Of a stretch of 64,000 nucleotides of DNA, positions 1 through 64,000 are shown piece after piece. The DNA lies in the NCBI GenBank assembly GCA_965208675.1, contig OZ242351.1, positions 1,120,001-1,184,000 on the forward strand, given 5' to 3'. The notes below the pieces were generated by a model. It did no database searches and was not told the origin of the DNA. It was given only the letters and a program-made list of their open reading frames with translations. How positions within the stretch are numbered: position 1 is the stretch's first letter; each line of letters opens with the position of its first letter. The translations under genes were made by a program, and so were the position numbers. The stretch comes from Candidatus Poribacteria bacterium (lineage in GTDB: Bacteria; Poribacteria; WGA-4E; PCPOR2b).

Positions 1-58
1 CTGACAGTTTCTGCCATTGTACATCGGTCAAATCACTAGGATAACGTTTTCGGTTCAT
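1..58 (-). CDS. IS5-family transposase, N-terminal fragment (partial)
   Basis: Hand translation MNRKRYPSDLTDVQWQKLS; GGGAG SD upstream; not in the ORF track. Confidence 0.75.
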   Translation of the reverse strand, partial: MNRKRYPSDLTDVQWQKLS

Positions 59-152
59 GTTTACTCCCTTCATTGGTTCGGAATCAACTGCTCCAGTGAG
101 TAAACGTAAACATCAACCGTTCAGACATCTTTTTTCTTTTTCAAACAGGCTC
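1..152 (-). mobile_element. IS5-family insertion sequence, left end (truncated by window start)
   Basis: Minus-strand ATG at 58 reads MNRKRYPSDLTDVQWQKLS, the YPSDLTDxQW N-terminus typical of IS5 transposases. A putative terminal IR GAGCCTGTTTGAAAAA ends at 152, next to TTA (TNA-type target). Confidence 0.75.
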
Positions 153-212
153 TTAACTATAGAATCAATGCGCAATAATTTTGCGAAAAAACCAAATAGG
201 CTCTTCAACGCC

Positions 213-782
213 CTACAACCTCCCCAGCAGCTCCTGTTTCTTGGATTCGAACTCACCGTCGGTCAGGATTCCCTCGCCTTTCAATGCGGCGAGTTGGCGA
301 ATTTGCTCGAGAATATCAACGTCGTCATCGGCGGCGGTAATTGCCGGCGGCGTCTCCTCATTCGGTTTCGTTCCAAATACCCCGGCTCGTGAAAGCGCCC
401 ATACACTCCCGACCAACAACCCCACCAGCAATACCTTCATGTGCAAAGCGTGCACGGGGTGCCAAGAAGACGAGGAATATCCGATGTGAAAGGGGATTGC
501 ATCTTGAATTATCAATTCAGGGCTACTTCCGGCAACCATAACGAGGCAGACCAAAAGCCCCGCCAAGGTCGGCAGGACAAAGGCGATGCGCACCTCCCTG
601 AGTTCAATTGCCCAGCATACCCCAACACACAGACCAAAAAGCGTTCCGCCCCAAAGCCAAACATTATAGGACTCAGGACTGTAGTGCCCGTTTATCGATA
701 AAAACAGCGACACCCCTATTGCAAACCCAACGCTGCATACAACTACTTTCAGGACTGCTAATGCCAGCTTTCCAAAATCCAT
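213..782 (-). CDS. Membrane protein with C-terminal SHOCT domain
   Basis: About 4 hydrophobic segments, then LEQIRQLAALKGEGILTDGEFESKKQELL (SHOCT pattern). Start moved to ATG 782 because of an AGGAGG SD. Confidence 0.8.
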   Translation of the reverse strand: MDFGKLALAVLKVVVCSVGFAIGVSLFLSINGHYSPESYNVWLWGGTLFGLCVGVCWAIELREVRIAFVLPTLAGLLVCLVMVAGSSPELIIQDAIPFHIGYSSSSWHPVHALHMKVLLVGLLVGSVWALSRAGVFGTKPNEETPPAITAADDDVDILEQIRQLAALKGEGILTDGEFESKKQELLGRL

Positions 783-912
783 CGTAATCTGTCCTCCTAA
801 CTGTTTAGTGGAAAAATCCAAAGCACTAGCCCCGACAATCTTGCGTGTTTCAACTTCTCGTCATAAATGCTCTAAATTTCGGGGTCGACGGCTTTACTTC
901 AGCTGTAATGCC

Positions 913-1431
913 CTATAGTCTACCCAACAACTCGTGTTTCTTTGATTCAAACTCTTCGTCGGATAGAATGCCATCGTTTTTCAGCGCCCCGAGCTCCCGT
1001 ATCTGTTCGATGACATTGACTCCGGAGACTCCGGATTCTTCACGCGGGTCAGCCTCATCCTGTTTCGGCGTGAATGCCCCGAATCGTGAGAGCGCCCATA
1101 CGCCCGCAATCGCCAAGACCAGTATTAGTAACAATGGGATGTCCAAAGCGTACCAGCGGGGCGGACTAGCTCCGTGGCTTGCCAAAACCACCCAAAAGGC
1201 TAACAATCCCACTAGCAGCGGCATCATAAATGCAATTCGCATTTCTACGCGTCCGCTTGCCCAACATATCCCAACACACAGTCCAATCAATACACCTCCC
1301 AACCCCCATAATGAATACAACTCATGATCAGGAGACGAACTTAACGACCAAATCAGCATTCCAGCAAACCCGAATCCAACAATACACGTGATTACCTTCG
1401 TGATGCCTAATGCAATGCGACCAATACTCAT
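913..1431 (-). CDS. Membrane protein with C-terminal SHOCT domain (paralog of 213-782)
   Basis: Same architecture, IEQIRELGALKNDGILSDEEFESKKHELLGRL; AAGGAGG SD. Confidence 0.8.
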   Translation of the reverse strand: MSIGRIALGITKVITCIVGFGFAGMLIWSLSSSPDHELYSLWGLGGVLIGLCVGICWASGRVEMRIAFMMPLLVGLLAFWVVLASHGASPPRWYALDIPLLLILVLAIAGVWALSRFGAFTPKQDEADPREESGVSGVNVIEQIRELGALKNDGILSDEEFESKKHELLGRL

Positions 1432-1588
1432 GGTATCTCTCCTCCTTACCGCAACGGATTTAGGTTAAAAGCGCCGTGCTCACGGTGATTCAACTGCTTA
1501 CTCAAAAACCGCTAAACACTGTCACACTGATTGAATTTCCTGTACGGTAGTATTGAATGTGCTTGGGAATTGCCGGCATTGCTGCAAG

Positions 1589-2401
1589 TCAGTAGTCGAC
1601 AACGCTGCAAAATTGAAAAAGCTCCCGTGCGCGTTCCGATAGCCCGTCGTAAGTCTCCGGCGGCACCTTTATCGGTCCGCCGATACTCATCCACCACAAC
1701 GCGTAGCAGACCACAATTTCGGGTCGCGGCGAATCGGAAGTGTTTGGCGTACCCCGATGCAATATGCGGGGATCCTGTATCCACATCGTGCCTTTTTTCA
1801 CATTCAGCCGCTGTGCGGACGGAAAATTCCCTTGCTCCAGCACCTCATTGTACCGTCCTTCCATATCGGGATTCGCGAGATACTGCGACGCAGGCAGCAC
1901 CTCAATACTGCCGTTCTCCTCGGAAGTGTCCACGAGCGGAAACTTAACGCCTATTGACGGACTAGTGTCAAGTCCGACATGCGGGATCTCTTTTGCAAGT
2001 TCGACGTCTCTATGCCAAGGCTGAAACTCGCTGCCCGGATACGGGTTGTTGGAGTGAAAACACTTGATGTAAAAATCGTCTCTGTCCCAATAACGCCGGA
2101 GGAATTCCAGTATAACCGGGTTCTCGTACACCTCCGGGTCGGCGAACGGCGGCACCCACGGGATGGTCAGTGTGTAACGGTTGACCATCTGTTGGCGCCC
2201 ATACCCGGTGCGCAGCTCGCCCCACTCTTTGGGCGCGATACCGTCTTCCCGCGTTCTGACGTGTTCAAGCATCGGCAGAAACGCTTCACGGATGCGGTCT
2301 ACCGTCGCGGCGGACAATACATCCTCAATCAGCGTGAAGCCGTTTATCCTGAACTCGGATACTTTAAGATCTAAATCTACGTCCTCACATCTTACAGCCA
2401 T
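1589..2401 (-). CDS. Phytanoyl-CoA dioxygenase (PhyH)-family Fe/2OG dioxygenase
   Basis: F-x-x-NGF start motif, QPWHRD (HxD), ENGSIEVLPAS, LHRG-x-x-N-x-S-x-x-x-R. Start at ATG 2401 after GGAGG. Confidence 0.85.
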   Translation of the reverse strand: MAVRCEDVDLDLKVSEFRINGFTLIEDVLSAATVDRIREAFLPMLEHVRTREDGIAPKEWGELRTGYGRQQMVNRYTLTIPWVPPFADPEVYENPVILEFLRRYWDRDDFYIKCFHSNNPYPGSEFQPWHRDVELAKEIPHVGLDTSPSIGVKFPLVDTSEENGSIEVLPASQYLANPDMEGRYNEVLEQGNFPSAQRLNVKKGTMWIQDPRILHRGTPNTSDSPRPEIVVCYALWWMSIGGPIKVPPETYDGLSERARELFQFCSVVDY

Positions 2402-2435
2402 GAATCCTCCGCCGGCCAACAGACAATCCGTATTT

Positions 2436-2467
2436 GAAACCGAGTTTTTTCCTCAAAACTCGGTTTC
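2436..2467. repeat. Intergenic palindrome (REP-like hairpin) with a degenerate second copy at about 2514-2544
   Basis: GAAACCGAGTTTT-N6-AAAACTCGGTTTC, a perfect 13-bp stem; second copy GAAACCAAGT...AAAACTCGGTTGC. Confidence 0.65.
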
Positions 2468-2736
2468 TCAAAACTTACAAAAAGTCGTCCATCGCATTGT
2501 GACCTTGGCTTTAGAAACCAAGTAGGTTTTCAAAACTCGGTTGCTCCGCCATGCCATGCAGGTATAGGCAAAGATTAAAGGGTGACACCTGCAAAATTGA
2601 TTTTATCATAGCACATTTCCACCGTCCAGAAAAACAGGAAACCGATTCCGCATTTCTATGTGTCGATCTAGCGGTTTGTGGTATCATATCGGTTGTGCTA
2701 AATTCAGAATTCAGCCTGAGAAAAGGAGAATTAGAT

Positions 2737-2946
2737 ATGCGGCACGAAAAATGGAGTTGCCCCAAATGCAGCAACAATGATTTCGAGACAGATGTTTTTC
2801 AAGCAACGGGCGGTGGATTCGCCAAGATGTTCGATGTTCAAAACAAGAAATTCACGACCGTGTCATGTACGCAATGCCAATACACTGAAATCTACAAAGC
2901 GGATACATCCCGCCTCGACAACATCTTCGATTTCTTCACCGGCTAA
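2737..2946 (+). CDS. Small zinc-ribbon protein (predicted nucleic-acid binding)
   Basis: MRHEKWSCPKC...ATGGGFAKMFDVQNKKFTTVSCTQCQYTEIY...FDFFTG; two CxxC pairs; AAGGAG SD before ATG 2737. Confidence 0.85.
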   Translation: MRHEKWSCPKCSNNDFETDVFQATGGGFAKMFDVQNKKFTTVSCTQCQYTEIYKADTSRLDNIFDFFTG

Positions 2947-3159
2947 GCGTGTGCTGAGGACTTGTGTAAAGAAATCTTTGGATAGGTACAGTAAAACCAA
3001 TATTTTTTATTCATACCGCCGGTTCGATTTCCTGGCCGAACCGGTATTCATCCAGCCCGCGGGCGTGGCAGGAAACGTACGCACCAATTCATGTGTAAAT
3101 TTGAAACGGTTACAGCCACCGCAGCGGCATATCGGTGATATATCTGACTCTCGAAGTCG

Positions 3160-3214
3160 AAATGTCCGATAACTAACCTTATCGGACGTTTTAACCCCCG
3201 AAAACGTCCGATAA
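3160..3214. other. Putative tyrosine-recombinase recombination/resolution site
   Basis: AAATGTCCGATAA-ctaacc-TTATCGGACGTTT (13-bp inverted arms, 12/13 match, 6-bp spacer, 3160-3191), plus a direct copy AAACGTCCGATAA at 3202-3214. A fourth copy lies at 3387-3399. Confidence 0.7.
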
Positions 3215-3411
3215 GTGGAAACGTTCTCCGAAAAAGTTCGTTTTTTAAGTCACAGTTGCCATCGGGACAGCGTGCGAAACCGCAAAACCGATTCGCCGGC
3301 AACCCTGATGTAGACTGACTTTCCAGCCATTTTTGCAATCCCTAAATCCAACGGCAGGAAAGCGGTAGAATTGCGGCTTGGAAAAAACACGTCCGATAAG
3401 GAGAACATAAA

Positions 3412-4314
3412 TTGAACGACATTTTACAAGATTATCGAGACAATCTTTACGATCTAGACAAGTCCGAGAATACAATTCAAGCCTACATGACGGATTTGCG
3501 TTCATTTTCGCACTGGTTCGAGACCGAGACGGGACAAACGCTTGAACCGGAGAACATCACGCCCCTCGACGTAATTGATTACCGCAAAGATTTGCTGGAC
3601 CAGGGCAGAAAACCGTCAACCATTAACCGCCGCTTAATCAGCATCTCCAGCTTTTGCCAGTGGGCGCGCGAAAACGACCTGATACCCAATAACCCCGTTG
3701 AAGGTGTTCGCCCTGTGGCTGAGGAGCCGCTTGGCCCCGCTGCGTTGGAGCGAAAGCAACAACTCGCGTTGATCAGAACGGTTCGGAGATCAGGAAATGT
3801 TCGGGATTTGGCGATTATCACGACCTTGTTACACACGGGTCTACGGGTAAACGAACTCTGTAACCTTCAAGTTTCTGATATTATTATATCCGATAATAGC
3901 AATATGATTACGGTCCGTGAAGGCAAAGGCACTAAGCGGCGGACCATCCCGTTAAACCCAACTGTTGTCCGCATTTTAAAGGACTATTTGGCGTCACAAA
4001 ACGGCAACGGTACTCGGAACACTGCGTTACAGGTCGAGGCGTCAGAGTTCCTGTTTTACGGACAGAAACGAACGCCGCTGACCGACCGCGGCGTACGTTA
4101 TATTATTAAAAAATATGCGTATATTGCAAAAATAGAGCATGTATCGCCGCATTCGCTTAGACATACCTGTGCTAAGAACCTTATTGATGCCGGACAGCCT
4201 ATCGATAGAGTCGCAACAATTCTCGGACATTCAAGCGTTAATACCACCAAAATTTATACGATGCCTACGGAGCGAGATTTACAAAAGACGATGGACAGCA
4301 TTGCGTGGGAGTAG
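3412..4314 (+). CDS. Tyrosine recombinase (Xer/TnpI-like, N-terminal SAM-like domain)
   Basis: KSENTIQAY N-domain; catalytic R (TGLRVNE), K (GKGTKRR), HxxR (PHSLRH), LGH, Y (TTKIYT). TTG start with GGAG SD. Confidence 0.9.
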   Translation: MNDILQDYRDNLYDLDKSENTIQAYMTDLRSFSHWFETETGQTLEPENITPLDVIDYRKDLLDQGRKPSTINRRLISISSFCQWARENDLIPNNPVEGVRPVAEEPLGPAALERKQQLALIRTVRRSGNVRDLAIITTLLHTGLRVNELCNLQVSDIIISDNSNMITVREGKGTKRRTIPLNPTVVRILKDYLASQNGNGTRNTALQVEASEFLFYGQKRTPLTDRGVRYIIKKYAYIAKIEHVSPHSLRHTCAKNLIDAGQPIDRVATILGHSSVNTTKIYTMPTERDLQKTMDSIAWE

Positions 4315-4399
4315 TATTCCTAATTATAGCCAATCGCGTATATTCATATATACCAATATTTTCCCTATAACTATTTATCATATTTTTCTCGATTTGCTA

Positions 4400-4429
4400 T
4401 TGACTTGATGTATACCTGCATGTTATAAT
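4400..4429 (+). promoter_or_regulatory. Sigma70-type promoter
   Basis: TTGACT-N18-TATAAT with extended -10 TG, upstream of ORF 4524. Confidence 0.6.
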
Positions 4430-4523
4430 GTCGCAAATGCACATATTAGCGATAGTGTAAATCACAAATTTAGTAATTTGGTACAATTAGTTTCCTGAAA
4501 CGGGATAAATCGAGAGGATACCC

Positions 4524-4913
4524 ATGAAAGAATATCGACAGGCGAAGAACTCACTAAAAAAACAGGTAAGTCTATTGTTACCGATTGAAGTTTACGAAGG
4601 CGCAAAACGCGACTCGCAACGGTATAATAGGTCGATGGCATACCACATAGTCGAAACACTTCGCTTAACCTATAGCAAATCAATCGAAGAAATACTAGCG
4701 GAAAAAGAGGCGGCTGCCCAACAGAGAATTCTGCAGGAACTGAAGGAAAGGGCGGCTGCCGCGGGTAAATCTGAGGAGTTAATACAGGCGATAGAATCGG
4801 TGTTCACCCGCTTCGCCCAAGTCAAAACGTCAAATGACTTTACCGAAGATTTTCAAAACGACATCATGACCTTCGCAGCGATGATGCTAGAAGGAGAACA
4901 ACCAACACAATAA
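4524..4913 (+). CDS. Hypothetical protein, possible ribbon-helix-helix/Arc-like DNA-binding N-terminus
   Basis: GAGG SD and a strong promoter; KKQVSLLLPIEVYEGAKRDSQRYNRSMAYHIVETL resembles a beta-strand-helix-helix pattern (inference). Confidence 0.6.
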   Translation: MKEYRQAKNSLKKQVSLLLPIEVYEGAKRDSQRYNRSMAYHIVETLRLTYSKSIEEILAEKEAAAQQRILQELKERAAAAGKSEELIQAIESVFTRFAQVKTSNDFTEDFQNDIMTFAAMMLEGEQPTQ

Positions 4914-5237
4914 TGAAAATCTGGGGCGGAGGTGCCGTTTCCTGCTTGAATTATGCACTTGACCTCCTCCATGTCATTAAGGGGAAGCAAGAAGGAACGA
5001 TATTAGCACGCCCGCTTTCCAAGCAGACGCTCCCAAATGGAACAACTCTTCCTCCCGCTTGCTAAGCTTTCTATTACACGCATCTTAATGAGGGTGCTAG
5101 AAACAGCCCTCGGCAGTGACCCCAATTGTTTGGACACGAAATTGCGGATGTTAAGAAGGTATTTTGAAGTTTAGGACTTAACCTATAACTGTGTTAGTGC
5201 TGCGTAGTTAATTCAAGATTAAATATCGATTGGTGTT

Positions 5238-6110
5238 CTAGTGTGCATTATACGCTGCCTCGAATTCAGCAGGTGTCCGATAGCCTAGCGCTGAATGAGG
5301 CCTTTTCTGATTATACACGACATCTAATACTAGACTAAGTTGGTTGTATGCATCCCGGAAATTCTGATACTCGGAGTCAACGATATACTCGTCTTTGATT
5401 CTGCCAATCGTACTCTCAACGTATGGATTCTGCCACGGTTTCCCACGGTCCGTCATGGAAATGCGGCACGCTATCGCTCTCAATTGCTGACAATACTTCT
5501 CAGCAATGTACTGTCCACCTCGGTCTGAATGATGGATTTGCGGACGATGCTGTCTTGCTAATGCTTTTCTCAAAGCCCCAGACAGCAGGTTAACTGACAT
5601 GTTTTTTGACAACTCCCAACCTCTTATGGTTCGAGTAAAAACATCAAACAATAATGCCAGATAAGCCATTTGACCACTAGCCAGTGGAACATAGGTGATA
5701 TCTGCACGCCAAATCTGGTCAGGATAAGTGACTGATAAATCTTTGAGCAAATTCGGATACGCATATCGTCCGGGTTGACTGTTGGTGGTGATAACCCGCT
5801 TTCGCCTAGGACGTACTTGAAGCCCTAGTGCGCCAACCAGACGTTGCACCCGTTTTCGGTTGACAACCAATCCTTGACGATGCAGTTCATTTGTGATTCT
5901 GCGATACCCATAGCGGTGATTTGATAAACGTATTTGCTCGATATGCCGGCAAAGCTGAGCATCACCATCGGCTTTGGAATCGTAATAGAAACTGCTTCGA
6001 GACAAACCTAGCACATTACACAGTAGGCTAATGGGAAATGCTTCGCTGCCGCGTTTCGCCAATTCCCGTTTCTGCTTTATCGAGAGTCGAAGTAACTCAA
6101 TACTTTTTTT
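5238..6110 (-). CDS. IS3 transposase OrfB (DDE), fused to OrfA by a -1 frameshift
   Basis: YGYRRI, WRADITY (D), HHSDRGGQY (D), NPYVES (E), RPHSALGYRTP. The A7 slippery run at 6104-6110 puts OrfA in frame with OrfB after a -1 shift (…KKSIELLRLSIKQKRELAKR…). Confidence 0.9.
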   Translation of the reverse strand, partial: KKSIELLRLSIKQKRELAKRGSEAFPISLLCNVLGLSRSSFYYDSKADGDAQLCRHIEQIRLSNHRYGYRRITNELHRQGLVVNRKRVQRLVGALGLQVRPRRKRVITTNSQPGRYAYPNLLKDLSVTYPDQIWRADITYVPLASGQMAYLALLFDVFTRTIRGWELSKNMSVNLLSGALRKALARQHRPQIHHSDRGGQYIAEKYCQQLRAIACRISMTDRGKPWQNPYVESTIGRIKDEYIVDSEYQNFRDAYNQLSLVLDVVYNQKRPHSALGYRTPAEFEAAYNAH

Positions 6111-6370
6111 GAGGCAGACAGCTCCAGTGTCAATTGCCCGACGAGACGCTCCAGTTCAGCGATGCGCGCATTGGAGGTGTTCTTGTGGTTCTGCTCAGCC
6201 ACAAAGAGATTCGCAGCGTTTTCCATGAAGTGTTGGCGCCATTTGGACAGTAAGGTATCGCTGATTTGATATTGGTTACAAATTTCAACTGGGCGTTTCC
6301 GCCCACTGATGATATCTAGCACACATTCGAGCTTAAATTCGGGTGTAAATTGCCGTCTTGCCTTCGACAT
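6077..6370 (-). CDS. IS3 transposase OrfA (HTH)
   Basis: RRQFTPEFKLECV...LLSKWR...ELERLVGQLTLE leucine zipper. Confidence 0.9.
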   Translation of the reverse strand: MSKARRQFTPEFKLECVLDIISGRKRPVEICNQYQISDTLLSKWRQHFMENAANLFVAEQNHKNTSNARIAELERLVGQLTLELSASKKVLSYFDSR

Positions 6371-6638
6371 GATAGCCCCTTTCTGGACGGTTAGTTATTA
6401 TAAAATCCTTCTTAGCTCAATGTCCAGTTTCTTGGGGTCATTCCAGCTAGAGGGTTCTAAATTAACACCCCACCCTTAATCCCACAATAAGAAATCTCGC
6501 CGGTGGTCAAACACATTCTAATATCCTGATTCTGACTGTGACGCATGTGCTACACCTTTGTATCACTGGTACAACAGTTCTCTCCTGCATAACCTCACCC
6601 ACTACTAGAAATAGCCCGATAATTTAAGAGATTTGGCG

Positions 6639-6655
6639 TTGGCATCTAAATTGCT
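6639..6655 (+). promoter_or_regulatory. Candidate sigma54 (-24/-12) promoter for the beta-propeller array
   Basis: TTGGCATCTAAATTGCT, GG-N10-GC spacing, about 100 nt upstream of ATG 6752. Confidence 0.5.
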
Positions 6656-6751
6656 CTTTATCAGGCAATAGAAATCTCCGCTCCGAAGCGTTGCGGAGCA
6701 ATCCTACCTTAAAGTAATTCCATTTCCCAATTGAGTACGGAGGTAAGTCAG

Positions 6752-8707
6752 ATGAGCGTTCGCCCCATTTCTCGACCGAAGGTTGTGTACATCCGTTTCG
6801 TTACCAAGATCGCTACGGCGGTGCTGCTATTCATCTCGTGTTCGGTACAAGCGATTAATTTCGCCGACAAAATCGTATATGTCTCCAATCTCGGCGTAAC
6901 ACCCGAAGTGTTTCTAGTTGAAGGATTGGACGGCAATCCGGTTCAACTCACGCGCAATATGTTCGTAAGTTCGCCCACAATTTCTCCTGATGGCGCTGAG
7001 GTCGCCTTTGTCTCCAGTCCACCGGGAGGACAATCGGATATTTTCAAATTGCACATCGCAGCCGATCGAGTTGAAAAACTGACGGGCAATGCCGAATGGG
7101 ATGCCAGATTCACTGATCTCGATTGGTCGCCCGATGGTCAACAAATCCTTTTTATCACGTCAATAGGTGTGCAAGGCGGCGATCAAACATATCTTAGCGT
7201 GGTGAATATGGACTCTCACGTCATTCGGCATATTCTTCAACCCGACCTGACGACTCGTATTTCGAATCCCAGTTGGTCGCCCGATAGCCGTCACATCATA
7301 TTTAGCCAAGAAGATGAGGGGCTTATTCGTGACAGGCTATTTATTACTGACGACAAGGGGAACAACGTCATCGAGGTAAGGCAAAGAGAACTCGAATTCT
7401 TGACCGATGCGTCGTCTGTTCACGTCAATACAATCCCTGCATGGTCGCCGAGTCAGCGCGAAATTGCCTACGTCACGTTAATTGAAATCAACCGCACTGC
7501 GCCCAATCCGATTCAAATCTATTCCATGAACCTGGCTGATGGCAGCGCTGCGGCGTTAACATCTGAAAAAACGATGCACAGTATACCGCTGGCTTGGAGT
7601 CCGGATGGGTTGAAATTTCTGTTCGCCGCTTTACCATTCGATCAAGAAGCTGAATCGAATGACATCTATGTCATGGACGCCAATGGAAAAAATATGACAA
7701 ATTTGACGCAGTCGCCGGAACATGAAGGAACTGCACACTGGTCGCCTGACGGAAGTGAGATTGTCTACGCGAGATTAACCGAAGAGCGTAATAGCACAAT
7801 CTTCGTGATGAATGAGACCGGTAAAAATCCACAGCAATTGACGTTTGAACTCGGATTAAATGCAGCTCCATTCTGGTCTCCGGATGGAGAAAAAATCGTC
7901 TTCCTATCAGATCGTGACGGCGCGAGGCAAATCTATACGATGGATCGCGACGGCGAAAACGTCCAACAAATCACGGACATCCAACGCGAATTCGTTGGGG
8001 CGCCGGCTTGGTCTCCGGATGGCAAATGGATAGCATTCGGGTCTGGCGATAAAGACAGTTGGGGGCTTTATCGCATCGACCCACAAGGCCTCAAGGAAAC
8101 GCCCATTTTACGTTCGAACGTGAATCAACTTGATGGTCGGGCTATGTTCCGTCCTGCGTGGTCGCCCGATAGTCAGAACCTCATTTATGTCGACCCTGAA
8201 GCAAACGATAATGTCGGTCTAATGCGAATTCAAACCGAAGGAGGCTTGCCAACCCAGTTAAACACTGACGGAATAGAATTCTGGTGGAGCCCTGTTTGGT
8301 CGCCGGACGGAAACAGCCTCCTCTTCAGTGCGCAAAGGAATGAAGACGGCCCTTTCTTTGCCGATCAAATGCTTGCGCTATACTTGACCAACCCCGATAC
8401 TTCGGTACAAAGGGAGATTTTTCTTAGGGGCATTGACCATTTAGATTTTAAATCAGAATGGAATTTTCGCCGGTTAGTGTGGGCGCCAGACCGTTCGCAA
8501 CTCTTGTTGTCAATTGAGCAGAAACGGGTAGGCACTCAACAGGAACAGAGGCTATATCTGATTGACACCGTGAATGAAACCGCCAGCTTATGGATGAAAG
8601 ACGCGGGCGATGCAGATTGGGGCCGACCGGGCTTTGTGTATTCGGTGAATCCCAGCGGCAAACGGATTTCAACATGGGCTGAACTGAAAAAAACATCGAA
8701 GCACTGA
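6752..8707 (+). CDS. Exported TolB-like PD40 (WSPDG) repeat beta-propeller protein 1
   Basis: Signal peptide, many WSPDG repeats, C-terminal VNPSGKRISTWAELKK; GGAGG SD before ATG 6752. Confidence 0.85.
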   Translation: MSVRPISRPKVVYIRFVTKIATAVLLFISCSVQAINFADKIVYVSNLGVTPEVFLVEGLDGNPVQLTRNMFVSSPTISPDGAEVAFVSSPPGGQSDIFKLHIAADRVEKLTGNAEWDARFTDLDWSPDGQQILFITSIGVQGGDQTYLSVVNMDSHVIRHILQPDLTTRISNPSWSPDSRHIIFSQEDEGLIRDRLFITDDKGNNVIEVRQRELEFLTDASSVHVNTIPAWSPSQREIAYVTLIEINRTAPNPIQIYSMNLADGSAAALTSEKTMHSIPLAWSPDGLKFLFAALPFDQEAESNDIYVMDANGKNMTNLTQSPEHEGTAHWSPDGSEIVYARLTEERNSTIFVMNETGKNPQQLTFELGLNAAPFWSPDGEKIVFLSDRDGARQIYTMDRDGENVQQITDIQREFVGAPAWSPDGKWIAFGSGDKDSWGLYRIDPQGLKETPILRSNVNQLDGRAMFRPAWSPDSQNLIYVDPEANDNVGLMRIQTEGGLPTQLNTDGIEFWWSPVWSPDGNSLLFSAQRNEDGPFFADQMLALYLTNPDTSVQREIFLRGIDHLDFKSEWNFRRLVWAPDRSQLLLSIEQKRVGTQQEQRLYLIDTVNETASLWMKDAGDADWGRPGFVYSVNPSGKRISTWAELKKTSKH

Positions 8708-8831
8708 TGCTCATGAAAGCCGACTGAATTGTGAAGATGGGTCATGGGACGATTCAAACTGGTAGGGTGCCGCTACTCTAAATGGCGCGGATTTTAATAT
8801 TCAACATTGCCTAACACGCAATGCGAACACC

Positions 8832-10739
8832 GTGAATATTATGAGATTGGCAATGAGCTTTATTCGATTCACTCATCGAATTGCCCTAGCGCTAACATTA
8901 TTGATCTTGAGTTCCGTCCAAGCGAGGGGCGTAGAAGACAAGATAGTCTTCATTTCCAAGCGCAACTTCACGCCTGAAGTTTTCTTGGTTGAAGGCTTGA
9001 ACGGCAGACCGATTCAACTCACACGAAATATGTTTGCAAGTTGGCCCTCAATTTCTCCGGACGGCACTGAGGTCGTCTTCGTATCTCGCCCGCCTGCCGA
9101 ATCAGAAAACATCTTCAAATTGCGCATTCCAACTCGAAAAATTGAGAAATTGACTGGCGATGATAAACGGGATGCTCAATACACCGATTTGGATTGGTCG
9201 CCTGATGGCAAGCAAATTTTGTTCATAAAGTCTGTCGTTACATTTAATGGCACAAAAACCATTCTGTGCGTAATGGATATGACTAAACGCGATATACGGC
9301 ACATCCTTCAACCAGAGCTCCCAGCAACTATTTATCATCCCAGTTGGTCGCCTGATAGTCAGCATATTCTATACGGACAACTTCAAGACCACGGACTGTT
9401 TATCACTGACGAGAATGGGCATAACATCGTTAATGTTACACGGGATTATTCAGCAGGGTATTCCTCATGGTCACCGAGTCACGGTCAAATTGCTTACATT
9501 GGAGTCGTTGTGACTGAACCGCCACCGCTGAATATTCTTCAAATCTACTCAATGAATCTCGCTGACGGAAATGTTACCGCTCTGACCTCTGGGAATACCG
9601 TGGACAGTATTCCATTAGCTTGGCGTCCAGATGGGCAGAAAATCCTATGCGCGATTCAATCTTTCTTTAATCCATACGATTTCGATAAAGGAAATAATTC
9701 GAGCGATATCTACGTCATGAATACCGATGGCACGAACATGTTGAACTTGACGCAGACGCCGGAGTATGAAATTAGTGCTAGCTGGTCACCCGACGGCGAT
9801 TGGATTGCGTTCGACAAAGCGGTAGAGGAAAGGGGAATTGCAATTTTCGTGATGAATGCGAATGGACTGAACCCGCAGCGATTGACGTTTGGCCCCGGGA
9901 ATAGCATGGCCCCCGATTGGTCACCGGACGGCCGCACAATTGCTTTCCTGTCAAATCGAGATGGTGCACTTAGAATCTACACCATGGACACGGCCGGAAA
10001 AAATGTGCAACAGCTTACACATCGTCGTCGCAAATTCGACGGGGCGCCGGCTTGGTCGCCCGATGGGCGATGGCTTGCTTTCGGATCCGGGGATGAACGG
10101 AGTTGGGGACTTTATCTCATAGATCCCCATGGCCGCAACGAATCGCCCATGTTCCATTCGCAGGTGAGCCAACCGTACTATTGGGCTTACTTGCGTCCTA
10201 CATGGTCCCCCGATAGTGAGCATCTCGCTTTCGTCGCCCCCTGGAGGGAAAGTGGAGCTAACTTAATGAAAATTCGGGTTAATGGTGGTAGGCTAACCCA
10301 GTTAAACACTGAAGGTTTAAAATTTCGGCAGAGTCCCCTGTGGTCACCAGACGGCAACGCTCTGCTTTTCAGTGCGATAAAGGAGAGAAAACCCATCATT
10401 CCCAAAGCAGAATTCGGACTATTCATGAGGAATCTCAATACCTCCGAACGCATCGAATTCATCTTGCCGGGTTTCTACGATTTCCTTTTAGATTCAGATT
10501 GGGTTCTTCGCCGGTTGGTTTGGGCTCCAGACGGCTCGCAACTCATGCTATCAATTGGGCAAATCGGAATAGACACTCCACAGGAACAAAGGGTCTATTT
10601 GATTGACGTCACTAGTGAATCAATCAGGCTATGGAGGAAAGATGCGGCTGAAGCAGATTGGGTCAGGCCGGGCTATGTGTATGCGGTGAATCCCAGCGGC
10701 AAACGGATTTCAACATGGGCTGAATTGAAAAGACGCTAA
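8832..10739 (+). CDS. Exported TolB-like PD40 repeat protein 2 (paralog of protein 1)
   Basis: Signal peptide ending SVQA, WSPDG repeats, VNPSGKRISTWAELKRR; exact start uncertain. Confidence 0.85.
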   Translation: MNIMRLAMSFIRFTHRIALALTLLILSSVQARGVEDKIVFISKRNFTPEVFLVEGLNGRPIQLTRNMFASWPSISPDGTEVVFVSRPPAESENIFKLRIPTRKIEKLTGDDKRDAQYTDLDWSPDGKQILFIKSVVTFNGTKTILCVMDMTKRDIRHILQPELPATIYHPSWSPDSQHILYGQLQDHGLFITDENGHNIVNVTRDYSAGYSSWSPSHGQIAYIGVVVTEPPPLNILQIYSMNLADGNVTALTSGNTVDSIPLAWRPDGQKILCAIQSFFNPYDFDKGNNSSDIYVMNTDGTNMLNLTQTPEYEISASWSPDGDWIAFDKAVEERGIAIFVMNANGLNPQRLTFGPGNSMAPDWSPDGRTIAFLSNRDGALRIYTMDTAGKNVQQLTHRRRKFDGAPAWSPDGRWLAFGSGDERSWGLYLIDPHGRNESPMFHSQVSQPYYWAYLRPTWSPDSEHLAFVAPWRESGANLMKIRVNGGRLTQLNTEGLKFRQSPLWSPDGNALLFSAIKERKPIIPKAEFGLFMRNLNTSERIEFILPGFYDFLLDSDWVLRRLVWAPDGSQLMLSIGQIGIDTPQEQRVYLIDVTSESIRLWRKDAAEADWVRPGYVYAVNPSGKRISTWAELKRR

Positions 10740-10813
10740 CGCCTTGATGGTTCATGCAATCAGATTCCACTAAGTAGAACAGAGTTCCCAATCAAACCCC
10801 AGGAGGACGACAA

Positions 10814-11563
10814 ATGAGATTGAATCTGTTTTGCATCGTATCGCTCTGTCTTATGAGTCTGATACTGAGTTGCGGCGATGACGAAGACGAACCGTCAATA
10901 GACGTTGTTATGTCGCCGACTGAGAGTCTTAAAGTTAAGGCAGGTATTCCGGACTCGGACAACATCGCGGTACCTGATGCTGACGAGGATCGCGTCAAGA
11001 ATCCAGAAATTGCAGAACCCGAGGTAGATCCCATCCAAGAAGCCATTGATGACGTTTTGGAACGCTTGCGGGAGGGATACGAAAAGGAAGATATCGCCCT
11101 GTATTTGAGTGCGTTCTGGATAGACGGATTTCAGTACATCGTCGATATGGCGACCCCCCACGATATATTTGACGATGTGATTTTTGACGAGTTCAAACAG
11201 GAAGCGCAATCAGCTGCGCGGGTGTTTGCGCGTTTCCAAGATATCGGCCTGCAAATTATAAACCCGGCTCAGATCGTGAGTGAAGCCCCCGAACAAATTG
11301 AAGCCGTGACCCATTATCGTGTTCAAGCGTTCGCTAACGATGGGCACGCGCTCGACGGCGGATTTCTTGCATGGTATGCGGAGGGAGATGCTCGATTCAC
11401 GTTTGAATTTCGCGAGGGCGAGTGGCGGATAACCAAGTGGTTTGACGAGGCACTTGGTGTGCAAGCAATTCACGTTTTCAATCTCGGCATTAAACCTGAA
11501 CCTGTTATTAGCCATATCGGAAAATTGGTCTCTATATGGGGCGTAATAAAAACCGCATTTTAG
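10814..11563 (+). CDS. Lipoprotein, acidic, possible NTF2-like domain
   Basis: Lipobox LILS-C, GYEKEDIALYLSAF...GEWRITKW pattern, C-terminal VISHIGKLVSIWGVIK; AGGAGG SD. Confidence 0.75.
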   Translation: MRLNLFCIVSLCLMSLILSCGDDEDEPSIDVVMSPTESLKVKAGIPDSDNIAVPDADEDRVKNPEIAEPEVDPIQEAIDDVLERLREGYEKEDIALYLSAFWIDGFQYIVDMATPHDIFDDVIFDEFKQEAQSAARVFARFQDIGLQIINPAQIVSEAPEQIEAVTHYRVQAFANDGHALDGGFLAWYAEGDARFTFEFREGEWRITKWFDEALGVQAIHVFNLGIKPEPVISHIGKLVSIWGVIKTAF

Positions 11564-11569
11564 AGGAGA

Positions 11570-13333
11570 GTGCACGTGACTTGTCGCACGGTCTTTTTTA
11601 CGGTAGTATTCACCATCATCTCATTTGCCGTATGCGCGAGAGAACAGATTCTGTTCGTATCCGGACGACACGGTAACGATGAGATATACAGGAATTTTCC
11701 CGGCGCCAAAACTCAGAGGCTTACATTCGATGATGGTCGGGATTTATCCCCGGCGTTGTCGCCCGATGGGAAAAAGATGGCGTACGTCTCGACAATCGAC
11801 AAGGTATTCGAAATTGCCGTTCTAGACTTTAAATCTGGCAAACGCGAGCAACTTACATTCTCGCTCAAAAGCAACCGCCATCCTACTTGGTCCCCGGACG
11901 GCAGCCGAATCGCTTTTTCTTCAGAACGAGATGGCGATTCCGACATATTTATCATGGATTCAACTGGAAAGAATGTAACAAAGATGACCGACAACTTTCC
12001 GTGGGATGATAACTCACCGCATTGGTCGCCGACGAGCCAAAGGGTTGTGTTTATTTCTGATAGAGACAGGAAAGCCGATGAAATTTACTTGCTTGACACA
12101 CAGACCGGTAATCAGCGACAACTTACAACTTCATCAGTCCGGGCAGTATATCCCAAGTGGTCACCGAACGGATCCCAGATTGCCTACCTTGCGCCCCGGC
12201 GACAAAAGTTCCCTCCGCATATTATGGGGATATGGCGCGCGAAGCTTGATGGTTCGGATCTGGAGGCATTGGTCGCTGATGGGAATTTCAACGAGGCCCC
12301 AAAGTTCTCTCGCAATGGGAAATGGATCGCGTTTGAGTCTCAAAGAGACCGTAATCAGGACATTTTTGCCTTGCACCTCGAAACCCAACAATTGAAACGG
12401 TTAACGACACACCCCGGCGAAGATTCGTCCCCCGACTGGTCGCCAGACGGCGAACGCATCGTTTTTTCATCCAACAGAGAGGGCATACCCGATTTTGATA
12501 TTTACACGATGTCAGTCAACCGAGAACAGTTGACCAATCTTACTAAGAGCGGCATGGTGGAGTTAAATCCCGCGTGGTCCCCAAACGGAGAACAGATCGC
12601 TTTCAGCCGGGTAATGAATGATAATAGTATCAGGATTTACGCGATGGATACCGATGGCGAAAATGAAGTCTTATTGGTTGACATGCCCTTTTCCAATATT
12701 TCGCCGGCATGGTCTCCACAAGGGGACAAACTCGCTTTTGTGAATTTCCCAGAGCGTGGAGACACAAAATTTCAAATTTGTGTCGTTGCCCGTGATGGAA
12801 AGCATTTACGAGTATTCAATGAAAATTTGGATGGATCAATGGGGCAAATTGTTTGGTCTCGCGACGGAAGGCAGATTCTTTTCAGTCAAATTGACGGTCG
12901 AATTGCCTTTTACGATACGGAGACACATGTAGTCCGCACAATTGATATGCCGGTGGAAAATGTCTTCAATCTCGATTTGTCTCCCAATGGTGAGGAACTA
13001 ATTTTTACAGGTGTCAAGTGGTTGGAAAAACTTGAACGCCATTATGATGTCTTCTTGATTGACCGAGACGGGAATCCCTTACGAACTATATTAATGGATG
13101 CGGTGCCATCATCCTTAACCGGTGGGCTTGCCTGGTCTCCCGATGGGAGTAAGATTCTAGTAGGTCTTGACGATGGGTTGCACACGCTAGACTTGAATAC
13201 TGAAGACATAGAGCTGTTCATCAATTCTGCCGGGTCCCCTGATTGGCAGGATCCCTCTCTCCCGCGTTCGGTTTTTCCGCGAAACAAGTTGAATACCACA
13301 TGGGGTGCGATGAAAAAGAGCGAGAGACAATGA
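11570..13333 (+). CDS. Exported TolB-like PD40 repeat protein 3
   Basis: Signal peptide, WSPDG/WSPNG repeats, VFPRNKLNTTWGAMKK. Confidence 0.85.
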   Translation: MHVTCRTVFFTVVFTIISFAVCAREQILFVSGRHGNDEIYRNFPGAKTQRLTFDDGRDLSPALSPDGKKMAYVSTIDKVFEIAVLDFKSGKREQLTFSLKSNRHPTWSPDGSRIAFSSERDGDSDIFIMDSTGKNVTKMTDNFPWDDNSPHWSPTSQRVVFISDRDRKADEIYLLDTQTGNQRQLTTSSVRAVYPKWSPNGSQIAYLAPRRQKFPPHIMGIWRAKLDGSDLEALVADGNFNEAPKFSRNGKWIAFESQRDRNQDIFALHLETQQLKRLTTHPGEDSSPDWSPDGERIVFSSNREGIPDFDIYTMSVNREQLTNLTKSGMVELNPAWSPNGEQIAFSRVMNDNSIRIYAMDTDGENEVLLVDMPFSNISPAWSPQGDKLAFVNFPERGDTKFQICVVARDGKHLRVFNENLDGSMGQIVWSRDGRQILFSQIDGRIAFYDTETHVVRTIDMPVENVFNLDLSPNGEELIFTGVKWLEKLERHYDVFLIDRDGNPLRTILMDAVPSSLTGGLAWSPDGSKILVGLDDGLHTLDLNTEDIELFINSAGSPDWQDPSLPRSVFPRNKLNTTWGAMKKSERQ

Positions 13334-13460
13334 TAGGATTCTCGTTACAGAATAATAACCACAATGGCGCAATAGGTTGACTTCGTTCTTAAATGAAATA
13401 CGCACCACGCACAGCGCTTCATCTCTATTTGCGGCAACCGGTGAACAGGGAGGGATTGTT

Positions 13461-15221
13461 ATGAAGCATTACATGGTGATTACGGTTGGTCTAATCTTTG
13501 CGGCGTTGCACTCGAGCGCGGAAGAGCAAATACTGTTTGTATCTGACCGGCACGGCAACGATGAGATATATCGGCATTTCCCCGGAATCAGGACCCAGCG
13601 ACTGACATTCGCGGCGGGATTGGATTCAGATCCAGCGCTATCGCCCGACGGCACAAAGATGGCATATGTCTCTTCACCCAATAGGACATTCCAAATTACC
13701 GTCCTAGACTTCAAATCTGGTAAACACGAGCAACTTACATTTTCGCTTTCACCCAAGCGCAATTTTAGCCCAAGTTGGTCACCGGACGGCGATCGAATCG
13801 CTTTTGCTTCAGACCGAGACGGCGACATGGATATATATATCATGGACGCAAACGGAAGGGACGTATCAAATTTGACCGACGATTCCTTGTGGAACGATAG
13901 TTCTCCGCATTGGTCACCGGTTAGTAACAATATTGTGTTTATTTCATATTGCGGCACTGAATGGGATGAAGTTTATCTGCTTGATGTACAGACCGGCATT
14001 CAGCGAAAACTCACATCCTCGTCCTATTTCGCTGCCCATCCTAGATGGTCGCCGAACGGGTCGCAGATTGCCTACCTCTCCACGCACGTGCCCTTGCCTG
14101 CGTTTGTGCAGCCGAATACTGCGATTTGGCGCGTGAAGTCGGACGGTTCAGATTTGGAAAAAATTGTGACTCAAGGCGAGACAAACACGCATCCGAAATA
14201 CTCCCCCAATGGAGAATGGGTTGCGTTCGAATCTTATATAGATTCAAATTCCGACATTTACACCTTGAACATCAACACCCAAGAACTAATTCGTTTAACT
14301 ACACACCATGGCTACGACTCCTACCCCGATTGGTCTCCGGACGGCGAACGAATTGCTTTTGTTTCCGGCAGAGACGGAAACCTAGACATCTTCACCATGA
14401 CCGTCAACCGTGAGCAGCTAACTAATCTGACAATGAACGGTTTTTCTGAACACCATCCTACTTGGTCCCCAGACGGAGAGAGAATCGTATTCAGCCGAAG
14501 GATGGGGGACACCAGCACCAGGATTTTCGTGATCGACAGCGATGGAGAAAATGAAGTCGAATTGGTTGATTTGCCGATTTCAAACACGTTTCCAACATGG
14601 TCGCCGCGAGGAGACAAACTCGCTTTTGTGAATCGTCCTGAACCGGGAGAACCGAAGTCGCGAATATATACGATAGATTTCGATGGACAGAACTTGGATG
14701 TAATCTATGAAGACCTGGACAATCGAATTGGAGAAATGGATTGGTCCGCCGATGGGACTCAGATCATTATTAATCAAATCCGCGGTCCAATCTCGTTTCT
14801 CGACCTGGCGACCCAAGAGGTCCAGACAATAAACGTGCAAGTAAGCAATCTCTACACTCTTGATTGGTCACCGAATGGCCAAGACATTATTTTTTCAGCG
14901 CCAATACCGGTCGAGGTTGGTGAACCGCGTCACGGTATCTTCATCATTGACCGCGACGGCACGCCTTTAAGAACTATCTATATGGACACGCCGCCGTTTA
15001 CTAGGGCGGATGGCCTTACTTGGTCACCCGACGGGAATAAGATGCTCTTCGGTCATGACGGCAAGTTGTTCATGCTTGACTTGGAAAGTGAAGCGGCGGA
15101 ACTGTACATGGAAACAGGCGGTAATCCCGATTGGCAGGATCCGACGCGCCCTCGCCCAGTGTCTCCGCGAAATAAGCTGAACACAACATGGGGCGAGTTG
15201 AAAAAGGGCGAAAGACGTTGA
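13461..15221 (+). CDS. Exported TolB-like PD40 repeat protein 4
   Basis: Start MKHYMV at 13461 after GGAGG; WSPDG repeats; VSPRNKLNTTWGELKK. Confidence 0.85.
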   Translation: MKHYMVITVGLIFAALHSSAEEQILFVSDRHGNDEIYRHFPGIRTQRLTFAAGLDSDPALSPDGTKMAYVSSPNRTFQITVLDFKSGKHEQLTFSLSPKRNFSPSWSPDGDRIAFASDRDGDMDIYIMDANGRDVSNLTDDSLWNDSSPHWSPVSNNIVFISYCGTEWDEVYLLDVQTGIQRKLTSSSYFAAHPRWSPNGSQIAYLSTHVPLPAFVQPNTAIWRVKSDGSDLEKIVTQGETNTHPKYSPNGEWVAFESYIDSNSDIYTLNINTQELIRLTTHHGYDSYPDWSPDGERIAFVSGRDGNLDIFTMTVNREQLTNLTMNGFSEHHPTWSPDGERIVFSRRMGDTSTRIFVIDSDGENEVELVDLPISNTFPTWSPRGDKLAFVNRPEPGEPKSRIYTIDFDGQNLDVIYEDLDNRIGEMDWSADGTQIIINQIRGPISFLDLATQEVQTINVQVSNLYTLDWSPNGQDIIFSAPIPVEVGEPRHGIFIIDRDGTPLRTIYMDTPPFTRADGLTWSPDGNKMLFGHDGKLFMLDLESEAAELYMETGGNPDWQDPTRPRPVSPRNKLNTTWGELKKGERR

Positions 15222-15275
15222 TACGATTCGCATGACACAATTTTCTGAACGCTGGCACAATAAGGAGGGATAGTT

Positions 15276-17036
15276 ATGAAACATTACATTGTGATTGTGG
15301 TAGGTTTCACCCTGGTGTCATTGATAGCGAGCGCGGAAGATCAGATTTTGTTTGTTTCCGGAGAAATCAGGGAAGCCGAGATATACAGGCAATTTCCCGG
15401 CGGCAAAACCGAAAGGCTCACATTTAACAGCGGAAGGGATGGTGACCCAGCGCTATCTCCCGATGGGACAAAGGTGGCGTATTTCACAACTATTGATAAA
15501 GTATTCCAGATTGCCGTCCTCGACTTTGCATCTGGAAAAAGCCAACAACTTACATTTTCGCGTTGGCCCAAGCGAAATTTCAATCCAACTTGGTCGCCGG
15601 ACGGAAGGCGAATCGCCTATTCTTCAGAAGAAGATGGTGATTTCGATATTTATATCATGGATGCCGATGGCAAGAACGTCACAAATATGACCGACGATTC
15701 CCCGCGGCACGATAGGCAGCCCCATTGGTCACCAGTGAGCCAAAAGATTGTGTTTATCTCTAATCGGGACGATTACGCGGGAGAAGATGTGAATTTGCTT
15801 GATGTGCAAACCGGCAATCAGCGAATGCTCAAAAACCCATCATATGGAGCGGGTTATCCCAAATGGTCCCCGAACGGTTCCCAGATTGCCTACATATCAG
15901 CGGAACGGCCTGAGATTCCTCCGTTAACCTGGGCGATTTGGCGCATGAAGGCGGACGGATCGGATTTGGAACCGTTGGAAACTGAAGTCGACAGAGAATC
16001 GTACCCGAATTTCTCTCCCGATGGGAAGTGGATTGCATTTGCAACATGGAGAGACGCAAATACAGACATCTATGCTGTCAACGTGGAAACTCATGAGGAA
16101 ACTCGTTTAACAATGCATCTTGGCTACGACTCACACCCTGATTGGTCTCCAGACGGCGAACGAATCGCATTTGTTTCCGGTAGAGACGGTAACAGCGATG
16201 TTTTTACTATGACTGTCAACCGAGAGCAGCTAACCAATTTAACCAAGAGTGTCACATATGAGTCTCATCCCACTTGGTCGCCTGACGGCGAAAAAATCGC
16301 TTTCAGTCGGAGGATGGGGGACACCAGCATCAGAATTTACGTGATAGACAGCACAGGTGAAAATGAAGTCAAATTGGTTGACGCGCCGTTTTTCAATATA
16401 TATCCGGCGTGGTCGCCGCGAGGGGATAATATCGCTTTTGTAAATCACCCGGAACGGGAAAATCCAATGTTCCGAATTTGTACGGTTGACACGGATGGGC
16501 AAAACCTACAAGTATTATATGAAAATCAGGAAGAAGAAGGGGCGCCAGGAATCTCTTGGTCCGGTGATGGGACTGAGATCCTACTCCGTCGAGACGGCGG
16601 TCGAATCGCCTTTCTTGACACGGTTACCCGTGAAGTTCGCACTTTGCAGCTACCAGTGATCGGCATTGACAACCCCGATTGGTCGCGCAACGGCAATGAA
16701 ATCACGTTTTTGGCGATAGCCCATACAATCGAATCCTTTGAACCGCGCGACGGGGTCTACATAATTGATCGCGAGGGGAATCTGTTACGGACAATTTTGA
16801 CGGGCGGCCACTTCATTACTCACCATGGATTAGCTTGGTCACCGGACGGAAATAGGATTCTCGTCGGCCGCGAAGACGGCATATATACGCTTGACCTGGA
16901 TAGCGAAGCCATGGAGCTATTCATGGAATCCGCCAGTGAACCGGATTGGCAGGATCCGACACTACCTCGCTCAGTGTCTCCGCGAAATAAGCTGAACACA
17001 ACGTGGGGCGACATGAAAAAACTTGGAGCGCGCTGA
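15276..17036 (+). CDS. Exported TolB-like PD40 repeat protein 5
   Basis: AAGGAGG SD; signal peptide; VSPRNKLNTTWGDMKK. Confidence 0.85.
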   Translation: MKHYIVIVVGFTLVSLIASAEDQILFVSGEIREAEIYRQFPGGKTERLTFNSGRDGDPALSPDGTKVAYFTTIDKVFQIAVLDFASGKSQQLTFSRWPKRNFNPTWSPDGRRIAYSSEEDGDFDIYIMDADGKNVTNMTDDSPRHDRQPHWSPVSQKIVFISNRDDYAGEDVNLLDVQTGNQRMLKNPSYGAGYPKWSPNGSQIAYISAERPEIPPLTWAIWRMKADGSDLEPLETEVDRESYPNFSPDGKWIAFATWRDANTDIYAVNVETHEETRLTMHLGYDSHPDWSPDGERIAFVSGRDGNSDVFTMTVNREQLTNLTKSVTYESHPTWSPDGEKIAFSRRMGDTSIRIYVIDSTGENEVKLVDAPFFNIYPAWSPRGDNIAFVNHPERENPMFRICTVDTDGQNLQVLYENQEEEGAPGISWSGDGTEILLRRDGGRIAFLDTVTREVRTLQLPVIGIDNPDWSRNGNEITFLAIAHTIESFEPRDGVYIIDREGNLLRTILTGGHFITHHGLAWSPDGNRILVGREDGIYTLDLDSEAMELFMESASEPDWQDPTLPRSVSPRNKLNTTWGDMKKLGAR

Positions 17037-17205
17037 AACAATACATTCGCGTGATCGTAGTTCGAAGAAGCCGTGAATACGCGTAGCGATTATATTACGC
17101 CATTGACACACTTTGGACTCGACTTTCGGTTACAGTTATTCCCCTCAACCAATCCAATCCTACATTACATCTCATTTAGTTCAAATTTTGGAGGAGAGAT
17201 ACAGT

Positions 17206-18960
17206 ATGATCTATCGCATTGCCGTGTTCGCGGTGAGTCTCGCTTGTATTGCGTTGTACGCTATCGCGGAAGAACAGATCCTCTTTGTAACCGACCGAGA
17301 TGGGAACAGCGAGATATACAGATATTTTCCCGGCGGCAGACCAACTAGGCTTACATTTCACGAAGGACTGGATGGCGCTCCAGCGTTATCCCCGAATGGG
17401 AAATCAATGGCTTATGTCACGATGATTAATCGGGCATCCCAAATCGCCGTGCTGGACTTCAACACCGGCAAACGCCGGCAACTGACATTTTCACCCAAAA
17501 ACGATGTCCATCCTACATGGTCACCGGACGGCAGACGAATCGCATTTGCTTCAGATCGGGACGGCGATTTCGATATATACATTATGAATGCAAACGGGAA
17601 GAACGCGAAAAATATGACCGATAATTCCGCTCTGCAGGATGGATCGCCTCATTGGTCTCCCGTGAGTCAGAAGATTGTGTTTACTTCTGAGCGGGATCAT
17701 CAGGCTCCAGAAGATGTCAATGTGCTTGATGCCCAGACTGGCAATCAGCGAACACTCATAACTTCATCAACTTTTGCGTTCAATCCCAAATGGTCACCGA
17801 ACGGGTCGCAGATTGCCTACTTTTCGCAGGAACTGCCTGACGCTTCACCGTCGACTACTCTTCTTTGGCGAGTGAAACCAGATGGTTCAGAATTGGAAGC
17901 ATTGGTGACTGGAGGAGAGTCAAACTCACATCCCAAATATTCTCCTGATGGATCGTCAATTGCGTTTGTGTCTGAAAGAAACTTTAACACAGACATTTAT
18001 ACTTTTAACCTTGAAACCGATGAGTTATCTCGTATAACAACACATCTCGGCTTCGATTTGTACCCCGATTGGTCTCCAGACGGAGAACGGCTTGCCTTCG
18101 TTTCCAGCAGAGACGGGAATTTAGATGTCTTTACAATGACTGTCAATGGAGAGCGCGTTACAAACCTGACTAAGAGCGGCATGATGGAGGCGCTTCCCAC
18201 TTGGTCTCCAGATGGGAGAACAATCGCTTTTAGTCGAGCGATGGGAGATAATAGCATCAGGATATACACGATTGATTCCGGTGGTGGAAATGAGGTTAAA
18301 CTGGTTGACTTACCGGTTGACAACGTCTCCCCTACCTGGTCTCCGCAGGGCAATAAACTGGCTTTCGTAAATATCCCGGAACGTGGAGACCCGACACACC
18401 GAATTTACACGGTTGACCCTGATGGAAGAAATCTACGCCTGTTGCATGAAGAACCGGTCGATTCAATCGACGAAATTGCTTGGGGACGTGACGAATCCCA
18501 AATAATTTTCAATGGATCCACCAATGGAATCGACTTATTGAACACGGAGACGCGTGAAGTCCACTCGATAGATTTGGATGTATGGAATCTCAATTCTCTC
18601 GATTCGTCACCCGACGGGGAAGACATTATCTTTTCAGCGTCAAAGCCAATTGAAAATCCGGAGCGGCGCTTAGGAGTCTTCATCATTGATACTGAGGGAA
18701 TGCTCCTACGAATTGTCCCAACGGACGTGCCGATTTCATTATTGAACCTAGGGCTTTCATGGTCACCGGATGGGAATGAGATTCTCGTTGGGCATGGCGA
18801 AGGGTTGTACAAGCTAGATTTGAATAGCGAAGCCATGGAGCTATTCATGGAATCCGCCAGTAATCCGGATTGGCAGGATCCGACACTACCTCGCTCAGTG
18901 TCTACGCGAAATAAGCTGAACACAACGTGGGGCGACATAAAAAAACTTGGAGCGCGCTGA
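17206..18960 (+). CDS. Exported TolB-like PD40 repeat protein 6
   Basis: Start MIYRIAV at 17206 after GGAGGAG; VSTRNKLNTTWGDIKK. Confidence 0.85.
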   Translation: MIYRIAVFAVSLACIALYAIAEEQILFVTDRDGNSEIYRYFPGGRPTRLTFHEGLDGAPALSPNGKSMAYVTMINRASQIAVLDFNTGKRRQLTFSPKNDVHPTWSPDGRRIAFASDRDGDFDIYIMNANGKNAKNMTDNSALQDGSPHWSPVSQKIVFTSERDHQAPEDVNVLDAQTGNQRTLITSSTFAFNPKWSPNGSQIAYFSQELPDASPSTTLLWRVKPDGSELEALVTGGESNSHPKYSPDGSSIAFVSERNFNTDIYTFNLETDELSRITTHLGFDLYPDWSPDGERLAFVSSRDGNLDVFTMTVNGERVTNLTKSGMMEALPTWSPDGRTIAFSRAMGDNSIRIYTIDSGGGNEVKLVDLPVDNVSPTWSPQGNKLAFVNIPERGDPTHRIYTVDPDGRNLRLLHEEPVDSIDEIAWGRDESQIIFNGSTNGIDLLNTETREVHSIDLDVWNLNSLDSSPDGEDIIFSASKPIENPERRLGVFIIDTEGMLLRIVPTDVPISLLNLGLSWSPDGNEILVGHGEGLYKLDLNSEAMELFMESASNPDWQDPTLPRSVSTRNKLNTTWGDIKKLGAR

Positions 18961-19087
18961 AACAATATGATAGCACCATCACAGGTCGAAAAAGGTGCGA
19001 ATTCCCAAACATTTTGGATAAGGTCTATGACGCATTCGCACACACATGAAGCCCCATTACGTCCAAAATTTGGAGGAGAGGTCGCGT

Positions 19088-20842
19088 ATGATTTATCGCA
19101 TTGCCGTGTTCACGGTAAGTCTCGCTTGTATTGCGTTGTACGCTAACGCTGAAGAGCAGATCCTCTTTGTGTCCGACCGAGACGGGAACAGTGAGATATA
19201 CAGGTATTTCCCCGGCGGCAGACCCAAGAGGCTTACATTTGACGAAGGACCGGATGGCAATCCAGCGCTATCCCCGAGTGGAAAATCAATGGCGTATGTC
19301 ACGACGATTAATCGGGTATCCCAAATCGCCGTGCTGGACTTCAACTCTCGCAAACCCCGGCAACTGACTTTTTCACCCAAGAGCGATGTCCATCCTACAT
19401 GGTCCCCGGACGGAAGACGAATCGCATTTTCGTCCAACCGCGACGGTGATTTCGATATTTATATCATGAATAGAAACGGGACGAACGCGATAAATATGAC
19501 CGATAATTCCCCCCTGCACGACGGATCGCCTCACTGGTCTCCAGCAAGCCAAAAGATTGTATTTACCTCTGAGCGGGATCGTCTAGCACCAAAAGATGTT
19601 TATGTGCTTGATTCCCAAGCTGGTAACCGGCGAAGACTCATCACTTCTTCATCATTTGCGTTCAATCCCAAATGGTCACCGAACGGGTCACTGATTGCGT
19701 ATTACTCTACGGACATGTCTGACACCTCACCGTCGACTACTCTTCTTTGGCGAGTGAAACCAGATGGTACAGAATTGGAAGTATTGGTGACTGAAGGGGA
19801 GTCAAATTCACATCCCAAATTTTCTCCTAATGGATCATCAATTGCGTTTGTGTCTGAGAGAAACTTTAACATGGACATTTATGCTTTAAACCTTGAAACC
19901 AAGGAGCTAATGCGCTTAACAACACATCTTGGCTTCGATTCGCACCCCGATTGGTCTCCAGATGGAGAACGGCTAGCCTTCCTTTCCAGCCGAGACGGGA
20001 ATTCAGATGTCTTTACAATGACTGTCAATGGAGGGTACATCACAAACCTGACTAAGAGCGGCATGAATGAGGGGTTTCCCACTTGGTCCCCTGACGGAGA
20101 AAAAATAGCGTTTAGTCGGTTAATGGGGGACAACAGCGTCAGGATTTACGCGGTTGATTCCGATGGTGATAATGAGGTTCAACTGGTTGACTTGCCAGTT
20201 GCCAACCTCTACCCTGTCTGGTCCCCGCGCGGGAACAGACTGGCTTTTGTGAATCTCCCGGAACGCGGAGACTCGAAATACCGTATTTATACGGTTGACC
20301 CCGATGGGATAAACCTACAAATTTTGTATGAAGATTTGCTCGAACCTATTAACGAAATTGCTTGGTCACACGATGAGTCTCAGATTATTTTTGGTCGAAC
20401 CAACAATGCAATCGCCTTTCTGGATACGGAGACAGGTGAAGTCCACTCAATAGATGTGCCTGTATGGAATCCCAGTTCCCTCGATTCGTCACCCGACGGG
20501 GAGGACATTGTCTTTTCAGCGTCAAAGCCAATCGAAAATCCGGTGCGGCGGTTAGGAGTCTTCATCATTGATACTGACGGAATGCTTCTACGAATCGTCC
20601 CGACTGACCTGCCGATAACGTTGTTGAACCAAGGGCTTTCGTGGTCTCCCGACGGGAATACAATTCTCGTCAGTGACGAAGAAGGCATATACACGCTTGA
20701 CTTGGACACCGAATCCGTTGAGCTATTCATCGAATCTGCCAGTTATCCGGATTGGCAAGATCCGTCTCTCCCGCGCGCGGTCACTCCTCAGAACAAGCTG
20801 AATACCACATGGGGTGAGATGAAAACCGACGAAACGCGTTGA
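19088..20842 (+). CDS. Exported TolB-like PD40 repeat protein 7 (close paralog of protein 6)
   Basis: Start MIYRIAV at 19088 after GGAGGAG; VTPQNKLNTTWGEMK. Confidence 0.85.
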   Translation: MIYRIAVFTVSLACIALYANAEEQILFVSDRDGNSEIYRYFPGGRPKRLTFDEGPDGNPALSPSGKSMAYVTTINRVSQIAVLDFNSRKPRQLTFSPKSDVHPTWSPDGRRIAFSSNRDGDFDIYIMNRNGTNAINMTDNSPLHDGSPHWSPASQKIVFTSERDRLAPKDVYVLDSQAGNRRRLITSSSFAFNPKWSPNGSLIAYYSTDMSDTSPSTTLLWRVKPDGTELEVLVTEGESNSHPKFSPNGSSIAFVSERNFNMDIYALNLETKELMRLTTHLGFDSHPDWSPDGERLAFLSSRDGNSDVFTMTVNGGYITNLTKSGMNEGFPTWSPDGEKIAFSRLMGDNSVRIYAVDSDGDNEVQLVDLPVANLYPVWSPRGNRLAFVNLPERGDSKYRIYTVDPDGINLQILYEDLLEPINEIAWSHDESQIIFGRTNNAIAFLDTETGEVHSIDVPVWNPSSLDSSPDGEDIVFSASKPIENPVRRLGVFIIDTDGMLLRIVPTDLPITLLNQGLSWSPDGNTILVSDEEGIYTLDLDTESVELFIESASYPDWQDPSLPRAVTPQNKLNTTWGEMKTDETR

Positions 20843-20962
20843 TACGATTTGTGAAACATTTTCGCGTGAAATTCGGTTTAATAGCACAAATGTTCGTTTT
20901 CACGAAATTCGAAGGATGCGTTACATATCATGTCGCACATCTTATGTCACACGGAGGAAAAC

Positions 20963-21541
20963 ATGTTTCCAGTCTCAGAAGCGATTCAATCGCGGCGGAC
21001 TATTTTTCATTTTAAACCTGAACAGGTCGCACGGGATGTACTTGAAGAGGTGCTCACGGCAGGTATCTGGGCGCCTAACCACCGTCTAACCGAGCCGTGG
21101 CGGTTCACCGTCATCGGTGAACAGACCAAGTTGAAGCTGGCAGAGCGGTATCGACAGATTCAGATTGAAAAGGTTTCAAAAAGCGCAGATGTTGACGAAG
21201 CCGCGCTCGCAAACGTAGGCGAGAAAGGGTTCGACAAATTCATGTCCAAACCCACGGTCATAGCCGTTTCGTGTCTTCAGGAAGGGGACGAACAGCGGCA
21301 GCGAGAGGACTATGCGGCGACGTGCTGTGCTTTGTATTGCATTCAGCTCGCCGGATGGGAGCGGGGCATCGGGATGCAGTGGAGTACCGGCCCTATTACG
21401 CTGGAACGGCAAACTTACGAACTTCTAGGTATTGACGCCGAGCGAGAATACATGGTGGGTTTCTGTTATGTCGGCTATCCGGCTGACGTGCCAACCCCCA
21501 AGCGCAAACCGCTGCACGACGTACTGCACTGGACAGTATGA
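20963..21541 (+). CDS. Nitroreductase family protein (YdjA-like)
   Basis: EAIQSRRTI, WAPNHRLTEPWRF, GMQWSTG, YVGYP; ATG 20963 after GGAGG. Confidence 0.85.
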   Translation: MFPVSEAIQSRRTIFHFKPEQVARDVLEEVLTAGIWAPNHRLTEPWRFTVIGEQTKLKLAERYRQIQIEKVSKSADVDEAALANVGEKGFDKFMSKPTVIAVSCLQEGDEQRQREDYAATCCALYCIQLAGWERGIGMQWSTGPITLERQTYELLGIDAEREYMVGFCYVGYPADVPTPKRKPLHDVLHWTV

Positions 21542-21575
21542 TTGCAACCCGTACCGCTGTTTGACCCATACAGCA

Positions 21576-23048
21576 ATGAACGAATACGATCTCACCATTA
21601 TCGGCGGCGGCAGTGCAGGCTTGGTTTTAGCAGTAGCGAGTGCAAAGCTGGGAAAGAAGACGGCTCTCGTCGAGAAAAATAAACTAGGCGGCGATTGCTT
21701 GTGGACAGGGTGTGTGCCGTCAAAGGCGTTTCTAAAATCCGCCCACCTCGCCCACCACATGAAGATGGCGGAACGTTTCGGGATTACGGTTGAAGGCGTG
21801 GACATCGACTTTCAGCGTGTCATGCAGCATGTCCGGAGCGCCCAGGGGACTATTGAGCGCGAACACGATAATCCGGAGCGATTCCGTGAATTGGGCGTTG
21901 ATGTCATCTTCGGCAGCGGACATTTTGACTCACCGAGGTCTTTCATTGTCGAAGATAGTGAGAAGCACGATACGACTACGCTGACGAGTAAGAAATACGT
22001 AATTTCAACCGGATCCCGCCCTGCTGCGCCGCCAATTCCCGGTGTTGAATCCATCAACTATTTGGACAGCCACAACGTTTGGGAAATAGACAACCTCCCG
22101 CAAACGCTGCTAGTGGCGGGCGCCGGGCCAATCGGTGTCGAATTAGGGCAAGCTTTCTACCGCTTGGGCGCAGAGGTCACAATTGTGCAGCGGAGTGATC
22201 GCATTCTGCCAAGGGAGGAGCACGTCGTCTCCCATCGGATGCTGGAATGCCTTCGAGCAGAAGGCATCTCGATTCTCCTCAACACCAATCTCCACGAAGT
22301 GACAGATGCCGTACCAAATCACGATGAAAATCGCCGCGCTCCGATTAATGGGAATTACAATGTTGTGCTGGATACGCGCGGCGAGAAGCGGGAACTGACA
22401 GTAGATCAGATCTTGATAGCGACAGGCCGAAACCCCAACGTCGAAGGATTGGGGCTTGAACGAATTGGTGTACGGGTAGGGAAACACGGAATTGAAGTCA
22501 ACGAGAAGCTACAAACCTCGGTCAAGAATATTTATGCCGCCGGCGATGTCATCGGACATTACCTGTTTACCCACGTCGCGGCATTCCAAGCGCGGCAGAT
22601 AATTCGCAACATCTTCTTCCCGGGGGCTGCATCAATTGATTACGCTGTAGTCCCTTGGACGACATTCAGCGATCCAGAGGTAGCCCGGTGCGGACTGACG
22701 GAGACGGAAGCGCGGCGGAAATACGGTGATGTCGATGTGTTTACCGTGGATTTTAAAGACGTGGATAGAGCAGTGGCAGAAGGTGAAACAGAGGGATTTA
22801 TCAAGATTGTTGCGACAAAGTGGACCGGCAAAATTCTAGGTGTACACCTGATTGGCCCGCGCGCCGGGGAGATACTCCACGAGTTTGTTTTAGCAATGAA
22901 GGCAGGGATTTCGCTGCGCAAGTTGACTTCGATAATACACGTTTATCCAACCTATTCCAGCATCGTTTGGCAGGTTGCCGGAAAGTGGCTTGCCGAAGGC
23001 ACGCTTGTCAACACGGTTCGGAACTTCTTACGCAACAGCGGAAAATAA
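21576..23048 (+). CDS. Pyridine nucleotide-disulfide oxidoreductase (dihydrolipoamide dehydrogenase/MerA-like family)
   Basis: YDLTIIGGGSAG, GGDCLWTGCVPSK redox disulfide, GAGPIGVE, IHVYPT; no C-terminal Cys-Cys. Confidence 0.85.
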   Translation: MNEYDLTIIGGGSAGLVLAVASAKLGKKTALVEKNKLGGDCLWTGCVPSKAFLKSAHLAHHMKMAERFGITVEGVDIDFQRVMQHVRSAQGTIEREHDNPERFRELGVDVIFGSGHFDSPRSFIVEDSEKHDTTTLTSKKYVISTGSRPAAPPIPGVESINYLDSHNVWEIDNLPQTLLVAGAGPIGVELGQAFYRLGAEVTIVQRSDRILPREEHVVSHRMLECLRAEGISILLNTNLHEVTDAVPNHDENRRAPINGNYNVVLDTRGEKRELTVDQILIATGRNPNVEGLGLERIGVRVGKHGIEVNEKLQTSVKNIYAAGDVIGHYLFTHVAAFQARQIIRNIFFPGAASIDYAVVPWTTFSDPEVARCGLTETEARRKYGDVDVFTVDFKDVDRAVAEGETEGFIKIVATKWTGKILGVHLIGPRAGEILHEFVLAMKAGISLRKLTSIIHVYPTYSSIVWQVAGKWLAEGTLVNTVRNFLRNSGK

Positions 23049-23132
23049 CATAGAGACGAAACACGATTGGAATCGGTTCAAAGGCGCCTTGTTCAAAAAC
23101 GTGCGTTCCAGTCTTCCGCACAACACATGATT

Positions 23133-24287
23133 CTATTGCTCCTCGTCGTCGTGATTGTGCCGGTGAAACAGCTTATCGCCTAATTTGTCGAAAAACCCGG
23201 TGTGCTCACCACCTACCTGCTCTCCGCGGACTCGGGCAAACTCCGCCAATATCTCCTGTTCTCGATCGGTCAGGCGTGACGGCGTTTCAATTCTCACCGT
23301 TACGATACAATTTCCACGTCCATAGTGATTGTGATGCGGAACGCCCTTTCCGGGAATGCGCAATCGCCCGCCATATTGTGTTCCGGGCGGGATTGTAAGC
23401 GGGACAGGCCCATCAATTGTATCAACTTCAATCTCCGCGCCCAGCGCAGCCTGTGTAAAGGAGACTGTGGCTACTGTAATTAGGTCGTTGTCTTCCCGAA
23501 CGAATCGATCGTGACGAGTTACTTCAATCAAAATGTAGAGATCGCCGGGCGGGCCGCCGTTAACCCCAGCCTCACCTTCACCGCGCAACGAAATTTTGAA
23601 CCCCGTATCCACGCCTTTTGGAATTGTGACTTTAAGTTGCCGAGTCACCCGTACCACGCCTTGCCCTTGGCATGACCTACATGGACGAGAGATGATTTGG
23701 CCTTCACCGCGGCACCGTGAGCAGGTTCGCGACATAGAAAAAAAGCCCTGTGAACGAGTAACTTGACCACGTCCGTGGCAATCCGGGCAGGTTTGCGGGC
23801 TTGAACCGGGCTCGCTTCTTGTCCCATGGCAAGCCTTACACGATTCAAGGCGCGGGACATCAATAGTCGCAGTTTTTCCATTTATAACATCTTCCAGTGA
23901 AATCTGTAAGTTGTATTGCAGGCTGCGCCCCCGTTTCGGAGCTCTCTGCCCACGGGTACTGCCGGATCCAAAAATTTCTCCAAAGTCGCCAAAAATATCG
24001 CCGACGATGTCTTCAAAGTTGCCGAAATCAAAGCCGAATCCGCTAGATCTAATCGAACCTTCTACGCCTGCATGACCGAACTGGTCGTAACGGCTGCGCT
24101 TTTCAGCGTCACCCAAAACCTCGTACGCCTCAGTGGCCTCTTTAAAACTCTCCTCAGCGTTTTTGTCGCCGGGGTTTTTATCCGGATGGAATTTTATTGC
24201 GAGCTTTCGGTACGACTTCTTAATCTCGTCTTGGCTCGCACCTCTGCCTACGCTGAGCACGTCGTAGTAATCTCGTTTTTCTCTCAT
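23133..24287 (-). CDS. dnaJ: Chaperone DnaJ
   Basis: J-domain HPD, G/F region, four CxxCxGxG-type zinc motifs. Confidence 0.97.
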
Positions 24288-24298
24288 GGAACTCTCCT

Positions 24299-26263
24299 CT
24301 ATTGCTTATCAGTATTGCCTGTAGCCTTGTCACTAGAGCGGTCGCCAGCATGCTCGTCAGCTTCTACTTCGATGTCGATGATTTCTTCCTCAGCATCCGC
24401 ATTTTCTGTCTGATTCTCCGTCTCCGTCCCCGCTTCAGCATCACTTTGTCCTTCATCCGCCGCCTCGGCATACATGGCTTCAGCCAACTTGTGGGACGCT
24501 TGCAGCAACGCCTCGGTGTCGGTTTTTATCGCCTCAATATCGTCACCCTTTAAGCTTTCTTTCAGTTTCTGAATCGCCGTTTCTATGGTGTTTCGATCCG
24601 CTTCAGAAACTTTATCGCCATATTCCTGTAATGATTTTTCCGCGCCATAGACCAGCGAATCGGCTTGATTTCTAACTTCAACCGTCTCTTTTCTTTGTTG
24701 ATCTTCCTCAGCATGAGCCTCACCATCCTTAACCATCTGCTCAATCTCAGTATCTGACAGTCCGCTTGAAGACTCAATGCGAATCTTCTGCTCCTTACCC
24801 GTACCTAAATCTTTCGCTGAGACATGCACAATCCCGTTGGCGTCAATATCAAAGGTGACTTCAATCTGGGGCACACCGCGCGGTGCGGGTGGAATACCAA
24901 CCAAATCAAACCGTCCTAATGTCCGGTTATAGACCGCCATTTCACGTTCGCCCTGCAAGACGTGAATATTGACAGCCTCTTGGTTGTCAGCGGCTGTCGA
25001 AAAAATTTGCGTTTTCTTGGTCGGGATGGTGGTATTTCGTTCAATCAGCCGTGTAAAGACCTGTCCGAGTGTCTCAATGCCCAATGACAGGGGAGTTACA
25101 TCAAGCAGTAGAACATCCTTGACGCCTTCATCACCGGATAACACCCCGGCCTGTACTGCCGCGCCGATAGCGACGACTTCGTCAGGATTGACGCCTTTGT
25201 GCGGCGCCTTAGCGAATAGCTGTTCAACCATCTCCTGAACTTTGGGCATACGCGTCTGTCCACCGACGAGCACAATTTCGTCAATCTCCGAGGGACTCAA
25301 TTCAGCGTCTGCCATCGCTTGCCGGCAGGGTTCAATTGTCCGTTCAATCAAGTTCATGGTCAGTTGCTCGAGCTTGGCTCTGGTAAGTGTAATAGTCATA
25401 TGCTTGGGACCGCTGGCGTCCGCTGTAATAAATGGCAGATTTACTTCGGACTGCAGCGCCGTAGACAGTTCGCACTTAGCCTTTTCAGCAGCTTCTTTCA
25501 GACGTTGGAGCGCCATTGGGTCTTTGCGTAAATCGATGCCATTGTCATTCAAGAATTCTTCCGCCAACCAATCGACGATGCATTGATCGAAATCATCGCC
25601 GCCAAGATGCGTGTCTCCATTGGTGCTTTTGACCTCGAAAACGCCATCGCCGATTTCAAGAATTGAGATGTCAAATGTCCCTCCGCCAAGGTCATAGACC
25701 GCGATTTTTTCGTCCGACTTCTTGTCCAGACCGTACACTAGCGAAGCGGCGGTCGGTTCATTGATGATGCGCAACACTTCCAACCCCGCTATGCGTCCGG
25801 CGTCCTTTGTCGCCTGCCGCTGGGCATCATTGAAATAGGCAGGAACAGTAATTACAGCCTGTGAGACGGATTCACCGAGATAGGCTTCGGCAGTCTCTTT
25901 CATCTTTCGCAATGTCATTGCCGATAATTCGAGAGGCGCATATTCTTCGTCCCCGATTCTAATTTTTGCTTCCTGATTGGGACCCGTAACGACTTGATAA
26001 GACACGCGCTCAATTTCTTGTGCTACCTCCTCATAACGCCGCCCCATGAAACGCTTGACAGAAAAGACAGTGTTCTGGGGATTGGTCACAGCTTGCCTTT
26101 TTGCAACCTGCCCCACAATTCGTTCGTCATCTTTTGTAAATGCAACCACAGAGGGTGTTGTACGGCTTCCCTCAGTGTTGGGGATAACCTTCGGTTCACC
26201 TCCTTCCAAAACTGCGACGCACGAGTTTGTGGTACCAAGGTCTATTCCTATCACTTTACTCAT
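24299..26263 (-). CDS. dnaK: Chaperone DnaK
   Basis: [43 protein letters not shown]; start at ATG 26263. Confidence 0.98.
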
Positions 26264-26981
26264 TCGATTCTTCCTCCTTTTCACCTTCATCGTCCGGTGA
26301 TGTGTTTTCCGTCTGTGGTTTACCCCTAGAAACTGACACCATTGAAGGGCGAATGACCCGGTCGTGCAGCAGATACCCGCGTTGAAACTCCTCGATTACG
26401 GCGTTCTCCTCGACATCTTCCGAGTCAATGTGCATTACCGCTTCGTGAAGATTCGGATCGAACGGCTCACCTTGAGCTTTAATCACCGTTACATCGCGCT
26501 TTTTGAGTAATTCGCCAAGTTGCTTGTGAATCAGTTGAATTCCTTCGTTCAGAGAATCGAAATCTCTCGACTCCTTTGCGGATTCGATGCCTCTCTCTAT
26601 ACTGTCCACAACTAAAATTAAATCTTTGATGACGCCTTCGACCGCATATTTAAAGAACTCTGCTTTCTCACGCTCCGCGCGTTTTTTTGAATTTTCGTAG
26701 TCGGCAATGGTACGAAGCATCCGATCAGACTGCTGTTCAAACTCGGCATTCTTGGCTTTTGCGCTATCTAACTCCTCTTTCATCCGAGCAAATTCTTCGG
26801 GAGAAGGCACTACTTCCGATTCGGATTCCGCTTCGTCCACACATTCACTAGCATCCTCCAAGGCTTCCGACGCAGAGGCTGGCGCTTCGTCCGCTGAATC
26901 CGCCTGAACATCTATTGCGCCGTCCTCCGATGTAGTGCCTTCGGCTTCCGCCTCTATTTGCACGTCTATTGTTTCTGACAT
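26256..26981 (-). CDS. grpE: Nucleotide exchange factor GrpE
   Basis: [36 protein letters not shown]. Confidence 0.96.
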
Positions 26982-27023
26982 CTAATCACCTCATATCAAT
27001 GTATTCAATCATTAAAGGCTAAT

Positions 27024-28079
27024 CTATAGTGACTTTTGAAGATGTTGACCGATAACTTGCGCCGTAAATTTTACGATTGACACCACACGAGAGTATTCCA
27101 TCCGCGTTGGTCCGATTACGCCTATGGTGCCGAGAAAATGGCCTCGAACGCTAATAGTAGACTGCACGACACTGCACATCTCCATTCCTTCACACCTATT
27201 TTCGCTGCCGATAAGCACCTGAATATCGGGATTCTCTTTCTTTGGCGACAGCAGGTCCGCAACCCGTTCTTTTTGCTCCAAAAAACGAAATAACGGTTCA
27301 ATTTGTTCCACTTCCAAAAATTCAGGCTGACCGAAAAAATTCGAAGTGCCATCGAGATAAACGGGGATTCCCCTATCCAGCGAAAAGGTGTTTCGCGCCA
27401 ACGTTGCGACAGGATCAGACAAATCCCGATCGAAAACCGCAGCCAGATTTGCATGGCTTTGTGAAATTCGTCGTATCTCCCCCAAGGACAATCCTGCTAA
27501 CTTTTCATTAAGAATTCGGCTAATCCGATTGAAATCTGTCTTGGATAAGCTTTCATGGACGGAAACCACCTGATTCTTAACAAGCCCTGAATTCGTAATC
27601 AATACAACTACTACCCGCTGGGTATCAAGCGGAAAGAGTTCCAATCGCCGTAGAATACCGTCATGCAATTGAGGGCTCAAAGCAACTCCGATGTAATGAG
27701 AAATTTGAGATAAAATCTTAGAAGTCTGTTCGATGGTTTCAACGATATCGAGTTCCGATGAGTCGTACCATTGTCGTATGAATCTGCACTCTTCATCTGT
27801 CAACCGTTGAGTCGTCATCATATTGTCGACGTACACGCGATAGCCGAGTTCCGTTGGGATTCGCCCCGCCGAGGTATGAGGTTGCGCCAAGTAGCCATAT
27901 TCTCCGAGCTGCGCCATGGTATTCCGAATAGTTGCCGGGCTCAATCTCATATCATAATACCGCGCAATCGCTCTGGAGCTGACAGGCTTCGCTGTCCGAT
28001 TATAACAAGTGATAATCGCTTCGAGAACCTCGCGATTTCGGGTATTCAGCACAGCGGTTGTCAATGGCGCCACCCCCAA
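27024..28079 (-). CDS. hrcA: Heat-inducible transcription repressor HrcA
   Basis: SPATIRNTM, QPHTSAGRIPT, GVIGPTRMEY; start uncertain. Confidence 0.96.
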   Translation of the reverse strand: MGVAPLTTAVLNTRNREVLEAIITCYNRTAKPVSSRAIARYYDMRLSPATIRNTMAQLGEYGYLAQPHTSAGRIPTELGYRVYVDNMMTTQRLTDEECRFIRQWYDSSELDIVETIEQTSKILSQISHYIGVALSPQLHDGILRRLELFPLDTQRVVVVLITNSGLVKNQVVSVHESLSKTDFNRISRILNEKLAGLSLGEIRRISQSHANLAAVFDRDLSDPVATLARNTFSLDRGIPVYLDGTSNFFGQPEFLEVEQIEPLFRFLEQKERVADLLSPKKENPDIQVLIGSENRCEGMEMCSVVQSTISVRGHFLGTIGVIGPTRMEYSRVVSIVKFTAQVIGQHLQKSL

Positions 28080-28090
28080 GTCTCAATATG

Positions 28091-28117
28091 TTAGCACTCT
28101 TCTTCAAAGAGTGCTAA
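28091..28117. promoter_or_regulatory. CIRCE element (HrcA operator)
   Basis: Perfect TTAGCACTC-N9-GAGTGCTAA directly upstream of hrcA. Confidence 0.97.
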
Positions 28118-28125
28118 ATCGGGAA

Positions 28126-28155
28126 AAGATACCATTTTCCTCTCCGATTTGTCAA
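28126..28155 (-). promoter_or_regulatory. Sigma70 promoter of the hrcA operon
   Basis: TTGACA-N18-TATCTT with TG extension, just upstream of CIRCE. Confidence 0.65.
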
Positions 28156-28291
28156 GCCAAAAGGGAAAGGCGCATTTGTCAAAGTCACTACAAGAACCCT
28201 TTCTCTCTGCACCGCTGTGACCAGTTTTAATTTGCGCCGCCTTACCAGTCACGCGCATTTAAATGACAATGCACCCTGCCTGTATGCACTC

Positions 28292-29080
28292 TCACCCATG
28301 GACTGCGTCTGCAAATCTCTTCATCAACGAAATGGAGTTTTGCTGTTCAATGACGTTTCCTGTCACGATAAAGTCCGCCCCGGCGTTGACCTTTGCAACC
28401 GCCATCTCGGGCGTAGTGATTCCTCCACCCACTATGATAGGGATAGTGACATGTTTGCGAACTGCGCCGATTATTTCGTCGGGAACCGGTATTTTTGCAC
28501 CGCTGCCCGCCTCAAGGTAGATGAACTTCATACCGAGATACTCTGCGGCAAGCGCGTGCGCCCACGCAATGTCCAATTTATCACGCGGGAGCGGGGCGGT
28601 CCCGCTCATAACTTCAACCGAAGTAGCGGTACCACCGTCAATAAGCATATACCCTGTGGATATCGCCTCTATACCACAACGGTGAATCAATGGCGCCGCT
28701 TTAACCTGCTCGCCGATTAGAAAATTGGCATTCCGGCCGCTGATTAGGCTTAGATATAATATGGCATCGGCATGTTGGGATAGGTGCATAGAGTCCCCGG
28801 GGAACACAATGACCGGTAACGACGTCTCATCCCTCAAGGCCTTTGCAAACGGGTTGAGGTCATTTGTCAAGAGGCTGCTCCCCAGCAACAGTGCATCAAC
28901 TCCGGCTTCTTCCGCTTGATGCGCAGCATGAACGCAATCCGCGATGGAATGCCGATCCGGGTCTAAGAGTACGATGTAGCCTGCTCTGCATCTTGACAGG
29001 ACATTCCGTAGGTAATCTAAGGTTGAACCTGATTTCATGGGGTTAGGTGTTTGGAGATATGTTTTTTCAATTCTTCTCAC
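28292..29080 (-). CDS. Geranylgeranylglyceryl phosphate (GGGP) synthase, group II
   Basis: LLDPD, LLGSS, LPVIVFPG, ADAILYLSLISGRN..FLIGEQ, IYLEAGSGA, PIIVGGGI, GADFIVTGN: PcrB/GGGPS TIM barrel with group II signature; start uncertain. Confidence 0.92.
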   Translation of the reverse strand: MRRIEKTYLQTPNPMKSGSTLDYLRNVLSRCRAGYIVLLDPDRHSIADCVHAAHQAEEAGVDALLLGSSLLTNDLNPFAKALRDETSLPVIVFPGDSMHLSQHADAILYLSLISGRNANFLIGEQVKAAPLIHRCGIEAISTGYMLIDGGTATSVEVMSGTAPLPRDKLDIAWAHALAAEYLGMKFIYLEAGSGAKIPVPDEIIGAVRKHVTIPIIVGGGITTPEMAVAKVNAGADFIVTGNVIEQQNSISLMKRFADAVHG

Positions 29081-29116
29081 GCCGCCATTGAATCTGATGG
29101 AATTAGACCGATTGCG

Positions 29117-30310
29117 TCAGAGCCATCCAGAGAGTATGAGATGTCTCAATTCCAGTAGTAAGCGTGGTTGGTGCATCAATACCGTCTTAAAAATCTGCGT
29201 CATGTTGACCTTGTCAGGCGGCATCTTTGACACCACCTCTGCACACTTGTCAAAAAGGTCATCACTGAATTTGAGCACACCATCTCGTATTCGGCAGACG
29301 TGCTTGAAATTACTGCCAATTTCCTTATCCCACCGGTTTTGATATTCGCTCAAAATCTTTGCGGACACATCTCCAATCTGGATTGCATTGACCGCAGCCT
29401 CGGCGGCAAATTGTCCCGAATACATTGCGTTTGCGATTCCACCGCCAGAAATAGGATCGCTATGGTGCGCCGCATCGCCAATCAGAGCGATTCCGTCTCC
29501 GACAATCTTGGGCAGGCTATTGCCTACCGGCACACATCCGACGACCTGCGCAAGAATTTTTCCGTGTGGAAATTTTCGTTTGACGAATTCATTTAGATAG
29601 TCGATGGCGAGCTTCCCGCCCTTGCCTGAGATTGTCCCGCCAATTCCGATGCCGACATTCGCAATGTCATCTCCCTTGGGGAAAACCCAGGCATAGCCTC
29701 GCGGCGCAAGCTCCCGCCCAAGGTAAAAATCGCAGAAATCGGGGATAATGTCGATCTTAGAAATTAAGTATTGGGCGCAAATGTCCACGTCCCGTAAATC
29801 GTGTGTGCTATCTATGCCCGCCCATCGAGCTACCTGCGATTCAATTCCGTCGGCGGCGATCACGACCTTCGCCTTGCATGAGTAGTCACGTCCGAAATAA
29901 CGGAATTCCACCCCGTTGACGAAACCGTCATCTGACTTGGAAACGGTAGTCACCCTGGCTTTAACAATTATGTCGGCACCCGCGTCCGCCGCCATTTCCG
30001 CCAAGACACGATCGAAGACCTTGCGCTCTAAAACATAACCGGCGCCCGGAAAATGGATTGTGGCGGGGGTTTCGTTTGGAGAAAAGATTCGAGCACCGTT
30101 AATCTCGCGCGAAACCCACGCCGGATCGGGCTGCACAAACTCGCACAGCGACGCTGTGCCAATCCCCTCCGCTCAACGCACGGGCGCCCCGATTTCCTGA
30201 CGTTTTTCCAACAATAAGACACGCAATCCATTATCTGCGGCAACCTTTGCTGCTATTGCGCCTCCAGGACCGGCACCGACAACAATGACATCATAGTCCG
30301 AGTGAAACAT
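29117..30310 (-). CDS. Archaeal-type digeranylgeranylglycerophospholipid (geranylgeranyl) reductase, 397 aa, with an in-frame TGA at codon 46 (candidate selenocysteine)
   Basis: ORF-track pieces 30173-30418 and 29117-30136 are in the same frame, joined by TGA at 30173-30175: [17 protein letters not shown]...[16 protein letters not shown]...; [12 protein letters not shown] and DPISGGGI are intact; ATG overlaps the ferredoxin stop (TGATG). Confidence 0.88.
30137..30165 (-). promoter_or_regulatory. Candidate bacterial SECIS hairpin
   Basis: mRNA UGA-GCGGAGG-GGAUU-G-GCACAGC-[GUC]-GCUGUGC-G-AGUUU: 7-bp apical stem, G-first loop 20 nt after UGA, weak lower stem. Confidence 0.65.
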
Positions 30311-30528
30311 CAAAAAAGTCCCCGTCCTTCGTATGCCGGGTAATACACCTTGCCGTTTCGTTCTAATGCAAGCACGCCTACCGGGCAACCTTTGATGCAC
30401 CGCGCACAGTCGGTACACTTTGGCTGGTCAATTTTCAGGTAAATATCAACGAGATCAATGATGTTCTCAGGACAGACGGCAACACAAGCCCCGCAATAAC
30501 TACAAAGTTCTTCGTCTATAAGAATCAT
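30310..30528 (-). CDS. 2x[4Fe-4S] ferredoxin
   Basis: [12 protein letters not shown] and [12 protein letters not shown]; stop overlaps the reductase start. Confidence 0.92.
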
Positions 30529-30639
30529 CGCATGCCTTTCCCGCTTGAGAACGTAATTTCTTCAGCGTGAGTTTCCTAATATTTGGATTCATTTAACGTT
30601 TAATGGTCAACTACTTTTCTTATGCATTTGCTATCGAAG

Positions 30640-31461
30640 TTAATTTATCGCTTGAAGCTGCTGACGGCGGGCGTGTTCATACAGTATTATTCCAGCGGCG
30701 ACCGCAACGTTCAAAGAGGATTGGCCGGGCGCCATAGGAATCTTGACAAGGTTGGTGCAGCGCTGGAGAATTTCTCTCCTGATTCCTTCGTTTTCATTTC
30801 CCACCACAATCGCCACGGGCGTAGTAAGTTCCAGATCATACAGGCTTTTGTTTGCCTTAGCGGTGGCACCGAGAATCTCAAATCCCGCCGAAATCAACTC
30901 GCGGAAATAATCTTCCGGCGACTCGCAAAATGCCAGTGAAATGCGCCCAACAGCCCCTCTCGCCGCTCGAACACAGTTCTTATGGTAGGGGTTTGCACCT
31001 TCTCCGATGAATACGACGCATTCAACTGCCGCCGCTTCAGCCGTGCGCAGCACCATGCCAAGGTTATCCGGATTGGTGATGCTATCAGCGATTAGCAGCA
31101 TACTCTCCGCGGACAAGTGAAAATTTGAAACGTTCCGGTAATTCATCCAAACCGATGCAACCACGGCTGGAACCGGTCTCGTGCTAGTAATGGTCCCCAT
31201 TATTCCGGAGCTAAGCATAAATGGTGCGAAATTTGCTGCAACGGCATTTTTCAGTAATGCAACCCCTAGGTCATTCGCCAACAGGTCGGGAGTGTAGAGG
31301 ATTTTGTCAACCGGTAACTTGTCATGAACTGCACGATTAACGAGTGTAACGCCTTCAACCACAAATCTCGACGCCTTCAACCTCCCGTTTAGAGAGGTGA
31401 GTTTGCGAAAGTCAGTGATGATAGGATGCTTCTTATTGTGTATAACCGCTCGGTTCGCCAC
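30640..31461 (-). CDS. TrmH/SpoU-family RNA 2'-O-methyltransferase
   Basis: FVVEG, NPDNLGMVLRTA, VVGNENEGI, IPM...SLNVAVAAGIILYE. Confidence 0.92.
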   Translation of the reverse strand: MANRAVIHNKKHPIITDFRKLTSLNGRLKASRFVVEGVTLVNRAVHDKLPVDKILYTPDLLANDLGVALLKNAVAANFAPFMLSSGIMGTITSTRPVPAVVASVWMNYRNVSNFHLSAESMLLIADSITNPDNLGMVLRTAEAAAVECVVFIGEGANPYHKNCVRAARGAVGRISLAFCESPEDYFRELISAGFEILGATAKANKSLYDLELTTPVAIVVGNENEGIRREILQRCTNLVKIPMAPGQSSLNVAVAAGIILYEHARRQQLQAIN

Positions 31462-31467
31462 TTATGT

Positions 31468-32331
31468 CTATGGGGAAGATCCAAGGTAGATTGCCCCCAA
31501 TCCAATGAAAATGTCCCACTTCATCCATTTTTGAATCTTTGCGCTGTTGGCTTTAGAATCATTCCGCCAAAGCCGAAAGCCTAAATAGATTAAAACCAAA
31601 TCCACACCCACGATAACGGTTAAAAGATAATGCCACGAGTACCAATTCAGTAAATAAGGAATAGGACTGAACAGTATGACCGCGGTGATGAAGATGAGTG
31701 CAACCAGCACGGCAACTCGTTTTCCCCAAACAACCGGGATTGTACCTGCATCGTTCCGAACATCACCCTCCATATCCTCAATGTCTTTAATTATCTCTCT
31801 TGCGGTGGTAAACAGGAACGCAAATACCGCTGGAACGAACGTACCGTATACAGTCAGCACCGAGGTTCCTCCTACAATGAAAGTTAAACCTGTCAGTACC
31901 CCGACTAGGAGGTTACCGAATAATGGTGTCTGTTTCAAGCCGAACGCGTAAAAGCATAGACAACCGGACACGATGACGGTGATTACCGCTGTGGGCACGT
32001 TTACTGCAAATCCAAGCAATATTCCCAGTCCCATCAATATTATAGAAAACACCATGGCGCCCTGTCGGGAAATCCTTGCGGACGGAATCGGACGTCCGGG
32101 TTTGTTAATCCGATCTATCTCGTAGTCACAATAATCGTTGAGCGCATTTCCCGCCGATAGGAGGAGAAACGCCGAAATCGCTGCCAAAAACACATCGATA
32201 TTAGTAACAACGACCCATTCCCCCATTCCGACTGCAAACTTGGCTCCGAAATAGACGGAGCAAAAAGCGATCAATCCGTTTATTGGACGTGAAAGTTCAA
32301 GATAAGCTGAAGTCATACGGGTAACCGCCAA
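31468..32331 (-). CDS. Digeranylgeranylglyceryl phosphate (DGGGP) synthase-like UbiA prenyltransferase
   Basis: L-x-RP-x-N start, AGNALNDYCDYEIDRINKPGRPIPS, AREIIKDIEDMEGD...TIP motifs typical of the DGGGPS subfamily; multiple TM helices. Confidence 0.85.
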   Translation of the reverse strand: MAVTRMTSAYLELSRPINGLIAFCSVYFGAKFAVGMGEWVVVTNIDVFLAAISAFLLLSAGNALNDYCDYEIDRINKPGRPIPSARISRQGAMVFSIILMGLGILLGFAVNVPTAVITVIVSGCLCFYAFGLKQTPLFGNLLVGVLTGLTFIVGGTSVLTVYGTFVPAVFAFLFTTAREIIKDIEDMEGDVRNDAGTIPVVWGKRVAVLVALIFITAVILFSPIPYLLNWYSWHYLLTVIVGVDLVLIYLGFRLWRNDSKANSAKIQKWMKWDIFIGLGAIYLGSSP

Positions 32332-32344
32332 ATGCGTAGGGTTG

Positions 32345-33412
32345 TTACGCGTCGCGCCCTGGATATGTGATGCCGAATCTTGCGGAATAATACCAGCGTA
32401 TGAGAATTAGACTTCCTGCGAGTAAAATAAGATAAAATGGGACTAAAACACAAGCGATTAGTGAAAGAATGAGTATACCAGCCCGTGCCGCGAAGATAAT
32501 TACCCTTCGTTCTCTCCTGAAGTTCATATATATGAAAGGCGGTAAACAGAGTAATGCGGTAAACAATGGTATCATATCTCTGACCCGCCATGCGGCCAAA
32601 ATTGCGCCTACCAATAGCAACAAGCTCAACAAGCAGGATAGCTTGGCGCCTAATATTACGCCGGTGGTACGATCTCCGAATTCACTGTCGCCGTTCAAAT
32701 CTGGGAGCGTTGTGTTGACAAAGGCTGCCCCCACACACAAGGCATAAGGGATTATCCGCCGCAAGGCTTCGCTGTTAATCGGCGCTGCTATCGCCCAGCC
32801 GATTAAAAATGCGATGCCGCCATAGCCGACAGCGTTCGCTAAAAGGTCGAGGAAGGGTCGCCCTTTTAATCGAACTGGACGAACGGAATAAATCACGCCA
32901 AGTAAGATTGAAAGCCCAATTAGGACGAGATAACTCAGGTTGTTTCTAAACCATAAGCCTGCCCAGACCACGGCAGAAACCAGTAACATGCCGGCTTCCA
33001 ATACAAGCAGCCGTAATTTCACATGTCCCTGAGCAACGAGAAAGAGTTTGTTGTTTGCGGCGTCTGTTTCTTTGTCGCAGATTTGATTGATGATGTAAAT
33101 TGCCCCCATCAGCATAGAGTACAAACAGAGGGTACCCATCAACTCATGATTGGGACGAACCAATATATTAAATTTCGGTAGAAATGAGAGCTGTACTGCC
33201 CTCAATCCTTCGTATGTAGGATTTTCAGTCAATGCGCCATAATGGCCAAGCAACACAAGCGTCCAAACCGGCAACAGTAGTGTTGGACGAAGGACAATCA
33301 GATAATCCAAAAGATGCAACGCTTTTTGTGTCGCGGATTGCAGCTTGTTTTGAGTGAGTGAATTTCCCATTACAAATCCGACCGCGCCCGAGATGCCGCG
33401 TCTACAATACAT
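32345..33412 (-). CDS. Second UbiA-family prenyltransferase, substrate unknown
   Basis: YIINQICDKETDAANNK, YS..P.RLKGRP..D, TLPDLNGDSEFGDRT; multiple TM helices; start uncertain. Confidence 0.85.
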   Translation of the reverse strand: MYCRRGISGAVGFVMGNSLTQNKLQSATQKALHLLDYLIVLRPTLLLPVWTLVLLGHYGALTENPTYEGLRAVQLSFLPKFNILVRPNHELMGTLCLYSMLMGAIYIINQICDKETDAANNKLFLVAQGHVKLRLLVLEAGMLLVSAVVWAGLWFRNNLSYLVLIGLSILLGVIYSVRPVRLKGRPFLDLLANAVGYGGIAFLIGWAIAAPINSEALRRIIPYALCVGAAFVNTTLPDLNGDSEFGDRTTGVILGAKLSCLLSLLLLVGAILAAWRVRDMIPLFTALLCLPPFIYMNFRRERRVIIFAARAGILILSLIACVLVPFYLILLAGSLILIRWYYSARFGITYPGRDA

Positions 33413-33434
33413 GGGAATTCTTGCGTATGACGCA

Positions 33435-34271
33435 TTATGCGAAACGTAACATGTTTAAGTATGCGAATCGATTGATGAGTCTGTTTTTGAAGCACTCAAT
33501 TTGAAAACGATGTCTTCCCAATAAACCGAGTTTTCCCTGGAAGGAACGAAAAGTATCACATCGATAGATTCCCATCCGCGGGAAACGGTACATCGCGTCA
33601 CGGGATAATTCCCGGACTGGATCCAAGCAAAACGCGATACGATATCCCGCAGATTTCACCAAATTTGAGGTCTCGGCATCCACACTCCCATACGGATATG
33701 CGAAACTCCGAACAGGGTGGTCTATAATATGCTCGAGCCGAGATTTAGATTCCTCAAGTTCTGCCTTTGCCTCGATTCGGCTGCAATGCGTTAAGAAGCG
33801 GTGATGCAATCCGTGGGACCCAAACCCAATGCCATTTTGGAAGAGTGTTTTGATTTGGCTTTCGCTCAGATGTTTAGGGCGCTTTAAACTGCGCTGCACA
33901 TCCCACTCATTCAACCGTCCAATGTACGCCGCAAGCATAAACACGGTTGCCGTTAAGCCGTATTTTTTCAAGATCGGGTAGGCGTAATTATAGAAGTTTT
34001 CATAGCCGTCATCGAACGTAATCAGGATTGGATTGGATGGCAAAGCGGAATGAGATGAAATGAATTGAATTAAGCTATCCGGAGTGATAGCGGTATACCC
34101 CTGCGCCGCAATAAATCGCATCTGGGACTCAAAAGTTTGCGGAGAAATAGAGTTTACCCCAAGTTCAAATTCAACATCCACTTGATGATAAGCCAGTACA
34201 GGAATACACCATTTCATTGAGAGAGGAGATAGGTGTTTTGAAACTTCTCTACGACTCAGTCGATTCCTCAT
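33435..34271 (-). CDS. Polysaccharide deacetylase (CE4/NodB, IcaB-like)
   Basis: PVLAYHQV, LITFDDGY, GSHGLHH, FAYPYG; start overlaps the lpxD end. Confidence 0.88.
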   Translation of the reverse strand: MRNRLSRREVSKHLSPLSMKWCIPVLAYHQVDVEFELGVNSISPQTFESQMRFIAAQGYTAITPDSLIQFISSHSALPSNPILITFDDGYENFYNYAYPILKKYGLTATVFMLAAYIGRLNEWDVQRSLKRPKHLSESQIKTLFQNGIGFGSHGLHHRFLTHCSRIEAKAELEESKSRLEHIIDHPVRSFAYPYGSVDAETSNLVKSAGYRIAFCLDPVRELSRDAMYRFPRMGIYRCDTFRSFQGKLGLLGRHRFQIECFKNRLINRFAYLNMLRFA

Positions 34272-35325
34272 TAATTCGGCGGCACTTGTCTTCTAGCTCA
34301 AGCACTCGCTGCTGAAGCCGGGAGAACTCTTGCAACATAGTTGGAAGCTTGCGCAGGGAAGCCTGGATACGTAATTGCTGCGCGTGCGGCCGCGCCGGGA
34401 ATCCGGACACATAACTTCCCGCCGGCGTATCCTTTGTGACCGCGGATTTTGCGAAGATAATGTTCCCTTCGCTTATTGTGAGATGTCCTGCAACCCCTGA
34501 TTGCCCCGCCATCGTGACCCTGTCTTTGAGTTCGCTGCTGCCTGCGATTCCGGACTGTGCAGCGATACAACAATCTTCACCAATAGTGACATTGTGGGCG
34601 ACCTGCACCAGATTGTCGATTTTGGTGCCGCGTTTGATTATTGTCGCCCCATTCGTCATCGTAGCGCGGTCAATTGTCGAATTGGCGCCAATTTCCACAT
34701 CATCTTGAATGATTACCGTGCCAACCTGCGGAATCTTATAGTATCGGTCGCTGACGGCCGCAAAACCAAACCCATCGCTGCCAATTACCGCTCGACTGTG
34801 AATAATGACACGATTCCCAACCTTGACCGCATTGTAAATGGTGACACCGGGATAGAAGAGCACATCACTCCCAATCTCGACGTCATCTCCGATATATACA
34901 AATGGGTTGATAACCGCGCCATTCCCAATTTTGACGTTATCTCCGATGACGGCAAATGCTTGGATGGAAACCTGCTCCGCAATCTGGGCGTTTTTGCCGA
35001 TGATTGCAGTTTCATGGATGCCGTACTCGATTTTCCGTTTTGGCCATGCAAACATCTCCATCACTTTGACGAAAGCAAAATACGGATTATCCGTACGAAT
35101 CGTCGGCTTGCCATTTTCTCCATTCATCGGACAAAAGTCCTTGCCGATGATGACTGCGGAAGCTTGGGTGTGCTCCATTTCCCCGCGGTACTTTGCGTTT
35201 GCCACAAAGGTAATTTCGTGCTCTTGCGCCTCCTTAATACCCGACACGCCCCGAATTTCAATCTCGCCGTCGCCGCATAACTCTCCGCCAATTAACTCAC
35301 TTACTTCCTTCAACTTCTTTATCAT
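34249..35325 (-). CDS. lpxD: UDP-3-O-acylglucosamine N-acyltransferase LpxD
   Basis: Hexapeptide repeats, IGSDGFGF, KIPQVG, IGANSTIDR, TKIDNLVQVAHN. Confidence 0.96.
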   Translation of the reverse strand: MIKKLKEVSELIGGELCGDGEIEIRGVSGIKEAQEHEITFVANAKYRGEMEHTQASAVIIGKDFCPMNGENGKPTIRTDNPYFAFVKVMEMFAWPKRKIEYGIHETAIIGKNAQIAEQVSIQAFAVIGDNVKIGNGAVINPFVYIGDDVEIGSDVLFYPGVTIYNAVKVGNRVIIHSRAVIGSDGFGFAAVSDRYYKIPQVGTVIIQDDVEIGANSTIDRATMTNGATIIKRGTKIDNLVQVAHNVTIGEDCCIAAQSGIAGSSELKDRVTMAGQSGVAGHLTISEGNIIFAKSAVTKDTPAGSYVSGFPARPHAQQLRIQASLRKLPTMLQEFSRLQQRVLELEDKCRRINEESTES

Positions 35326-35473
35326 CGTTCTTCGAGTTGACGATTGCTGCGCATCAACCGTGCCCCATTAAGCTGCTCTTTTTTTTCACTCCCGGCCGTC
35401 TGCAAGCGGACAATCCGCCAACTGCTTGCTCTACTGTACATTGATAACCGTAAATGTGCGAATGTGCGAGCAG

Positions 35474-36067
35474 CTACTCTTCTTTAGCGTCATCAGTAAC
35501 TGCAGCGGGTTTATCATCCTCAGCCGCGGCTTCTTGTTCGTACGCCGTATTCAATATCGCAATTATGTTTTCCGTTAGATCGTGCTTCGGGTCAACATAC
35601 AGCGTCACTAGCCGTTTTTCCAGAATTAGACTATAATTTTCGTTCGTACCGATCTGTTGAATTAACGCTTGAATTTCGTTCAAAATGGGCTGGAACAGTT
35701 CCGTCTGTTTTTCCTGTAGCGCGCCTTGGCCGACCTCCAGCTCACGCTGAAACTCCTGCTTTTTCCGCAGAATGTCACCCTCAAAAGTCTGTGTGGCCGA
35801 TTCATCAAGGAAAAGTTTTTGCTTGGTCAGACTGTCTTCCATGTCTACGATTTCTTCCCTAAGTGCTTCCAATTTATCGCTAAGCCGCTGTTCCGCAGTT
35901 TTCAGAACATTTATCGCTTGCTCAGCTTTTTTGTAACTTTCAAACACACCTTGGGTGTCAACAACGCCGATTTTGAAATTGCTTTGCGCCAATGCACAAA
36001 AGTGGAGTAGAAACAACCCCGATGAAACGATGCTCAAAGGTAAATATAATTTCCGATTTCGAATCAT
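35474..36067 (-). CDS. skp: Periplasmic chaperone Skp/OmpH
   Basis: Signal peptide, KIGVVD, coiled coil, YVDPKHDLTENII; lies between bamA and lpxD; start set to ATG 36067. Confidence 0.88.
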   Translation of the reverse strand: MIRNRKLYLPLSIVSSGLFLLHFCALAQSNFKIGVVDTQGVFESYKKAEQAINVLKTAEQRLSDKLEALREEIVDMEDSLTKQKLFLDESATQTFEGDILRKKQEFQRELEVGQGALQEKQTELFQPILNEIQALIQQIGTNENYSLILEKRLVTLYVDPKHDLTENIIAILNTAYEQEAAAEDDKPAAVTDDAKEE

Positions 36068-36125
36068 GCTTTTTTCCTTGTAAGAGTATGCGCACCTTCT
36101 GGTAGTTGCAGTTCCCTGAAGGCAA

Positions 36126-38504
36126 TTAAAAACCTGGACCAATAGTGAAGTGAATCTTACCTCCCGGCTCTTTAATCCCGTCGCCGTCTCTATCGCGATC
36201 AAATCCATATCCCCATTCTAATCGTGCGAGCATGCCTAGCAAATCAAAGCGGATGCCAATGCCGGCACCTTTCTTGAAATCAAGATCTTTGAAGATATTT
36301 GGGGTACTCTCGTGCCACACATGTCCAATATCAAAGAACACGGCGCCGGTTAACTGTGGGCTGATTGGAATACGATATTCAAAATTCCCGTAAACCATCT
36401 TGTTTCCACCGAAAAATGCGCCATCGCTCGGACTGATTTCATGCCACTCATACCCGCGGATGGTGTCGTCGCCGCCGAGGCGGAAGCGTTCATAGCGAAG
36501 GACGCTGCTATCCTCAATGCGGCTTTTCAAGTATCCGGCTCGCACATGGCTGGCAAAGACAAAATGCCGCCCCGTATTTACAAATAAACTGGAGTCCAGA
36601 GAATATCTTTGAAACCGATTTTCTGCGCCAAAAATGCCACCCGCGTATTCATAAGAGGCTGTGTTGAGAAGCCCAGATACCGGGTAGTAGGAACTCCGCC
36701 AATAGTCGCGCGTATCCCTTGACAAGTAAAACGTCACGCTACGTGTTAAGCGACTAACAATATTCTCACGCTCTCCGGTGACGGGGTCAAAGGCATTGGT
36801 GTAATGAATTCGCTCGTTTTTAAGGCGTACGGATGCATCCATATCTCTAGTGATTGGACGCCCGAGCGTTACAGCGCCGCCTTTACGCGTAAAAACATCC
36901 CGATTGCCCCAAGTATTCAAAGGCCGGCTTGAGTAATTGCTGGTAAACGGCGAATATCTATTATATCGATATGACCTACGGGTATTGTACAAACTCAGAT
37001 TGAGGCGCGTGGGGGTCCCGAGAATCCAGGGTGTATTGAACCGAAGTTCAGCGGTGTGCCGATCTCTGGCGCCTAACTCGCCCTTCAAGTGAATACGGTA
37101 AGCGCGTCCGAAGAGGTTATTTTCGCCGACTTCCGCGACGCCGAAAATTCCACCTTCAGTGCCATAACCGCCTCCCAAACTAAACATACCCGTGCGTGGG
37201 GATTCCGCTACGTTGACGCTAAGATCCCGCAGTGTTCCTTCCGATTCACTTGGTACAAAGTCCACACCTCGAATGAAGGGGCCCATCTGGAAAAGCCGCT
37301 GACGCGCTTTGCGCAGGGAGGCTACATCAAAAAATTCGCCCGATTTTATATCTAAATGATTAAGCTCGCGCCGTATCACATTCTCTCTTGTCTTTTCTAA
37401 ACCGTTGATGCTAACTTTATCAATGACGATGACATCCCCTTCGTTCACGTTCAACGAAATCTTGAGGCTGCCACTTTCTTCGTCATAATCGGGATGAGGA
37501 ACAATCTCGGCTAAGATATAACCCTTATTTTGGTAGGCTTCTTGAATCTCGTCAAGGGATTTTTGGAATTCGCCGCTATTGAAGATTTCGCCCTCAGGCG
37601 GCTCTAACATATCACGAATCTTTTCTTCGGAAAACGCCGGTTTATCCGACTGTTGAAGTTTGATGTCGTACAAATCAACGATGTATTGCGTGCCTTCATC
37701 GACGGTAATGTCCAGCATCATCCCCGTCTTATCATCAGTAAAGCGTTTTGTATAATCGTCGTTGATTTTTGCCTGAGTGTATCCCCTGTCCTGATAATAG
37801 TGAAGCAATGTGAGTAAATCCGCTTTAAGTAAATTTTCGTCAAAATGCTTTCCAACACGGATTTTCATCTGCTTCCCAAGTTTTTTCGAGGAGATTTCAT
37901 CATTGCCAATGAAGTTTATTTCTTGGACTTTTATTCTTGGACCTTCACTAATGTCAAATGTTACCGAAATCGTATTGTTATCTGGATTCAAATCCGCATG
38001 GGTTTGCACGGCAACTAGATAGTAACCAGCGTCTTTGTACGCATTAAGAATCTTCTGCTCGCTTTCCCAACGGCGTTGATCGCTGTAGATTTCGCCTGGT
38101 TTGAGTGTAATCTCTCCATTGATTTTTTTGTAACTCAACTTTTCATTCCCAATAATGTTAATGCCGCCTTCGATTTTGGGGCTTTCCGTCAATCGGTAAA
38201 TGACTTCAAGTCCACCTTCATCTAGCGGTTCAACATCAACGGCAATGTCGGAGAAAAAACCTGTGTCTTTGTAAAGATTTTTGATATCCTTCGTTAATTG
38301 GTCAGGGGAAATCTCTTCGCCGACTTTGGTCTGTATAATAGCACGAAGCATGTCCTCCGGACCGCCTTCCGCTCCTTGAAACGAGATTTTCTTGACAGTC
38401 AAGGCGTCATCGTTTGCGGGTGTTGTTTCTTCAGCATAGAGGCTTACTGAACCCATGACTACGGTAAGCATCACAACCAATAAAACGGTTCTAATCGGGT
38501 TCAC
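36126..38504 (-). CDS. bamA: Outer membrane protein assembly factor BamA
   Basis: POTRA repeats (KTRENVIRREL), ENNLFGRA, IRGY motif, C-terminal HFTIGPGF. Confidence 0.93.
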   Translation of the reverse strand: MNPIRTVLLVVMLTVVMGSVSLYAEETTPANDDALTVKKISFQGAEGGPEDMLRAIIQTKVGEEISPDQLTKDIKNLYKDTGFFSDIAVDVEPLDEGGLEVIYRLTESPKIEGGINIIGNEKLSYKKINGEITLKPGEIYSDQRRWESEQKILNAYKDAGYYLVAVQTHADLNPDNNTISVTFDISEGPRIKVQEINFIGNDEISSKKLGKQMKIRVGKHFDENLLKADLLTLLHYYQDRGYTQAKINDDYTKRFTDDKTGMMLDITVDEGTQYIVDLYDIKLQQSDKPAFSEEKIRDMLEPPEGEIFNSGEFQKSLDEIQEAYQNKGYILAEIVPHPDYDEESGSLKISLNVNEGDVIVIDKVSINGLEKTRENVIRRELNHLDIKSGEFFDVASLRKARQRLFQMGPFIRGVDFVPSESEGTLRDLSVNVAESPRTGMFSLGGGYGTEGGIFGVAEVGENNLFGRAYRIHLKGELGARDRHTAELRFNTPWILGTPTRLNLSLYNTRRSYRYNRYSPFTSNYSSRPLNTWGNRDVFTRKGGAVTLGRPITRDMDASVRLKNERIHYTNAFDPVTGERENIVSRLTRSVTFYLSRDTRDYWRSSYYPVSGLLNTASYEYAGGIFGAENRFQRYSLDSSLFVNTGRHFVFASHVRAGYLKSRIEDSSVLRYERFRLGGDDTIRGYEWHEISPSDGAFFGGNKMVYGNFEYRIPISPQLTGAVFFDIGHVWHESTPNIFKDLDFKKGAGIGIRFDLLGMLARLEWGYGFDRDRDGDGIKEPGGKIHFTIGPGF

Positions 38505-38665
38505 GATGAATTCTCCTTTCTATCGTGTATCCTGCCATCAAGACTCAAGTCAATGCGGCCACCATAGGATGACCTACGTCGAATATGCATTATCGCCGCA
38601 AAAAAATTTTCTAAACGGGAGAATTGTCTCCCTAAAACTCTAAGGTTTACCGAATTATGCCCACA

Positions 38666-39541
38666 TCAATCGGGATAAATTGGGGAACCGACTAGGCCTG
38701 TAATCTGGTGAAATTCCTCAATCAATTTCTGCGTTACGACACCAGGACTCCCAATGCCGATGACTCGGCTATCAATTTTCACAACAGGAATAACTTCAGC
38801 GGCTGTGCCCGTTAAGAAACATTCATCAGCGGTATAAAGGTCATGCCGCGTGAAAATTTTCTCCTCCACAACAAGACCCAGGTCCCTCGCTAAATCAATA
38901 ACGGTATTGCGCGTAACGCCCTCTAGAATGCCAATATGAATGGGTGGGGTGACAACTGTACCATTTTTGACAAAGAAGATGTTGTCACCCGAACACTCGA
39001 CAACATAGCCATCAGCATTAAGCATCAGTGCTTCACCGGCTCCAGCCTGTTTTCCCTCTATATTCGCTAAGATATTGTTGAGGTAGTTCATCGATTTGAC
39101 CCGCGGGTTTATGGCTTCCGCGTAGTTCCGGCGGGTCGGAACCGTTACGATTTCAAGACCGTCCTCATAGCATTCCTGTGGGTAAAGCGCTATGTTATCT
39201 GTGATGATAATTATCGTGGGTTGGTCGCACTTGTCCGGGTCCAGACCGAGATCGCCGACACCACGCGTGATTATCAGACGAATATAAGCGTCGTAAAGAT
39301 TATTTCGGCGAAGCGTTTCCAATACGGCGGCTTCCATCTCCTCGATTGGAACCGCAATCTCCAGCATAATTGCCTTTGCTGAATCGAAAAGCCGCTGTAG
39401 GTGCTCGTCCAACTTAAACACCCGTCCTCTATAGGATCGAATACCTTCAAAAACCCCATCGCCATAGAGGAGGCCGTGATCGAAAACAGAAACCTTAGCT
39501 TCTCCCTTCGGCACATATTGTCCATTAATATAAACTAACAT
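38666..39541 (-). CDS. ilvE: Branched-chain amino acid aminotransferase
   Basis: MLVYINGQYV, DHGLLYGDGVFEGIR, VKSMNYLNN, LEGVTR, FLTGTAAEV. Confidence 0.95.
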   Translation of the reverse strand: MLVYINGQYVPKGEAKVSVFDHGLLYGDGVFEGIRSYRGRVFKLDEHLQRLFDSAKAIMLEIAVPIEEMEAAVLETLRRNNLYDAYIRLIITRGVGDLGLDPDKCDQPTIIIITDNIALYPQECYEDGLEIVTVPTRRNYAEAINPRVKSMNYLNNILANIEGKQAGAGEALMLNADGYVVECSGDNIFFVKNGTVVTPPIHIGILEGVTRNTVIDLARDLGLVVEEKIFTRHDLYTADECFLTGTAAEVIPVVKIDSRVIGIGSPGVVTQKLIEEFHQITGLVGSPIYPD

Positions 39542-39686
39542 AGCAATTTTCCTTCGCACGGCGGGCGACCGTGCGGGTTCCCCTGTAAGAACCATTACTT
39601 AATAAATCGAATACGCATTGCCCGAGATTTCGAACCTCGTTCCTAAACCGGGATACAATCTTCGCTAATGCTCTAAATTTAGCTCC

Positions 39687-40388
39687 TTATGAAGATTGGC
39701 TGTCTATTTGCACCAAATCTGACACTTTTCCATCGGCGAGGATAATGTGTCGATCTGCTCGTCGCGCAATCGCCTGATTATGCGTCACAACGATTAAAGT
39801 TTGACCCAACTGCTTATTAAGGTCCCACAATAAATCAATCACGGCTTCACTTGTCCGACGATCGAGGTTACCCGTCGGTTCATCTGCTAATACGGCTTGG
39901 GGTTGGTTGATTACAGCGCGCGCGATTGCAACGCGCTGCCGCTCGCCGCCGGACAGTTGGCTAGGGTAATGGGCAAGCCGACCTTCTAAACCCACGTAGT
40001 CAAGCAAGTCTTTGGCTCGGACGTATCCCGCCTCTGAGTTTTCGCCGGCAATCCACGCTGCCATCGCTACATTTTCGACTGCTGTAAACTCCCCCAATAG
40101 GTGGTGAAACTGAAAGACAAATCCGATTTCCTGATTTCTGAATCCATCTAAACGTCTGTCATTAAAGTCAAAAATATCTCGATTTTCGTAAAAGATTTGC
40201 CCCCGCGTGGGGCGGTCTAACCCGCCAATTAGATGAAGTAGTGTACTCTTACCAACGCCTGACGCGCCGACAATCGCCAGGATTTCACCTGACTCCACCT
40301 CTAAATCCACCCCTTTGAGAACCGGAAGTTCTGTTAACCCGTCATAATAGGATTTATATAAATCCACAACCCGAATCAGATTACTCAT
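39687..40388 (-). CDS. lolD: Lipoprotein-releasing ABC transporter ATPase LolD
   Basis: [39 protein letters not shown]. Confidence 0.92.
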
Positions 40389-41850
40389 ATCTCAGCGCCT
40401 CGACGGGGTTAAGATTCGAAGCTTGCCATGCAGGATACATCGTCGCCAACAGGCAGATTGAGAATGATAGGACGTTCATAAAGCCAACGAAAAACCAGTT
40501 AATTTTAACTGGTAACCGGTTGAGTTGATAAACCTGACTAAAATCTTGCCCAAATATGCTGTCGAGATAGATGGGTTGAATTAGGCAGAAGAGAGACAAA
40601 CCGATTGTCGCCACCCAAACCAATGTGAGTGAGCCTTTTAGCCCGAAATGCAATTTTTTCATTCGCCGCAACGCGAAATGTATCGCAATCGGCAGCAGAA
40701 TCAGCAATGCAAACCAGCGTGAGGGACGGAGTATTTGCAACTCAAGGAACCAACATACGACTAGGCCAAACCCTGTGCCCATTAGCGACCCTAGAATGCC
40801 GATGACAGTTCCTTGAAAGACAAAAATCTTCCGAATTGACCCTTTTGAGCCCCCCATCGCCCTAAGAATTCCAATGTCACGTGTTTTTTCCATGACCATC
40901 ATGATTAGTGTACTTGCGATATTGAATGCGGCGACAATAATAATTAAAGCCTCAATAATCACTGTCACAATTTTTTCTAACTTAAAGGCATCAAATAGGT
41001 GCCCGTGAAGTTCCATCCATGTCTGGGCAATGGGCATAGACCGTAACCCCTCTCCAAAACGAAGTTGTTCAAGGATTCGATTACGGATCGTTTCCGCTAA
41101 ATCGGCATTATCTATATGCACCTCAATCATATTAATTGCGTTCGGTTGTCCATAGGCTTTCTGCGCTGTCTCAAGGTCAATAAAGCCGAACGCATTGTCA
41201 TAGGTATACATCCCAGACTCATAGAACCCGATGACGACAAAATTGCGAATTAAAGGAAGAAAACTGTCAGGTTGAACGGGAGACTGCCGCATTTGGAATA
41301 TCAGCCGGAGAACATCGCCCTTTGAAACTTGCATGCGACTCGCAACATGGTGACCCAAGATTATACCGCCCGCAATCGTTTCTTTTCCAGCCAAACGTTT
41401 CCGCACGTCTTCAATTAGTCGAGCACTCTGGAATTTAACTGACCCGTCGACAAAATTCGAGAATCCTGTTACGTTATCCTCCTTTGCCAAATCAATGCCT
41501 TTGAGGTAAATTGTCGATTCAATTGTGTCTCTATCCTTGGGCCAAACGGCTAGTTGCGTATAAATTACAGGTGAAGCAGCGACAACCCCTTCTACCGATT
41601 CGACTTGTTGAATTTTTTCCTGATAATCCTTAAAGTAAACATCGGGGGATCGAATGATGATGTGGGCTTCATTCGCCAGAAATTTCTGCCTTAAGCCGTA
41701 ATCAAATCCGTTCAAAACAGAGATAACTAGAATGACAGTAGCAATGCCGAGTGCTACCCCGCCGATAGAGATTACGGTGATAATAGAGATAAAAGACTGC
41801 TTGCGCTGCGACCGCAGGTATCGAGAACCAATGAACCATTCATACTTCAT
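40381..41850 (-). CDS. lolE: Lipoprotein-releasing ABC transporter permease LolC/E
   Basis: FIGSRYL...[48 protein letters not shown]. Confidence 0.9.
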   Translation of the reverse strand: MKYEWFIGSRYLRSQRKQSFISIITVISIGGVALGIATVILVISVLNGFDYGLRQKFLANEAHIIIRSPDVYFKDYQEKIQQVESVEGVVAASPVIYTQLAVWPKDRDTIESTIYLKGIDLAKEDNVTGFSNFVDGSVKFQSARLIEDVRKRLAGKETIAGGIILGHHVASRMQVSKGDVLRLIFQMRQSPVQPDSFLPLIRNFVVIGFYESGMYTYDNAFGFIDLETAQKAYGQPNAINMIEVHIDNADLAETIRNRILEQLRFGEGLRSMPIAQTWMELHGHLFDAFKLEKIVTVIIEALIIIVAAFNIASTLIMMVMEKTRDIGILRAMGGSKGSIRKIFVFQGTVIGILGSLMGTGFGLVVCWFLELQILRPSRWFALLILLPIAIHFALRRMKKLHFGLKGSLTLVWVATIGLSLFCLIQPIYLDSIFGQDFSQVYQLNRLPVKINWFFVGFMNVLSFSICLLATMYPAWQASNLNPVEALRYE

Positions 41851-42012
41851 AATTTGTAACACATTAAATGCACAACGTACCTTTCCACGTTATCCAATCC
41901 CTGCCGTTACCTACGGACTCTAGTGACGCGCTTGAGGGATAGCCCCTCAAATCGACCATTAATCCTCCACGCTGCAAAACACGGCATTATAACTAAATCA
42001 GAATTTCGGTAA

Positions 42013-43491
42013 TCACCCATTACGTTCCGGGCGCATTTGCGGGAACAGAATGACATCGCGGATTGAACTCTGGTCAGTGAGCAGCATCGTGAGCCGATCT
42101 ATGCCAATACCGAGTCCTCCCGTCGGCGGCATGCCATATTCCAAGGCACGCAAATAATCTTCATCCATCATAAACGCTTCCTGCTCTCCCGCCTCCCACT
42201 TCTTGGCTTGCTCCATAAATCTTTCCCGCTGGTCAATGGGATTGTTCAATTCACTGAAAGCATTTCCAATTTCCATGCGGCCGATAAAGGGTTCAAACCG
42301 TTCGACCAAGTCGTCATTCCCTCGTTTTTTCTTTGCAAGCGGCGAGATTTCTATGGGATAATCGCAAACGAATGTCGGTTGGACAAGGTTGGGCTCGACC
42401 AACTTATCGAACAGCAGCGCGATTAGATGCCCCTTAGATTCCATGCCCTCTTGCTCGATACCGGCCTGTAATGCAATATCCGCCAACTGCTCGCCACTCA
42501 GATTCCCGACATCAATTCCAGTTTCATCCTCAATAGCCTCAATCATTGAGACTCGGCGCCAAGGAGGTGCAAGGGAGATGTTCTCGCCTTGATAAGTAAT
42601 TTCTGTAGTGTTGAGAACCGTTTCAGCGGTGTGAGCAACGAGGTTTTCCGTCAATTCCATCATATCCCCATAATCCGCATAGGCTTGATAAAGTTCAAGC
42701 ATCGTAAATTCGGGGTTGTGGTCGCGATCCATACCCTCATTCCGAAAATCTCTTGCAAATTCGTACACGCGTTCAAAGCCGCCAACGATTAACCGTTTGA
42801 GATATAGTTCGTTTGCAATGCGGAGATAGAACCGCGAATCTAATGCGTTGTGGTGCGTAACAAAGGGACGAGCAAAAGCACCGCCGTAAATTGGTTGGAG
42901 GATAGGCGTCTCTACTTCAATAAAATCTTGGCGATTGAGGAACTCGCGAATGGCTTGAATAATTTGCGTACGTTGAATAAAGACCTGTTTTACGTCGGGA
43001 TTTACGATTAGATCCGCATACCGCTGACGATACCGTGTCTCCTTGTCCTGAAGGCCGTGCCATTTCTCCGGAAGCGGACGAAGAGATTTTGCCAAAAGCG
43101 TAATTTCATTGACCATCACTGTAATTTCGTCGGTTCGAGTCCTAAAAACGAGTCCTTCTACACCAATGACATCTCCCACATCAAGTGATTTGTATACTGA
43201 ATACGCTTTTTCGCCTACCAAATCCTGTCGCACAAAAATCTGAATTCGGCCTGACATGTCCTGCACATGCGCGAATCCGCTCTTGCCGTGGTCGCGCTTC
43301 GTCATAATACGCCCGGCAATGCAAACAAGCTCAGATTCATCAGGTTGGTGCTCAATGTTGGCAAATTGTTGGTGAATTTCGCGGGTAGTAAAATTTGGCG
43401 AGTAGTTATATGGATATGGCTGAACGTCGAATTGAAAAATCTCTTCCAATTTTTCTCGGCGTTGACGCAACAATCCGCTAGAATCTTCCAA
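42013..43491 (-). CDS. lysS: Lysine--tRNA ligase (class II)
   Basis: LPEKWHGL, YRQRY, FRNEG, HNPEFTMLE, YGMPPTGGLGIGIDRL. Confidence 0.97.
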   Translation of the reverse strand: MEDSSGLLRQRREKLEEIFQFDVQPYPYNYSPNFTTREIHQQFANIEHQPDESELVCIAGRIMTKRDHGKSGFAHVQDMSGRIQIFVRQDLVGEKAYSVYKSLDVGDVIGVEGLVFRTRTDEITVMVNEITLLAKSLRPLPEKWHGLQDKETRYRQRYADLIVNPDVKQVFIQRTQIIQAIREFLNRQDFIEVETPILQPIYGGAFARPFVTHHNALDSRFYLRIANELYLKRLIVGGFERVYEFARDFRNEGMDRDHNPEFTMLELYQAYADYGDMMELTENLVAHTAETVLNTTEITYQGENISLAPPWRRVSMIEAIEDETGIDVGNLSGEQLADIALQAGIEQEGMESKGHLIALLFDKLVEPNLVQPTFVCDYPIEISPLAKKKRGNDDLVERFEPFIGRMEIGNAFSELNNPIDQRERFMEQAKKWEAGEQEAFMMDEDYLRALEYGMPPTGGLGIGIDRLTMLLTDQSSIRDVILFPQMRPERNG

Positions 43492-43530
43492 TGGTGATTC
43501 CTTCCGGAACTGGCTACCTAAACAGCCTGT

Positions 43531-43559
43531 AGTATAGCACGCCTCTAGCTTTTCGGCAA
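43531..43559 (-). promoter_or_regulatory. Putative sigma70 promoter for lysS
   Basis: TTGCCG-N17-TATACT with TG extension. Confidence 0.5.
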
Positions 43560-43592
43560 CAAAAAAAAGTGAAACCTGAGAGGCAATACGAG

Positions 43593-44694
43593 TTAAGTTT
43601 GGCTTCTCTTTTTCAAGTAACTTTCGATAAAAATCTCTAAATTGCCATCCATGACTGCGTCAATGTTTCCCGTTTCAACATTAGTCCGTAAATCTTTTAC
43701 TAACCGATAGGGATGAAACACATAGGATCGGATTTGATTGCCAAAATTGATATCCGGGCGTTCCCCCTGCAGCTTTGTAATCTCTTCGCGGCGGCGCATC
43801 TGATAATGTTCGTAGACCCGTGAACGTAATACTTTCATTGCAAGTTCCCGGTTCTTATGTTGCGACCGCTCATTCTGGCATTGAGCGACGATTCCTGTTG
43901 GAATGTGAGTCATTCGGACTGCAGAATCTGTTCGGTTCACATGCTGTCCGCCGGCGCCGCTTGATCGATAAGTATCAATTCTCAGATCAGCGGGTTGGAT
44001 GTCAATGTCAACAGTCTCGCCGATTTCAGGGGAAACGGCAACCGCAGCGAAGGAAGTGTGGCGGCGGTGATTAAAATCGAATGGCGAAAGACGGACAAGT
44101 CGATGTACGCCGACTTCAGCACTGAGGTAACCGTAGGCATACTCGCCTGAGACCAAAACGGTCGCACTCTTGATTCCCGCTTCCTCACCGGGCATCAGTT
44201 CAATAGTTTCGGTTTGGTAGCCGCGTCGTTCGCACCAACGCGTATACATTCGCAAGAGCATGAACGCCCAGTCCTGGGATTCTGTGCCGCCTGCTCCGGG
44301 GTGAATCGTCAAGATGGCATTACTTAAGTCATGCTTTCCATTAAGCAGGAGCATTGTTTCTACCTGCTCAATCTGCTCCTCAATGCCTTCTAGGTTTTTA
44401 CTAATTTCTCCACTGACACTCTCATCGTTTTCTTCAATTGCCAGTTCAAGTAGAATTTGAATATCTTCTAGCTGGGAGTGGAGTTTCCCATATTGTCCAA
44501 TTTCTTCCTGTAAATTTGCGAGCCGCTGCGTGACTTTTTGGGCGTGTTGAGAGTTGTTCCAGAAATCCGGCTTTGACGCCTCGCTTTGAAGTGCGTCTAT
44601 CTCTTCCGCTTTACTCGCAATGTCAAAGACACCCCCTGAGGTCAAGGAGTCGATTAGAGACCGCTTGGACGTTGAGTTTCAAATCAGCTAGCAT
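43593..44694 (-). CDS. prfB: Peptide chain release factor 2 with programmed +1 frameshift
   Basis: ATG 44694 MLADLKLNVQAVSNRLLDLRGCL, then AGGGGG-TGT-CTT-TGA-C (44637-44622); SPF and GGQ motifs downstream. Confidence 0.97.
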
Positions 44695-44762
44695 ACTTTC
44701 TTCCTTTCAATTTTGCGGTTTACATTGAATCATTTTAGATTCAGGTTCAAGTGCATTCGTGT

Positions 44763-46316
44763 CTACTGTTGCTTTATCTGTTTGCGAAAGGGGATGAATT
44801 TGAAGGCGGTTCCGGCAGCACGAGTGTAGAGCAACAAAACAGTGCAAACGACCGTGCAGATGATTGGCAACCAATCCCCAAAGCGTGTATAGAAGGTGCG
44901 CTGCTGTTCGTTTATGGGGACCTGCGCTATCAAAAAATCCTGGTCGTCCTTGGGAAAAATCGGCTTGGATATTACGTTGCCGTGCGAGTCAATTATACAT
45001 GAAATACCGCCATTCGCGCAACGGAAAACTGGGACGCGGTTCTCGACTGCACGAAGCGGGGCAACTGAGAAATGTTGATGGGGCGCTGCCGTCCCCTCAA
45101 ACCATGCATCATTGGTGAGAATACCCATCACTGTTGCTCCCTTTTTAACAAACTTTCGAAAATGGTTTGGAAACACGGATTCGAAACAGATGGAAATTCC
45201 CATTCGAGCGTCTTCAGTAAATGGAATAGGAAAGATTCCAACCGACTTGCCCGGTTCATAAGGTTTAAACTGGATGAAATTCGGAAGGTAGCGCCCAAGC
45301 GGGACATATTCGCCGAAAGGCACAAGATGCATCTTGGAATAACTGCCGATTTCCTCGCCGTTTGGGGCTAGCAGAAACACCCGATTATAGACCTTAGAGT
45401 CGGGGCTATAGTGCGGCGCCCCAATGAGTAAATTAATCTGTCCATCAGACAATTTCTGCTTCAATTTTTCCCGGTAGGCATTTGGCGCGGAAAAAATTGC
45501 GCCGGGGATAGCAGTCTCAGGTAATACAATGAGATCGGGCCGGGGAGCATTGGCTTTTTCAATCAGATTTACGTACTTATTAAAAATCTTGTTCAAGTTT
45601 TTCCTTTGCCATTTCTCTTCCTGCGGCACGTTGCCGGGGACAAGTGCTATATTTATCGTCGAGGCGGCCTTACGTGGAATGGACATTGAAAATACACCGT
45701 AAATGAGCGAAGCGATAACAACTATGAGCGGCAATGCCGCCGCCTTGAGATGCCTCCGCCAGAATGGACGCGCACATATTAGATTCGCGATCGCGGCATT
45801 GAGGAGTACAATGATGAAGCTGACGCCATGCACACCCGTAATAGATGCAATTTGGATTGCGTACGGGTTGTTCCATTGGCTATATCCCATGCTTCCCCAA
45901 GGAAACCCGGTAAGCATCCAGCTGCGAACCCATTCCAACGCTGTCCAAATCACCGGAACAATGAACATATACCGCAAATTGGATTTCCAGGGAAACCGAA
46001 ACAAGATGGCAGCAAAAATAGCTGGGTAGAGGGAAAGATAAGCAACCAGTGCGGCACATCCTAAAGATGTCACAAAGATGTTCGCAAAGGGATAGAGCAG
46101 TACTATCCAATAGGTCATGCCGAAGAAAAATATGGCTCCGGCAACGTATCCACACCAAAATGCTGTCTTCCAACTCGATGCCGAATTCAAGCTCACCAGA
46201 AGCGGGATAAGCCCCACCCACGCGAGAGGAAACAGATTAAAGTTCGGTTGGCTGAAAATTAGCAAAAGGCCGGATAGGCCTGCGAGGACGAAATTCTGAT
46301 AACGTCTCATGCTCAA
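44763..46316 (-). CDS. lnt: Apolipoprotein N-acyltransferase
   Basis: TGFPW..GYSQ, PETA (E), KMHLVPFGEY (K), ICFES (C), TNDAWF, RAVENR. Confidence 0.95.
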   Translation of the reverse strand: MSMRRYQNFVLAGLSGLLLIFSQPNFNLFPLAWVGLIPLLVSLNSASSWKTAFWCGYVAGAIFFFGMTYWIVLLYPFANIFVTSLGCAALVAYLSLYPAIFAAILFRFPWKSNLRYMFIVPVIWTALEWVRSWMLTGFPWGSMGYSQWNNPYAIQIASITGVHGVSFIIVLLNAAIANLICARPFWRRHLKAAALPLIVVIASLIYGVFSMSIPRKAASTINIALVPGNVPQEEKWQRKNLNKIFNKYVNLIEKANAPRPDLIVLPETAIPGAIFSAPNAYREKLKQKLSDGQINLLIGAPHYSPDSKVYNRVFLLAPNGEEIGSYSKMHLVPFGEYVPLGRYLPNFIQFKPYEPGKSVGIFPIPFTEDARMGISICFESVFPNHFRKFVKKGATVMGILTNDAWFEGTAAPHQHFSVAPLRAVENRVPVFRCANGGISCIIDSHGNVISKPIFPKDDQDFLIAQVPINEQQRTFYTRFGDWLPIICTVVCTVLLLYTRAAGTAFKFIPFRKQIKQQ

Positions 46317-46679
46317 AATAAAAAGTCAAATACGAGTCCTTTATCCCATGCCGCAAACTACTCATCTCAGAGTCAGAGCAAATAGATGCATCCGAATTAA
46401 TGACGAAAACTTCAAAACGCGATGAATCTCAATTACCCACCGCAATACAGAGAACTTGCATTCGCCCCCGCTTGATGTGTAATTCGACCTGGTAAGCTAA
46501 ACTCAGAAAATAGCATGAATGGCGATGCAAGCCAAATGATTGAAATTGGAATAAGAATCTTTGGAGTAGATACAGCGGGGAAAAGGCCGTGCCAAACGGC
46601 AAAAATCTGCTCAAAATCGGAATGCGGGCGAATCCGTGAATCTCAGTGACATCTCGCATGGGAATGCTGGTCAAATCTG

Positions 46680-47783
46680 TCACCGAAGCTTAAGCGTGCT
46701 TAATGCCATTAGCATCAGTATGAATGCAATTATCCAAAATCGAATGACGATTTTCGATTCCTTCCAACCGATTTGTTCAAAATGGTGGTGCAAAGGAGAC
46801 ATCTTGAACACGCGTTTCTTCCGTGTTCGATACGACCAGACTTGGATTATAACGGAGAGTACTTCTGCAACAAAGATACCGCCGACAAGTATAAGCAGAA
46901 TTTCGGCCTTTGCTAGAATGGCGACCGTTCCCAACGCGGCGCCGAGTGCCAATGAGCCTGTATCTCCCATAATAACCTGAGCTGGATGGCAATTGTACCA
47001 CAAGAACCCCAAGCCAGCCCCGATGAGCGCGGCGCAGAAGATAGCAACTGCCTCACCGCTTGCTGGCAGGTGTGCAATGTCCAAATAACCCGCCATCTGT
47101 TGGTGAGTCGTCAAATAACCCAAGGCGCCGAACGTTGCCGCGACAAACAGTGTACAACCGATCGCCAGTCCATCAAGCCCATCTGTCAAGTTAACGGCGT
47201 TGGAAGTTCCCACAATTACGATTGTGGCGAATGGAATAAACAAGAATCCTAGGTTGGGACGAAGCTGTTTGAAAAATGGGATGATAATTGATGTTTTGGT
47301 TGTCAAATCGTCCTTTGGGGCGGGCCCCCAATGGTAAAGAAAATAAGCGATAGCTAAAGCGCCAATCGTTTGAAGGAAAATTTTATGCCAGCCCCGCAAA
47401 CCAAGCGATTGTTGTTTCGTGATTTTCAGATAATCATCAAGAAAACCGATGCCGCCAAACCATAGTAAACTTAAAGCTAGCAGAAAGATATAAGGTTGAT
47501 CCAACCGCGCCCACAGAAGAGTTGAAATTAACACGGACGAGATAATTAACACACCGCCCATTGTCGGCGTACCAGCCTTAATTACGTGGCTTCGGGGGCC
47601 ATCCTCCTGGATGTACTGGCCAATCTTCAATTGGCGAAGATGTCGAATGACGAGCGGTCCAAAGACCAGAGCAATCAACAACGCCGTTACCGTCGCATAG
47701 ATTGCCCGAAAGCTAATATACCGGAAAACGTTAAACGGCGAAAAAACGTCTGTTAATAGTTCAAAAAATAGGTAGTAAAACAT
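46680..47783 (-). CDS. mraY: Phospho-N-acetylmuramoyl-pentapeptide transferase
   Basis: KAGTPTMGG, GFLDDY, NAVNLTDGLDGL, MGDTGS, PLHHHFE. Confidence 0.97.
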   Translation of the reverse strand: MFYYLFFELLTDVFSPFNVFRYISFRAIYATVTALLIALVFGPLVIRHLRQLKIGQYIQEDGPRSHVIKAGTPTMGGVLIISSVLISTLLWARLDQPYIFLLALSLLWFGGIGFLDDYLKITKQQSLGLRGWHKIFLQTIGALAIAYFLYHWGPAPKDDLTTKTSIIIPFFKQLRPNLGFLFIPFATIVIVGTSNAVNLTDGLDGLAIGCTLFVAATFGALGYLTTHQQMAGYLDIAHLPASGEAVAIFCAALIGAGLGFLWYNCHPAQVIMGDTGSLALGAALGTVAILAKAEILLILVGGIFVAEVLSVIIQVWSYRTRKKRVFKMSPLHHHFEQIGWKESKIVIRFWIIAFILMLMALSTLKLR

Positions 47784-47832
47784 CGTAAAAAAATTGGGAG
47801 ATTGAGATTTGATGGTACGTTTAATCGGACGC

Positions 47833-49116
47833 CTAATTTTTCACGCCAGCGCCCGATTTAGTTTTGCCTGATTTGAGATTCAGCCGACTCAGAAGATTAG
47901 CACCGTAAGAATACGCAACGCTGTTTTTCTCTGCATTCACTTCAAGAGCAAGTTCAATCAGGTTGTCAACTAACAGCGGGAAATCGACATTTTCGCGTTC
48001 CCACAAGTAAAAACTAAATGAGCCGGGAATAGTATTGATTTCATTTACAAAGGGTATCTCGCCCTTTCCAACCAGGAAGTCAACCCGAGCGATGCCCTTG
48101 CAGTCGAGAACTTCGAAGGTGCGCTTGGCCAAATCTTGGATTTTGGAAGTTAGCTCGGGCGAAATTGGCGCAGGGATCGTTCTGTCAGCACCCGCCATGC
48201 CAGATATTTTACTTTCATCGTGAACGTACTTATCGTCAAAACTCAGGAATTCACCGGAAGACACCGGTTGTTCACATACGGACGCAGTTAAATCGTAGTT
48301 ACCCATTACCGAGCAATTAATTTCGATTGCGTCCGCTAATCCCTCTTCTACAATTACACGCATGTCGTATTGGCACGCGAGATCAAGAGCCGACTTAAGA
48401 TCGCCCTGATTTTGAACTTGGCTAACTCCGATACTGGAACCGGAGTTTGCAGGTTTAACGAAAACAGGATAATTCAGGTTATGTTCAACCTTCTTTGCGG
48501 CGCTTTCCGGATTAGCTTCCAACATTTTCTTTGTGAACCACAAGTACGGTACAACAGGGAGGTTTTCCTCGCTAAGGACGGCCTTCATTGCGATTTTGTC
48601 CATTCCCACTGCCGATCCAAGAACCCCTGCCCCAACGTAGGGTATATTCATGAGTTCCAGTAATCCCGGCAGCGTTCCATCCTCACCGTGTGCCCCATGG
48701 ATTACCGGAAAAACGACATCTATCGGCAGGTTCTTATTTCTGTGAAATCGCCCAAATCCACGTTTGCACACCCGAAATTGCGGTTTTTGCCCGAACTCAA
48801 TGATTACTTTGTCGGAGTTGGCGTCATTCGGAAGGCTCCCGCGCGTAAAAGTGTCCAATTCAAGAAAATTATTGCTGGTTAACCACTCACCGGTTTTCGT
48901 AATGTAGATGGGTGTCACCCGGTATCTTCCATTTAGAGCAGCAAGAACCTGATGAGCCGTTATGATGGACACTTCGTGCTCCGGCGAACGGCCGCCGAAA
49001 ATTATGGCGACATTTTTTTTCCGCATGCCCTTAATGAATTCCTTTCTTGGCTCGAAATGCTGCGCCTTGGCTTTGGCGGCGTTGACACTTTGGCGTTGTC
49101 GTGAATTTACGCTCAA
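47833..49116 (-). CDS. ddl: D-alanine--D-alanine ligase
   Basis: FGGRSPEHEVS, HGAHGEDG, KPANSGSSIG, DKY, EINTIPGS; start uncertain. Confidence 0.93.
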   Translation of the reverse strand: MSVNSRQRQSVNAAKAKAQHFEPRKEFIKGMRKKNVAIIFGGRSPEHEVSIITAHQVLAALNGRYRVTPIYITKTGEWLTSNNFLELDTFTRGSLPNDANSDKVIIEFGQKPQFRVCKRGFGRFHRNKNLPIDVVFPVIHGAHGEDGTLPGLLELMNIPYVGAGVLGSAVGMDKIAMKAVLSEENLPVVPYLWFTKKMLEANPESAAKKVEHNLNYPVFVKPANSGSSIGVSQVQNQGDLKSALDLACQYDMRVIVEEGLADAIEINCSVMGNYDLTASVCEQPVSSGEFLSFDDKYVHDESKISGMAGADRTIPAPISPELTSKIQDLAKRTFEVLDCKGIARVDFLVGKGEIPFVNEINTIPGSFSFYLWERENVDFPLLVDNLIELALEVNAEKNSVAYSYGANLLSRLNLKSGKTKSGAGVKN

Positions 49117-49167
49117 CTATCACAAAACCCGGTCCACTGATGATGTGTTCAGTGTTACCTAAATTGT

Positions 49168-50841
49168 TCAAACTCCCTCGCTGTAGCTGTCTGGAAGGTC
49201 ATTTTCAAATAATACTACATCGCCGGATTTTAAGATTTTCCTCAAGGATTCCGACGCCCGCGGCAGGCTTTCAACTTGCAAAACCTTCTCTTTAGGATAC
49301 CCAGCAGTTTCTAACCCTTCCAAGATCGGCTTGGTTTGCGTGGGGCCCACCAAGATAACGAAATCACATACGTTGGCGGCTTTAACGCCGAAAGCTCTGT
49401 TTTCATCGAATTCCATGTTACCTAGCTCTACCATGCCCGGTGTAACGAGGATTTTTCTGCCGTCACTAAACCCTTCCAAAACCTCGAGCGCCGCTTTAGC
49501 CCCCACCGGATTAGCATTGAACCCATCGTCAATAACGGTTACGCCGCCAGCGCCCTCAATTAACTGCAATCTGTGCGGAATGGGTTCGAGGGTGCTTATC
49601 GCTTGGCTAACTTCATCCAACGTCAACCCGCATTCTAAAGCAACCGTAGCGGCAGCCAAAATATTATAAACGTTATTTCGCCCAAGCAGCTTGGTTACTA
49701 CCTTACACGTTTCGCCCGAAGGTTTTTCGATAATGAAGGAAAGTCCGCTTCGAGTATTTTCAATTTCACGCGCCGTCAATCCGACCTTTTCATCTAGTCT
49801 ATCCACTGCATACCTGGCGACTTTGATGGTGGTTTTATCCGCAAGTTCCGAACAGATTTCATTATCATCATTGAAAACCGCAGTTCCATCTTCAGGCAAT
49901 GACTCAATCAGCTCATATTTTGTGTGTGCAATGTTTTCTATGTTTTTGAACCGTTCCAAATGCTGCGCGCCAACTGCGGTAAGTATTCCGATTTCAGGGT
50001 GTACTAACCGGCACAATTCCGCAATATCACCCCTTTTATACGCTCCCATTTCTACAATAAATACCTCGTGATCCGCTTCAAGTTGACCCCTTATCACTTT
50101 ACAAATCCCCATAGGAGTGTTGTAACTGTCCGGCGTCATTAAAACGTTGAATTTTTGCGAGAGCATCGAGTTTAGAATGTACTTTGTGCTTGTTTTGCCA
50201 TAACTGCCCGTGATTCCGATGACCGTCGGTTGGAGATTTTTCATCTTTTTGCGGGCGGACCGAAGGTAACTACGGTTAATAGTTCGCTCTAAGGGATGGA
50301 TAAGGAGATTGGCTGCGGTCAGATTGATAGCGGCGAGCTGATTCAAAAAAAATGTGAATATGAGTAATATCGTAAATTCCGGGTAAAGTTGAGGTGACGA
50401 TAGCCGCCAGAGGAATAATCCTCCGCTTAACCACAAAAATGACATGGCTGCGGCGGCGAGAAGTATAATAGCTAGTCCAAAGACCCGTCTCGCTCTCGCT
50501 GTGTAAACCAGAGGCTTCTTCGCTTTGAATCTATTCTCCTTTACAGTAAAGTATGCTTCGCTTGCAATCCAACACAAGATTAAAAAAGGCAAAAATGACG
50601 TCTTTATGCCGAAGGGAATGAGGATTAGCGTTAGAAAGATAAGACAGCCAATAACTACAGTCTCTCGGACATCAATCAACCGTTTCGGGTGTTTTCCTAA
50701 CCAACCCAAAAACCGTCCGCTTTTATATCCTTCTAATTGGAGTATATGGAGCGCACGCACCGTTCGAACGACGACCCTCGCCAGCCAAACTATTATTGCC
50801 GGAATTACAAGCAGTGCAGAATAGTTGATAAAATCAGACAT
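49168..50841 (-). CDS. murF: MurF-type Mur ligase with N-terminal transmembrane extension
   Basis: GITGSYGKTSTK, SYNTPMG, VEMGA, HRLQ, IDDGFNANP, TPGMVELG, ENDLPD.Y; about 200-aa hydrophobic N-terminus (LQLEGY). Confidence 0.88.
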   Translation of the reverse strand: MSDFINYSALLVIPAIIVWLARVVVRTVRALHILQLEGYKSGRFLGWLGKHPKRLIDVRETVVIGCLIFLTLILIPFGIKTSFLPFLILCWIASEAYFTVKENRFKAKKPLVYTARARRVFGLAIILLAAAAMSFLWLSGGLFLWRLSSPQLYPEFTILLIFTFFLNQLAAINLTAANLLIHPLERTINRSYLRSARKKMKNLQPTVIGITGSYGKTSTKYILNSMLSQKFNVLMTPDSYNTPMGICKVIRGQLEADHEVFIVEMGAYKRGDIAELCRLVHPEIGILTAVGAQHLERFKNIENIAHTKYELIESLPEDGTAVFNDDNEICSELADKTTIKVARYAVDRLDEKVGLTAREIENTRSGLSFIIEKPSGETCKVVTKLLGRNNVYNILAAATVALECGLTLDEVSQAISTLEPIPHRLQLIEGAGGVTVIDDGFNANPVGAKAALEVLEGFSDGRKILVTPGMVELGNMEFDENRAFGVKAANVCDFVILVGPTQTKPILEGLETAGYPKEKVLQVESLPRASESLRKILKSGDVVLFENDLPDSYSEGV

Positions 50842-50843
50842 GG

Positions 50844-51602
50844 CTATTTTCCCAAGAATCTTGAAACAATTCGGCAAAACTGCGGGAAATTATCTAGATA
50901 AGAAAAATGCCCCGCATTTTGCAGAATGACCAACCCTGCATCTTCTATTTCATTTTCCATTATTTTCGCATGTGAAATTGGCGTCGCCGTGTCTTTTTCT
51001 CCCCAGACAAGCAAAGTCGATGCTCTGATTTTGGGCAATAGCTGCTTTAAATCTTCATTGACGACTTTCACAAATGTCCCGCGCATTTCACCTGCATCTT
51101 GATAGTCCTTCGAGCCGACCAATCTAGAAATAGCGTTCCTGGCTCTTTCTCCGAAAGTTCCGAATAGCCGCGCTGAAAACAGCAATTTCCCCATCTTGGC
51201 AAGGGACACACGAACATGGTATTTGACCGTACGCCGCGGTTTTAATCCGGCGCTATCAACTAGGACTAGCTTATCCACCTTTTCTGGTTGCTTGGCGGCT
51301 AACACAATAGCAATCCGTCCACCGAAGGAATGTGCGATTATGTTCGCTTTAACGATTTGCAGCTTTTCGAAAAAACCTAAAATTAATCTCGCGTAGTCAT
51401 CAGCGCCCCACGGACAAGGCGGCAAATCGCTGTCGCCAAATCCGGGCAGATCCAACGCATACGTTTTATAGCCGTTGATGAGATAATCAAAGACAGGTTT
51501 GAAGCTTTCTGATTGGCCGCCCCATCCATGAAGCAGAACGACGGTTTCGCCCGTCCCTCCAACTTCGTAAAAAACTTTAAGCCCGTCAATCTTAACATTC
51601 AT
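50844..51602 (-). CDS. Alpha/beta hydrolase
   Basis: LLHGWG, DLPGFG, AHSFGG nucleophile elbow, WGEKD, AGHFSY. Confidence 0.9.
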   Translation of the reverse strand: MNVKIDGLKVFYEVGGTGETVVLLHGWGGQSESFKPVFDYLINGYKTYALDLPGFGDSDLPPCPWGADDYARLILGFFEKLQIVKANIIAHSFGGRIAIVLAAKQPEKVDKLVLVDSAGLKPRRTVKYHVRVSLAKMGKLLFSARLFGTFGERARNAISRLVGSKDYQDAGEMRGTFVKVVNEDLKQLLPKIRASTLLVWGEKDTATPISHAKIMENEIEDAGLVILQNAGHFSYLDNFPQFCRIVSRFLGK

Positions 51603-51812
51603 CTTTACATTTAATTGTAACGTACTAATCTTGCAACGGGTTGCCGTAAATTTTAAGAATTTCTGCCCATCTTTCTGCCTTTATTGGATTACCCTAGTTC
51701 GGCAGCACCATCATCTTGCCAGTGGATAGGTATTCCAGCAGTGCGCGCACCAATCAGTTTAGTGAGATTTAACAGCTTCAACCCGCAAAGCCGGCAGATT
51801 CGGGCAGGTTTT

Positions 51813-53297
51813 TCATTTGCTCAACTTCAACAGTTCAAGAGACGCCGATGCAATTTCACGATCATCGAAATGGAAACGCTGCCCATTTATTTCTTGATAA
51901 GACTCATGTCCTTTTCCCGCAATTGCCACAAGATCGCCGGGCTCGGCAATCATTATCGCATGCTCAATCGCCGCTTTCCGATTCACAATCTCAATATAGT
52001 TTGCGCCATCTGGCAATCCGTTTACGATATCGGAGATAATCCGATCGGGGTCTTCGGTACGCGGGTTGTCGGAGGTGATTACGCTGAAATCAGCAATTGT
52101 CGTAGAAATCTTCCCCATCTTTGGACGTTTACCTGAATCTCGGTCTCCGCCGCAGCCGAACACGCAGATTAACCGCCCTTTCGCAATCTTTCGTGCGGAC
52201 GCCAGAAGATTTTCGAGACCGTCCGGGGTATGTGCATAATCTACAACCACGGCGAAATCCTGCCCATTATCAACCCGCTCAAATCTCCCCGGCACTACGG
52301 TCGATTCTAGTCCTTCTTTGATTGTCTGAAGAGAAAATCCGTGATGCAAGCCTACGCCAATTGCGGCAAGTGCGTTGTAAAGATTGTAATCACCTAACAA
52401 GTGCAACTTCACGCGAACGTTGCCCGATGGCGTCACGGCGGTAAAAAGGAGACCGTTAAGCGTAGATTTTACATCACGAGCGGTAAGATGGGCTTGGCGT
52501 TGGAGCCCGTAAGTCAAGACATTGTCGTGACCTACGGTTAAGTTTATTCGCTGTCGAATTGTTTCATAAACTTCGTCATCCGCATTGAGAATCGCCATCC
52601 CATTTTTCGTACGAAGCTGCTGAAATAGCATGAGCTTCGCATTCAGGTAGTTTTCCATCGTCTGGTGGTAGTCCAGATGATCCTGTGTCAAATTTGTGAA
52701 CACAGCCGTTTCAAAAGTGATGCCCGCCAACCGATGCTGCGCTAGTCCTTGGGATGAAGTCTCCATGATGGCATACCCTATATCTGCATTAGCGATTCTG
52801 GCAAATAGCCCATGCAAGGCAAATGGATCAGGGGTTGTAGTCGCCGCTGGAACGGTCACATCGCCGAAACGATGACTAACTGTTCCCATAATTGCGGATT
52901 TGATGCCAGCAGTTTTGAAGATGGAATGCACAAAGAATGCCGTCGAGGTCTTACCGTTTGTTCCAGTAATTCCGATTAGCTTCAGTTTAGCGGCGGGGGT
53001 ATTGTGCCAATTGGCTGAGATTACCGACAGCGCAATTCGTCCGTTCGGTGTTTGAACGTAAGTCACATTTGGCGGAAGGTCTGTCGGGGGTAGTTTTTCA
53101 CCGACTACTACAATTGAACCATTCTGAATTGCCTGCTGAATAAACGTGTGGCTGTCAACATTAACACCTTCGTAACATATGAAGGCGCATCCTGCATATA
53201 CCTCGCGATGATCGCTAACTATGCCATTAACTTCTAGATCGATATCGCCAACTGAAGAGAGTACGTCCACACCGCGGAGTAAATTTTGGAGATTCAC
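51813..53297 (-). CDS. murE: UDP-MurNAc-tripeptide synthetase MurE (meso-DAP type)
   Basis: GITGTNGKTS, TNLTQDHLDYH, VDYAHTPD, FGCGGDRD, DNPR motif. Confidence 0.96.
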   Translation of the reverse strand: MNLQNLLRGVDVLSSVGDIDLEVNGIVSDHREVYAGCAFICYEGVNVDSHTFIQQAIQNGSIVVVGEKLPPTDLPPNVTYVQTPNGRIALSVISANWHNTPAAKLKLIGITGTNGKTSTAFFVHSIFKTAGIKSAIMGTVSHRFGDVTVPAATTTPDPFALHGLFARIANADIGYAIMETSSQGLAQHRLAGITFETAVFTNLTQDHLDYHQTMENYLNAKLMLFQQLRTKNGMAILNADDEVYETIRQRINLTVGHDNVLTYGLQRQAHLTARDVKSTLNGLLFTAVTPSGNVRVKLHLLGDYNLYNALAAIGVGLHHGFSLQTIKEGLESTVVPGRFERVDNGQDFAVVVDYAHTPDGLENLLASARKIAKGRLICVFGCGGDRDSGKRPKMGKISTTIADFSVITSDNPRTEDPDRIISDIVNGLPDGANYIEIVNRKAAIEHAIMIAEPGDLVAIAGKGHESYQEINGQRFHFDDREIASASLELLKLSK

Positions 53298-53353
53298 ATC
53301 ATGGTACCTGCAGATTCAGACAATCTATTCGGTAATTCCCTCTCACCGTTTTC

Positions 53354-55078
53354 TCAATTCGTATCATAGCCGTTAGTGTTTCTTTGGGCGAAAAGATCTT
53401 TCTGGGTAAGGTAACGCATCACGGGATTGGCAATCTCTCGGAAAATTGGTGCAGCCACTCGACTACTCAGCGGCGCACCTGCGGGTTCGTCAACAACTAC
53501 AATAATTGAAATCAGTGGGTCTTCCGCTGGCAGGAAACCTGCAAAACTCGTAATGACTTTGCCATCCACATACCCTCTACCTTTTTCCGCTTTCTGTGCT
53601 GTACCTGTCTTGCCGGCTACGCGGTATCCCCCTACCCGTGCATGAAAGCCGCCGCCGAGTTCTGTGACCTTGACGAGCATATCGGTGATAATCTCCGCTG
53701 TTTCAGGCGATATCACACGGCGCATCTTTGTCAGGTGAAAACGCTTCAACTGACGGCCATCTTTATCAAGAATCTGTTGGGTCACGTAAGGCTGTAGCAG
53801 TATTCCGTCCGTGGCGATTGCGTTCATGGCGTTCAACATTTGCATTGCTGTCCCGGAAATTCCCTGGCCGAAAGGCACCGTAGCCATAGAATAGCCATCC
53901 CATTTGCGAAATCCTCTCAGACTGCCGTCTTGCTCGAAAGGCAAATCAATGCCGGTTTTCTGCCCAAAGCCGAACCGCCGGGTATAATCCTCCAACCGCT
54001 CCTTTCCGAGACTATTCGCAATCTTCAAGATGCCGATATTACTCGATTTCTGAATCACTTCCGTAAGGGTTAGCCAAGCGTTTGGTTTAATATCGTTGAT
54101 GACATGTCCATTCGGCAAACGGTATCTACCCATTTCGCAATACACTTCCGAATCAGCGGTCATAATTCTTTCGTTGATTGCTGCGGCAGCCGTGACAATC
54201 TTAAACACTGAACCCGGTTCATATTGCGCCCAAATCGAGAGATTTCGTTTGGATAACTCTGCACTCCGAGAATACTGATTTGGGTCATAGTTAGGATAGT
54301 TCGCCATCGCCAGAATCTCACCGCTTTTTGAGTGCATCACGATGACCGATCCTGATTTGGCGCGCCACTTCTTACATCCGGCGATCAGTTCTTTTTCTGC
54401 AATGAACTGGATAGCTTCATCTATTGTAAGGACAACGTTGTGCCCGAACGCCGCTGGATCGGGACGAAGATGTAAAATGGGACTAGCGCTGTCGTCCGTA
54501 TCCGAACGCTGAGGTTTCGTCACCAAAATTTTCGGCGTCAAATGAGAATTGTGTTGATGTTCAATACCTTCAATCCCCCTGCTCTGAAAATCCGTAAACC
54601 CCACAATGTGGCACCCCAATTCATCTCTGGGATAACGCCGCATTCCATCAACTTCATAATCCAACCCATAAATATCTTCCGTTATCCCTCGAAGTTCCTT
54701 CAAGAGACTGTAATCCAAATTCCGGGCGAGCACAACATACTCTTTATCCTTTTTCCGAAGATTCGGCAACAATGCGGTCGCTTTGGTCTTTAACAAAGGT
54801 GCAAGTTTGCCAGCGACCTCGTGCGGAGCTTTTTTCATGACCTTGGGATCCGCAACGACTGAAACTAAGTCCTGGTGGATTGCAAACACATTACGGTGCC
54901 GATCTACAATCTTACCGCGCTTAACTTGAGCTTTAGGATCAGTAATCCATAGGTTCACGAGGTGTGCCTCGCGCTGAACATACTGAACCAGAAAAAGTCG
55001 GGCAATTAGTGCAACCATGCAAATTTCTAATACAATGAGCGTCTTTAAAATTCGAGAATAATATGCAGGTCGGATCAT
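53354..55078 (-). CDS. ftsI: Class B penicillin-binding protein (FtsI/PBP3)
   Basis: RGKIVDR, EPGSVFK (SxxK), SSN, KTGTAQ; follows rsmH-ftsL. Confidence 0.92.
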   Translation of the reverse strand: MIRPAYYSRILKTLIVLEICMVALIARLFLVQYVQREAHLVNLWITDPKAQVKRGKIVDRHRNVFAIHQDLVSVVADPKVMKKAPHEVAGKLAPLLKTKATALLPNLRKKDKEYVVLARNLDYSLLKELRGITEDIYGLDYEVDGMRRYPRDELGCHIVGFTDFQSRGIEGIEHQHNSHLTPKILVTKPQRSDTDDSASPILHLRPDPAAFGHNVVLTIDEAIQFIAEKELIAGCKKWRAKSGSVIVMHSKSGEILAMANYPNYDPNQYSRSAELSKRNLSIWAQYEPGSVFKIVTAAAAINERIMTADSEVYCEMGRYRLPNGHVINDIKPNAWLTLTEVIQKSSNIGILKIANSLGKERLEDYTRRFGFGQKTGIDLPFEQDGSLRGFRKWDGYSMATVPFGQGISGTAMQMLNAMNAIATDGILLQPYVTQQILDKDGRQLKRFHLTKMRRVISPETAEIITDMLVKVTELGGGFHARVGGYRVAGKTGTAQKAEKGRGYVDGKVITSFAGFLPAEDPLISIIVVVDEPAGAPLSSRVAAPIFREIANPVMRYLTQKDLFAQRNTNGYDTN

Positions 55079-55099
55079 TTTTCTTTTGATTTACGATCG

Positions 55100-55399
55100 T
55101 TAGTTTTTGTCATCTCGAAGAATCTGGACAGGATTGGAAGATTGTACCATGTTAAGTTTTTTCGCAATTTTATGTATGTTCTTCACCGAAGTCAATTTCG
55201 CTTCCTGCCTTTCAAGCTCGCTGATTTCGTCGAGCAAAAAATTCTTGTGCGGCTCAAGTTCCTCGCGAACCTCTTCAATGGTTTTGTCTTGGTAAGAGGA
55301 AAACCATACCGTCACCAAAAACATGCAAACAAACAAACCCAGGACTAAATACGCAATTGGAGTCAGTTTTTTCGACGTTCTCAATCTTGTACGATTCAT
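55100..55399 (-). CDS. ftsL: Cell division protein FtsL-like
   Basis: Basic N-terminus, single TM, coiled coil, IAKKLNM; lies between rsmH and ftsI. Confidence 0.7.
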   Translation of the reverse strand: MNRTRLRTSKKLTPIAYLVLGLFVCMFLVTVWFSSYQDKTIEEVREELEPHKNFLLDEISELERQEAKLTSVKNIHKIAKKLNMVQSSNPVQILRDDKN

Positions 55400-55601
55400 A
55401 AAGCTATCTTAAGAAGGAGGTTGAGGTCGTTTTCCGCACAATCTCAAAATTGAGTCCAGTGAAGCGCACGTAAGAAAATTACGCCGCGTCCGCCATGACC
55501 TAATCACGGCCGATATGTACCATTACTCACTATAAACCTAGTAAATAATCTGGGCGTGTGAAGCGAGACGGAATCGTTTTTATACCGTTGATTATAAACG
55601 T

Positions 55602-56588
55602 TCAATCGGTGACTTTAGATTCACAGATCTTCATTGCGGCACGCAACTTCGCACTGCGTGAACGGGGGTTTTTCTGAATTTCATCAATAAGTGGAGTTAT
55701 AGGACGCTTCGTCAAGATGTGGAGAGACGCCTTGTGATGGCACATACATATTGGCGATTTAGGTGGGCAAACGCAGTCACACGCAAGACTTCGAAACCGT
55801 TGTTTCACGATTCTGTCCTCAAGAGAATGGAATGAAATGACGCAAATTCGCCCGCCCGGCGTTAATGCCTCCACCGCGCAATCTAAACCCATTTTAAGGC
55901 GCTTTAATTCATCATTGACAAATATTCTGAGCGCCTGAAAGACCCGTGTTGCATTGTGGATTCGCGATCTTCTTGCTTTTGGGGGAATTGCATCTTCAAT
56001 AATCTCTGCAAGTTGAAGTGTCGTTGTGACTGGTTGGGTTCTTCGAGATTGAACTATTCGGTGAGCGACACTTCGCGCATTGCGTTCTTCGCCAAAATTC
56101 CAAAAAATCTCAGCTAGTTTTTCCTCACTGCTGCTGTTTACAACCTCCTTCGCAGAAAGCGGCTGATTTGGGTTCATACGCATATCTAGAGGACCGGAGC
56201 GCGTAAAGCTAAACCCCCGAGCCGGCGAATCAAGTTGCAGAGATGAAACCCCCAGATCCAACAACACCCCATCGACATTATTTAACGAATGTCTTTTGAG
56301 AATCACATCCAGATTCGCGAAGTCTTCATGAATCAGGGCGCATCGATCGTTGAATTCACCGAGTTTTTCCTTGGCAATCGACAATGCTTCTAAATCCAAA
56401 TCTACCCCGAGGAGCCAGCTGTCCGGTCCAGAAGACCGTAATATGGCAGCCGCATGTCCCCCCAGCCCAACGGTGCCATCAATATACCGGCCATTGTTCC
56501 TCGGTTGCAATTGTTCAATGACTTCATTGACTAAAACAGACTCGTGTACCGTCTCAGTTTTCCGCTGTGATTCCTCGACCGACGACAT
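55602..56588 (-). CDS. rsmH: 16S rRNA C1402 methyltransferase RsmH
   Basis: HESVL, DGTVGLGGH, DLGVSSLQLD, LDMRM, FQALRI.VN.EL, SFHSLEDR, NPRSRSAKLR. Confidence 0.97.
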   Translation of the reverse strand: MSSVEESQRKTETVHESVLVNEVIEQLQPRNNGRYIDGTVGLGGHAAAILRSSGPDSWLLGVDLDLEALSIAKEKLGEFNDRCALIHEDFANLDVILKRHSLNNVDGVLLDLGVSSLQLDSPARGFSFTRSGPLDMRMNPNQPLSAKEVVNSSSEEKLAEIFWNFGEERNARSVAHRIVQSRRTQPVTTTLQLAEIIEDAIPPKARRSRIHNATRVFQALRIFVNDELKRLKMGLDCAVEALTPGGRICVISFHSLEDRIVKQRFRSLACDCVCPPKSPICMCHHKASLHILTKRPITPLIDEIQKNPRSRSAKLRAAMKICESKVTD

Positions 56589-56653
56589 GATTAGTGATCC
56601 TCGGCCAGAGTGACCATCTGACCCTCCTTGCGTTCGTCATAAATGCGGAGTCT

Positions 56654-56681
56654 ATTATATCATAGGTGTAGCCAGTGTCAA
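56654..56681 (-). promoter_or_regulatory. Sigma70 promoter for the rsmH/dcw operon
   Basis: TTGACA-N16-TATAAT with TG extension. Confidence 0.65.
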
Positions 56682-56709
56682 GCCAAAACCTCGAGTCTTG
56701 TGATCCGCG

Positions 56710-56738
56710 TTGACACCAATTTGCCGATGTGTTATTCT
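56710..56738 (+). promoter_or_regulatory. Divergent sigma70 promoter for the SDR gene
   Basis: TTGACA-N17-TATTCT with TG extension. Confidence 0.6.
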
Positions 56739-56843
56739 ATCTGAAAAAATGATGGCCAAACCTAACCTCAAGCGGACTATCCGAAGTAAAATTTACGGTG
56801 TCTCAAGCAGTTTGCCTACGAACGCATAAGGAGAAAATGTACC

Positions 56844-57593
56844 ATGCGGCTTGCAAACAAAGTTGCCATAATCACCGGAGGCGCCTCTGGAATCGGACAA
56901 GCAACCGCCCTTCTGTTTGCGAAGGAAGGAGCGAAGATTGTCGTGGCAGATTTAAATGAGGAAGCCAGCCATGAAACCGTAGAGAGCATCCGAGTTGCGG
57001 GAGGCGAAGCAGTTAACGTCCGCACCGACGTAACCTCAGCGAAGGAAGTTGAAGAGATGGTGCAATCTACGCGCGGCGTTTACGGCAAACTTGATGTGCT
57101 GTTCACCGGCGCCGGAATCGCAATGCGCCTTCCCGTCGTGGATTTGCCGGAGGAAGAATGGGATCGATGCATCGCTATCAATTTGAAAGGGATTTATCTC
57201 TGTTGCAAATACGCAATCCCTGAATTAATCAAGAACGGCGGGGGTTCAATTATCAATGTGTCGTCAATTTACGGAATTGTTGGATCCAAGAACCGTGCCG
57301 CTTACCTCGCCTCCAAAGGCGGTGTTGCGAATCTGACACGCGGTATCGCGCTTGACTATGCCGCCGACAACATTCGGGCAAACTGTATCTGTCCCGGTTT
57401 CACTGACACTCCGCTTGTTCGAAGCATCGTAAAAACACAGGAAGAATACCAATCTCTTGCAGAACAACACCCGATTGCCCGTCTCGCCACCCCGCAGGAT
57501 ATAGCCTACGGCGCATTGTACTTGGCGTCGGACGAAGCTGCTTTCGTTACCGGAATTACCTTGCCAATTGACGGCGGGTATACGGCGGGATAA
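56844..57593 (+). CDS. Short-chain dehydrogenase/reductase
   Basis: TGGASGIG, YLASK (YxxxK), NCICPG, DGGYTA. Confidence 0.93.
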   Translation: MRLANKVAIITGGASGIGQATALLFAKEGAKIVVADLNEEASHETVESIRVAGGEAVNVRTDVTSAKEVEEMVQSTRGVYGKLDVLFTGAGIAMRLPVVDLPEEEWDRCIAINLKGIYLCCKYAIPELIKNGGGSIINVSSIYGIVGSKNRAAYLASKGGVANLTRGIALDYAADNIRANCICPGFTDTPLVRSIVKTQEEYQSLAEQHPIARLATPQDIAYGALYLASDEAAFVTGITLPIDGGYTAG

Positions 57594-57607
57594 ATTCACC
57601 GCGCTCC

Positions 57608-60472
57608 ATGCGTCGCACCTACATGAGGGAATGGCCGAAAATGAAATTTTGGTCAAAGCTATGCTATGTCGCGTTTCTCGCCTTGTTAATTAACAGCACT
57701 TACAAGATAAGCTTCGGAGAACCGACAAAATTCTACATTGCGAACGGGTTAATTCACATTCTCCTTGGGGTTGCCTTGATTATCCCGTTCGTCCTCTACG
57801 CGTGCAGGCATTTCACCGCTTTGACTGCTGTTGGAAAAAGCGCGGTGGTCTTGCTTGGGCTAGGTGCAGTTTCGGGCGGTTTCTTGATGAAAGTCGGCGC
57901 GACGACACCCTATCGTTGGCTGCTCACACTCCACATTATCACCGTGACGCTCGGCACGATTCTGTTTATCGGCGACCTGTTCTACCGCTCAAGACTGCAC
58001 GCCGCTACGATTCAATTCAAGAAGGCAGCGAACACGGGAGTAGTTGTCCTCGGAATCGTCTTGCTTTTTCCATTCGCAGCGAGAATTGTCCAGCATTACC
58101 TGCCAAACCCGGACTACCTCGTTCAGAATCCGCTGTCCCCGCCAACCAGCATGTATGAGGAAGGGGGCGGAACTGACGGGCCATTTTTCCCCGGCTCCGT
58201 CGAAACATTCTCCGGCGATATTATCCCGACTGACTTCTTCCTAACATCTGACTCCTGCGCCGAGAGCGGGTGTCACCCCGACATCTATGAGCAGTGGAAC
58301 GAGTCGGCGCACCATTTTGCCTCCTTCAACAATCAGTGGTACCGAAAATCAATCATGTACATGCAAGATATGAACGGGATTCAGCCGTCCAAATGGTGCG
58401 GCGGTTGTCACGATCCCGCCATCCTGCTCAACGGCGTGATGGATTTTCCAATCCGTAAAAATTTGCACACCCCCGCCGCCCAAGCCGGACTCTCGTGTAC
58501 GGCATGCCATTCGATGGAGAAGGTGAAAGATACCATGGGCAACAATGGGTACATTATCAAATACCCGCCGCTGCATGACATCGCCGCAAGTGATAATCCA
58601 ATCGTCCGGAAACTCCATAATTACCTCATCCGCCTCGACCCGGAACCGCACAAAAAGAGCTTTCTCAAACCTTTCCATCGTGAAAACACCGCGGAATTTT
58701 GCTCGACGTGCCACAAAGTACACCTTGATGAACCCGTCAACAATTTCCGCTGGTTCCGCGGATTTAATGACTACGACCAATGGCAATCCAGCGGCGTTTC
58801 CCACCAGGGCGCGCTGTCGTTTTACTATCCTGAGAAAGCGAAGAAATGCACAGACTGCCACATGCCGCTTGTTGCCTCAAATGACGCTGGAAATATCAAC
58901 GGTAAAGTCCACAATCACCGGTTCCCGGGCGCAAATACGGCGTTGCCTTTAGTAAACAAACATGACGAGCAGCTCAAGTTAGTAACCGAATTTCTGCAAG
59001 ATAATCAAGTAACCGTCGATATCTTTGCGTTGAGTCCTGCGACGCCGATTCAAATTTACGGCGACCCTGGCGCCGCTGGCGGCCCCTCCGTCTTCAGTAT
59101 GACGGGGGAAGAGAGTGACAAAGGCCGAGCGGTTGGCACAGTGACAGACATTGCGAAGATTATTGCCCCAATTGACCAATCTAACGCAGCAGTCAATCGC
59201 GGCGATTCGGTTCGCGTTGATGTCGTCGTACGAACTAGAGGCGTAGGACACCGGTTCCCCGCCGGGACGATTGATGCTTTCGATGTCTGGGTGGAGTTGA
59301 AAGCCACCGACGAAAACGGCAAGATTCTCTTCTGGAGCGGGATGATTGAGGCAGAAGACGGAAACGGCCCTGTTGATGAAAGCGCGCATTTCTACCGCGC
59401 TTACATGTTGGATGAGCACGGAAACCTCATCAATAAGCGCAATGCGTGGGCAACTCGGACGGTTCTATACGCTCGCACCATTCCACCCGGCGCCGCTGAC
59501 ACGGTTCACTACAGGATATCCATTCCCGATGACTGTGGTGACAAGATTTACCTGCACGCAAAGCTAAATTATCGCAAATTCAACTGGTGGCATACCCAAT
59601 GGGCGTATGCAGGGGTTCGCGATCCTGACGACACCGATTATAAATTTGGTAAAGGGTACGATGATGGGCGCTGGGTATTTACGGGAGACACTTCGGATGT
59701 CGCTGGCAAAATCAAAGCCATTCCCAACCTACCAATCGTCGTGATGGCGGAGGACACAGCGTCGCTGAACGTAATTGACGCCGATGCCGCCCCGCCAGAA
59801 CCACAAATCATCGCTGGAGAAAACGACCGTGAGCGATGGAACGACTACGGCATCGGTCTCTTCCTCCAAGGTGATCTCAAAGGCGCCGAGGCAGTGTTCA
59901 AGAAAGTCACTGAGATTGATTCGGAATACCTAGACGGCTGGGTAAACATCGCGCGATGCCGCATTCGGGAGGGGAACATGAGTGGCGCAAACGAAGTGCT
60001 CAATAAGGCTTTTGAAATTCAGCAGAATTTGCCGCCTGAAAATCCGCATCGCGCAAAAGTGCATTACTTTTATGCATTAGTCAAAAAGGCATACGGCGAT
60101 TACGATGACGCAATCCATCAATTGCGGTTGGCGGCCGCGCAATTTCCGCGCGACAGAAAAGTGCGCAATGAAATTGGCCGTCTGCTGTACCTCCAACGCA
60201 AATATGAGGATGCACTAGTTGAATTTCAGAAAACCGTGGAGGTTAATCCAGAGGATTTGGATGCCCACTATAACATGATGCTCTGCTATCGCGCACTCAA
60301 GAATCAAGTTATGGCGGCAAAAGAAGAAAAGTTGTACCGGCGATTCAAGGAGGATGAAGCCGTCGAATCCATTACGGGACCCGTGCGCCGCACAAATCCT
60401 TTCGCCAATATAGAACGTCAACAGATTCACGAACACACATCCGCATGGAAAAGCGGCGCCGCCGGTTACTAA
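57608..60472 (+). CDS. Membrane-anchored multiheme c-type cytochrome with C-terminal TPR repeats
   Basis: N-terminal TMs; CGGCH, CTACH, CSTCH, CTDCH and an atypical CAESGCH; TPR-like helices from RWNDYGIGL onward; start uncertain (57608/57623/57641). Confidence 0.8.
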   Translation: MRRTYMREWPKMKFWSKLCYVAFLALLINSTYKISFGEPTKFYIANGLIHILLGVALIIPFVLYACRHFTALTAVGKSAVVLLGLGAVSGGFLMKVGATTPYRWLLTLHIITVTLGTILFIGDLFYRSRLHAATIQFKKAANTGVVVLGIVLLFPFAARIVQHYLPNPDYLVQNPLSPPTSMYEEGGGTDGPFFPGSVETFSGDIIPTDFFLTSDSCAESGCHPDIYEQWNESAHHFASFNNQWYRKSIMYMQDMNGIQPSKWCGGCHDPAILLNGVMDFPIRKNLHTPAAQAGLSCTACHSMEKVKDTMGNNGYIIKYPPLHDIAASDNPIVRKLHNYLIRLDPEPHKKSFLKPFHRENTAEFCSTCHKVHLDEPVNNFRWFRGFNDYDQWQSSGVSHQGALSFYYPEKAKKCTDCHMPLVASNDAGNINGKVHNHRFPGANTALPLVNKHDEQLKLVTEFLQDNQVTVDIFALSPATPIQIYGDPGAAGGPSVFSMTGEESDKGRAVGTVTDIAKIIAPIDQSNAAVNRGDSVRVDVVVRTRGVGHRFPAGTIDAFDVWVELKATDENGKILFWSGMIEAEDGNGPVDESAHFYRAYMLDEHGNLINKRNAWATRTVLYARTIPPGAADTVHYRISIPDDCGDKIYLHAKLNYRKFNWWHTQWAYAGVRDPDDTDYKFGKGYDDGRWVFTGDTSDVAGKIKAIPNLPIVVMAEDTASLNVIDADAAPPEPQIIAGENDRERWNDYGIGLFLQGDLKGAEAVFKKVTEIDSEYLDGWVNIARCRIREGNMSGANEVLNKAFEIQQNLPPENPHRAKVHYFYALVKKAYGDYDDAIHQLRLAAAQFPRDRKVRNEIGRLLYLQRKYEDALVEFQKTVEVNPEDLDAHYNMMLCYRALKNQVMAAKEEKLYRRFKEDEAVESITGPVRRTNPFANIERQQIHEHTSAWKSGAAGY

Positions 60473-60670
60473 ATTCCCCGCCGCCGTCCTACGAGACGCG
60501 AATCATCCCGCAATGGCGGCGGCATTTGGACATACGTGCCGACTTGAAGAGAAGCACCCTTCGCGCTCAACTCGAAACGAGAAAAAAATAAAAGAACTCG
60601 AGAACGACAGAATTGTCAGCGTCAGCTTTTATAATCTGCTGGTTATTGCATTCCAATTTAATGGAGGTCA

Positions 60671-61624
60671 ATGATGCTAAAAGTCGGCTTTATCGGCGCG
60701 GGCCGGCGTGCGCAGGGCGGCCATTACCCGTGCGTCAATCGCCTTGGCGGCGTCACGATTGAATCTGTCGCCGAACTCGACGAAAACCGAATGAAGCAGG
60801 TTGTGGAGACGTACAATATCCCGCGTACGTTCACCAACTATCTCACCATGCTCAATGAAGTAGACCTCGACGTGGTTTACATCATCATGGGCGAGACGCT
60901 TGTAACCCGCCCTGCCATTGACTGCATGAACGCGGGAAAGCACGTTTTTGTCGAAAAACCGCCGGGTGCGGACACTAATGAATCCCAAGACCTGCTAAAT
61001 GCCGCCGTTAGAAATAACGTCTACTGTATGGTGGGCTACCAACGGCGTTATACTGCATTAACCCAAGAAGCAATGCGGCGAGTTAAAGAAAAGGGACCTG
61101 CAACACTCGCGGTAGGAGAGTTTCACAAGCTGTTACGCGAGGGGCCAGGTGCCACCAGCACAATGTGGAATGATGCCTGCCACGTGGTGGATCTCGTGCG
61201 CTACATGGTCGCCAGCAGCGTCGTTGAAGTGCACGCCTACCAAGACAGCCACGCGTCAACTTGGCCGAATTGTTACAACGGTTTGATTCGATTTGCCAAC
61301 AATGCGGTTGGAATCGTCACGGCGAACCGTGCGTCTGGAGCCAGGTACTTGCGTGCAGAACTGCATGGGCTAGGTGTTGCCGCTTATATGCAGTTACCGG
61401 AACGAATGGAAATTTACGAAGACAACAGCGGTCCTGAAATCTTAACGGGCGCACAAATCTGCGGTACAGATCCTTGCAACGCAATACGCTATGAAGGCAC
61501 ATTGGAAATGCACTCACATTTTGTCCAGTGTATTCATAACGGCGCGACGCCCTGCAGCGATATACGCGATGTCATACAAACATCACACCTCGTTGACCAG
61601 TTGGAGGGGCTGACACACTCATAA
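60671..61624 (+). CDS. Gfo/Idh/MocA-family oxidoreductase
   Basis: KVGFIGAG, GKHVFVEKP, VGYQRR, DACHVVD; GGAGG SD. Confidence 0.9.
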   Translation: MMLKVGFIGAGRRAQGGHYPCVNRLGGVTIESVAELDENRMKQVVETYNIPRTFTNYLTMLNEVDLDVVYIIMGETLVTRPAIDCMNAGKHVFVEKPPGADTNESQDLLNAAVRNNVYCMVGYQRRYTALTQEAMRRVKEKGPATLAVGEFHKLLREGPGATSTMWNDACHVVDLVRYMVASSVVEVHAYQDSHASTWPNCYNGLIRFANNAVGIVTANRASGARYLRAELHGLGVAAYMQLPERMEIYEDNSGPEILTGAQICGTDPCNAIRYEGTLEMHSHFVQCIHNGATPCSDIRDVIQTSHLVDQLEGLTHS

Positions 61625-61684
61625 CCATGTTGTCAGTTTGGTTTACAGCCGTTCAATAACCTCTATTCAAGCGATAATGAAGCC

Positions 61685-62485
61685 TCAAACCAAGTATTTC
61701 CCGGGCGTTCTGGTGCGCTCATATTCAGCTTCAGGATCGCGTCGGAGGATAGCCTCCGGCACCTCATCGGTCCAATACTTGGGCGCGGTGCACGGGCGAT
61801 CGTGCCATCCTAGCAACAGCGTGCGCCGCTGTGTACTGCGGTTACCACGCGCTGCATGCAGCACGCGCCCCTCACCAATGACCAGAGAACCTGCGGTCGC
61901 CGGCACATCAATGGCGTCGGGATGGTCGTAAAACATGTGCGGATCGCTCTCTGAAACGTAATATGCCCCTTGGTCGTGAGCCGGCGTCAGGCGGTCGTGC
62001 AGCGGAATGCGATTGAGATGCGTCCCGGGAATCACTCGAAAACACCCGTTTTCGACGCTCGTATCCACCAGATAATAGGATAGGAATATATACTGTACCC
62101 ACGGCGCCGTGCTTATCGGGTCGTTCCAGCGCATCCAGTCTTGGTGCCAATAGAGCGGCGGCGCAGCCGGTGGTTTACTGAGGATAATGAAGCCGCCGTG
62201 GGAATAGAAATCGTCCAGCTGCATTGCATTTAGCACCTCCCACGTCGGCTCCCAGTGAATTAACCGATCGATTACCGGTTCCGCAGTGCCCCGTACCGAC
62301 AAATCAGAACCCTGGTACTTCCATTCCGGAGGGTGTTCTACGGAGTCAAGTAACCGGTCTGTCTCCCGCCGCAACTCTTCAAGAAAATCCTCGGACAATA
62401 CATCCTCCACCACGCAGTACCCATCCTTGATTAACTGGTTGCGCTTCTCAAGCGCGGTATCAGGTTCCACGATAACCGGGTTCAC
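61685..62485 (-). CDS. Phytanoyl-CoA dioxygenase (PhyH)-family protein
   Basis: LIKDGYCVV, LYWHQD, ENGCFRVIPGTH, LHAARGN.S..RR. Confidence 0.88.
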   Translation of the reverse strand: MNPVIVEPDTALEKRNQLIKDGYCVVEDVLSEDFLEELRRETDRLLDSVEHPPEWKYQGSDLSVRGTAEPVIDRLIHWEPTWEVLNAMQLDDFYSHGGFIILSKPPAAPPLYWHQDWMRWNDPISTAPWVQYIFLSYYLVDTSVENGCFRVIPGTHLNRIPLHDRLTPAHDQGAYYVSESDPHMFYDHPDAIDVPATAGSLVIGEGRVLHAARGNRSTQRRTLLLGWHDRPCTAPKYWTDEVPEAILRRDPEAEYERTRTPGKYLV

Positions 62486-62572
62486 CCTCTCATTCTGATG
62501 TTAGCGAAGCATCTCACGCGCCCTATACCAACTAAACTGTCAATTACTGTCTGATGTGATAGTTATGGATAA

Positions 62573-64000
62573 TTATTCGCGGGATTCGCTGTCGGAATCC
62601 TCTGATTTTCCGGCTTGAATGATTCGGTGCGCAAAGCCGCCGGGGGCGCAAAATTCTCGCATGTCTTGCCCGAACAACGCCGGCGGCACCGCCCATATTG
62701 CCATACCAAAGTAATCGTCGCAAGCGCGCGGCACTGCGCCGTCCGTCTTGAAGAAACCTTGCGGAAAATCCCACGCAAAAAGGTGTTCTAGCACCAAGTT
62801 GCGGAGCATCTGCTCCATGATTTCCGCCGCCGCTTCGGGACGCCCCTGATAAGCGAATTCCGCTGAAAGCAATGCGTTGTGTGACGGAAATATACCTTCT
62901 GAATCCACCGACCCGGTGCTATCAATTGACCCATCCGGACGCATTGAGTTCGCGGCGCCTACCGCTACCGGTTTAACGCACAGCCGTTCAATGGTATCCA
63001 GCGCGGCGTTCAATCGGTCCGCAGGAAACACCTCCGGCAGTCCGAGGAGCGCGCAATTGAAAGACCCTTCCAACTGGTAGGAAAAAACGGTATCCGATCG
63101 GTATTCAGTGCCCGGTGCGTTATACGTATAGTAGGATTGCGCATCCGCATTCCACAAAGTCTCCTCCATCGCCCGGCTTCCCCGGCCAATCCAATCCCGG
63201 CACGTCTCGGCGAACGTTCTGTCGCCAAGGTGCTCCGCCATTCGCTCAGCAACTCTCAGCGCACATAGCCAATGCCCCGCCGTATACGACGCGTTGCCGC
63301 GCCAATCCCACGAATCGTAAGGCTGGCCCCGCGGAGCGGTAATCGGATCATATGAAACCAACCCGTCATCGTAGACTGACTGGGTCATGTGCAACCGCAT
63401 GGCGCGCTTGATAGTCGGATAAAATTCATGCACCACATCATTATCGCCAGTCCCCTGCCACAGCCGATCCACCATTTCAGTAAACAGGAAGCCGTTAACC
63501 AACGGGTGCGCGTAAGCAGGCATGTCGTGCTCATTTATGCCGAGTTGCAACGGTATCCGGCCGTCATCCAGTTGATATGCCGCTATCGCGCGAAGTGTTC
63601 CTCGCCTTAGTTCGGGGAAAAAATAGGTGATCGCAAAATCGCCCCAAACGGCTTGACAGATGACTTCTCGCAGCGGCATCGTCCGCGCAGCTTCAACAAG
63701 GGTTAGCAGCCCGTCTCGCGGATCCGCGCCCGGTAGGCGTATGTATGAACTGTCCTTAGTAATCAGGTGAAGGATGTTCACGAGTGCGTCGCGCAAGTAA
63801 TCCGGCAATGTCTCTTCGGAATAGATTTCCTGCTGCCAAGCGAGCACATTCGACAGCAAGGACGAGTGTTCATTCGCTAAGTGTTGGGCAACCTCAAGCG
63901 GACTCTTATAATGTGTATGGTACATGTTGATTGTACGAGTCTTTGGCCAATACGGTGCGTACCAAGACAGCACAAACCGAACTGTTTTCGTTTGGCCCGG
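62573..64000 (-). CDS. GH116-like glycoside hydrolase (non-lysosomal glucosylceramidase family), 5'-truncated by window end
   Basis: Frame is open to the window edge (PGQTKTVRFVLSWY); LPDYLRDALVN, YFFPEL, QPYDSW...SY..G.W..AL, YFGMAIW. Confidence 0.7.
   Translation of the reverse strand, partial: PGQTKTVRFVLSWYAPYWPKTRTINMYHTHYKSPLEVAQHLANEHSSLLSNVLAWQQEIYSEETLPDYLRDALVNILHLITKDSSYIRLPGADPRDGLLTLVEAARTMPLREVICQAVWGDFAITYFFPELRRGTLRAIAAYQLDDGRIPLQLGINEHDMPAYAHPLVNGFLFTEMVDRLWQGTGDNDVVHEFYPTIKRAMRLHMTQSVYDDGLVSYDPITAPRGQPYDSWDWRGNASYTAGHWLCALRVAERMAEHLGDRTFAETCRDWIGRGSRAMEETLWNADAQSYYTYNAPGTEYRSDTVFSYQLEGSFNCALLGLPEVFPADRLNAALDTIERLCVKPVAVGAANSMRPDGSIDSTGSVDSEGIFPSHNALLSAEFAYQGRPEAAAEIMEQMLRNLVLEHLFAWDFPQGFFKTDGAVPRACDDYFGMAIWAVPPALFGQDMREFCAPGGFAHRIIQAGKSEDSDSESRE

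Follow-up and report, generated by a model that had tools for sequence, protein, structure and literature searches.

A predicted selenocysteine-containing geranylgeranyl reductase in an ether-lipid-type gene cluster of Candidatus Poribacteria

Six co-directional genes beside lpxD

The window (the whole 64,000-nucleotide stretch of DNA analysed) comes from the genome of a sponge-associated Candidatus Poribacteria, which is assembled in a single contig. Six co-directional genes lie within positions 28292..33412, all on the minus strand. Pfam and NCBIfam matches, together with the translations, bear out their coordinates as originally predicted. The flanking genes are bacterial, as had also been claimed: LpxD, Skp and BamA are encoded on one side, HrcA, GrpE, DnaK and DnaJ (hrcA-grpE-dnaK-dnaJ) on the other, and MurE/F-type ligases, MraY, Ddl, a PBP, MraW and Lnt elsewhere along the window. 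Known GGGPS and DGGGPS pairs had been cited from the FCB group; Candidatus Poribacteria falls outside that group.

The assembly proved sound when synteny and coverage were checked for chimerism. Contigs from independent sponge-metagenome runs of four studies cover 28292..33412 collinearly with no indels listed, two single contigs from such runs span all 5121 bases, and the six-gene order is seen again in other Poribacteria genomes. Misassembly of the stretch is thus ruled out. None of the runs listed as holding the stretch is recorded as RNA.

The gene called UbiA2 (32345..33412, minus strand) encodes a divergent UbiA-family prenyltransferase of 355 amino acids (Pfam UbiA, 67.9 bits) with both Asp-rich motifs intact (NQICDKETD and DLNGD). 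No NCBIfam model matches it above cut-off, and its sole PDB match is chlorophyll synthase (E 5e-6). Its relatives occur mostly in Poribacteria and next in KSB1. Across the phylum it is found in the fetched stretch with LpxD and a second UbiA gene, termed DGGGPS-like, which it adjoins in the window's order and from which it lies 2-3 kb apart in other orders.

The DGGGPS-like protein (31468..32331, minus strand; 287 amino acids; Pfam UbiA, 146.9 bits) has as its top NCBIfam models PRK12884 (237.4 bits, cut-off 269) and the DGGGPS model PRK12882 (223.9 bits, cut-off 296), scoring below both cut-offs. Its top PDB match is the solved DGGGPS of M. jannaschii (6m31, E 4e-38), with the motif NDxxDxxxDRINKPxRPxPS aligned. 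The predicted identity is upheld by this proximity, and assignment to the quinone or heme prenyltransferases was rejected. In the phylogeny that the original prediction had called for, the Poribacteria proteins form one clade (support 99). It falls in a large clade shared with archaeal sequences and some from the FCB group, where the tree leaves it in an unresolved fork together with a clade of Marinimicrobia and one composed wholly of archaea.

Between this gene and the ferredoxin gene lies a gene for a SpoU/TrmH-family RNA 2'-O-methyltransferase (30640..31461, minus strand; 273 amino acids; Pfam SpoU_methylase, 129 bits), which scores 129.5 bits against the RlmB model TIGR00186, under its cut-off of 160. 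It stands at the same place in some Poribacteria families, is missing in others and is probably a passenger gene. The 72-residue 2x[4Fe-4S] ferredoxin that follows (30310..30528, minus strand) carries two CxxCxxCxxxCP motifs and matches ferredoxin families weakly. Its TGA stop shares one base with the ATG of the geranylgeranyl reductase (GGR) gene. A ferredoxin match lies directly upstream of GGR in 44 of 50 related loci, and in sister Poribacteria lineages the ferredoxin is a fused N-terminal domain of GGR homologues of 465-480 amino acids. This arrangement suggests that the ferredoxin is the electron donor of GGR. A small ferredoxin gene likewise adjoins GGR in Methanosarcina acetivorans, whose enzyme needs its ferredoxin for full reduction according to the title of reference 83 of PMC7852524; the one-base overlap and the fusion set the Poribacteria genes apart.

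GGR itself (29117..30310, minus strand) comprises 397 amino acids when an in-frame TGA is read through. This product passes the geranylgeranyl reductase subfamily model TIGR02032 (236.6 bits, cut-off 158.8), scores 300.6 bits against the Thermoplasmatales DGGGPL reductase model, below its cut-off of 780, and aligns over its full length with PDB 3oz2 (E 3.6e-79). The FAD-binding motif GxGxxG and the motifs RxxFD, PxxYxWxFP and LxGD are present, as in the archaeal digeranylgeranylglycerophospholipid reductases of T. acidophilum (3oz2) and S. acidocaldarius (3atq). Both GGR and the DGGGPS-like protein fall under the NCBIfam equivalog cut-offs.

The last gene encodes a GGGPS (28292..29080, minus strand; 262 amino acids) that passes the curated equivalog cut-off of TIGR01769 (206.6 bits, cut-off 161.55) as well as that of NF003198 (274.3 bits, cut-off 247), in agreement with its predicted identity. 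By sequence it resembles group II enzymes: the top PDB matches are 4jej (1.1e-51) and 4mm1 (2.4e-50), whereas group I chains and PcrB match more weakly (1e-5 to 1e-7).

Proposed pathway and its distribution

These identities suggest a route in which GGGPS would form a first ether bond, between glycerol phosphate and a C20 prenyl chain, the DGGGPS-like UbiA would add a second chain through a second ether bond, and GGR, a flavoenzyme fed by the ferredoxin, would saturate the chains. The bacterial CdsA may activate the product, a role proposed for it because CarS was not found. On balance, we think it probable that the set makes saturated, or partly saturated, diether lipids. The C20 chain length, the stereochemistry of the glycerol phosphate and the use of the products as membrane lipids are inferred.

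The partner genes proposed for follow-up were searched for in the whole genome. CdsA and a candidate short-chain (GGPP-type) prenyl synthase are present, as are GpsA, PlsC-type acyltransferases and an MqnP-type menaquinone prenyltransferase. Neither CarS, nor PlsY, nor a G1P dehydrogenase of the egsA/araM type was found in the genome, the best candidate for the last being a GldA-like protein (79 bits, cut-off 413). For the original claim of saturated diethers in a mixed membrane, the gene identities hold, and the lipids themselves stay inferred given the genome-wide result for G1P dehydrogenase and CarS.

Similar sets are known from the FCB group. According to the portions of PMC7852524 consulted here, Ca. 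Cloacimonetes are likewise diderm, their GGGPS and DGGGPS yielded ether phospholipids in E. coli, and their metagenome-assembled genomes encode GGRs and lack G1P dehydrogenase and CarS, with CdsA available; work cited there indicates that bacterial CdsA can replace CarS. The description of the present set as unusually complete was therefore overstated. Its special feature is physical clustering with a ferredoxin gene. In contrast to the Cloacimonetes sets, the genes belong to another phylum, are clustered right after lpxD and include a GGR in a predicted selenocysteine (Sec) form. The main texts of PMC7852524 and PMC6431249 do not mention Poribacteria.

Of 176 Poribacteria genomes, 144 encode GGGPS and 142 the DGGGPS-like protein, with near-identical tallies per genus. 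GGR is patchy (56 of 176), and in one family, f2, the ferredoxin-GGR pair lies away from GGGPS and DGGGPS. Thus, the reductase is no obligate partner of the other two enzymes. Of the 50 related loci, 29 combine the genes for GGGPS and GGR with those for the ferredoxin and the DGGGPS-like protein; a position of GGR between the DGGGPS and GGGPS genes is likewise seen in 29 of the 50, which belong to several families and orders. GGGPS adjoins DGGGPS in 8 of 66 loci from outside Poribacteria, all of them archaeal.

The strongest competing explanation, which we judge unlikely though worth serious weight, is that the genes are active and yield minor or specialised isoprenoid glycerol ethers, or act on archaeal lipids taken up, with no real mixed membrane. 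The failure to find a G1P dehydrogenase or CarS fits this view, as do the genes for fatty-acid lipids (GpsA, PlsC-type acyltransferases and CdsA). The role of GGGPS and DGGGPS in bacteria without G1P dehydrogenase is described as unclear, with catabolism raised, in the consulted part of PMC6431249, and Bacillales PcrB products bear a single C35 chain (PMC9179154, consulted in part). However, the GGGPS/DGGGPS pair is retained in 142-144 of the 176 genomes and sits directly after lpxD in a neighbourhood of envelope biogenesis, and a reductase that would depend on selenium (see below) is maintained with its own ferredoxin across the order, which would be costly for a trace product.

It is more doubtful still that the substrate of the ferredoxin-GGR pair is a different polyprenyl compound, for example the side chain of a menaquinone, a polyprenol or GGPP, and that the proximity of the pair to GGGPS and DGGGPS is circumstantial. 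The separate pair in f2 and the lack of GGR in most genomes with GGGPS and DGGGPS would agree with this, and so would the passing of only the broad subfamily model by GGR, the MqnP-type prenyltransferase in the genome and the suggestion, in part of PMC10821996, that archaeal GGR paralogues may saturate other terpenoids. Against it, GGR scores best against a model (300.6 bits) and a structure (3oz2) of lipid DGGGPL reductases, compared with 165 bits for ChlP/BchP and 69 bits for MenJ, and the intermediate position of GGR recurs across several families and orders.

An in-frame TGA at codon 46 of the reductase

The GGR gene had been presented as that of a GG reductase. The family assignment stands (TIGR02032 and 3oz2), but the gene is not one open frame, and the in-frame TGA had been overlooked. 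Translation with table 11 splits it into an 81-residue and a 339-residue ORF at the TGA (30173..30175, minus strand), and gene callers register only C-terminal pieces of 283-346 amino acids. A full-length reductase results only if the in-frame UGA is decoded.

The TGA, at codon 46, lines up with the invariant Cys in the motif PVRC[AG]EG of 13 of 13 full-length homologues; the corresponding residue in 3oz2 and 3atq is also Cys, and Cys occupies this position in 149 of 150 cluster representatives. The position is that of Cys47 in archaeal GGRs of known structure, a residue reported to be needed for catalysis. In a phylum survey of 56 GGR matches, 39 carry TGA at codon 46, and every one of these belongs to families f1-f4 within the window's order; another 13 span the codon with no stop and come exclusively from outside that order, and 4 do not reach it; TGA is therefore present in 39 of the order's 39 orthologues that cover codon 46. 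Fetched DNA confirms TGA in 39 sources (the window and 38 genomes) and TGT or TGC in 11 from other orders, and one branch of the tree (SH-aLRT 98) has 38 Sec rows on one side and 11 Cys rows on the other.

A SECIS-like hairpin (30137..30165, minus strand) follows the UGA. Its core stem, at 30143-30159, begins 13 nt downstream of that codon, and its 3-nt loop contains an invariant G. Covariation was computed on 37 distinct sequences. Pair 24-38 is CG in 30, UA in 4 and UG in 3; pair 25-37 is AU in 30, GC in 6 and GU in 1; and pair 29-33 is CG in 17, AU in 12, UA in 3 and UG in 1, being unpaired in 4. Overall, 88.7% of hairpin cells are paired, compared with 25-56% for slid partners, and 0 of 500 shuffles matched the observed pairing. 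The compensatory changes alter amino acids (T/A at residue 52 and C/H/R at residue 56), indicating that selection acts on the RNA. The hairpin is absent from Cys forms, in which 1-4 of the 7 core pairs form, as opposed to 6-7 of 7 in Sec forms. Rfam SECIS families do not match the hairpin, and the surrounding 81-nt stretch, folded alone, shows no stability beyond that of shuffled sequence (z -0.70).

The genome also holds the machinery that such decoding would use: selA adjoins selB with tRNA-Sec beside them, and selD carries an in-frame TGA of its own. Reassignment of UGA was rejected, because TGA serves as an ordinary stop more often than any other codon in the window, at the end of 20 of the 52 ORFs. 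We therefore read GGR as a selenoprotein, given the TGA conserved within the order, the Cys in sister orders, the covarying hairpin and the Sec machinery. Judged from sequence, UGA at codon 46 very probably encodes Sec at residue 46, and its insertion into GGR would proceed through the hairpin 13 nt downstream, using selA-selB-tRNA(Sec) and selD.

That the TGA is instead a true stop, leaving a pseudogene or a split gene and only unsaturated ethers, is highly improbable: the broken table 11 frame, the C-terminal gene calls, a genuinely broken copy in one relative (G029) and an extra TAG in another (G135) point that way, but the TGA is held at one codon in 39 genomes, with 69-95% protein identity continuing across it and 37 of 39 copies free of any further lesion, unlike decay, a split at this codon would sever the FAD-binding fold right at the catalytic position, the hairpin shows covariation, and the genome has the Sec machinery and a second UGA-containing gene in selD.

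The predicted selenocysteine form of the reductase shares with bacterial selenoproteins, as covered in part of PMC13188914, a UGA at an active-site Cys, a hairpin in the coding sequence, selABCD and Sec and Cys forms in sister clades. It has the same active-site position as the archaeal reductases 3oz2 and 3atq and differs from them in its predicted UGA-encoded Sec in place of Cys47, its bacterial host and its score under the curated equivalog cut-offs. The main text of the 2026 selenoprotein review PMC13188914 contains none of the words 'geranylgeranyl', 'isoprenoid' and 'lipid', and our literature search found no relevant work that links geranylgeranyl reductase to selenoproteins or selenocysteine. 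A selenocysteine GGR would thus be a selenoenzyme that we did not find described in that search, and the best explanation of the locus is a chromosomal gene set, vertically inherited within Poribacteria, for isoprenoid glycerol ethers.

Composition and setting of the cluster

An archaeal-type ether-lipid cluster had been predicted between 28292 and 33412, and all six of its genes are present there, on the minus strand and tightly spaced, with intergenic gaps of 6 to 111 bases. Read along that strand, they encode a divergent UbiA protein called UbiA2 (32345–33412; 355 aa; Pfam UbiA 67.9 bits), a UbiA protein resembling DGGGPS, the enzyme for the second ether bond (31468–32331; 287 aa; Pfam UbiA 146.9 bits), a SpoU/TrmH-family methyltransferase (30640–31461; 273 aa; Pfam SpoU_methylase 129 bits), a 2x[4Fe-4S] ferredoxin with two CxxCxxCxxxCP motifs (30310–30528; 72 aa), a geranylgeranyl reductase (GGR) that becomes apparent on read-through (29117–30310; 397 aa) and GGGPS, the enzyme for the first ether bond (28292–29080; 262 aa). 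The ferredoxin stop and the GGR start share one base. The upstream side has, on that strand too, genes for a polysaccharide deacetylase, LpxD, Skp and BamA, and downstream a 212-base gap with a promoter-like site precedes hrcA-grpE-dnaK-dnaJ, so that the flanks are as clearly bacterial as had been described. Mur ligases, MraY, Ddl, PBP, MraW, Lnt and LolCDE-like genes occur elsewhere in the window, and by this gene content the host is a diderm bacterium. Promoter and terminator scans returned 25 sites (17.0 ± 4.8 expected) and 17 sites (13.2 ± 3.7 expected), respectively, both at chance level.

The remainder of the window holds several features of separate interest. A tyrosine recombinase of the phage-integrase family (3412–4314, plus strand) and an rve-type transposase/integrase (5238–6062, minus) lie near its start, followed by seven tandem PD40/WD40-like beta-propeller genes (6731–20842, plus; 586–658 aa) interspersed with one 249-aa ORF that has no Pfam match. 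By sequence, this run is a paralogue array. A release factor gene with PCRF and RF-1 domains occupies 43593–44645 (minus; 350-aa ORF), and the window also has two genes of the PhyH (phytanoyl-CoA dioxygenase) family, at 1589–2419 and 61685–62485, both minus.

The organism belongs to Candidatus Poribacteria, outside the FCB group, and the window occupies 1120001–1184000 of its genome, a single contig of 4.89 Mb that is 96.4% complete. Sponge metagenome runs from several studies contain near-identical DNA of the cluster stretch, which is covered collinearly, with no insertions or deletions, by contigs from four runs, each of a different study; two single contigs each extend over its full 5121 bases and differ from it at 97 and 104 positions. 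These independent contigs, together with recurrent synteny and an even GC content over the region, rule out a misassembled or chimeric cluster. The TGA site discussed below is not among the 40 differences listed in the contig comparison, which has 212 more and is neutral on that site. No RNA run is on record among the sequencing runs listed as containing the stretch.

GGGPS exceeds the cut-offs of two curated models (TIGR01769, 206.6 versus 161.55 bits; NF003198, 274.3 versus 247). Its best PDB matches are 4jej, 4mm1, 6jo3 and 6nke (E values of 1e-43 to 1e-51, with 4jej and 4mm1 at 1e-50 to 1e-51), which we take to be group II enzymes, whereas chains presumed to represent group I or the PcrB heptaprenyl enzymes (2f6u, 4nae/4naf) reach only 1e-5 to 1e-7. 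By these scores, the protein resembles group II more than group I/PcrB enzymes.

The DGGGPS-like UbiA carries the Asp-rich motifs NDYCDYEID and DIEDMEGD, which align with those of the M. jannaschii DGGGPS (6m31), its best PDB match (E = 4e-38). It falls under every DGGGPS-type cut-off (PRK12884, 237.4 of 269 bits; PRK12882, the DGGGPS model, 223.9 of 296; PRK12883, 171 of 353), and other models score far lower: heme o synthase 53, UbiA 41, MenA 28 and ChlG 89, versus 224–237 for the DGGGPS type. Separate genes of this genome encode a heme o synthase and an MqnP-type enzyme. Model scores and tree alike place the protein with DGGGPS, and not with the quinone, heme or chlorophyll prenyltransferases. 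In a 78-row tree, the Poribacteria form one clade (support 99) that meets, at an unresolved fork, a Marinimicrobia clade and one (97) comprising all 33 archaeal rows, with a Bacteroidota clade distant. This topology does not look like a recent transfer out of one archaeal lineage.

UbiA2 has intact motifs, and atlas, homologue and PDB searches for its relatives returned nothing beyond 'UbiA family'; in the window's order it is the immediate neighbour of the DGGGPS-like gene, and in other orders 2–3 kb separate the two. The SpoU gene, present in some loci and missing in others, is probably a passenger.

The in-frame TGA of the reductase gene

Translated with table 11, the GGR gene appears as two ORFs of 81 and 339 aa. 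When read through, the 397-aa product satisfies the family model TIGR02032 (236.6 bits versus a cut-off of 158.8) and aligns over its full length with 3oz2, the Thermoplasma acidophilum lipid reductase (E = 3.6e-79). Scores on the lipid (DGGGPL) reductase equivalogs are under threshold (NF041160, 300.6 versus 780 bits; NF041080, 179 versus 580). The interrupting TGA (30173–30175, codon 46) falls opposite the Cys of PVRCGEG in 3oz2 and opposite the equivalent Cys in 3atq, the Sulfolobus acidocaldarius GGR. Cys occupies this position, without exception, in all 13 full-length homologues compared and in 149 of the 150 best representatives of 50%-identity clusters, the remaining one (P0392, 308 aa) beginning downstream of the site. 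Thus, where the family has its conserved catalytic Cys (Cys47), the window gene has a TGA codon, and it has Cys-form homologues. Selenocysteine (Sec) is the selenium analogue of cysteine.

Reassignment of TGA to a sense codon (code 4 or 25) is ruled out because TGA ends 20 of the window's 52 ORFs as an ordinary stop, those of the ferredoxin and GGR itself among them. Nor does decay describe the pattern, as judged from related sequences. GGR matches occur in 56 of 176 Poribacteria genomes (E ≤ 1e-60): 39 span codon 46 with TGA, all in families f1–f4 of the window's order; 13 span it without a stop, all outside that order; and four do not reach it. We fetched 50 loci, and the N-terminal alignment was readable in the window and 49 of them. 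Codon 46 is TGA in 39 sources (the window and 38 genomes), always within PV/L/I-R-U-AEG, and TGT or TGC in 11 fetched sources. The TGA-containing (Sec) forms are 69–95% identical to the window protein, with identity continuing through the stop, and further lesions affect two copies (one broken, in G029; one with a single extra TAG, in G135). A tree of 49 full-length rows requires a single change of state, on a branch separating 38 Sec from 11 Cys forms (SH-aLRT 98). Searching metagenomes with the degenerate DNA pattern for EKR[QP]EIGxPVR-TGA-[AG]EG, which is blind to AGR arginine codons and diverged motifs, retrieved 21 contigs, all of Poribacteria type, with 71–85% identity and synteny as in the window. 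On this comparative evidence, the TGA is conserved.

Beginning thirteen bases past the UGA, the RNA can form a stem of seven pairs with a three-base loop (core 30143–30159). We computed its covariation on 37 distinct Sec-form sequences, among which pair 24–38 is CG in 30, UA in 4 and UG in 3; pair 25–37 is AU in 30, GC in 6 and GU in 1; and pair 29–33 is CG in 17, AU in 12, UA in 3, UG in 1 and unpaired in 4. Overall, 88.7% of hairpin cells are paired, versus 25–56% with partners slid by one to three columns, and RNAalifold independently gives five of the pairs. None of 500 column shuffles matched the observed pairing or covariation score, a figure that is not a probability because the sequences are related. 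The compensatory changes carry through to the amino-acid sequence (Thr/Ala at residue 52; Cys/His/Arg at residue 56), an indication of selection at the RNA level. In a control comparison, six or seven of the seven core pairs form in the Sec forms (38 sequences) versus one to four in the Cys forms (11), with mean hairpin energies of -10.4 and -5.7 kcal/mol, respectively.

The hairpin lies shortly past the UGA, and its first loop base is G in all Sec-form sequences examined; spacing and loop features were judged against what we take to be the norms of bacterial SECIS elements. It is visible only comparatively, the single 81-nt stretch folded alone giving a z-score of -0.70, and an Rfam scan for SECIS families over 30000–30300 returned no match at E values up to 10.

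The machinery to decode such a signal is encoded in the same genome, which carries selA, selB, selC and selD. The selA and selB genes are adjacent at 2.13 Mb, with tRNA-Sec (anticodon tca) directly alongside. The selD gene lies on the genome contig at 4649539–4650462 and is itself probably a selenoprotein gene because it has its own in-frame TGA. A gene for a radical SAM (seleno)protein with a CUAEP/CCAEP tail (3663601–3665025; 680 bits) is also present, and the selenoproteome is probably larger than the genes examined here. Poribacteria are listed among the phyla with Sec-type hydrogenases in a 2026 paper (PMC13582414). Taken together, the TGA at the Cys site, its conservation, the hairpin and the decoding machinery make selenocysteine the best reading of codon 46, and one that we consider very likely to be correct.

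Distribution and the remainder of the pathway

GGGPS is found in 144 of 176 Poribacteria genomes and the DGGGPS-like gene in 142, with identical tallies for the two in the deepest-sampled genera (1 of 20 in g5, 33 of 40 in g8 and 62 of 65 in g14). GGR is patchy (8 of 40 in g8; 5 of 65 in g14). In g5, a sister genus within the window's family, 19 of 20 genomes have none of the three genes, and in the remaining one (G019) the cluster is complete and the GGGPS match contains a TAA; this looks like a clean loss of the entire trait in one genus.

GGGPS, GGR, ferredoxin and DGGGPS occur together in 29 of 50 related loci, and a ferredoxin match lies immediately upstream of GGR in 44 of the 50. In family f2 the ferredoxin–GGR pair stands alone, with GGGPS elsewhere in all five genomes tested. 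A further arrangement, LpxD-(UbiA2)-DGGGPS-SpoU-GGGPS with no reductase, accounts for 8 of 14 Poribacteria-type loci; among the 66 other loci of the same comparison, GGGPS adjoins DGGGPS in only 8, all archaeal. Some sister lineages have the ferredoxin fused to the GGR N terminus in proteins of 465–480 aa, and these natural fusions argue for contact between the two partners. Open frames of 457–477 aa were seen in the phylum GGR survey.

Orders with Cys-type GGR also have a conserved protein of 494–558 aa, with no Pfam family, between the DGGGPS-like gene and UbiA2. Four examples (L143:8275–9933, L142:2948–4624, L137:4283–5905 and L147:8253–9737, all on the minus strand of the fetched loci) share 34–62% mutual identity, and three begin with a signal-peptide-like stretch. 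A tblastn search of the window's genome found no homologue.

The original prediction noted that a G1P dehydrogenase, CarS and GGPP synthase are not in the window. Across the genome, none of five Fe-ADH_2 candidates reaches the G1P dehydrogenase (EgsA/AraM) model, the best being GldA-like (79 bits versus 413), and CarS (PF01864) has no match; CdsA and GpsA are present. There are two polyprenyl synthases, and the GGPP-type candidate, which scores best on the short-chain IdsA (241 bits) and GGPP-synthase (226 bits) models, is under their cut-offs. Three PlsC-type acyltransferases exceed the Pfam cut-off, and PlsY was not found in the genome. Other UbiA genes encode the MqnP-type enzyme, the heme o synthase and a third, weakly DGGGPS-like protein (1239151–1240071 of the genome contig; 306 aa; PRK12884 126 bits, PRK12882 107 bits), which lies outside the window, about 87 kb from the cluster.

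According to PMC7852524, Cloacimonetes have the same two gaps (G1P dehydrogenase and CarS), their GGGPS and DGGGPS yielded ether phospholipids in Escherichia coli, and CdsA is able to stand in for CarS in work cited there. Homologues of the tetraether synthase Tes are mentioned for 10 of 29 Poribacteria metagenome-assembled genomes in PMC11868695. Ten of 21 radical-SAM matches in the present genome, chosen for open frames of 430 aa or longer, were compared with NCBIfam, and none is assignable to Tes, for which that collection is not known to have a model.

Proposed pathway and its implications

The pathway outlined here builds on gene identities, linkage, conservation and recoding signals that we observed directly. 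GGGPS would join GGPP to glycerol phosphate to give GGGP, and the DGGGPS-like UbiA would carry out the second prenylation to DGGGP, after which CdsA may activate the prenylated product. GGR, an FAD enzyme, would then reduce the double bonds using electrons supplied by the co-translated ferredoxin, with Sec46 predicted to sit at the flavin. That Poribacteria make saturated ether lipids of the archaeol type alongside lipid A, with saturation in one order dependent on selenium through the Sec-type GGR, is a proposal that we advance tentatively, as a real possibility that falls somewhat short of an even chance.

Searches of open-access main texts turned up no description of this cluster or of a Sec-type GGR, although a mention under a generic name is possible. 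Poribacteria are unmentioned in the main texts of PMC7852524 and PMC6431249, and 'geranylgeranyl' is absent from the main text of a 2026 selenoproteome review (PMC13188914). Judged from sequence, the finding is a conserved ether-lipid gene set in a further phylum, with a new Sec variant of a known reductase family.

Gene callers reduce Sec-type GGR genes to pieces of 283–346 aa, so that metagenomic surveys of lipid genes may undercount or misannotate GGR in this clade. The catalytic role of the active-site Cys47 of GGR has long been debated. As a candidate selenoprotein, GGR would join the families with Sec forms, with Sec on a residue whose catalytic role is unsettled; the occurrence of Sec and Cys forms in sister orders opens that role to direct tests. 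If the proposal is true, membrane-lipid synthesis would gain its first selenoenzyme, and the Sec form would also be a natural experiment indicating that Cys47 is redox-active or nucleophilic and not a simple proton donor, an argument that builds on the different pKa values of Sec and Cys.

Poribacteria are abundant sponge symbionts. The genetic potential for archaeal-type ether lipids reaches another bacterial phylum as a phylum-wide, clustered and vertically inherited trait. It bears on the lipid-divide debate, and Poribacteria-rich sponges are natural material in which to seek a mixed membrane.

Follow-up and report, generated by a model that had tools for sequence, protein, structure and literature searches.

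We describe here a stem-loop inside the open reading frame of a geranylgeranyl reductase (GGR) family gene of Candidatus Poribacteria, which is very probably a functional bacterial SECIS element. The gene occupies the minus strand of the window (the whole 64-kb stretch of DNA that was analysed) and contains an in-frame UGA at codon 46; judged from the sequence, this codon and the conserved hairpin behind it most likely direct the insertion of selenocysteine (Sec) at the active site of the enzyme. The first-pass annotation had already interpreted the hairpin in this way, and its reading is supported by the contrast between orthologues with and without the TGA (hairpin in 40/40 versus 0/13), by covariation, by the Sec machinery of the genome and by the fit to the bacterial SECIS (bSECIS) consensus. 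The coordinates of all features are collected in Table 1.

Table 1. Features of the GGR locus, in window positions; offsets count the T of TGA (30175) as 0.
Feature	Position	Strand	Remarks
GGR family gene	29117..30310	-	397 codons + TGA stop; predicted read-through at codon 46
In-frame UGA, GGR codon 46	30173..30175	-	proposed Sec codon at the active-site Cys position
Candidate SECIS core: 7-bp stem + apical GUC loop	30143..30159	-	sequence, RNAfold, covariation, synonymous constraint, bSECIS fit
Core, 5' arm	30159-30153	-	offsets 16-22
Core, GUC loop	30152-30150	-	offsets 23-25
Core, 3' arm	30149-30143	-	offsets 26-32
Putative lower stem GGAUU/AGUUU	30165-30161 and 30141-30137 (span 30137..30165)	-	offsets 10-14 and 34-38; conservation unsupported
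2x[4Fe-4S] ferredoxin gene	30310..30528	-	TGA stop shares one base with the GGR start codon ATG
PcrB-family geranylgeranylglyceryl phosphate synthase gene	28292..29080	-	directly downstream of GGR; Pfam PcrB 144 bits
UbiA-family prenyltransferase gene	31468..32331	-	closest to DGGGP synthases; Pfam UbiA 146.9 bits
Second UbiA-family prenyltransferase gene	32345..33412	-	Pfam UbiA 67.9 bits

The mRNA reads UGA GCGGAGG GGAUU G GCACAGC GUC GCUGUGC G AGUUU, exactly as first reported, and the geometry claimed for it was borne out: the 7-bp stem is perfect and topped by the GUC loop, exactly 20 nt lie between the UGA and the start of this loop, and a G/G mismatch is found at offsets 15 and 33. Folding with RNAfold, which the annotation had proposed as a check, returned the described hairpin as the minimum free energy (MFE) structure of 54 nt (-22.1 kcal/mol, z = -2.08; 7/200 shuffled sequences were equally stable), and the GGAUU/AGUUU lower stem forms part of the window's own MFE fold. 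The MFE of the +10..+39 segment is -15.3 kcal/mol and that of the 21-nt core -11.5 kcal/mol. The window sequence also contains a competing helix, in which the 3' arm pairs downstream (GCUGUGCG/UGUGCAGC, offsets 26-33 with 38-45), and the mean pair probability of the SECIS stem in a 90-nt context is 0.76 in the window versus a median of 0.97 across the orthologues. An Rfam cmscan of positions 30000-30320, with E values up to 10, gave a single match, to an unrelated sRNA model (E = 7.6) at another place in the stretch; little follows from this, given how short and variable bacterial SECIS elements are.

In the bSECIS model, as given in PMC13188914, a loop of 3-9 nt tops a stem of 4-16 bp at a spacing of 16-37 nt, with an MFE of -7.5 kcal/mol or lower and a G among the first two loop positions, usually as G[G|U]. 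The GGR hairpin falls within all four structural ranges (3-nt GUC loop, 7 bp, 20 nt, -15.3 kcal/mol), and it likewise lies inside the open reading frame just 3' of the UGA, with a small apical loop that starts with G followed by U or G. It departs from the model in having a loop of the minimum size (3 nt), a perfect stem free of bulges, and no conserved lower helix.

A known counterpart is the SECIS of E. coli fdhF, in which G23/U24 and a bulged U have roles in SelB binding. This element resembles that of GGR in its apical hairpin, in the G-U of its loop and in its nearly equal distance from the UGA: in fdhF (NC_000913.3) the hairpin GGUUGCAGGUCUGCACC begins at +14 and its GGUC loop at +21, while in GGR the hairpin begins at +16 and the GUC loop at +23. 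The first-pass annotation had written the fdhF apex as GCAG-GU-CUGC, which is better given as GCA-GGUC-UGC with a 4-nt loop. Besides the larger loop, fdhF differs in its 3-bp apical stem, bulged U, 3 further pairs and long lower helix, and its fold is no stabler than shuffled sequences (z = 0.10), in contrast to the continuous 7-bp stem of GGR; since a proven SECIS scores so low, the thermodynamic z-score is only weakly diagnostic.

Hairpins of this kind are rare in the genome. A stem of at least 6 bp with a GTC loop at +20..+26 follows 76 of the 174,382 TGA trinucleotides (4.4 per 10,000), and a looser hairpin with a G[G/U]N loop at +18..+28 follows 794 of them (46 per 10,000); the chance rates after eight other trinucleotides are similar. 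Given this low background, the occurrence of such a hairpin at any one particular TGA is beyond chance expectation.

The GGR frame starts with an ATG at 30310, stops at 29119-29117 and scores 90.6 bits against Pfam GGR_cat (cut-off 27) and 236.6 bits against TIGR02032 (cut-off 158.8). Structure chain 3oz2 matches it over residues 5-392 (E = 3.6e-79), and the motifs GxGxxG (VGAGPGG), YxWxFP (GYAWVFP) and GGG (SGGGI) are all present. In this full-length match and in the shared motifs, the protein resembles the archaeal digeranylgeranylglycerophospholipid reductases of Thermoplasma acidophilum (3OZ2) and Sulfolobus acidocaldarius (3ATQ/3ATR), whose active-site cysteine is Cys45 and Cys47, respectively. 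Sec is chemically analogous to cysteine, and the conserved position behind the flavin that this cysteine holds is taken in our gene by the UGA, presumably read as Sec. Codon 46 is aligned with Cys45 of 3oz2_A, the residue named as the active-site cysteine (PMC6309074). Unlike the archaeal GGRs with solved structures, the gene has a UGA for the active-site Cys and a bacterial host, and its scores lie below the equivalog cut-offs of the archaeal DGGGPL reductases (300.6 versus 780 for NF041160, 179 versus 580 for NF041080, 101.8 versus 700 for NF041385); the substrate is therefore assigned from the gene neighbourhood only.

One alternative holds that the TGA is a real stop, that the gene is split or a pseudogene whose product starts downstream, for example at the GTG of the 339-aa frame, and that the hairpin is incidental. 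Gene callers predict precisely this shortened form, the standard ORF list giving a 339-aa frame from GTG 30136 (29117-30136), and among the matches listed the relatives with at least 69% identity cover no more than 86% of the protein predicted by read-through, measure 283-346 aa except for P0038 (398 aa) and all lack the FAD-binding N-terminus. The shortened product, however, would be deprived of the GxGxxG FAD-binding fold and of the active-site residue, and the 44 codons that precede the TGA are under purifying selection equal to that on the downstream part: dN/dS is 0.046 upstream (246/528 pairs computable) and 0.05 downstream (97/528), both values coming from a subset of pairs because many pairwise dS values are saturated. 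The TGA is, moreover, found at one and the same codon, in a 'PVR*AEG' context, in 40/40 orthologues down to 69% identity, and each of the 29/29 full-length orthologues (among 60 relatives) has exactly one TGA. Together with the covariation of the hairpin described below, this makes a real stop very improbable, and the reading of the UGA as a Sec codon is followed from here on.

The 40 TGA orthologues belong to four families within a single order of Candidatus Poribacteria; G033 (a split gene with extra stops) and G008 (where the contig breaks off ahead of the site) were left out at the codon level. An in-register hairpin is present in 40/40 of them, with 7/7 pairs in 32 and 6/7 in 8, one of these eight being due to an N in the sequence, and the 20-nt spacing is identical throughout. 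The loop reads GUC in 13, GGC in 16 and GGA in 11 genes; its first base, a third codon position, is invariably G, and it is followed by U (13 genes) or a further G (27 genes). The MFE over +10..+39 is -7.5 kcal/mol or lower in 36/40 orthologues, the four listed as falling short being L041 (-6.9, with an N), L042 (-7.1), L053 (-7.4) and the borderline L044 (exactly -7.5). Three genomes of one genus (L042-L044) have a C/C mismatch in the stem, below the closing pair, which has to be accepted if their loop is to start with G, and a predicted stem probability of 0.0 in the 90-nt context, as upstream sequence competes there for the 5' arm.

Over 37 distinct orthologue sequences, 97.3% of the cells of the upper stem are paired. 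Compensatory base changes, which the first-pass annotation had named as a test, occur at 3/7 stem pairs and have arisen repeatedly. When mapped on a gene tree that excluded the hairpin columns, pair 17-31 changed five times, pair 22-26 six times and pair 18-30 at least four times, an A-U having been replaced by a G-C in three or more lineages. These replacements at pair 18-30 are coupled non-synonymous substitutions, in which Thr ACA became Ala GCA together with a change of Cys TGC to His CAC or Arg CGC. Upper and lower stem taken together contain 26 double-change cells versus 9.2 +/- 2.8 in shuffled alignments, a score matched by 0/500 shuffles, and 88.7% of their cells are paired versus 25-56% in slid controls. 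The third-position entropy of the six hairpin codons is the minimum of the gene (0.54 versus a mean of 1.40 bits; rank 1 of 385 codon windows, in a scan that drew on 33/40 genes).

The lower stem did not fare equally well. The annotation had included GGAUU/AGUUU as a weaker helix below the mismatch; over the 37 sequences 76.8% of its cells are paired and it shows zero compensatory changes. We rejected it as a conserved part of the element, columns 24-50 and 27-47 being unpaired in 19 and 20 of the 37 sequences.

The annotation had further predicted that the hairpin would be lost from orthologues encoding cysteine, and this proved to be the case within the phylum. The position of codon 46 is TGT or TGC in 13/13 other Poribacteria orthologues and in 57/57 motif-matched homologues from outside the Poribacteria (59 loci, two of them without a motif match). 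The hairpin is missing from 13/13 Poribacteria Cys orthologues, in which 1-4 of the 7 pairs can form and the stem probability is 0.0 versus a median of 0.97 in 38 TGA genes. Since the TGA clade is monophyletic on the gene tree, the co-occurrence of hairpin with TGA and of no hairpin with Cys counts as a single evolutionary contrast; the independent support for hairpin function is provided by the changes within the TGA clade. Two archaeal Cys homologues (L143 and L153) have 6/7 pairs in the same register, RNAfold preferring in them a longer hairpin in a shifted register, which means that a hairpin at this site is possible without Sec.

The genome encodes a complete Sec machinery. Profile searches placed selA, selB, selD and tRNA-Sec each above its curated cut-off, and selA (595.6 bits), selB (C1:2131577-2133469; 367.5 bits, over positions 1-580 of the 581 in the model) and tRNA-Sec (77.5 bits) lie next to one another; a tRNA search of the window gave none, the tRNA-Sec lying elsewhere in the genome. 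The gene selD carries an in-frame TGA of its own. It could be argued that TGA has been reassigned to an amino acid throughout this genome (codes 4 or 25), which would make a special element unnecessary, and the GGR frame is indeed open when TGA is read as a residue. TGA nevertheless terminates 677/2005 frames of at least 300 codons, it also ends both GGR and the ferredoxin gene ahead of it, and it stands in frame at Cys-like redox positions in a few genes only. The stop-codon usage of the genome thus refutes a general reassignment, to which we attach practically no credence.

Hairpins after in-frame TGA codons also occur in other genes of the same genome in which a Pfam domain spans the TGA. 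They were found in an FdhA-like gene (L161; 8 bp, GUC at +22), an AhpC/TSA gene (L159; 6 bp, GUC at +24), an HMA gene (L162; 7 bp, GUC at +26), a redoxin gene (L165; 7 bp, GGU at +20) and selD (6 bp, GGG at +20). Like the GGR element, all five have uninterrupted stems (6-8 bp) and 3-nt loops (GUC, GGU or GGG) located 20-26 nt from the U of the UGA, and the GUC loop of GGR is identical in three of them. Their stem sequences, on the other hand, are unrelated to that of GGR, and the GGR host gene encodes an isoprenoid-lipid flavoenzyme, not a thiol oxidoreductase or a formate dehydrogenase. The scan that yielded these genes pre-filters on hairpins, so that the share of selenoprotein genes without a hairpin is not derivable from it. 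With a stricter coding threshold the scan yielded 8 hits, GGR and selD not among them. Pfam was applied to 20/81 filtered candidates, selected by visual inspection because they had redox-like motifs or a long frame; in 13 of the 20 no domain extends across the TGA (12 without any Pfam match, and L169 with domains only flanking the TGA), and these, except for four 'ESCU' paralogues and L169, are probably not selenoproteins.

These observations bear on a further alternative, according to which the hairpin is maintained for another role (mRNA stability, ribosome pausing or a site for a regulatory protein) and the UGA is passed by ordinary read-through or near-cognate suppression, with insertion of, for example, Trp or Cys. 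What conservation and covariation prove is selection on an RNA structure, not the identity of its binding partner, and the z-score of -2.08 is modest. Against such a role stand the agreement of the hairpin with the bSECIS model in size, spacing and loop sequence, its match to the hairpins behind the in-frame TGA of the FdhA-like, peroxiredoxin-like, HMA and selD genes, its presence among Poribacteria orthologues only together with the TGA, the location of the UGA at a redox-active cysteine (a typical position of Cys/Sec exchange) and the complete Sec machinery. We therefore regard another role as improbable, and favour a SECIS function.

If the hairpin acts as a SECIS element, the 17-nt stem-loop (7 bp with a G-U-C loop) would form 13 nt downstream as the ribosome nears the UGA of codon 46. 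SelB, carrying GTP and Sec-tRNA(Sec), would then bind the apical loop through its C-terminal domain and hand the Sec-tRNA to the A site, so that the UGA would be read in a selenium-dependent manner as selenocysteine and not as a stop. The predicted product is a full-length FAD enzyme in which Sec replaces the conserved active-site cysteine. This enzyme probably receives its electrons from the ferredoxin whose gene immediately precedes GGR, and it probably saturates the isoprenoid chains made by the products of the neighbouring GGGP-synthase and UbiA genes.

In the gene neighbourhood, the PcrB-family gene scores 274.3 bits against NF003198 (cut-off 247) and 206.6 bits against TIGR01769 (cut-off 161.55), and the best NCBIfam models for the first UbiA-family gene are NF009523 (237 bits) and NF009521 (224 bits), in both cases below the equivalog cut-offs. 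That the upstream ferredoxin is the likely electron donor for GGR is suggested by its position, as in Methanosarcina acetivorans, whose GGR, according to PMC10821996, requires a ferredoxin from its own locus; in distant Poribacteria relatives Fer4 and GGR are fused into one protein of about 460-510 aa. As to the remainder of an archaeal phospholipid pathway, a profile search of this 96.4%-complete genome detected no CarS (PF01864). Fe-ADH_2 (PF13685) has 5 matches in the genome, but because it also matches 13/14 control genomes, nothing is learned from it about a G1P dehydrogenase.

While the SECIS itself is canonical, the GGR selenoprotein family appears to be undescribed. A review of May 2026 counts, in its main text, 119 prokaryotic selenoprotein families (PMC13188914), and 'geranyl', 'prenyl', 'lipid', 'TIGR02032' and 'Poribacteria' are absent from that main text; the supplementary tables there, in PMC12013277 and in the cited groundwater-MAG study could list the family. 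A full-text search for literature joining selenocysteine or selenoprotein with geranylgeranyl reductase gave nothing relevant among the matches listed.

The SECIS evidence implies that a protein publicly annotated as an N-terminally shortened oxidoreductase is a full-length selenoprotein, and it would extend the selenoprotein families by a flavin-dependent isoprenoid reductase. What the conserved cysteine does in GGR is still called speculative in PMC10821996; the existence of a natural Sec variant alongside close Cys orthologues (60-68% identity) makes this role directly testable. We tentatively put forward, as a possibility rather than an expectation, that GGR exchanged Cys for Sec in one order of Poribacteria, that this residue acts directly in double-bond reduction (as proton donor or redox partner of the flavin, and not merely in flavin tuning) and that saturated archaeal-type ether lipids are made there in a selenium-dependent manner. 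That GGR is surrounded, in a bacterium, by ether-lipid genes of archaeal type (GGGPS, two UbiA and ferredoxin) bears on the 'lipid divide'. If the proposal of a selenium-dependent GGR is true, membrane-lipid biosynthesis would gain its first selenoenzyme, and GGR would offer a natural Cys/Sec pair for the study of its mechanism.

The read-through product of the interrupted open reading frame is, as judged from its sequence, a flavoenzyme of the geranylgeranyl reductase (GGR) family. It scored 90.6 bits against Pfam GGR_cat and 236.6 bits against TIGR02032 (cut-off 158.8), and its top full-length NCBIfam match was the Thermoplasmatales digeranylgeranylglycerophospholipid reductase model (300.6 bits, under the equivalog cut-off of 780). 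A search of solved structures retrieved the T. acidophilum GGR (3oz2; E = 3.6e-79, residues 5-392), with codon 46 aligned to Cys45 of this chain, within 'PVRCGEG'. The active-site cysteine behind the flavin is reported as Cys45 in TaGGR and Cys47 in SaGGR (PMC6309074), and in the S. acidocaldarius enzyme it is described as essential, its role still being speculative (PMC10821996). Purifying selection on the 44 codons preceding the TGA is as strong as on the remainder of the gene, with dN/dS at 0.046 before the TGA (computable for 246 of 528 pairs) and at 0.05 after it (97 of 528); synonymous sites were saturated in the remaining pairs.

Features of the GGR locus, the Sec machinery and other TGA-containing genes of the same genome (offsets are counted from the U of UGA = 0; 'start' gives the first base of the loop)
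Feature	Position	Offset	Strand	Details
Two UbiA prenyltransferases	upstream of GGR		minus	one most like DGGGP synthases, under cut-offs
SpoU methyltransferase	upstream of GGR		minus
Ferredoxin gene	30528-30310		minus	TGA stop overlaps GGR start by one base
GGR-family ORF	ATG 30310 to TGA stop 29119-29117		minus	397 codons; single in-frame TGA at 30175-30173 = codon 46
GGGP synthase	downstream of GGR		minus	exceeds two NCBIfam cut-offs
Putative lower stem		+10..+14 and +34..+38	minus	GGAUU/AGUUU
G/G mismatch flanking upper stem		+15 and +33	minus
Hairpin 5' arm	30159-30153	+16..+22	minus	GCACAGC
Hairpin loop		+23..+25	minus	GUC
Hairpin 3' arm	30149-30143	+26..+32	minus	GCUGUGC
GGR hairpin		start +23		7 bp stem, loop GUC
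selA	beside selB and tRNA-Sec			595.6 bits
selB	beside selA and tRNA-Sec			367.5 bits, model positions 1-580 of 581
tRNA-Sec	beside selA and selB			77.5 bits
selD				375.8 bits; one in-frame TGA of its own
selD hairpin		start +20		6 bp stem, loop GGG
FdhA-like molybdopterin oxidoreductase	L161	start +22		8 bp stem, loop GUC
AhpC/TSA protein	L159	start +24		6 bp stem, loop GUC
HMA metal-binding protein	L162	start +26		7 bp stem, loop GUC
Redoxin	L165	start +20		7 bp stem, loop GGU
DUF3179 protein	L160	start +23		7 bp stem, loop CGUGU

The first-pass annotation of the hairpin proved exact when the minus strand was re-read, and RNAfold returned the described structure as the minimum free energy (MFE) fold of a 54-nt stretch (-22.1 kcal/mol, z = -2.08; 7 of 200 shuffles equally stable). 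A given TGA is rarely followed by a hairpin of this kind, since a stem of at least 6 bp with a GTC loop at +20..+26 follows 76 of the 174,382 TGA trinucleotides of the genome, and a looser hairpin with a G[G/U]N loop follows 794; rates after eight other trinucleotides were similar. At 30130-30149 (minus strand, +26..+45), the window's genome alone carries GUGCAG versus AUUCAG in most orthologues, a replacement that yields an alternative, downstream 8-bp helix (GCUGUGCG/UGUGCAGC) competing for the SECIS 3' arm, which weakens the case.

Among the 176 genomes of the phylum covered here, 56 had a match to the GGR gene, and six-frame searches of 60 relatives found exactly one TGA in each of 29 full-length orthologues. 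At the codon level, TGA occupies 'PVR*AEG' in all 40 orthologues from four families of the window's order, whereas in all 13 orthologues from elsewhere in the phylum, in other orders and classes, the codon is TGT or TGC. Among 59 homologues from outside Poribacteria (Chloroflexota, Ignavibacteria, ANME-1, Methanosarcinales, Methanobacteria, Methanomassiliicoccales and others), the motif was matched in 57, all with Cys, and two had no motif match. One TGA orthologue (L069, genome G135) carries a further in-frame stop, TAG, where 'AAWVS' has its Trp codon, and in another genome the gene is split by extra stops (G033:C2:1265194-1266383); these copies are possibly decaying genes or assembly errors.

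The hairpin follows the same division. It was retained in the same register in 40/40 TGA orthologues, with all seven pairs in 32 and six in eight (one via an N) and with loops GUC (13), GGC (16) or GGA (11), while the loss anticipated for Cys orthologues was seen in all 13 Poribacteria Cys genes, which keep one to four of the seven pairs. In a 90-nt context, the mean stem-pair probability had a median of 0.97 in TGA genes (n = 38; at least 0.5 in 35) and was 0.0 in every one of the 13 Cys genes. Some sequences do not fit this pattern. Six of seven pairs are present in the same register in two Cys homologues from archaea (L143, L153); for both, RNAfold predicts a longer hairpin in a shifted register. 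Three TGA genes of one genus (L042-L044) have a C/C mismatch in the stem and a probability of 0.0, because in the static fold the 5' arm is also a partner for sequence upstream of it; a ribosome on the UGA would presumably have melted this competitor.

In a tree of 48 genes, built with the hairpin columns removed and the too-short rows L066, L069, L072, L073 and L074 excluded, the TGA genes formed one clade (SH-aLRT 98). The change from Cys to Sec is thus a single one, and the contrast between TGA with hairpin and Cys without it is one phylogenetic event, which weakens the case drawn from it. Changes within the TGA clade are repeated: pair 18-30 of the upper stem changed at least four times, pair 17-31 five times and pair 22-26 six times. 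The upper stem is 97.3% paired across 37 distinct TGA sequences, in which the compensatory changes sought in TGA orthologues occur as double changes at three of its seven pairs. For the upper and lower stems together, 26 double-change cells were counted versus 9.2 +/- 2.8 in column shuffles, the covariation score was reached by none of 500 shuffles, and shifting the 3' partner by one to three columns reduced pairing from 88.7% to 25-56%. The weaker lower stem of the original description did not hold up as a conserved element: 76.8% of its cells pair, none shows a double change, and roughly half of the sequences leave two of the five pairs unpaired.

Could the conserved pairing simply reflect the encoded protein? 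Replacement of A-U by G-C at pair 18-30, found in at least three lineages, needs a coupled Thr ACA to Ala GCA change plus Cys TGC to His CAC or Arg CGC, and such coupled amino-acid changes are hard to explain by protein constraint. Independently, the third-position entropy of the six hairpin codons (0.54 bits) is the lowest of 385 six-codon windows (gene mean 1.40; 33 of 40 genes, those with N, indels or partial sequence being dropped), and the loop G, a third codon position, is invariant.

The genome, a single 4.89-Mb contig, encodes the Sec machinery (see table). TGA is otherwise an ordinary stop, closing 677 of 2005 frames of at least 300 codons as well as the GGR and upstream ferredoxin genes. 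A hairpin-filtered scan for in-frame TGA in coding sequence gave 81 candidates, and in five of 20 picked by eye a Pfam domain spans the TGA. Their hairpins and that of selD indicate that the GGR element shares its design with elements the cognate SelB must already read; since only sequences with a hairpin could pass the scan, the generality of this design cannot be read from it.

Outside the window, the same genome contains four paralogues (L155-L158; G000:C1:903626-904942, 2541039-2542193, 2542694-2544229 and 3422138-3423814) in which a conserved motif, 'DESC-U-[AG]xGK', includes an in-frame TGA. Their proteins are similar before and after the TGA, and 26-27 nt downstream of it lies a hairpin of 6-7 bp with a GGUC or AGUU loop. 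None of the four had a Pfam match, nor did L156 and L157, the two searched, have one in NCBIfam; they may form an undescribed CU-motif selenoprotein family. In the gene of an FG-GAP / ASPIC-UnbV protein, also outside the window (L169, G000:C1:408758-411196), an in-frame TGA separates the domains and is followed at +24 by a 6-bp hairpin with a GUG loop, which could reflect Sec, read-through or a broken gene. At least six copies of an identical short frame, in which TGA is followed by the hairpin TTGGTT-GTC-AACCGA (24 open codons before, 26 after), occur near window position 5889 (minus strand; C1:1125889) and at genome positions 1035271, 2940310, 3606312, 3882484 and 3942228, probably as a multi-copy mobile or repeated element.

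A 2026 review (PMC13188914) gives for bacterial SECIS elements a 3-9 nt loop with G in its first two positions (mostly G[G|U]), a 4-16 bp stem, a UGA-to-loop spacing of 16-37 nt and an MFE of -7.5 kcal/mol or lower. The GGR hairpin agrees with this description on all four points, and the MFE of the +10..+39 segment reaches this value in 36 of 40 orthologues and not in four. E. coli fdhF has UGA-N18-GGUC with apical stem GCA/UGC, its 17-nt hairpin starting at +14 versus +16 in the GGR gene. With z = 0.10, the fdhF element is no stabler than its shuffles, which makes the thermodynamic z-score a poor guide to SECIS elements. A search of Rfam gave no relevant match.

The GGR element is a canonical bacterial SECIS, and the earlier reading is supported by the TGA/Cys split of the hairpin, the covariation, the Sec machinery and this fit. 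On these sequence grounds we consider it very probable that the hairpin is a working SECIS, which would bind SelB and place Sec in the active site of the GGR. The selenoprotein it would serve appears to be undescribed. The main text of PMC13188914 (119 families) contains no geranyl, prenyl, lipid, TIGR02032 or Poribacteria, and deep-Sep (PMC12013277), in the part consulted, lists a different FAD oxidoreductase; no relevant paper linking geranylgeranyl (reductase) to selenocysteine or a selenoprotein appeared among the best matches in the literature, though supplementary tables could list the family. Public relatives are named 'NAD(P)/FAD-dependent oxidoreductase', 'geranylgeranyl reductase family protein' or 'digeranylgeranylglycerophospholipid reductase', and the gene calls of all the close ones are truncated at the N-terminus.

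The minus-strand genes at 28292-33412 (in order, two UbiA prenyltransferases, SpoU methyltransferase, ferredoxin, GGR, GGGP synthase) make up a set of archaeal type for isoprenoid ether lipids within a bacterium; a search of its genome for CarS found none. Ordinary bacterial genes, named by eye from translations, flank the set: hrcA-grpE-dnaK-dnaJ at one end, and lpxD with skp-like and bamA-like ORFs at the opposite end. The gene is patchy in the phylum (e.g. 1 of 20 genomes of genus g5, 16 of 112 of family f2), a distribution suggestive of repeated loss, or else of the lipid gene set having been transferred. Relatives in more distant Poribacteria (about 50-55% identity; proteins P0072-P0121, genomes G061 and G062) are Fer4-GGR fusions of about 460-510 aa with an active-site Cys, which supports the ferredoxin as physiological electron donor of the split form; the M. 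acetivorans GGR is reported to require the ferredoxin of its own locus (PMC10821996). Assigned from its neighbourhood only, namely the ferredoxin, GGGP synthase and UbiA genes, the role of the GGR is most likely the ferredoxin-driven saturation of ether-lipid isoprenoid chains.

Follow-up and report, generated by a model that had tools for sequence, protein, structure and literature searches.

Does an in-frame UGA within an otherwise complete flavoenzyme gene mark a broken reading frame or a codon for selenocysteine (Sec)? An in-frame UGA that falls on an essential redox cysteine (Cys) is the classic Sec signature, and the question is raised here by a geranylgeranyl reductase (GGR) gene in the window (the whole 64,000-nucleotide stretch analyzed), which comes from a 4.9-Mb Candidatus Poribacteria genome with tRNA-Sec, selB, selA and selD. 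Based on sequence comparisons, we consider it highly probable that positions 29117–30310 encode a Sec-containing GGR.

The minus strand reads from 30310 to 29117 as a single frame of 397 codons followed by a TGA stop. Its sole interruption is a TGA at codon 46 (30173–30175, minus strand), the predicted Sec codon (U46), at the position of the flavin-proximal catalytic Cys. The start ATG occupies 30310–30308 and has base 30310 in common with the stop codon of the preceding ferredoxin gene (TGATG). The terminator at 29117–29119 is itself a TGA, so this triplet serves as an ordinary stop codon in the genome. The FAD-dependent product carries a GxGxxG FAD-binding motif N-terminal to the UGA (VVGAGPGG, residues 10–17), Rossmann-type Pfam matches span residues 6–50, and the motifs downstream of the TGA are intact: YAWVFP (YxWxFP), DPISGGGI (GGG) and LIGD (LxGD), all of which are listed for GGRs in the available text of two reports (PMC10821996, PMC6309074). 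The protein scores above the cut-offs of TIGR02032 (GG-red-SF; 236.6 bits, cut-off 158.8) and PF22578 (GGR_cat; 90.6 bits, cut-off 27). Because it does not reach the cut-offs of the digeranylgeranylglycerophospholipid (DGGGPL) reductase equivalogs NF041160, NF041080 and NF041385 (300.6 of 780, 179 of 580 and 101.8 of 700 bits), we assign it to the GGR family only; gene context suggests that it may act as a DGGGPL reductase.

Codon 46 aligns with the Cys of 'PVRCGEG' in the Thermoplasma acidophilum DGGGPL reductase (3OZ2) and with that of 'KPCGDAV' in the Sulfolobus acidocaldarius GGR (3ATQ). A literal Cys is absent at this codon, and a UGA read as Sec would supply its selenium analogue. The 3OZ2 protein aligns over the full length (E = 3.6e-79) and has in common with the poribacterial GGR the GxGxxG, YxWxFP, LxGD and GGG motifs and the PVR-[C/U]-xEG context; it differs in being archaeal and in having Cys45 in place of UGA/Sec, and the poribacterial protein reaches 300.6 bits against the 780-bit cut-off of the Thermoplasmatales equivalog model. 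The S. acidocaldarius enzyme (3ATQ, 3ATR, 4OPC and others) belongs to the same fold family (E = 1.8e-33) and has Cys47, not Sec, opposite U46; its C-terminal domain is longer (453 aa) and, in the available text of PMC10821996, its locus is without a ferredoxin gene. In the accessible parts of the literature, the aligned Cys is described as conserved throughout the archaeal GGRs and, in S. acidocaldarius, as essential (PMC10821996, PMC6309074); a proposed role of Cys47 there is to modulate the redox behavior of the flavin or the transfer of electrons (PMC10821996, PMC6309074, PMC12004948).

These results bear out a first-pass annotation of the locus, which had joined two open reading frame (ORF) fragments into one 397-codon frame with a TGA at 30173–30175, had described the later motifs as intact and the start as coupled to the ferredoxin stop, and had matched the TGA to the conserved Cys of archaeal GGRs. 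Its description of the reductase as archaeal-type holds for the enzyme family and not for the host, which is a bacterium as judged from neighboring HrcA, GrpE, DnaK and RlmB-like genes and from close relatives titled Candidatus Poribacteria.

The codon at this site divides cleanly by lineage. We found 42 GGR-bearing genomes in the window's order, and all 40 in which the site is covered have TGA; they come from four families and their proteins are 69–100% identical. Across 38 distinct poribacterial sequences, the TGA falls in one and the same alignment column. By contrast, Cys (TGT or TGC) is found in 11 of 11 fetched genomes from other Poribacteria orders and in 59 of 59 non-poribacterial bacterial and archaeal loci (two read by eye), and 61 of the 63 listed database proteins that cover the site also have Cys, the remaining two being unmatched by the regular expression. 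Within the phylum, Sec and Cys forms are 65–68% identical. Sponge metagenome contigs from four other studies have no listed difference from the window at 30173–30175 or at 30143–30159, the position of the hairpin described below; the differences displayed, all elsewhere, number 12 of 12 for contig X5, 28 of 28 for X11, 7 of 7 for record 12 of X7 and 14 of 19 for X10. A degenerate motif scan of metagenomes returned 40 matches, 28 of which are Sec-GGRs in which at least 6 of the 7 hairpin pairs form. Given its recurrence in the same column of 38 sequences and its retention in independent metagenome contigs, the TGA is not an assembly error.

In a quick tree, all Sec forms group together (SH-aLRT 99), and their clade branches from within a ladder of Cys-form Poribacteria. 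This topology points to a single Cys-to-Sec change at the base of one Poribacteria order, kept by purifying selection, in a lineage that already used Sec. The selA gene is present in 60 of 61 genomes of the window's order. It also occurs in two Chloroflexota genomes with a Cys-GGR and in four of the five Cys-form Poribacteria tested; Sec machinery alone is insufficient to explain the recoding. Among 401 sampled genomes of the sister phylum Chloroflexota, an orthologue was detected in three (E ≤ 1e-50) and TGA in none, a weak negative given that four candidates were scored per genome. A TGA-type GGR was also observed on a single metagenome contig (L185) from an LCP-89/Ignavibacteriota-like lineage.

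A SECIS-like hairpin (GCACAGC-GUC-GCUGUGC; 30143–30159, minus strand) follows the UGA after a 13-nt spacer and has a 7-bp stem and a G-initial triloop. Across 35 Sec forms, 97.1% of the 245 stem cells are paired, and registers slid along the sequence give at most 62%. Cells changed on both sides number 24, compared with 7.4 ± 2.2 in shuffles (0/500), and the covariation score is 0.375 compared with 0.214 (0/500), in a shuffle control that is inflated by the relatedness of the sequences. Two of the five covariation measures lie within the shuffle range: double-change pairs (3 versus 2.4; 258/500) and further pair types (9 versus 9.0; 360/500). The seven unpaired cells comprise C-C or C-U at one pair in three sequences (L034–L036) and four at the loop-closing pair. 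The same stem was recovered independently by RNAalifold. Synonymous divergence is 0.435 over codons 47–58 and 0.776 over codons 59–397, with the minimum for the gene at the hairpin, although part of this conservation is protein constraint because the hairpin sits inside coding sequence.

Pairing in the register differs between the two classes of enzyme: the 35 Sec forms average 6.80 of 7 pairs, and the Cys forms average 1.91 of 7 (11 Poribacteria) and 2.21 of 7 (58 others). The hairpin is thus missing from Cys forms, and it covaries in Sec forms. By folding energy, the 69 nt that follow the UGA do not outperform shuffled sequences (z = −0.28), and the same applies to L185 (z = +0.37). Stability alone thus does not single out this short hairpin; the case for it is made by covariation and by the difference between Sec and Cys forms. 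An Rfam search of positions 29000–30600 (E ≤ 10) gave no match to a SECIS family; the matches to sR11 (E 0.27) and engA (E 5.2) are irrelevant. Changes in the stem from GCACAG/CUGUGC to GUGCAG/CUGCAC are accompanied by coupled residue changes from Thr52...Cys56 to Ala52...His56. A hairpin that forces coupled amino-acid changes would be a case of an RNA element shaping protein sequence.

The genome encodes the Sec machinery. Its tRNA-Sec (C1:2131405–2131498, anticodon TCA) is adjoined by selB and selA; selA, selB, tRNA-Sec and selD all score above model cut-offs, and selD carries its own UGA in the context KCAG-U-ASKL. The GGR hairpin resembles elements that follow the UGA in four other genes of the same genome: a Prx-like gene (15-nt spacer, 6 bp, loop GUC), an HMA gene (16-nt spacer, 7 bp, loop GUC), FdhA (11-nt spacer, 7 bp, loop GGUCU; GGUUGCC-GGUCU-GGCAGCC) and selD (11-nt spacer, 6 bp, loop GGG). 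We take the FdhA element to resemble the Escherichia coli fdhF SECIS closely. As in fdhF-type selenoproteins of E. coli, the GGR gene has a stem-loop inside the ORF after a UGA that aligns to a redox Cys, and in the elements of this genome the distance from the UGA is 11–16 nt and the apical loop contains G and U, or G. Unlike the fdhF type, the GGR element is minimal, with a 7-bp stem and a triloop and no bulged U evident.

A genome-wide scan for UGA codons followed by a hairpin returned 12 candidates, with GGR ranked second. The scan demanded G at the first loop position and did not demand a GUC loop, so the G-initial loop common to the candidates is partly built in. As selD was missed, the scan gives an incomplete selenoproteome. 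Two other candidates, a PSCyt2/PSD1 protein (L145) and a polysaccharide-synthesis protein (L146), seem to be false positives, and an FG-GAP/ASPIC protein (L141) is doubtful.

We weighed these data against two readings in which no selenoenzyme is made. The TGA could be a nonsense mutation, or a miscalled TGC or TGT, in a gene without a full-length product. Standard gene callers do split or truncate GGR, and four copies (G033/L042, L061, L063 and G135) contain extra frameshifts or stops. Against this, the TGA is present in every site-covering genome of four families whose proteins are as little as 69% identical, as well as in metagenomes from other studies, and a covarying hairpin accompanies it. 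Moreover, pN/pS is 0.11 for codons 1–45 and 0.18 for codons 47–397, at saturated synonymous divergence, indicating purifying selection before and after the UGA, with the 45 codons upstream of the UGA the most constrained. The chance that the gene is a pseudogene or a sequencing or assembly artifact is therefore negligible. Alternatively, the UGA could be real and not encode Sec, with either a functional shorter product or read-through by a near-cognate tRNA (Trp or Cys) that the hairpin stimulates. A 339-aa ORF does begin at a GTG at 30136, 12 codons past the TGA. However, a product started 3' of the UGA would lack the GxGxxG motif, as this is encoded in the 45 upstream codons, which carry the FAD-binding fold and have the lower pN/pS. 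The codon also falls exactly on the essential redox Cys in a genome with full Sec machinery, and the hairpin has the spacing, stem length and loop seen in the elements of this genome's known selenoprotein genes. We consider this second reading very unlikely.

Decoding of codon 46 as Sec, as the first-pass annotation had proposed, is thus favored by the Sec/Cys pair, the sel genes, the signature of selection, the hairpin and the single origin. Those analyses suggested by that annotation that could be carried out by computation all point the same way: the tabulation of TGA against TGY gives a clean split, independent assemblies keep the TGA, selA, selB, selC (tRNA-Sec) and selD are all in the genome, and selection acts on either side of the codon. 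A TGA private to one strain, followed by a decaying 3' part, is not what we observed, as the TGA is fixed in four families and shows no decay downstream.

Under Sec decoding, a ribosome that meets the UGA at codon 46 of the GGR mRNA would find, 13 nt downstream and within the coding sequence, a hairpin acting as a bacterial SECIS element. The hairpin would recruit SelB with Sec-tRNA(Sec), so that Sec is inserted and the chain is not terminated. The predicted product is a full-length, 397-residue FAD enzyme with selenium in place of sulfur against the isoalloxazine ring, where U46 would be the counterpart of Cys45 in T. acidophilum and Cys47 in S. acidocaldarius. Electrons would most likely come from the coupled upstream 2×[4Fe-4S] ferredoxin, and the enzyme would most likely saturate geranylgeranyl chains in the ether lipids produced by the adjacent geranylgeranylglyceryl phosphate synthase (GGGPS) and UbiA-type prenyltransferase.

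The gene neighborhood is the basis for these last two assignments. The ferredoxin (30310–30528, minus strand; 72 aa) matches Pfam Fer4 families and overlaps GGR at the TGATG. Most loci have an ORF with two CxxCxxCxxxC motifs directly upstream of GGR: 30 of the 34 Sec forms, 8 of the 11 Cys-form Poribacteria and 49 of the 56 loci elsewhere do. Ferredoxin–GGR fusions account for 32 of 120 listed database matches, some of them from Poribacteria. In the available text of PMC10821996 (citing Ogawa et al. 2014), the GGR of Methanosarcina acetivorans needs a ferredoxin encoded beside it. This GGR is a Cys enzyme of an anaerobic archaeon; an adjoining ferredoxin is a feature of both systems, and by analogy the poribacterial enzyme, whose ferredoxin is translationally coupled to it, may depend on its neighbor. 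For T. acidophilum, that text reports a 4Fe-4S protein gene in the locus and the use of NADPH in vitro (PMC10821996). On balance, the neighboring ferredoxin is the most likely electron donor of the poribacterial GGR.

Directly downstream of GGR is a PcrB-family GGGPS (28292–29080, minus strand; PF01884), which exceeds the cut-offs of NF003198 (274.3 bits, cut-off 247) and TIGR01769 (206.6 bits, cut-off 161.55). Upstream, on the same strand, a DGGGP-synthase-like prenyltransferase of the UbiA family (31468–32331, minus strand; PF01040, 146.9 bits) has NF009523 as its best NCBIfam match (237.4 bits, equivalog cut-off 269) and scores 223.9 bits against the GGGP geranylgeranyltransferase model NF009521 (equivalog cut-off 296). 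A second UbiA-family prenyltransferase (32345–33412, minus strand; 355 aa; PF01040, 67.9 bits), with weak NCBIfam matches, lies upstream in the same gene string as GGR.

A true Sec-GGR could nonetheless act on another substrate, such as GGPP or phytyl precursors, polyprenols, quinone side chains or GGGP-derived monoethers. The protein falls below the DGGGPL reductase cut-offs (300.6 against 780 bits and 179 against 580 bits), and the available text of two reports describes GGR-family enzymes as using many prenyl substrates, including sterols (PMC12004948, PMC6309074). Of the archaeal-type ether-lipid pathway, CDP-archaeol synthase (CarS; PF01864) has no match in this genome, and none of the genome's five Fe-ADH_2 ORFs is an equivalog of G1P dehydrogenase (G1PDH); the best score against the G1PDH model NF002022, 79.4 bits (cut-off 413), belongs to a GldA-like protein. 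Of the 14 genomes of family f2, 13 contain GGGPS and 5 contain this GGR. Arguing the other way, GGR is located between GGGPS and the DGGGPS-like UbiA gene on the same strand, its best structural relative over the full length is the T. acidophilum DGGGPL reductase, and the ferredoxin–GGR module is common to archaeal lipid loci. GGR and GGGPS were also lost together in genus g5, where 19 of 20 genomes are without both. A different substrate therefore seems unlikely, and saturation of ether-lipid chains is the function that we favor. The gene is dispensable, since by these queries 19 of the 61 genomes searched in the order, including 19 of the 20 of g5, are without both GGR and GGGPS.

A Sec-containing GGR was not found in full-text searches of openly accessible articles, in agreement with the first-pass annotation, which knew of no such selenoprotein family. 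With its fixed UGA, nested single origin and SECIS-like element confined to Sec forms, GGR would add a lipid-biosynthesis flavoenzyme to the selenoproteins. More tentatively, and with the full combination possible but doubtful, GGR may represent an unrecognized selenoprotein family in which selenium was recruited at least twice (in the Poribacteria order and in the L185 lineage), the residue is chemically direct, selenium confers an advantage and the products are saturated archaeal-like ether lipids. If this is true, the flavin-proximal residue would relay a proton, electron or hydride to flavin or substrate rather than serve as a passive modulator, and the selenium form would bring an advantage, for example faster turnover or protection from irreversible oxidation. 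Largely aerobic sponge symbionts could then operate a lipid-saturating enzyme that is driven by ferredoxin and is otherwise typical of anaerobes, and their bacterial membranes would contain saturated ether lipids like those of archaea. A bacterial cluster of GGGPS, ferredoxin, GGR and UbiA genes also bears on the 'lipid divide', here in a dominant phylum of sponge symbionts. The role of Cys45/47 in GGR catalysis is still worded as 'thought to' in the available text of three reports (PMC10821996, PMC6309074, PMC12004948), and a natural Sec/Cys pair with 65–68% identity in one phylum offers an experimental handle on it.

Lastly, annotation pipelines miss the gene, as had been anticipated. Among 120 listed database proteins, 57 are N-terminally truncated ORFs in which the FAD-binding motif is missing, and none of the 57 is named a selenoprotein by any source. 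Because the public ORFs are truncated, metabolic reconstructions of Poribacteria mis-score the GGR step.

The geranylgeranyl reductase (GGR) gene lies at window positions 30310..29117 (-) as one frame, 397 codons and a terminal stop, and its sole interruption is a TGA at codon 46 (30175..30173), in the context R-U-AEG. Standard ORF calling splits the gene into pieces of 81 and 339 amino acids (aa). Its ATG overlaps, at base 30310 (TGATG), the TGA that ends a 72-aa 2x[4Fe-4S] ferredoxin ORF, and its own terminator is TGA too, which shows TGA in normal use as a stop codon of this genome (G000; one contig, C1, of 4.89 Mb, 96.4% complete). The translation scores 236.6 bits against TIGR02032 (cut-off 158.8) and 90.6 bits against Pfam GGR_cat (cut-off 27), its GxGxxG, YAWVFP, LIGD and SGGG motifs are unbroken, and the predicted product is assigned to the geranylgeranyl reductase family. 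In alignments, U46, the residue encoded by the in-frame TGA, falls on the Cys of 'PVRCGEG' in the enzyme from Thermoplasma acidophilum (3OZ2, E = 3.6e-79) and on that of 'KPCGDAV' in the enzyme from Sulfolobus acidocaldarius (3ATQ, E = 1.8e-33). The first-pass annotation had claimed both a single TGA-interrupted GGR frame and a TGA aligned to the archaeal flavin-proximal Cys, and both claims are borne out. Whereas the two archaeal enzymes have Cys45 and Cys47, respectively, at this site, the poribacterial gene has TGA at the aligned codon. In published work, this Cys is placed behind the isoalloxazine ring, is described as conserved in all archaeal and all demonstrably active GGRs and, as Cys47, is essential in the S. 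acidocaldarius enzyme; its role is only "thought" to be modulation of flavin redox behaviour or electron transfer (PMC10821996; PMC6309074; PMC12004948). The gene is very probably a genuine, conserved selenoprotein gene, and its product would be a selenocysteine (Sec) variant of a known enzyme family.

A GGR gene was present in 56 genomes of a 176-genome sample of the phylum. Matches were found in 42 genomes of the window's order (families f1-f4), of which 40 cover the site, all with TGA (Sec forms), and two are partial and stop short of codon 46. Other poribacterial orders and classes contributed 14 genomes with a GGR, none with an internal stop (0/14), and the 11 fetched (50–68% identity) all had TGT or TGC (Cys forms). 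Cys was likewise found in 59/59 non-poribacterial loci from Chloroflexota, Ignavibacteriota, LCP-89 and many archaea (57 called by script; L120 and L121 by eye). Codon 46 is thus cleanly split between TGA and TGY, and a TGA private to this strain is excluded by its occurrence in all 40 site-covering genomes. The window stretch is also present in sponge metagenomes from 10 studies, and contigs from four other studies retain the TGA together with the hairpin described below (for contig X10, 5 of its 19 differences from the window were not displayed). Across 30 distinct 1194-nt coding sequences, selection was purifying on each side of the TGA, with pN/pS of 0.109 over codons 1-45 and 0.182 over codons 47-397, and constraint before the UGA is therefore no weaker than after it. 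The FAD-binding GxGxxG is encoded upstream, and a product starting downstream would be without the motif.

The Sec machinery that this reading needs, selA, selB, selC and selD, was found complete in G000. A single tRNA-Sec gene (anticodon TCA; C1:2131405-2131498, ARAGORN) is directly adjoined by selB (367.5 bits) and selA (595.6 bits), and selD (375.8 bits) has an in-frame TGA of its own (KCAG-U-ASKL). In the window's order, selA was detected in 60 of 61 sampled genomes, the lone miss being a 730-contig MAG of 90% completeness. The lineage used Sec before GGR was recoded, as selA also occurs in four of five Cys-form Poribacteria tested and in two Chloroflexota having a Cys-GGR. Poribacteria are reported to be one of nine phyla in which group-4 [NiFe] hydrogenases have Sec variants (PMC13582414), and sponge-symbiont bins are described as enriched in SelA and SelB (PMC5649159). 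A tree of 103 GGRs unites all 34 Sec forms in one clade (SH-aLRT 99) nested within a ladder of Cys-form Poribacteria, a topology recovered for this clade in a repeat tree; the sister group of the poribacterial GGRs is formed by those of Chloroflexota (96), and archaeal sequences lie apart. A single replacement of Cys by Sec at the base of the window's order would be the simplest history, and the origin of the recoding would date to this one order of Poribacteria.

The putative element recoding UGA46 is a SECIS-like hairpin, GCACAGC-GUC-GCUGUGC at 30159..30143 (-), located 13 nt after the UGA. Among 37 aligned Sec-form sequences (35 distinct), 97.1% of cells in the 7-bp helix are paired (unpaired, 7/245), and all slid registers pair at ≤62%. 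Cells changed on both sides number 24, versus 7.4±2.2 in shuffles, and the covariation score is 0.375 versus 0.214, with the observed value reached by 0/500 shuffles in either case. Compensatory changes fall at three of the seven pairs (C-G to U-A; A-U to G-C; C-G to A-U or U-A); neither the pairs changed on both sides (3 versus 2.4 in shuffles) nor the further pair types (9 versus 9.0) are in excess. RNAalifold independently predicts the same stem, and the loop of Sec forms always opens with G, then U or G (GUC, GGC, GGA). The register pairs at 6.80/7 in the 35 Sec forms, at 1.91/7 in 11 Cys-form Poribacteria and at 2.21/7 in 58 other Cys forms. Synonymous divergence reaches its whole-gene minimum, 0.435, over codons 47-58, and is ~0.72-0.78 (saturated) elsewhere. 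The region folds with no energy advantage over shuffled sequence (z = -0.28), and an Rfam search of the GGR region returned no SECIS family. The hairpin also shapes the protein: where the stem goes from GCACAG/CUGUGC to GUGCAG/CUGCAC, Thr52...Cys56 becomes Ala52...His56.

A genome-wide, non-exhaustive scan for UGA codons flanked on either side by coding sequence and accompanied by such a hairpin, demanding G at the first loop position without demanding GUC, yielded 12 candidates in G000, among which GGR (window 30143-30175, -; spacer 13 nt, stem 7 bp, loop GUC) ranked second. Pfam and NCBIfam place scan candidates in known selenoprotein families with closely similar hairpins: a 484-aa Prx-like AhpC/TSA protein (L139, C1:4576070, +; W-U-PSC, spacer 15 nt, stem 6 bp, loop GUC), a 110-aa HMA metal-binding protein (L144, C1:3086991, -; T-U-GGC, 16 nt, 7 bp, GUC) whose match to NCBIfam's 'metal-binding (seleno)protein' model falls short of the cut-off, an FdhA-like molybdopterin enzyme (L142, C1:1611772, -; A-U-HAPT, 11 nt, 7 bp, GGUCU) and selD (L147, C1:4650435, -; G-U-ASKL, 11 nt, 6 bp, GGG).

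Several further UGA genes were observed outside the window. A 161-aa protein (L140, C1:3590691, +; ATF-U-QC, loop GUU) belongs to no known family. The 510-aa protein of L143 (C1:2542700-2544229, +) has an in-frame UGA (WGALDDESC-U-ANGKRL) and, after it, a hairpin of 7 bp with the loop GGUC; the protein matches nothing in Pfam or NCBIfam. Its paralogues in G000 lie at C1:2539561-2541932, 903743-906159 and 3422231-3423073, and 20 of 41 genomes of the order have members of the large family, as many as 12 matches in a single genome and often in tandem arrays; exactly one TGA is present in 71 of 86 matches, making this a candidate expanded, unnamed selenoprotein family. The genome-wide scan also picked up two identical copies of a UGA with a hairpin (GCCGGC-GUAAU-GCCGGU), ~9.5 kb apart at C1:2463697 and C1:2473196 (+), in an otherwise open frame (196 + 50 codons); they may belong to a duplicated selenoprotein gene or to a gene that is repeated or mobile.

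A degenerate motif scan of metagenomes (E-I-G-x-P-x-R-TGA-[A/G]-E-G) gave 40 hits. Twenty-eight are GGRs, in each of which at least 6 of the 7 hairpin pairs form, and the remaining 12 were rejected as chance matches (0-3 pairs). Nineteen of the 20 long enough for comparison are 80-100% identical to poribacterial Sec-clade members. The twentieth, a 1675-nt contig (L185), has only 45-48% identity to all other GGRs compared, falls with the Cys forms of LCP-89 and Ignavibacteriota (SH-aLRT 99) and has, after its UGA, a hairpin of its own, in the same register (GCGCAA-CGGGU-UUGCGC; L185:220-250); this single 1.7-kb contig is a candidate for a second, independent Cys-to-Sec change.

Among 120 matches listed from a 5.8-billion-protein collection, 57 begin at query residue 54 or later, leaving site 46 uncovered, and every listed match at ≥69% identity falls among these. 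The remaining 63 cover the site, with Cys in 61 and two unplaced by regular expression. Source names include 'NAD(P)/FAD-dependent oxidoreductase', 'geranylgeranyl reductase family protein' and 'digeranylgeranylglycerophospholipid reductase', and none of the 120 is named 'selenoprotein'. No published report of a Sec-containing GGR was found in full-text literature, in agreement, within the text open to search, with the first-pass view of GGR as an undescribed selenoprotein family; supplementary tables and subscription journals fall outside this scope, and a large selenoproteome table may list it.

All neighbours of GGR share its strand (-). In transcription order they are a UbiA prenyltransferase (33412..32345), a UbiA prenyltransferase resembling DGGGPS (32331..31468), a SpoU-type methyltransferase, the ferredoxin and, past GGR itself, geranylgeranylglyceryl phosphate synthase (GGGPS; 29080..28292) and then hrcA, grpE and dnaK. 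The first UbiA protein (355 aa), directly upstream of the DGGGPS-like gene, is more divergent, with weak NCBIfam matches (best 56 bits, to a generic prenyltransferase model). A 2x CxxCxxCxxxC ORF lies directly upstream of GGR in 30/34 Sec forms, 8/11 Cys-form Poribacteria and 49/56 other loci. Some Cys-form Poribacteria have ferredoxin-GGR fusions of 465-510 aa (among database proteins P0072-P0121, and as open frames of 475-477 aa in genomes G061 and G062), and CxxCxxCxxxC occurs in 32 of the 120 listed matches; such fusions lend Rosetta-stone support to functional coupling. Given this conserved module, the fusions and the requirement of the Methanosarcina acetivorans GGR for a ferredoxin encoded beside it (PMC10821996), we infer that the coupled ferredoxin would be the electron donor.

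The host is a bacterium, and the position of GGR between GGGPS and the DGGGPS-like enzyme points to ether-lipid chains as its probable substrate. This assignment stays tentative because the protein scores below the cut-offs of DGGGPL reductase equivalog models, neither CDP-archaeol synthase (CarS) nor a G1P-dehydrogenase equivalog was found in G000, and GGR is dispensable within the order, being present in 31 of 61 sampled genomes (GGGPS, 40). Both genes are absent from 19 of 20 genomes of genus g5 (among G006-G028), and family f2 has GGGPS in 13/14 genomes versus GGR in 5/14, a patchiness that suggests repeated loss and a GGGPS working without GGR.
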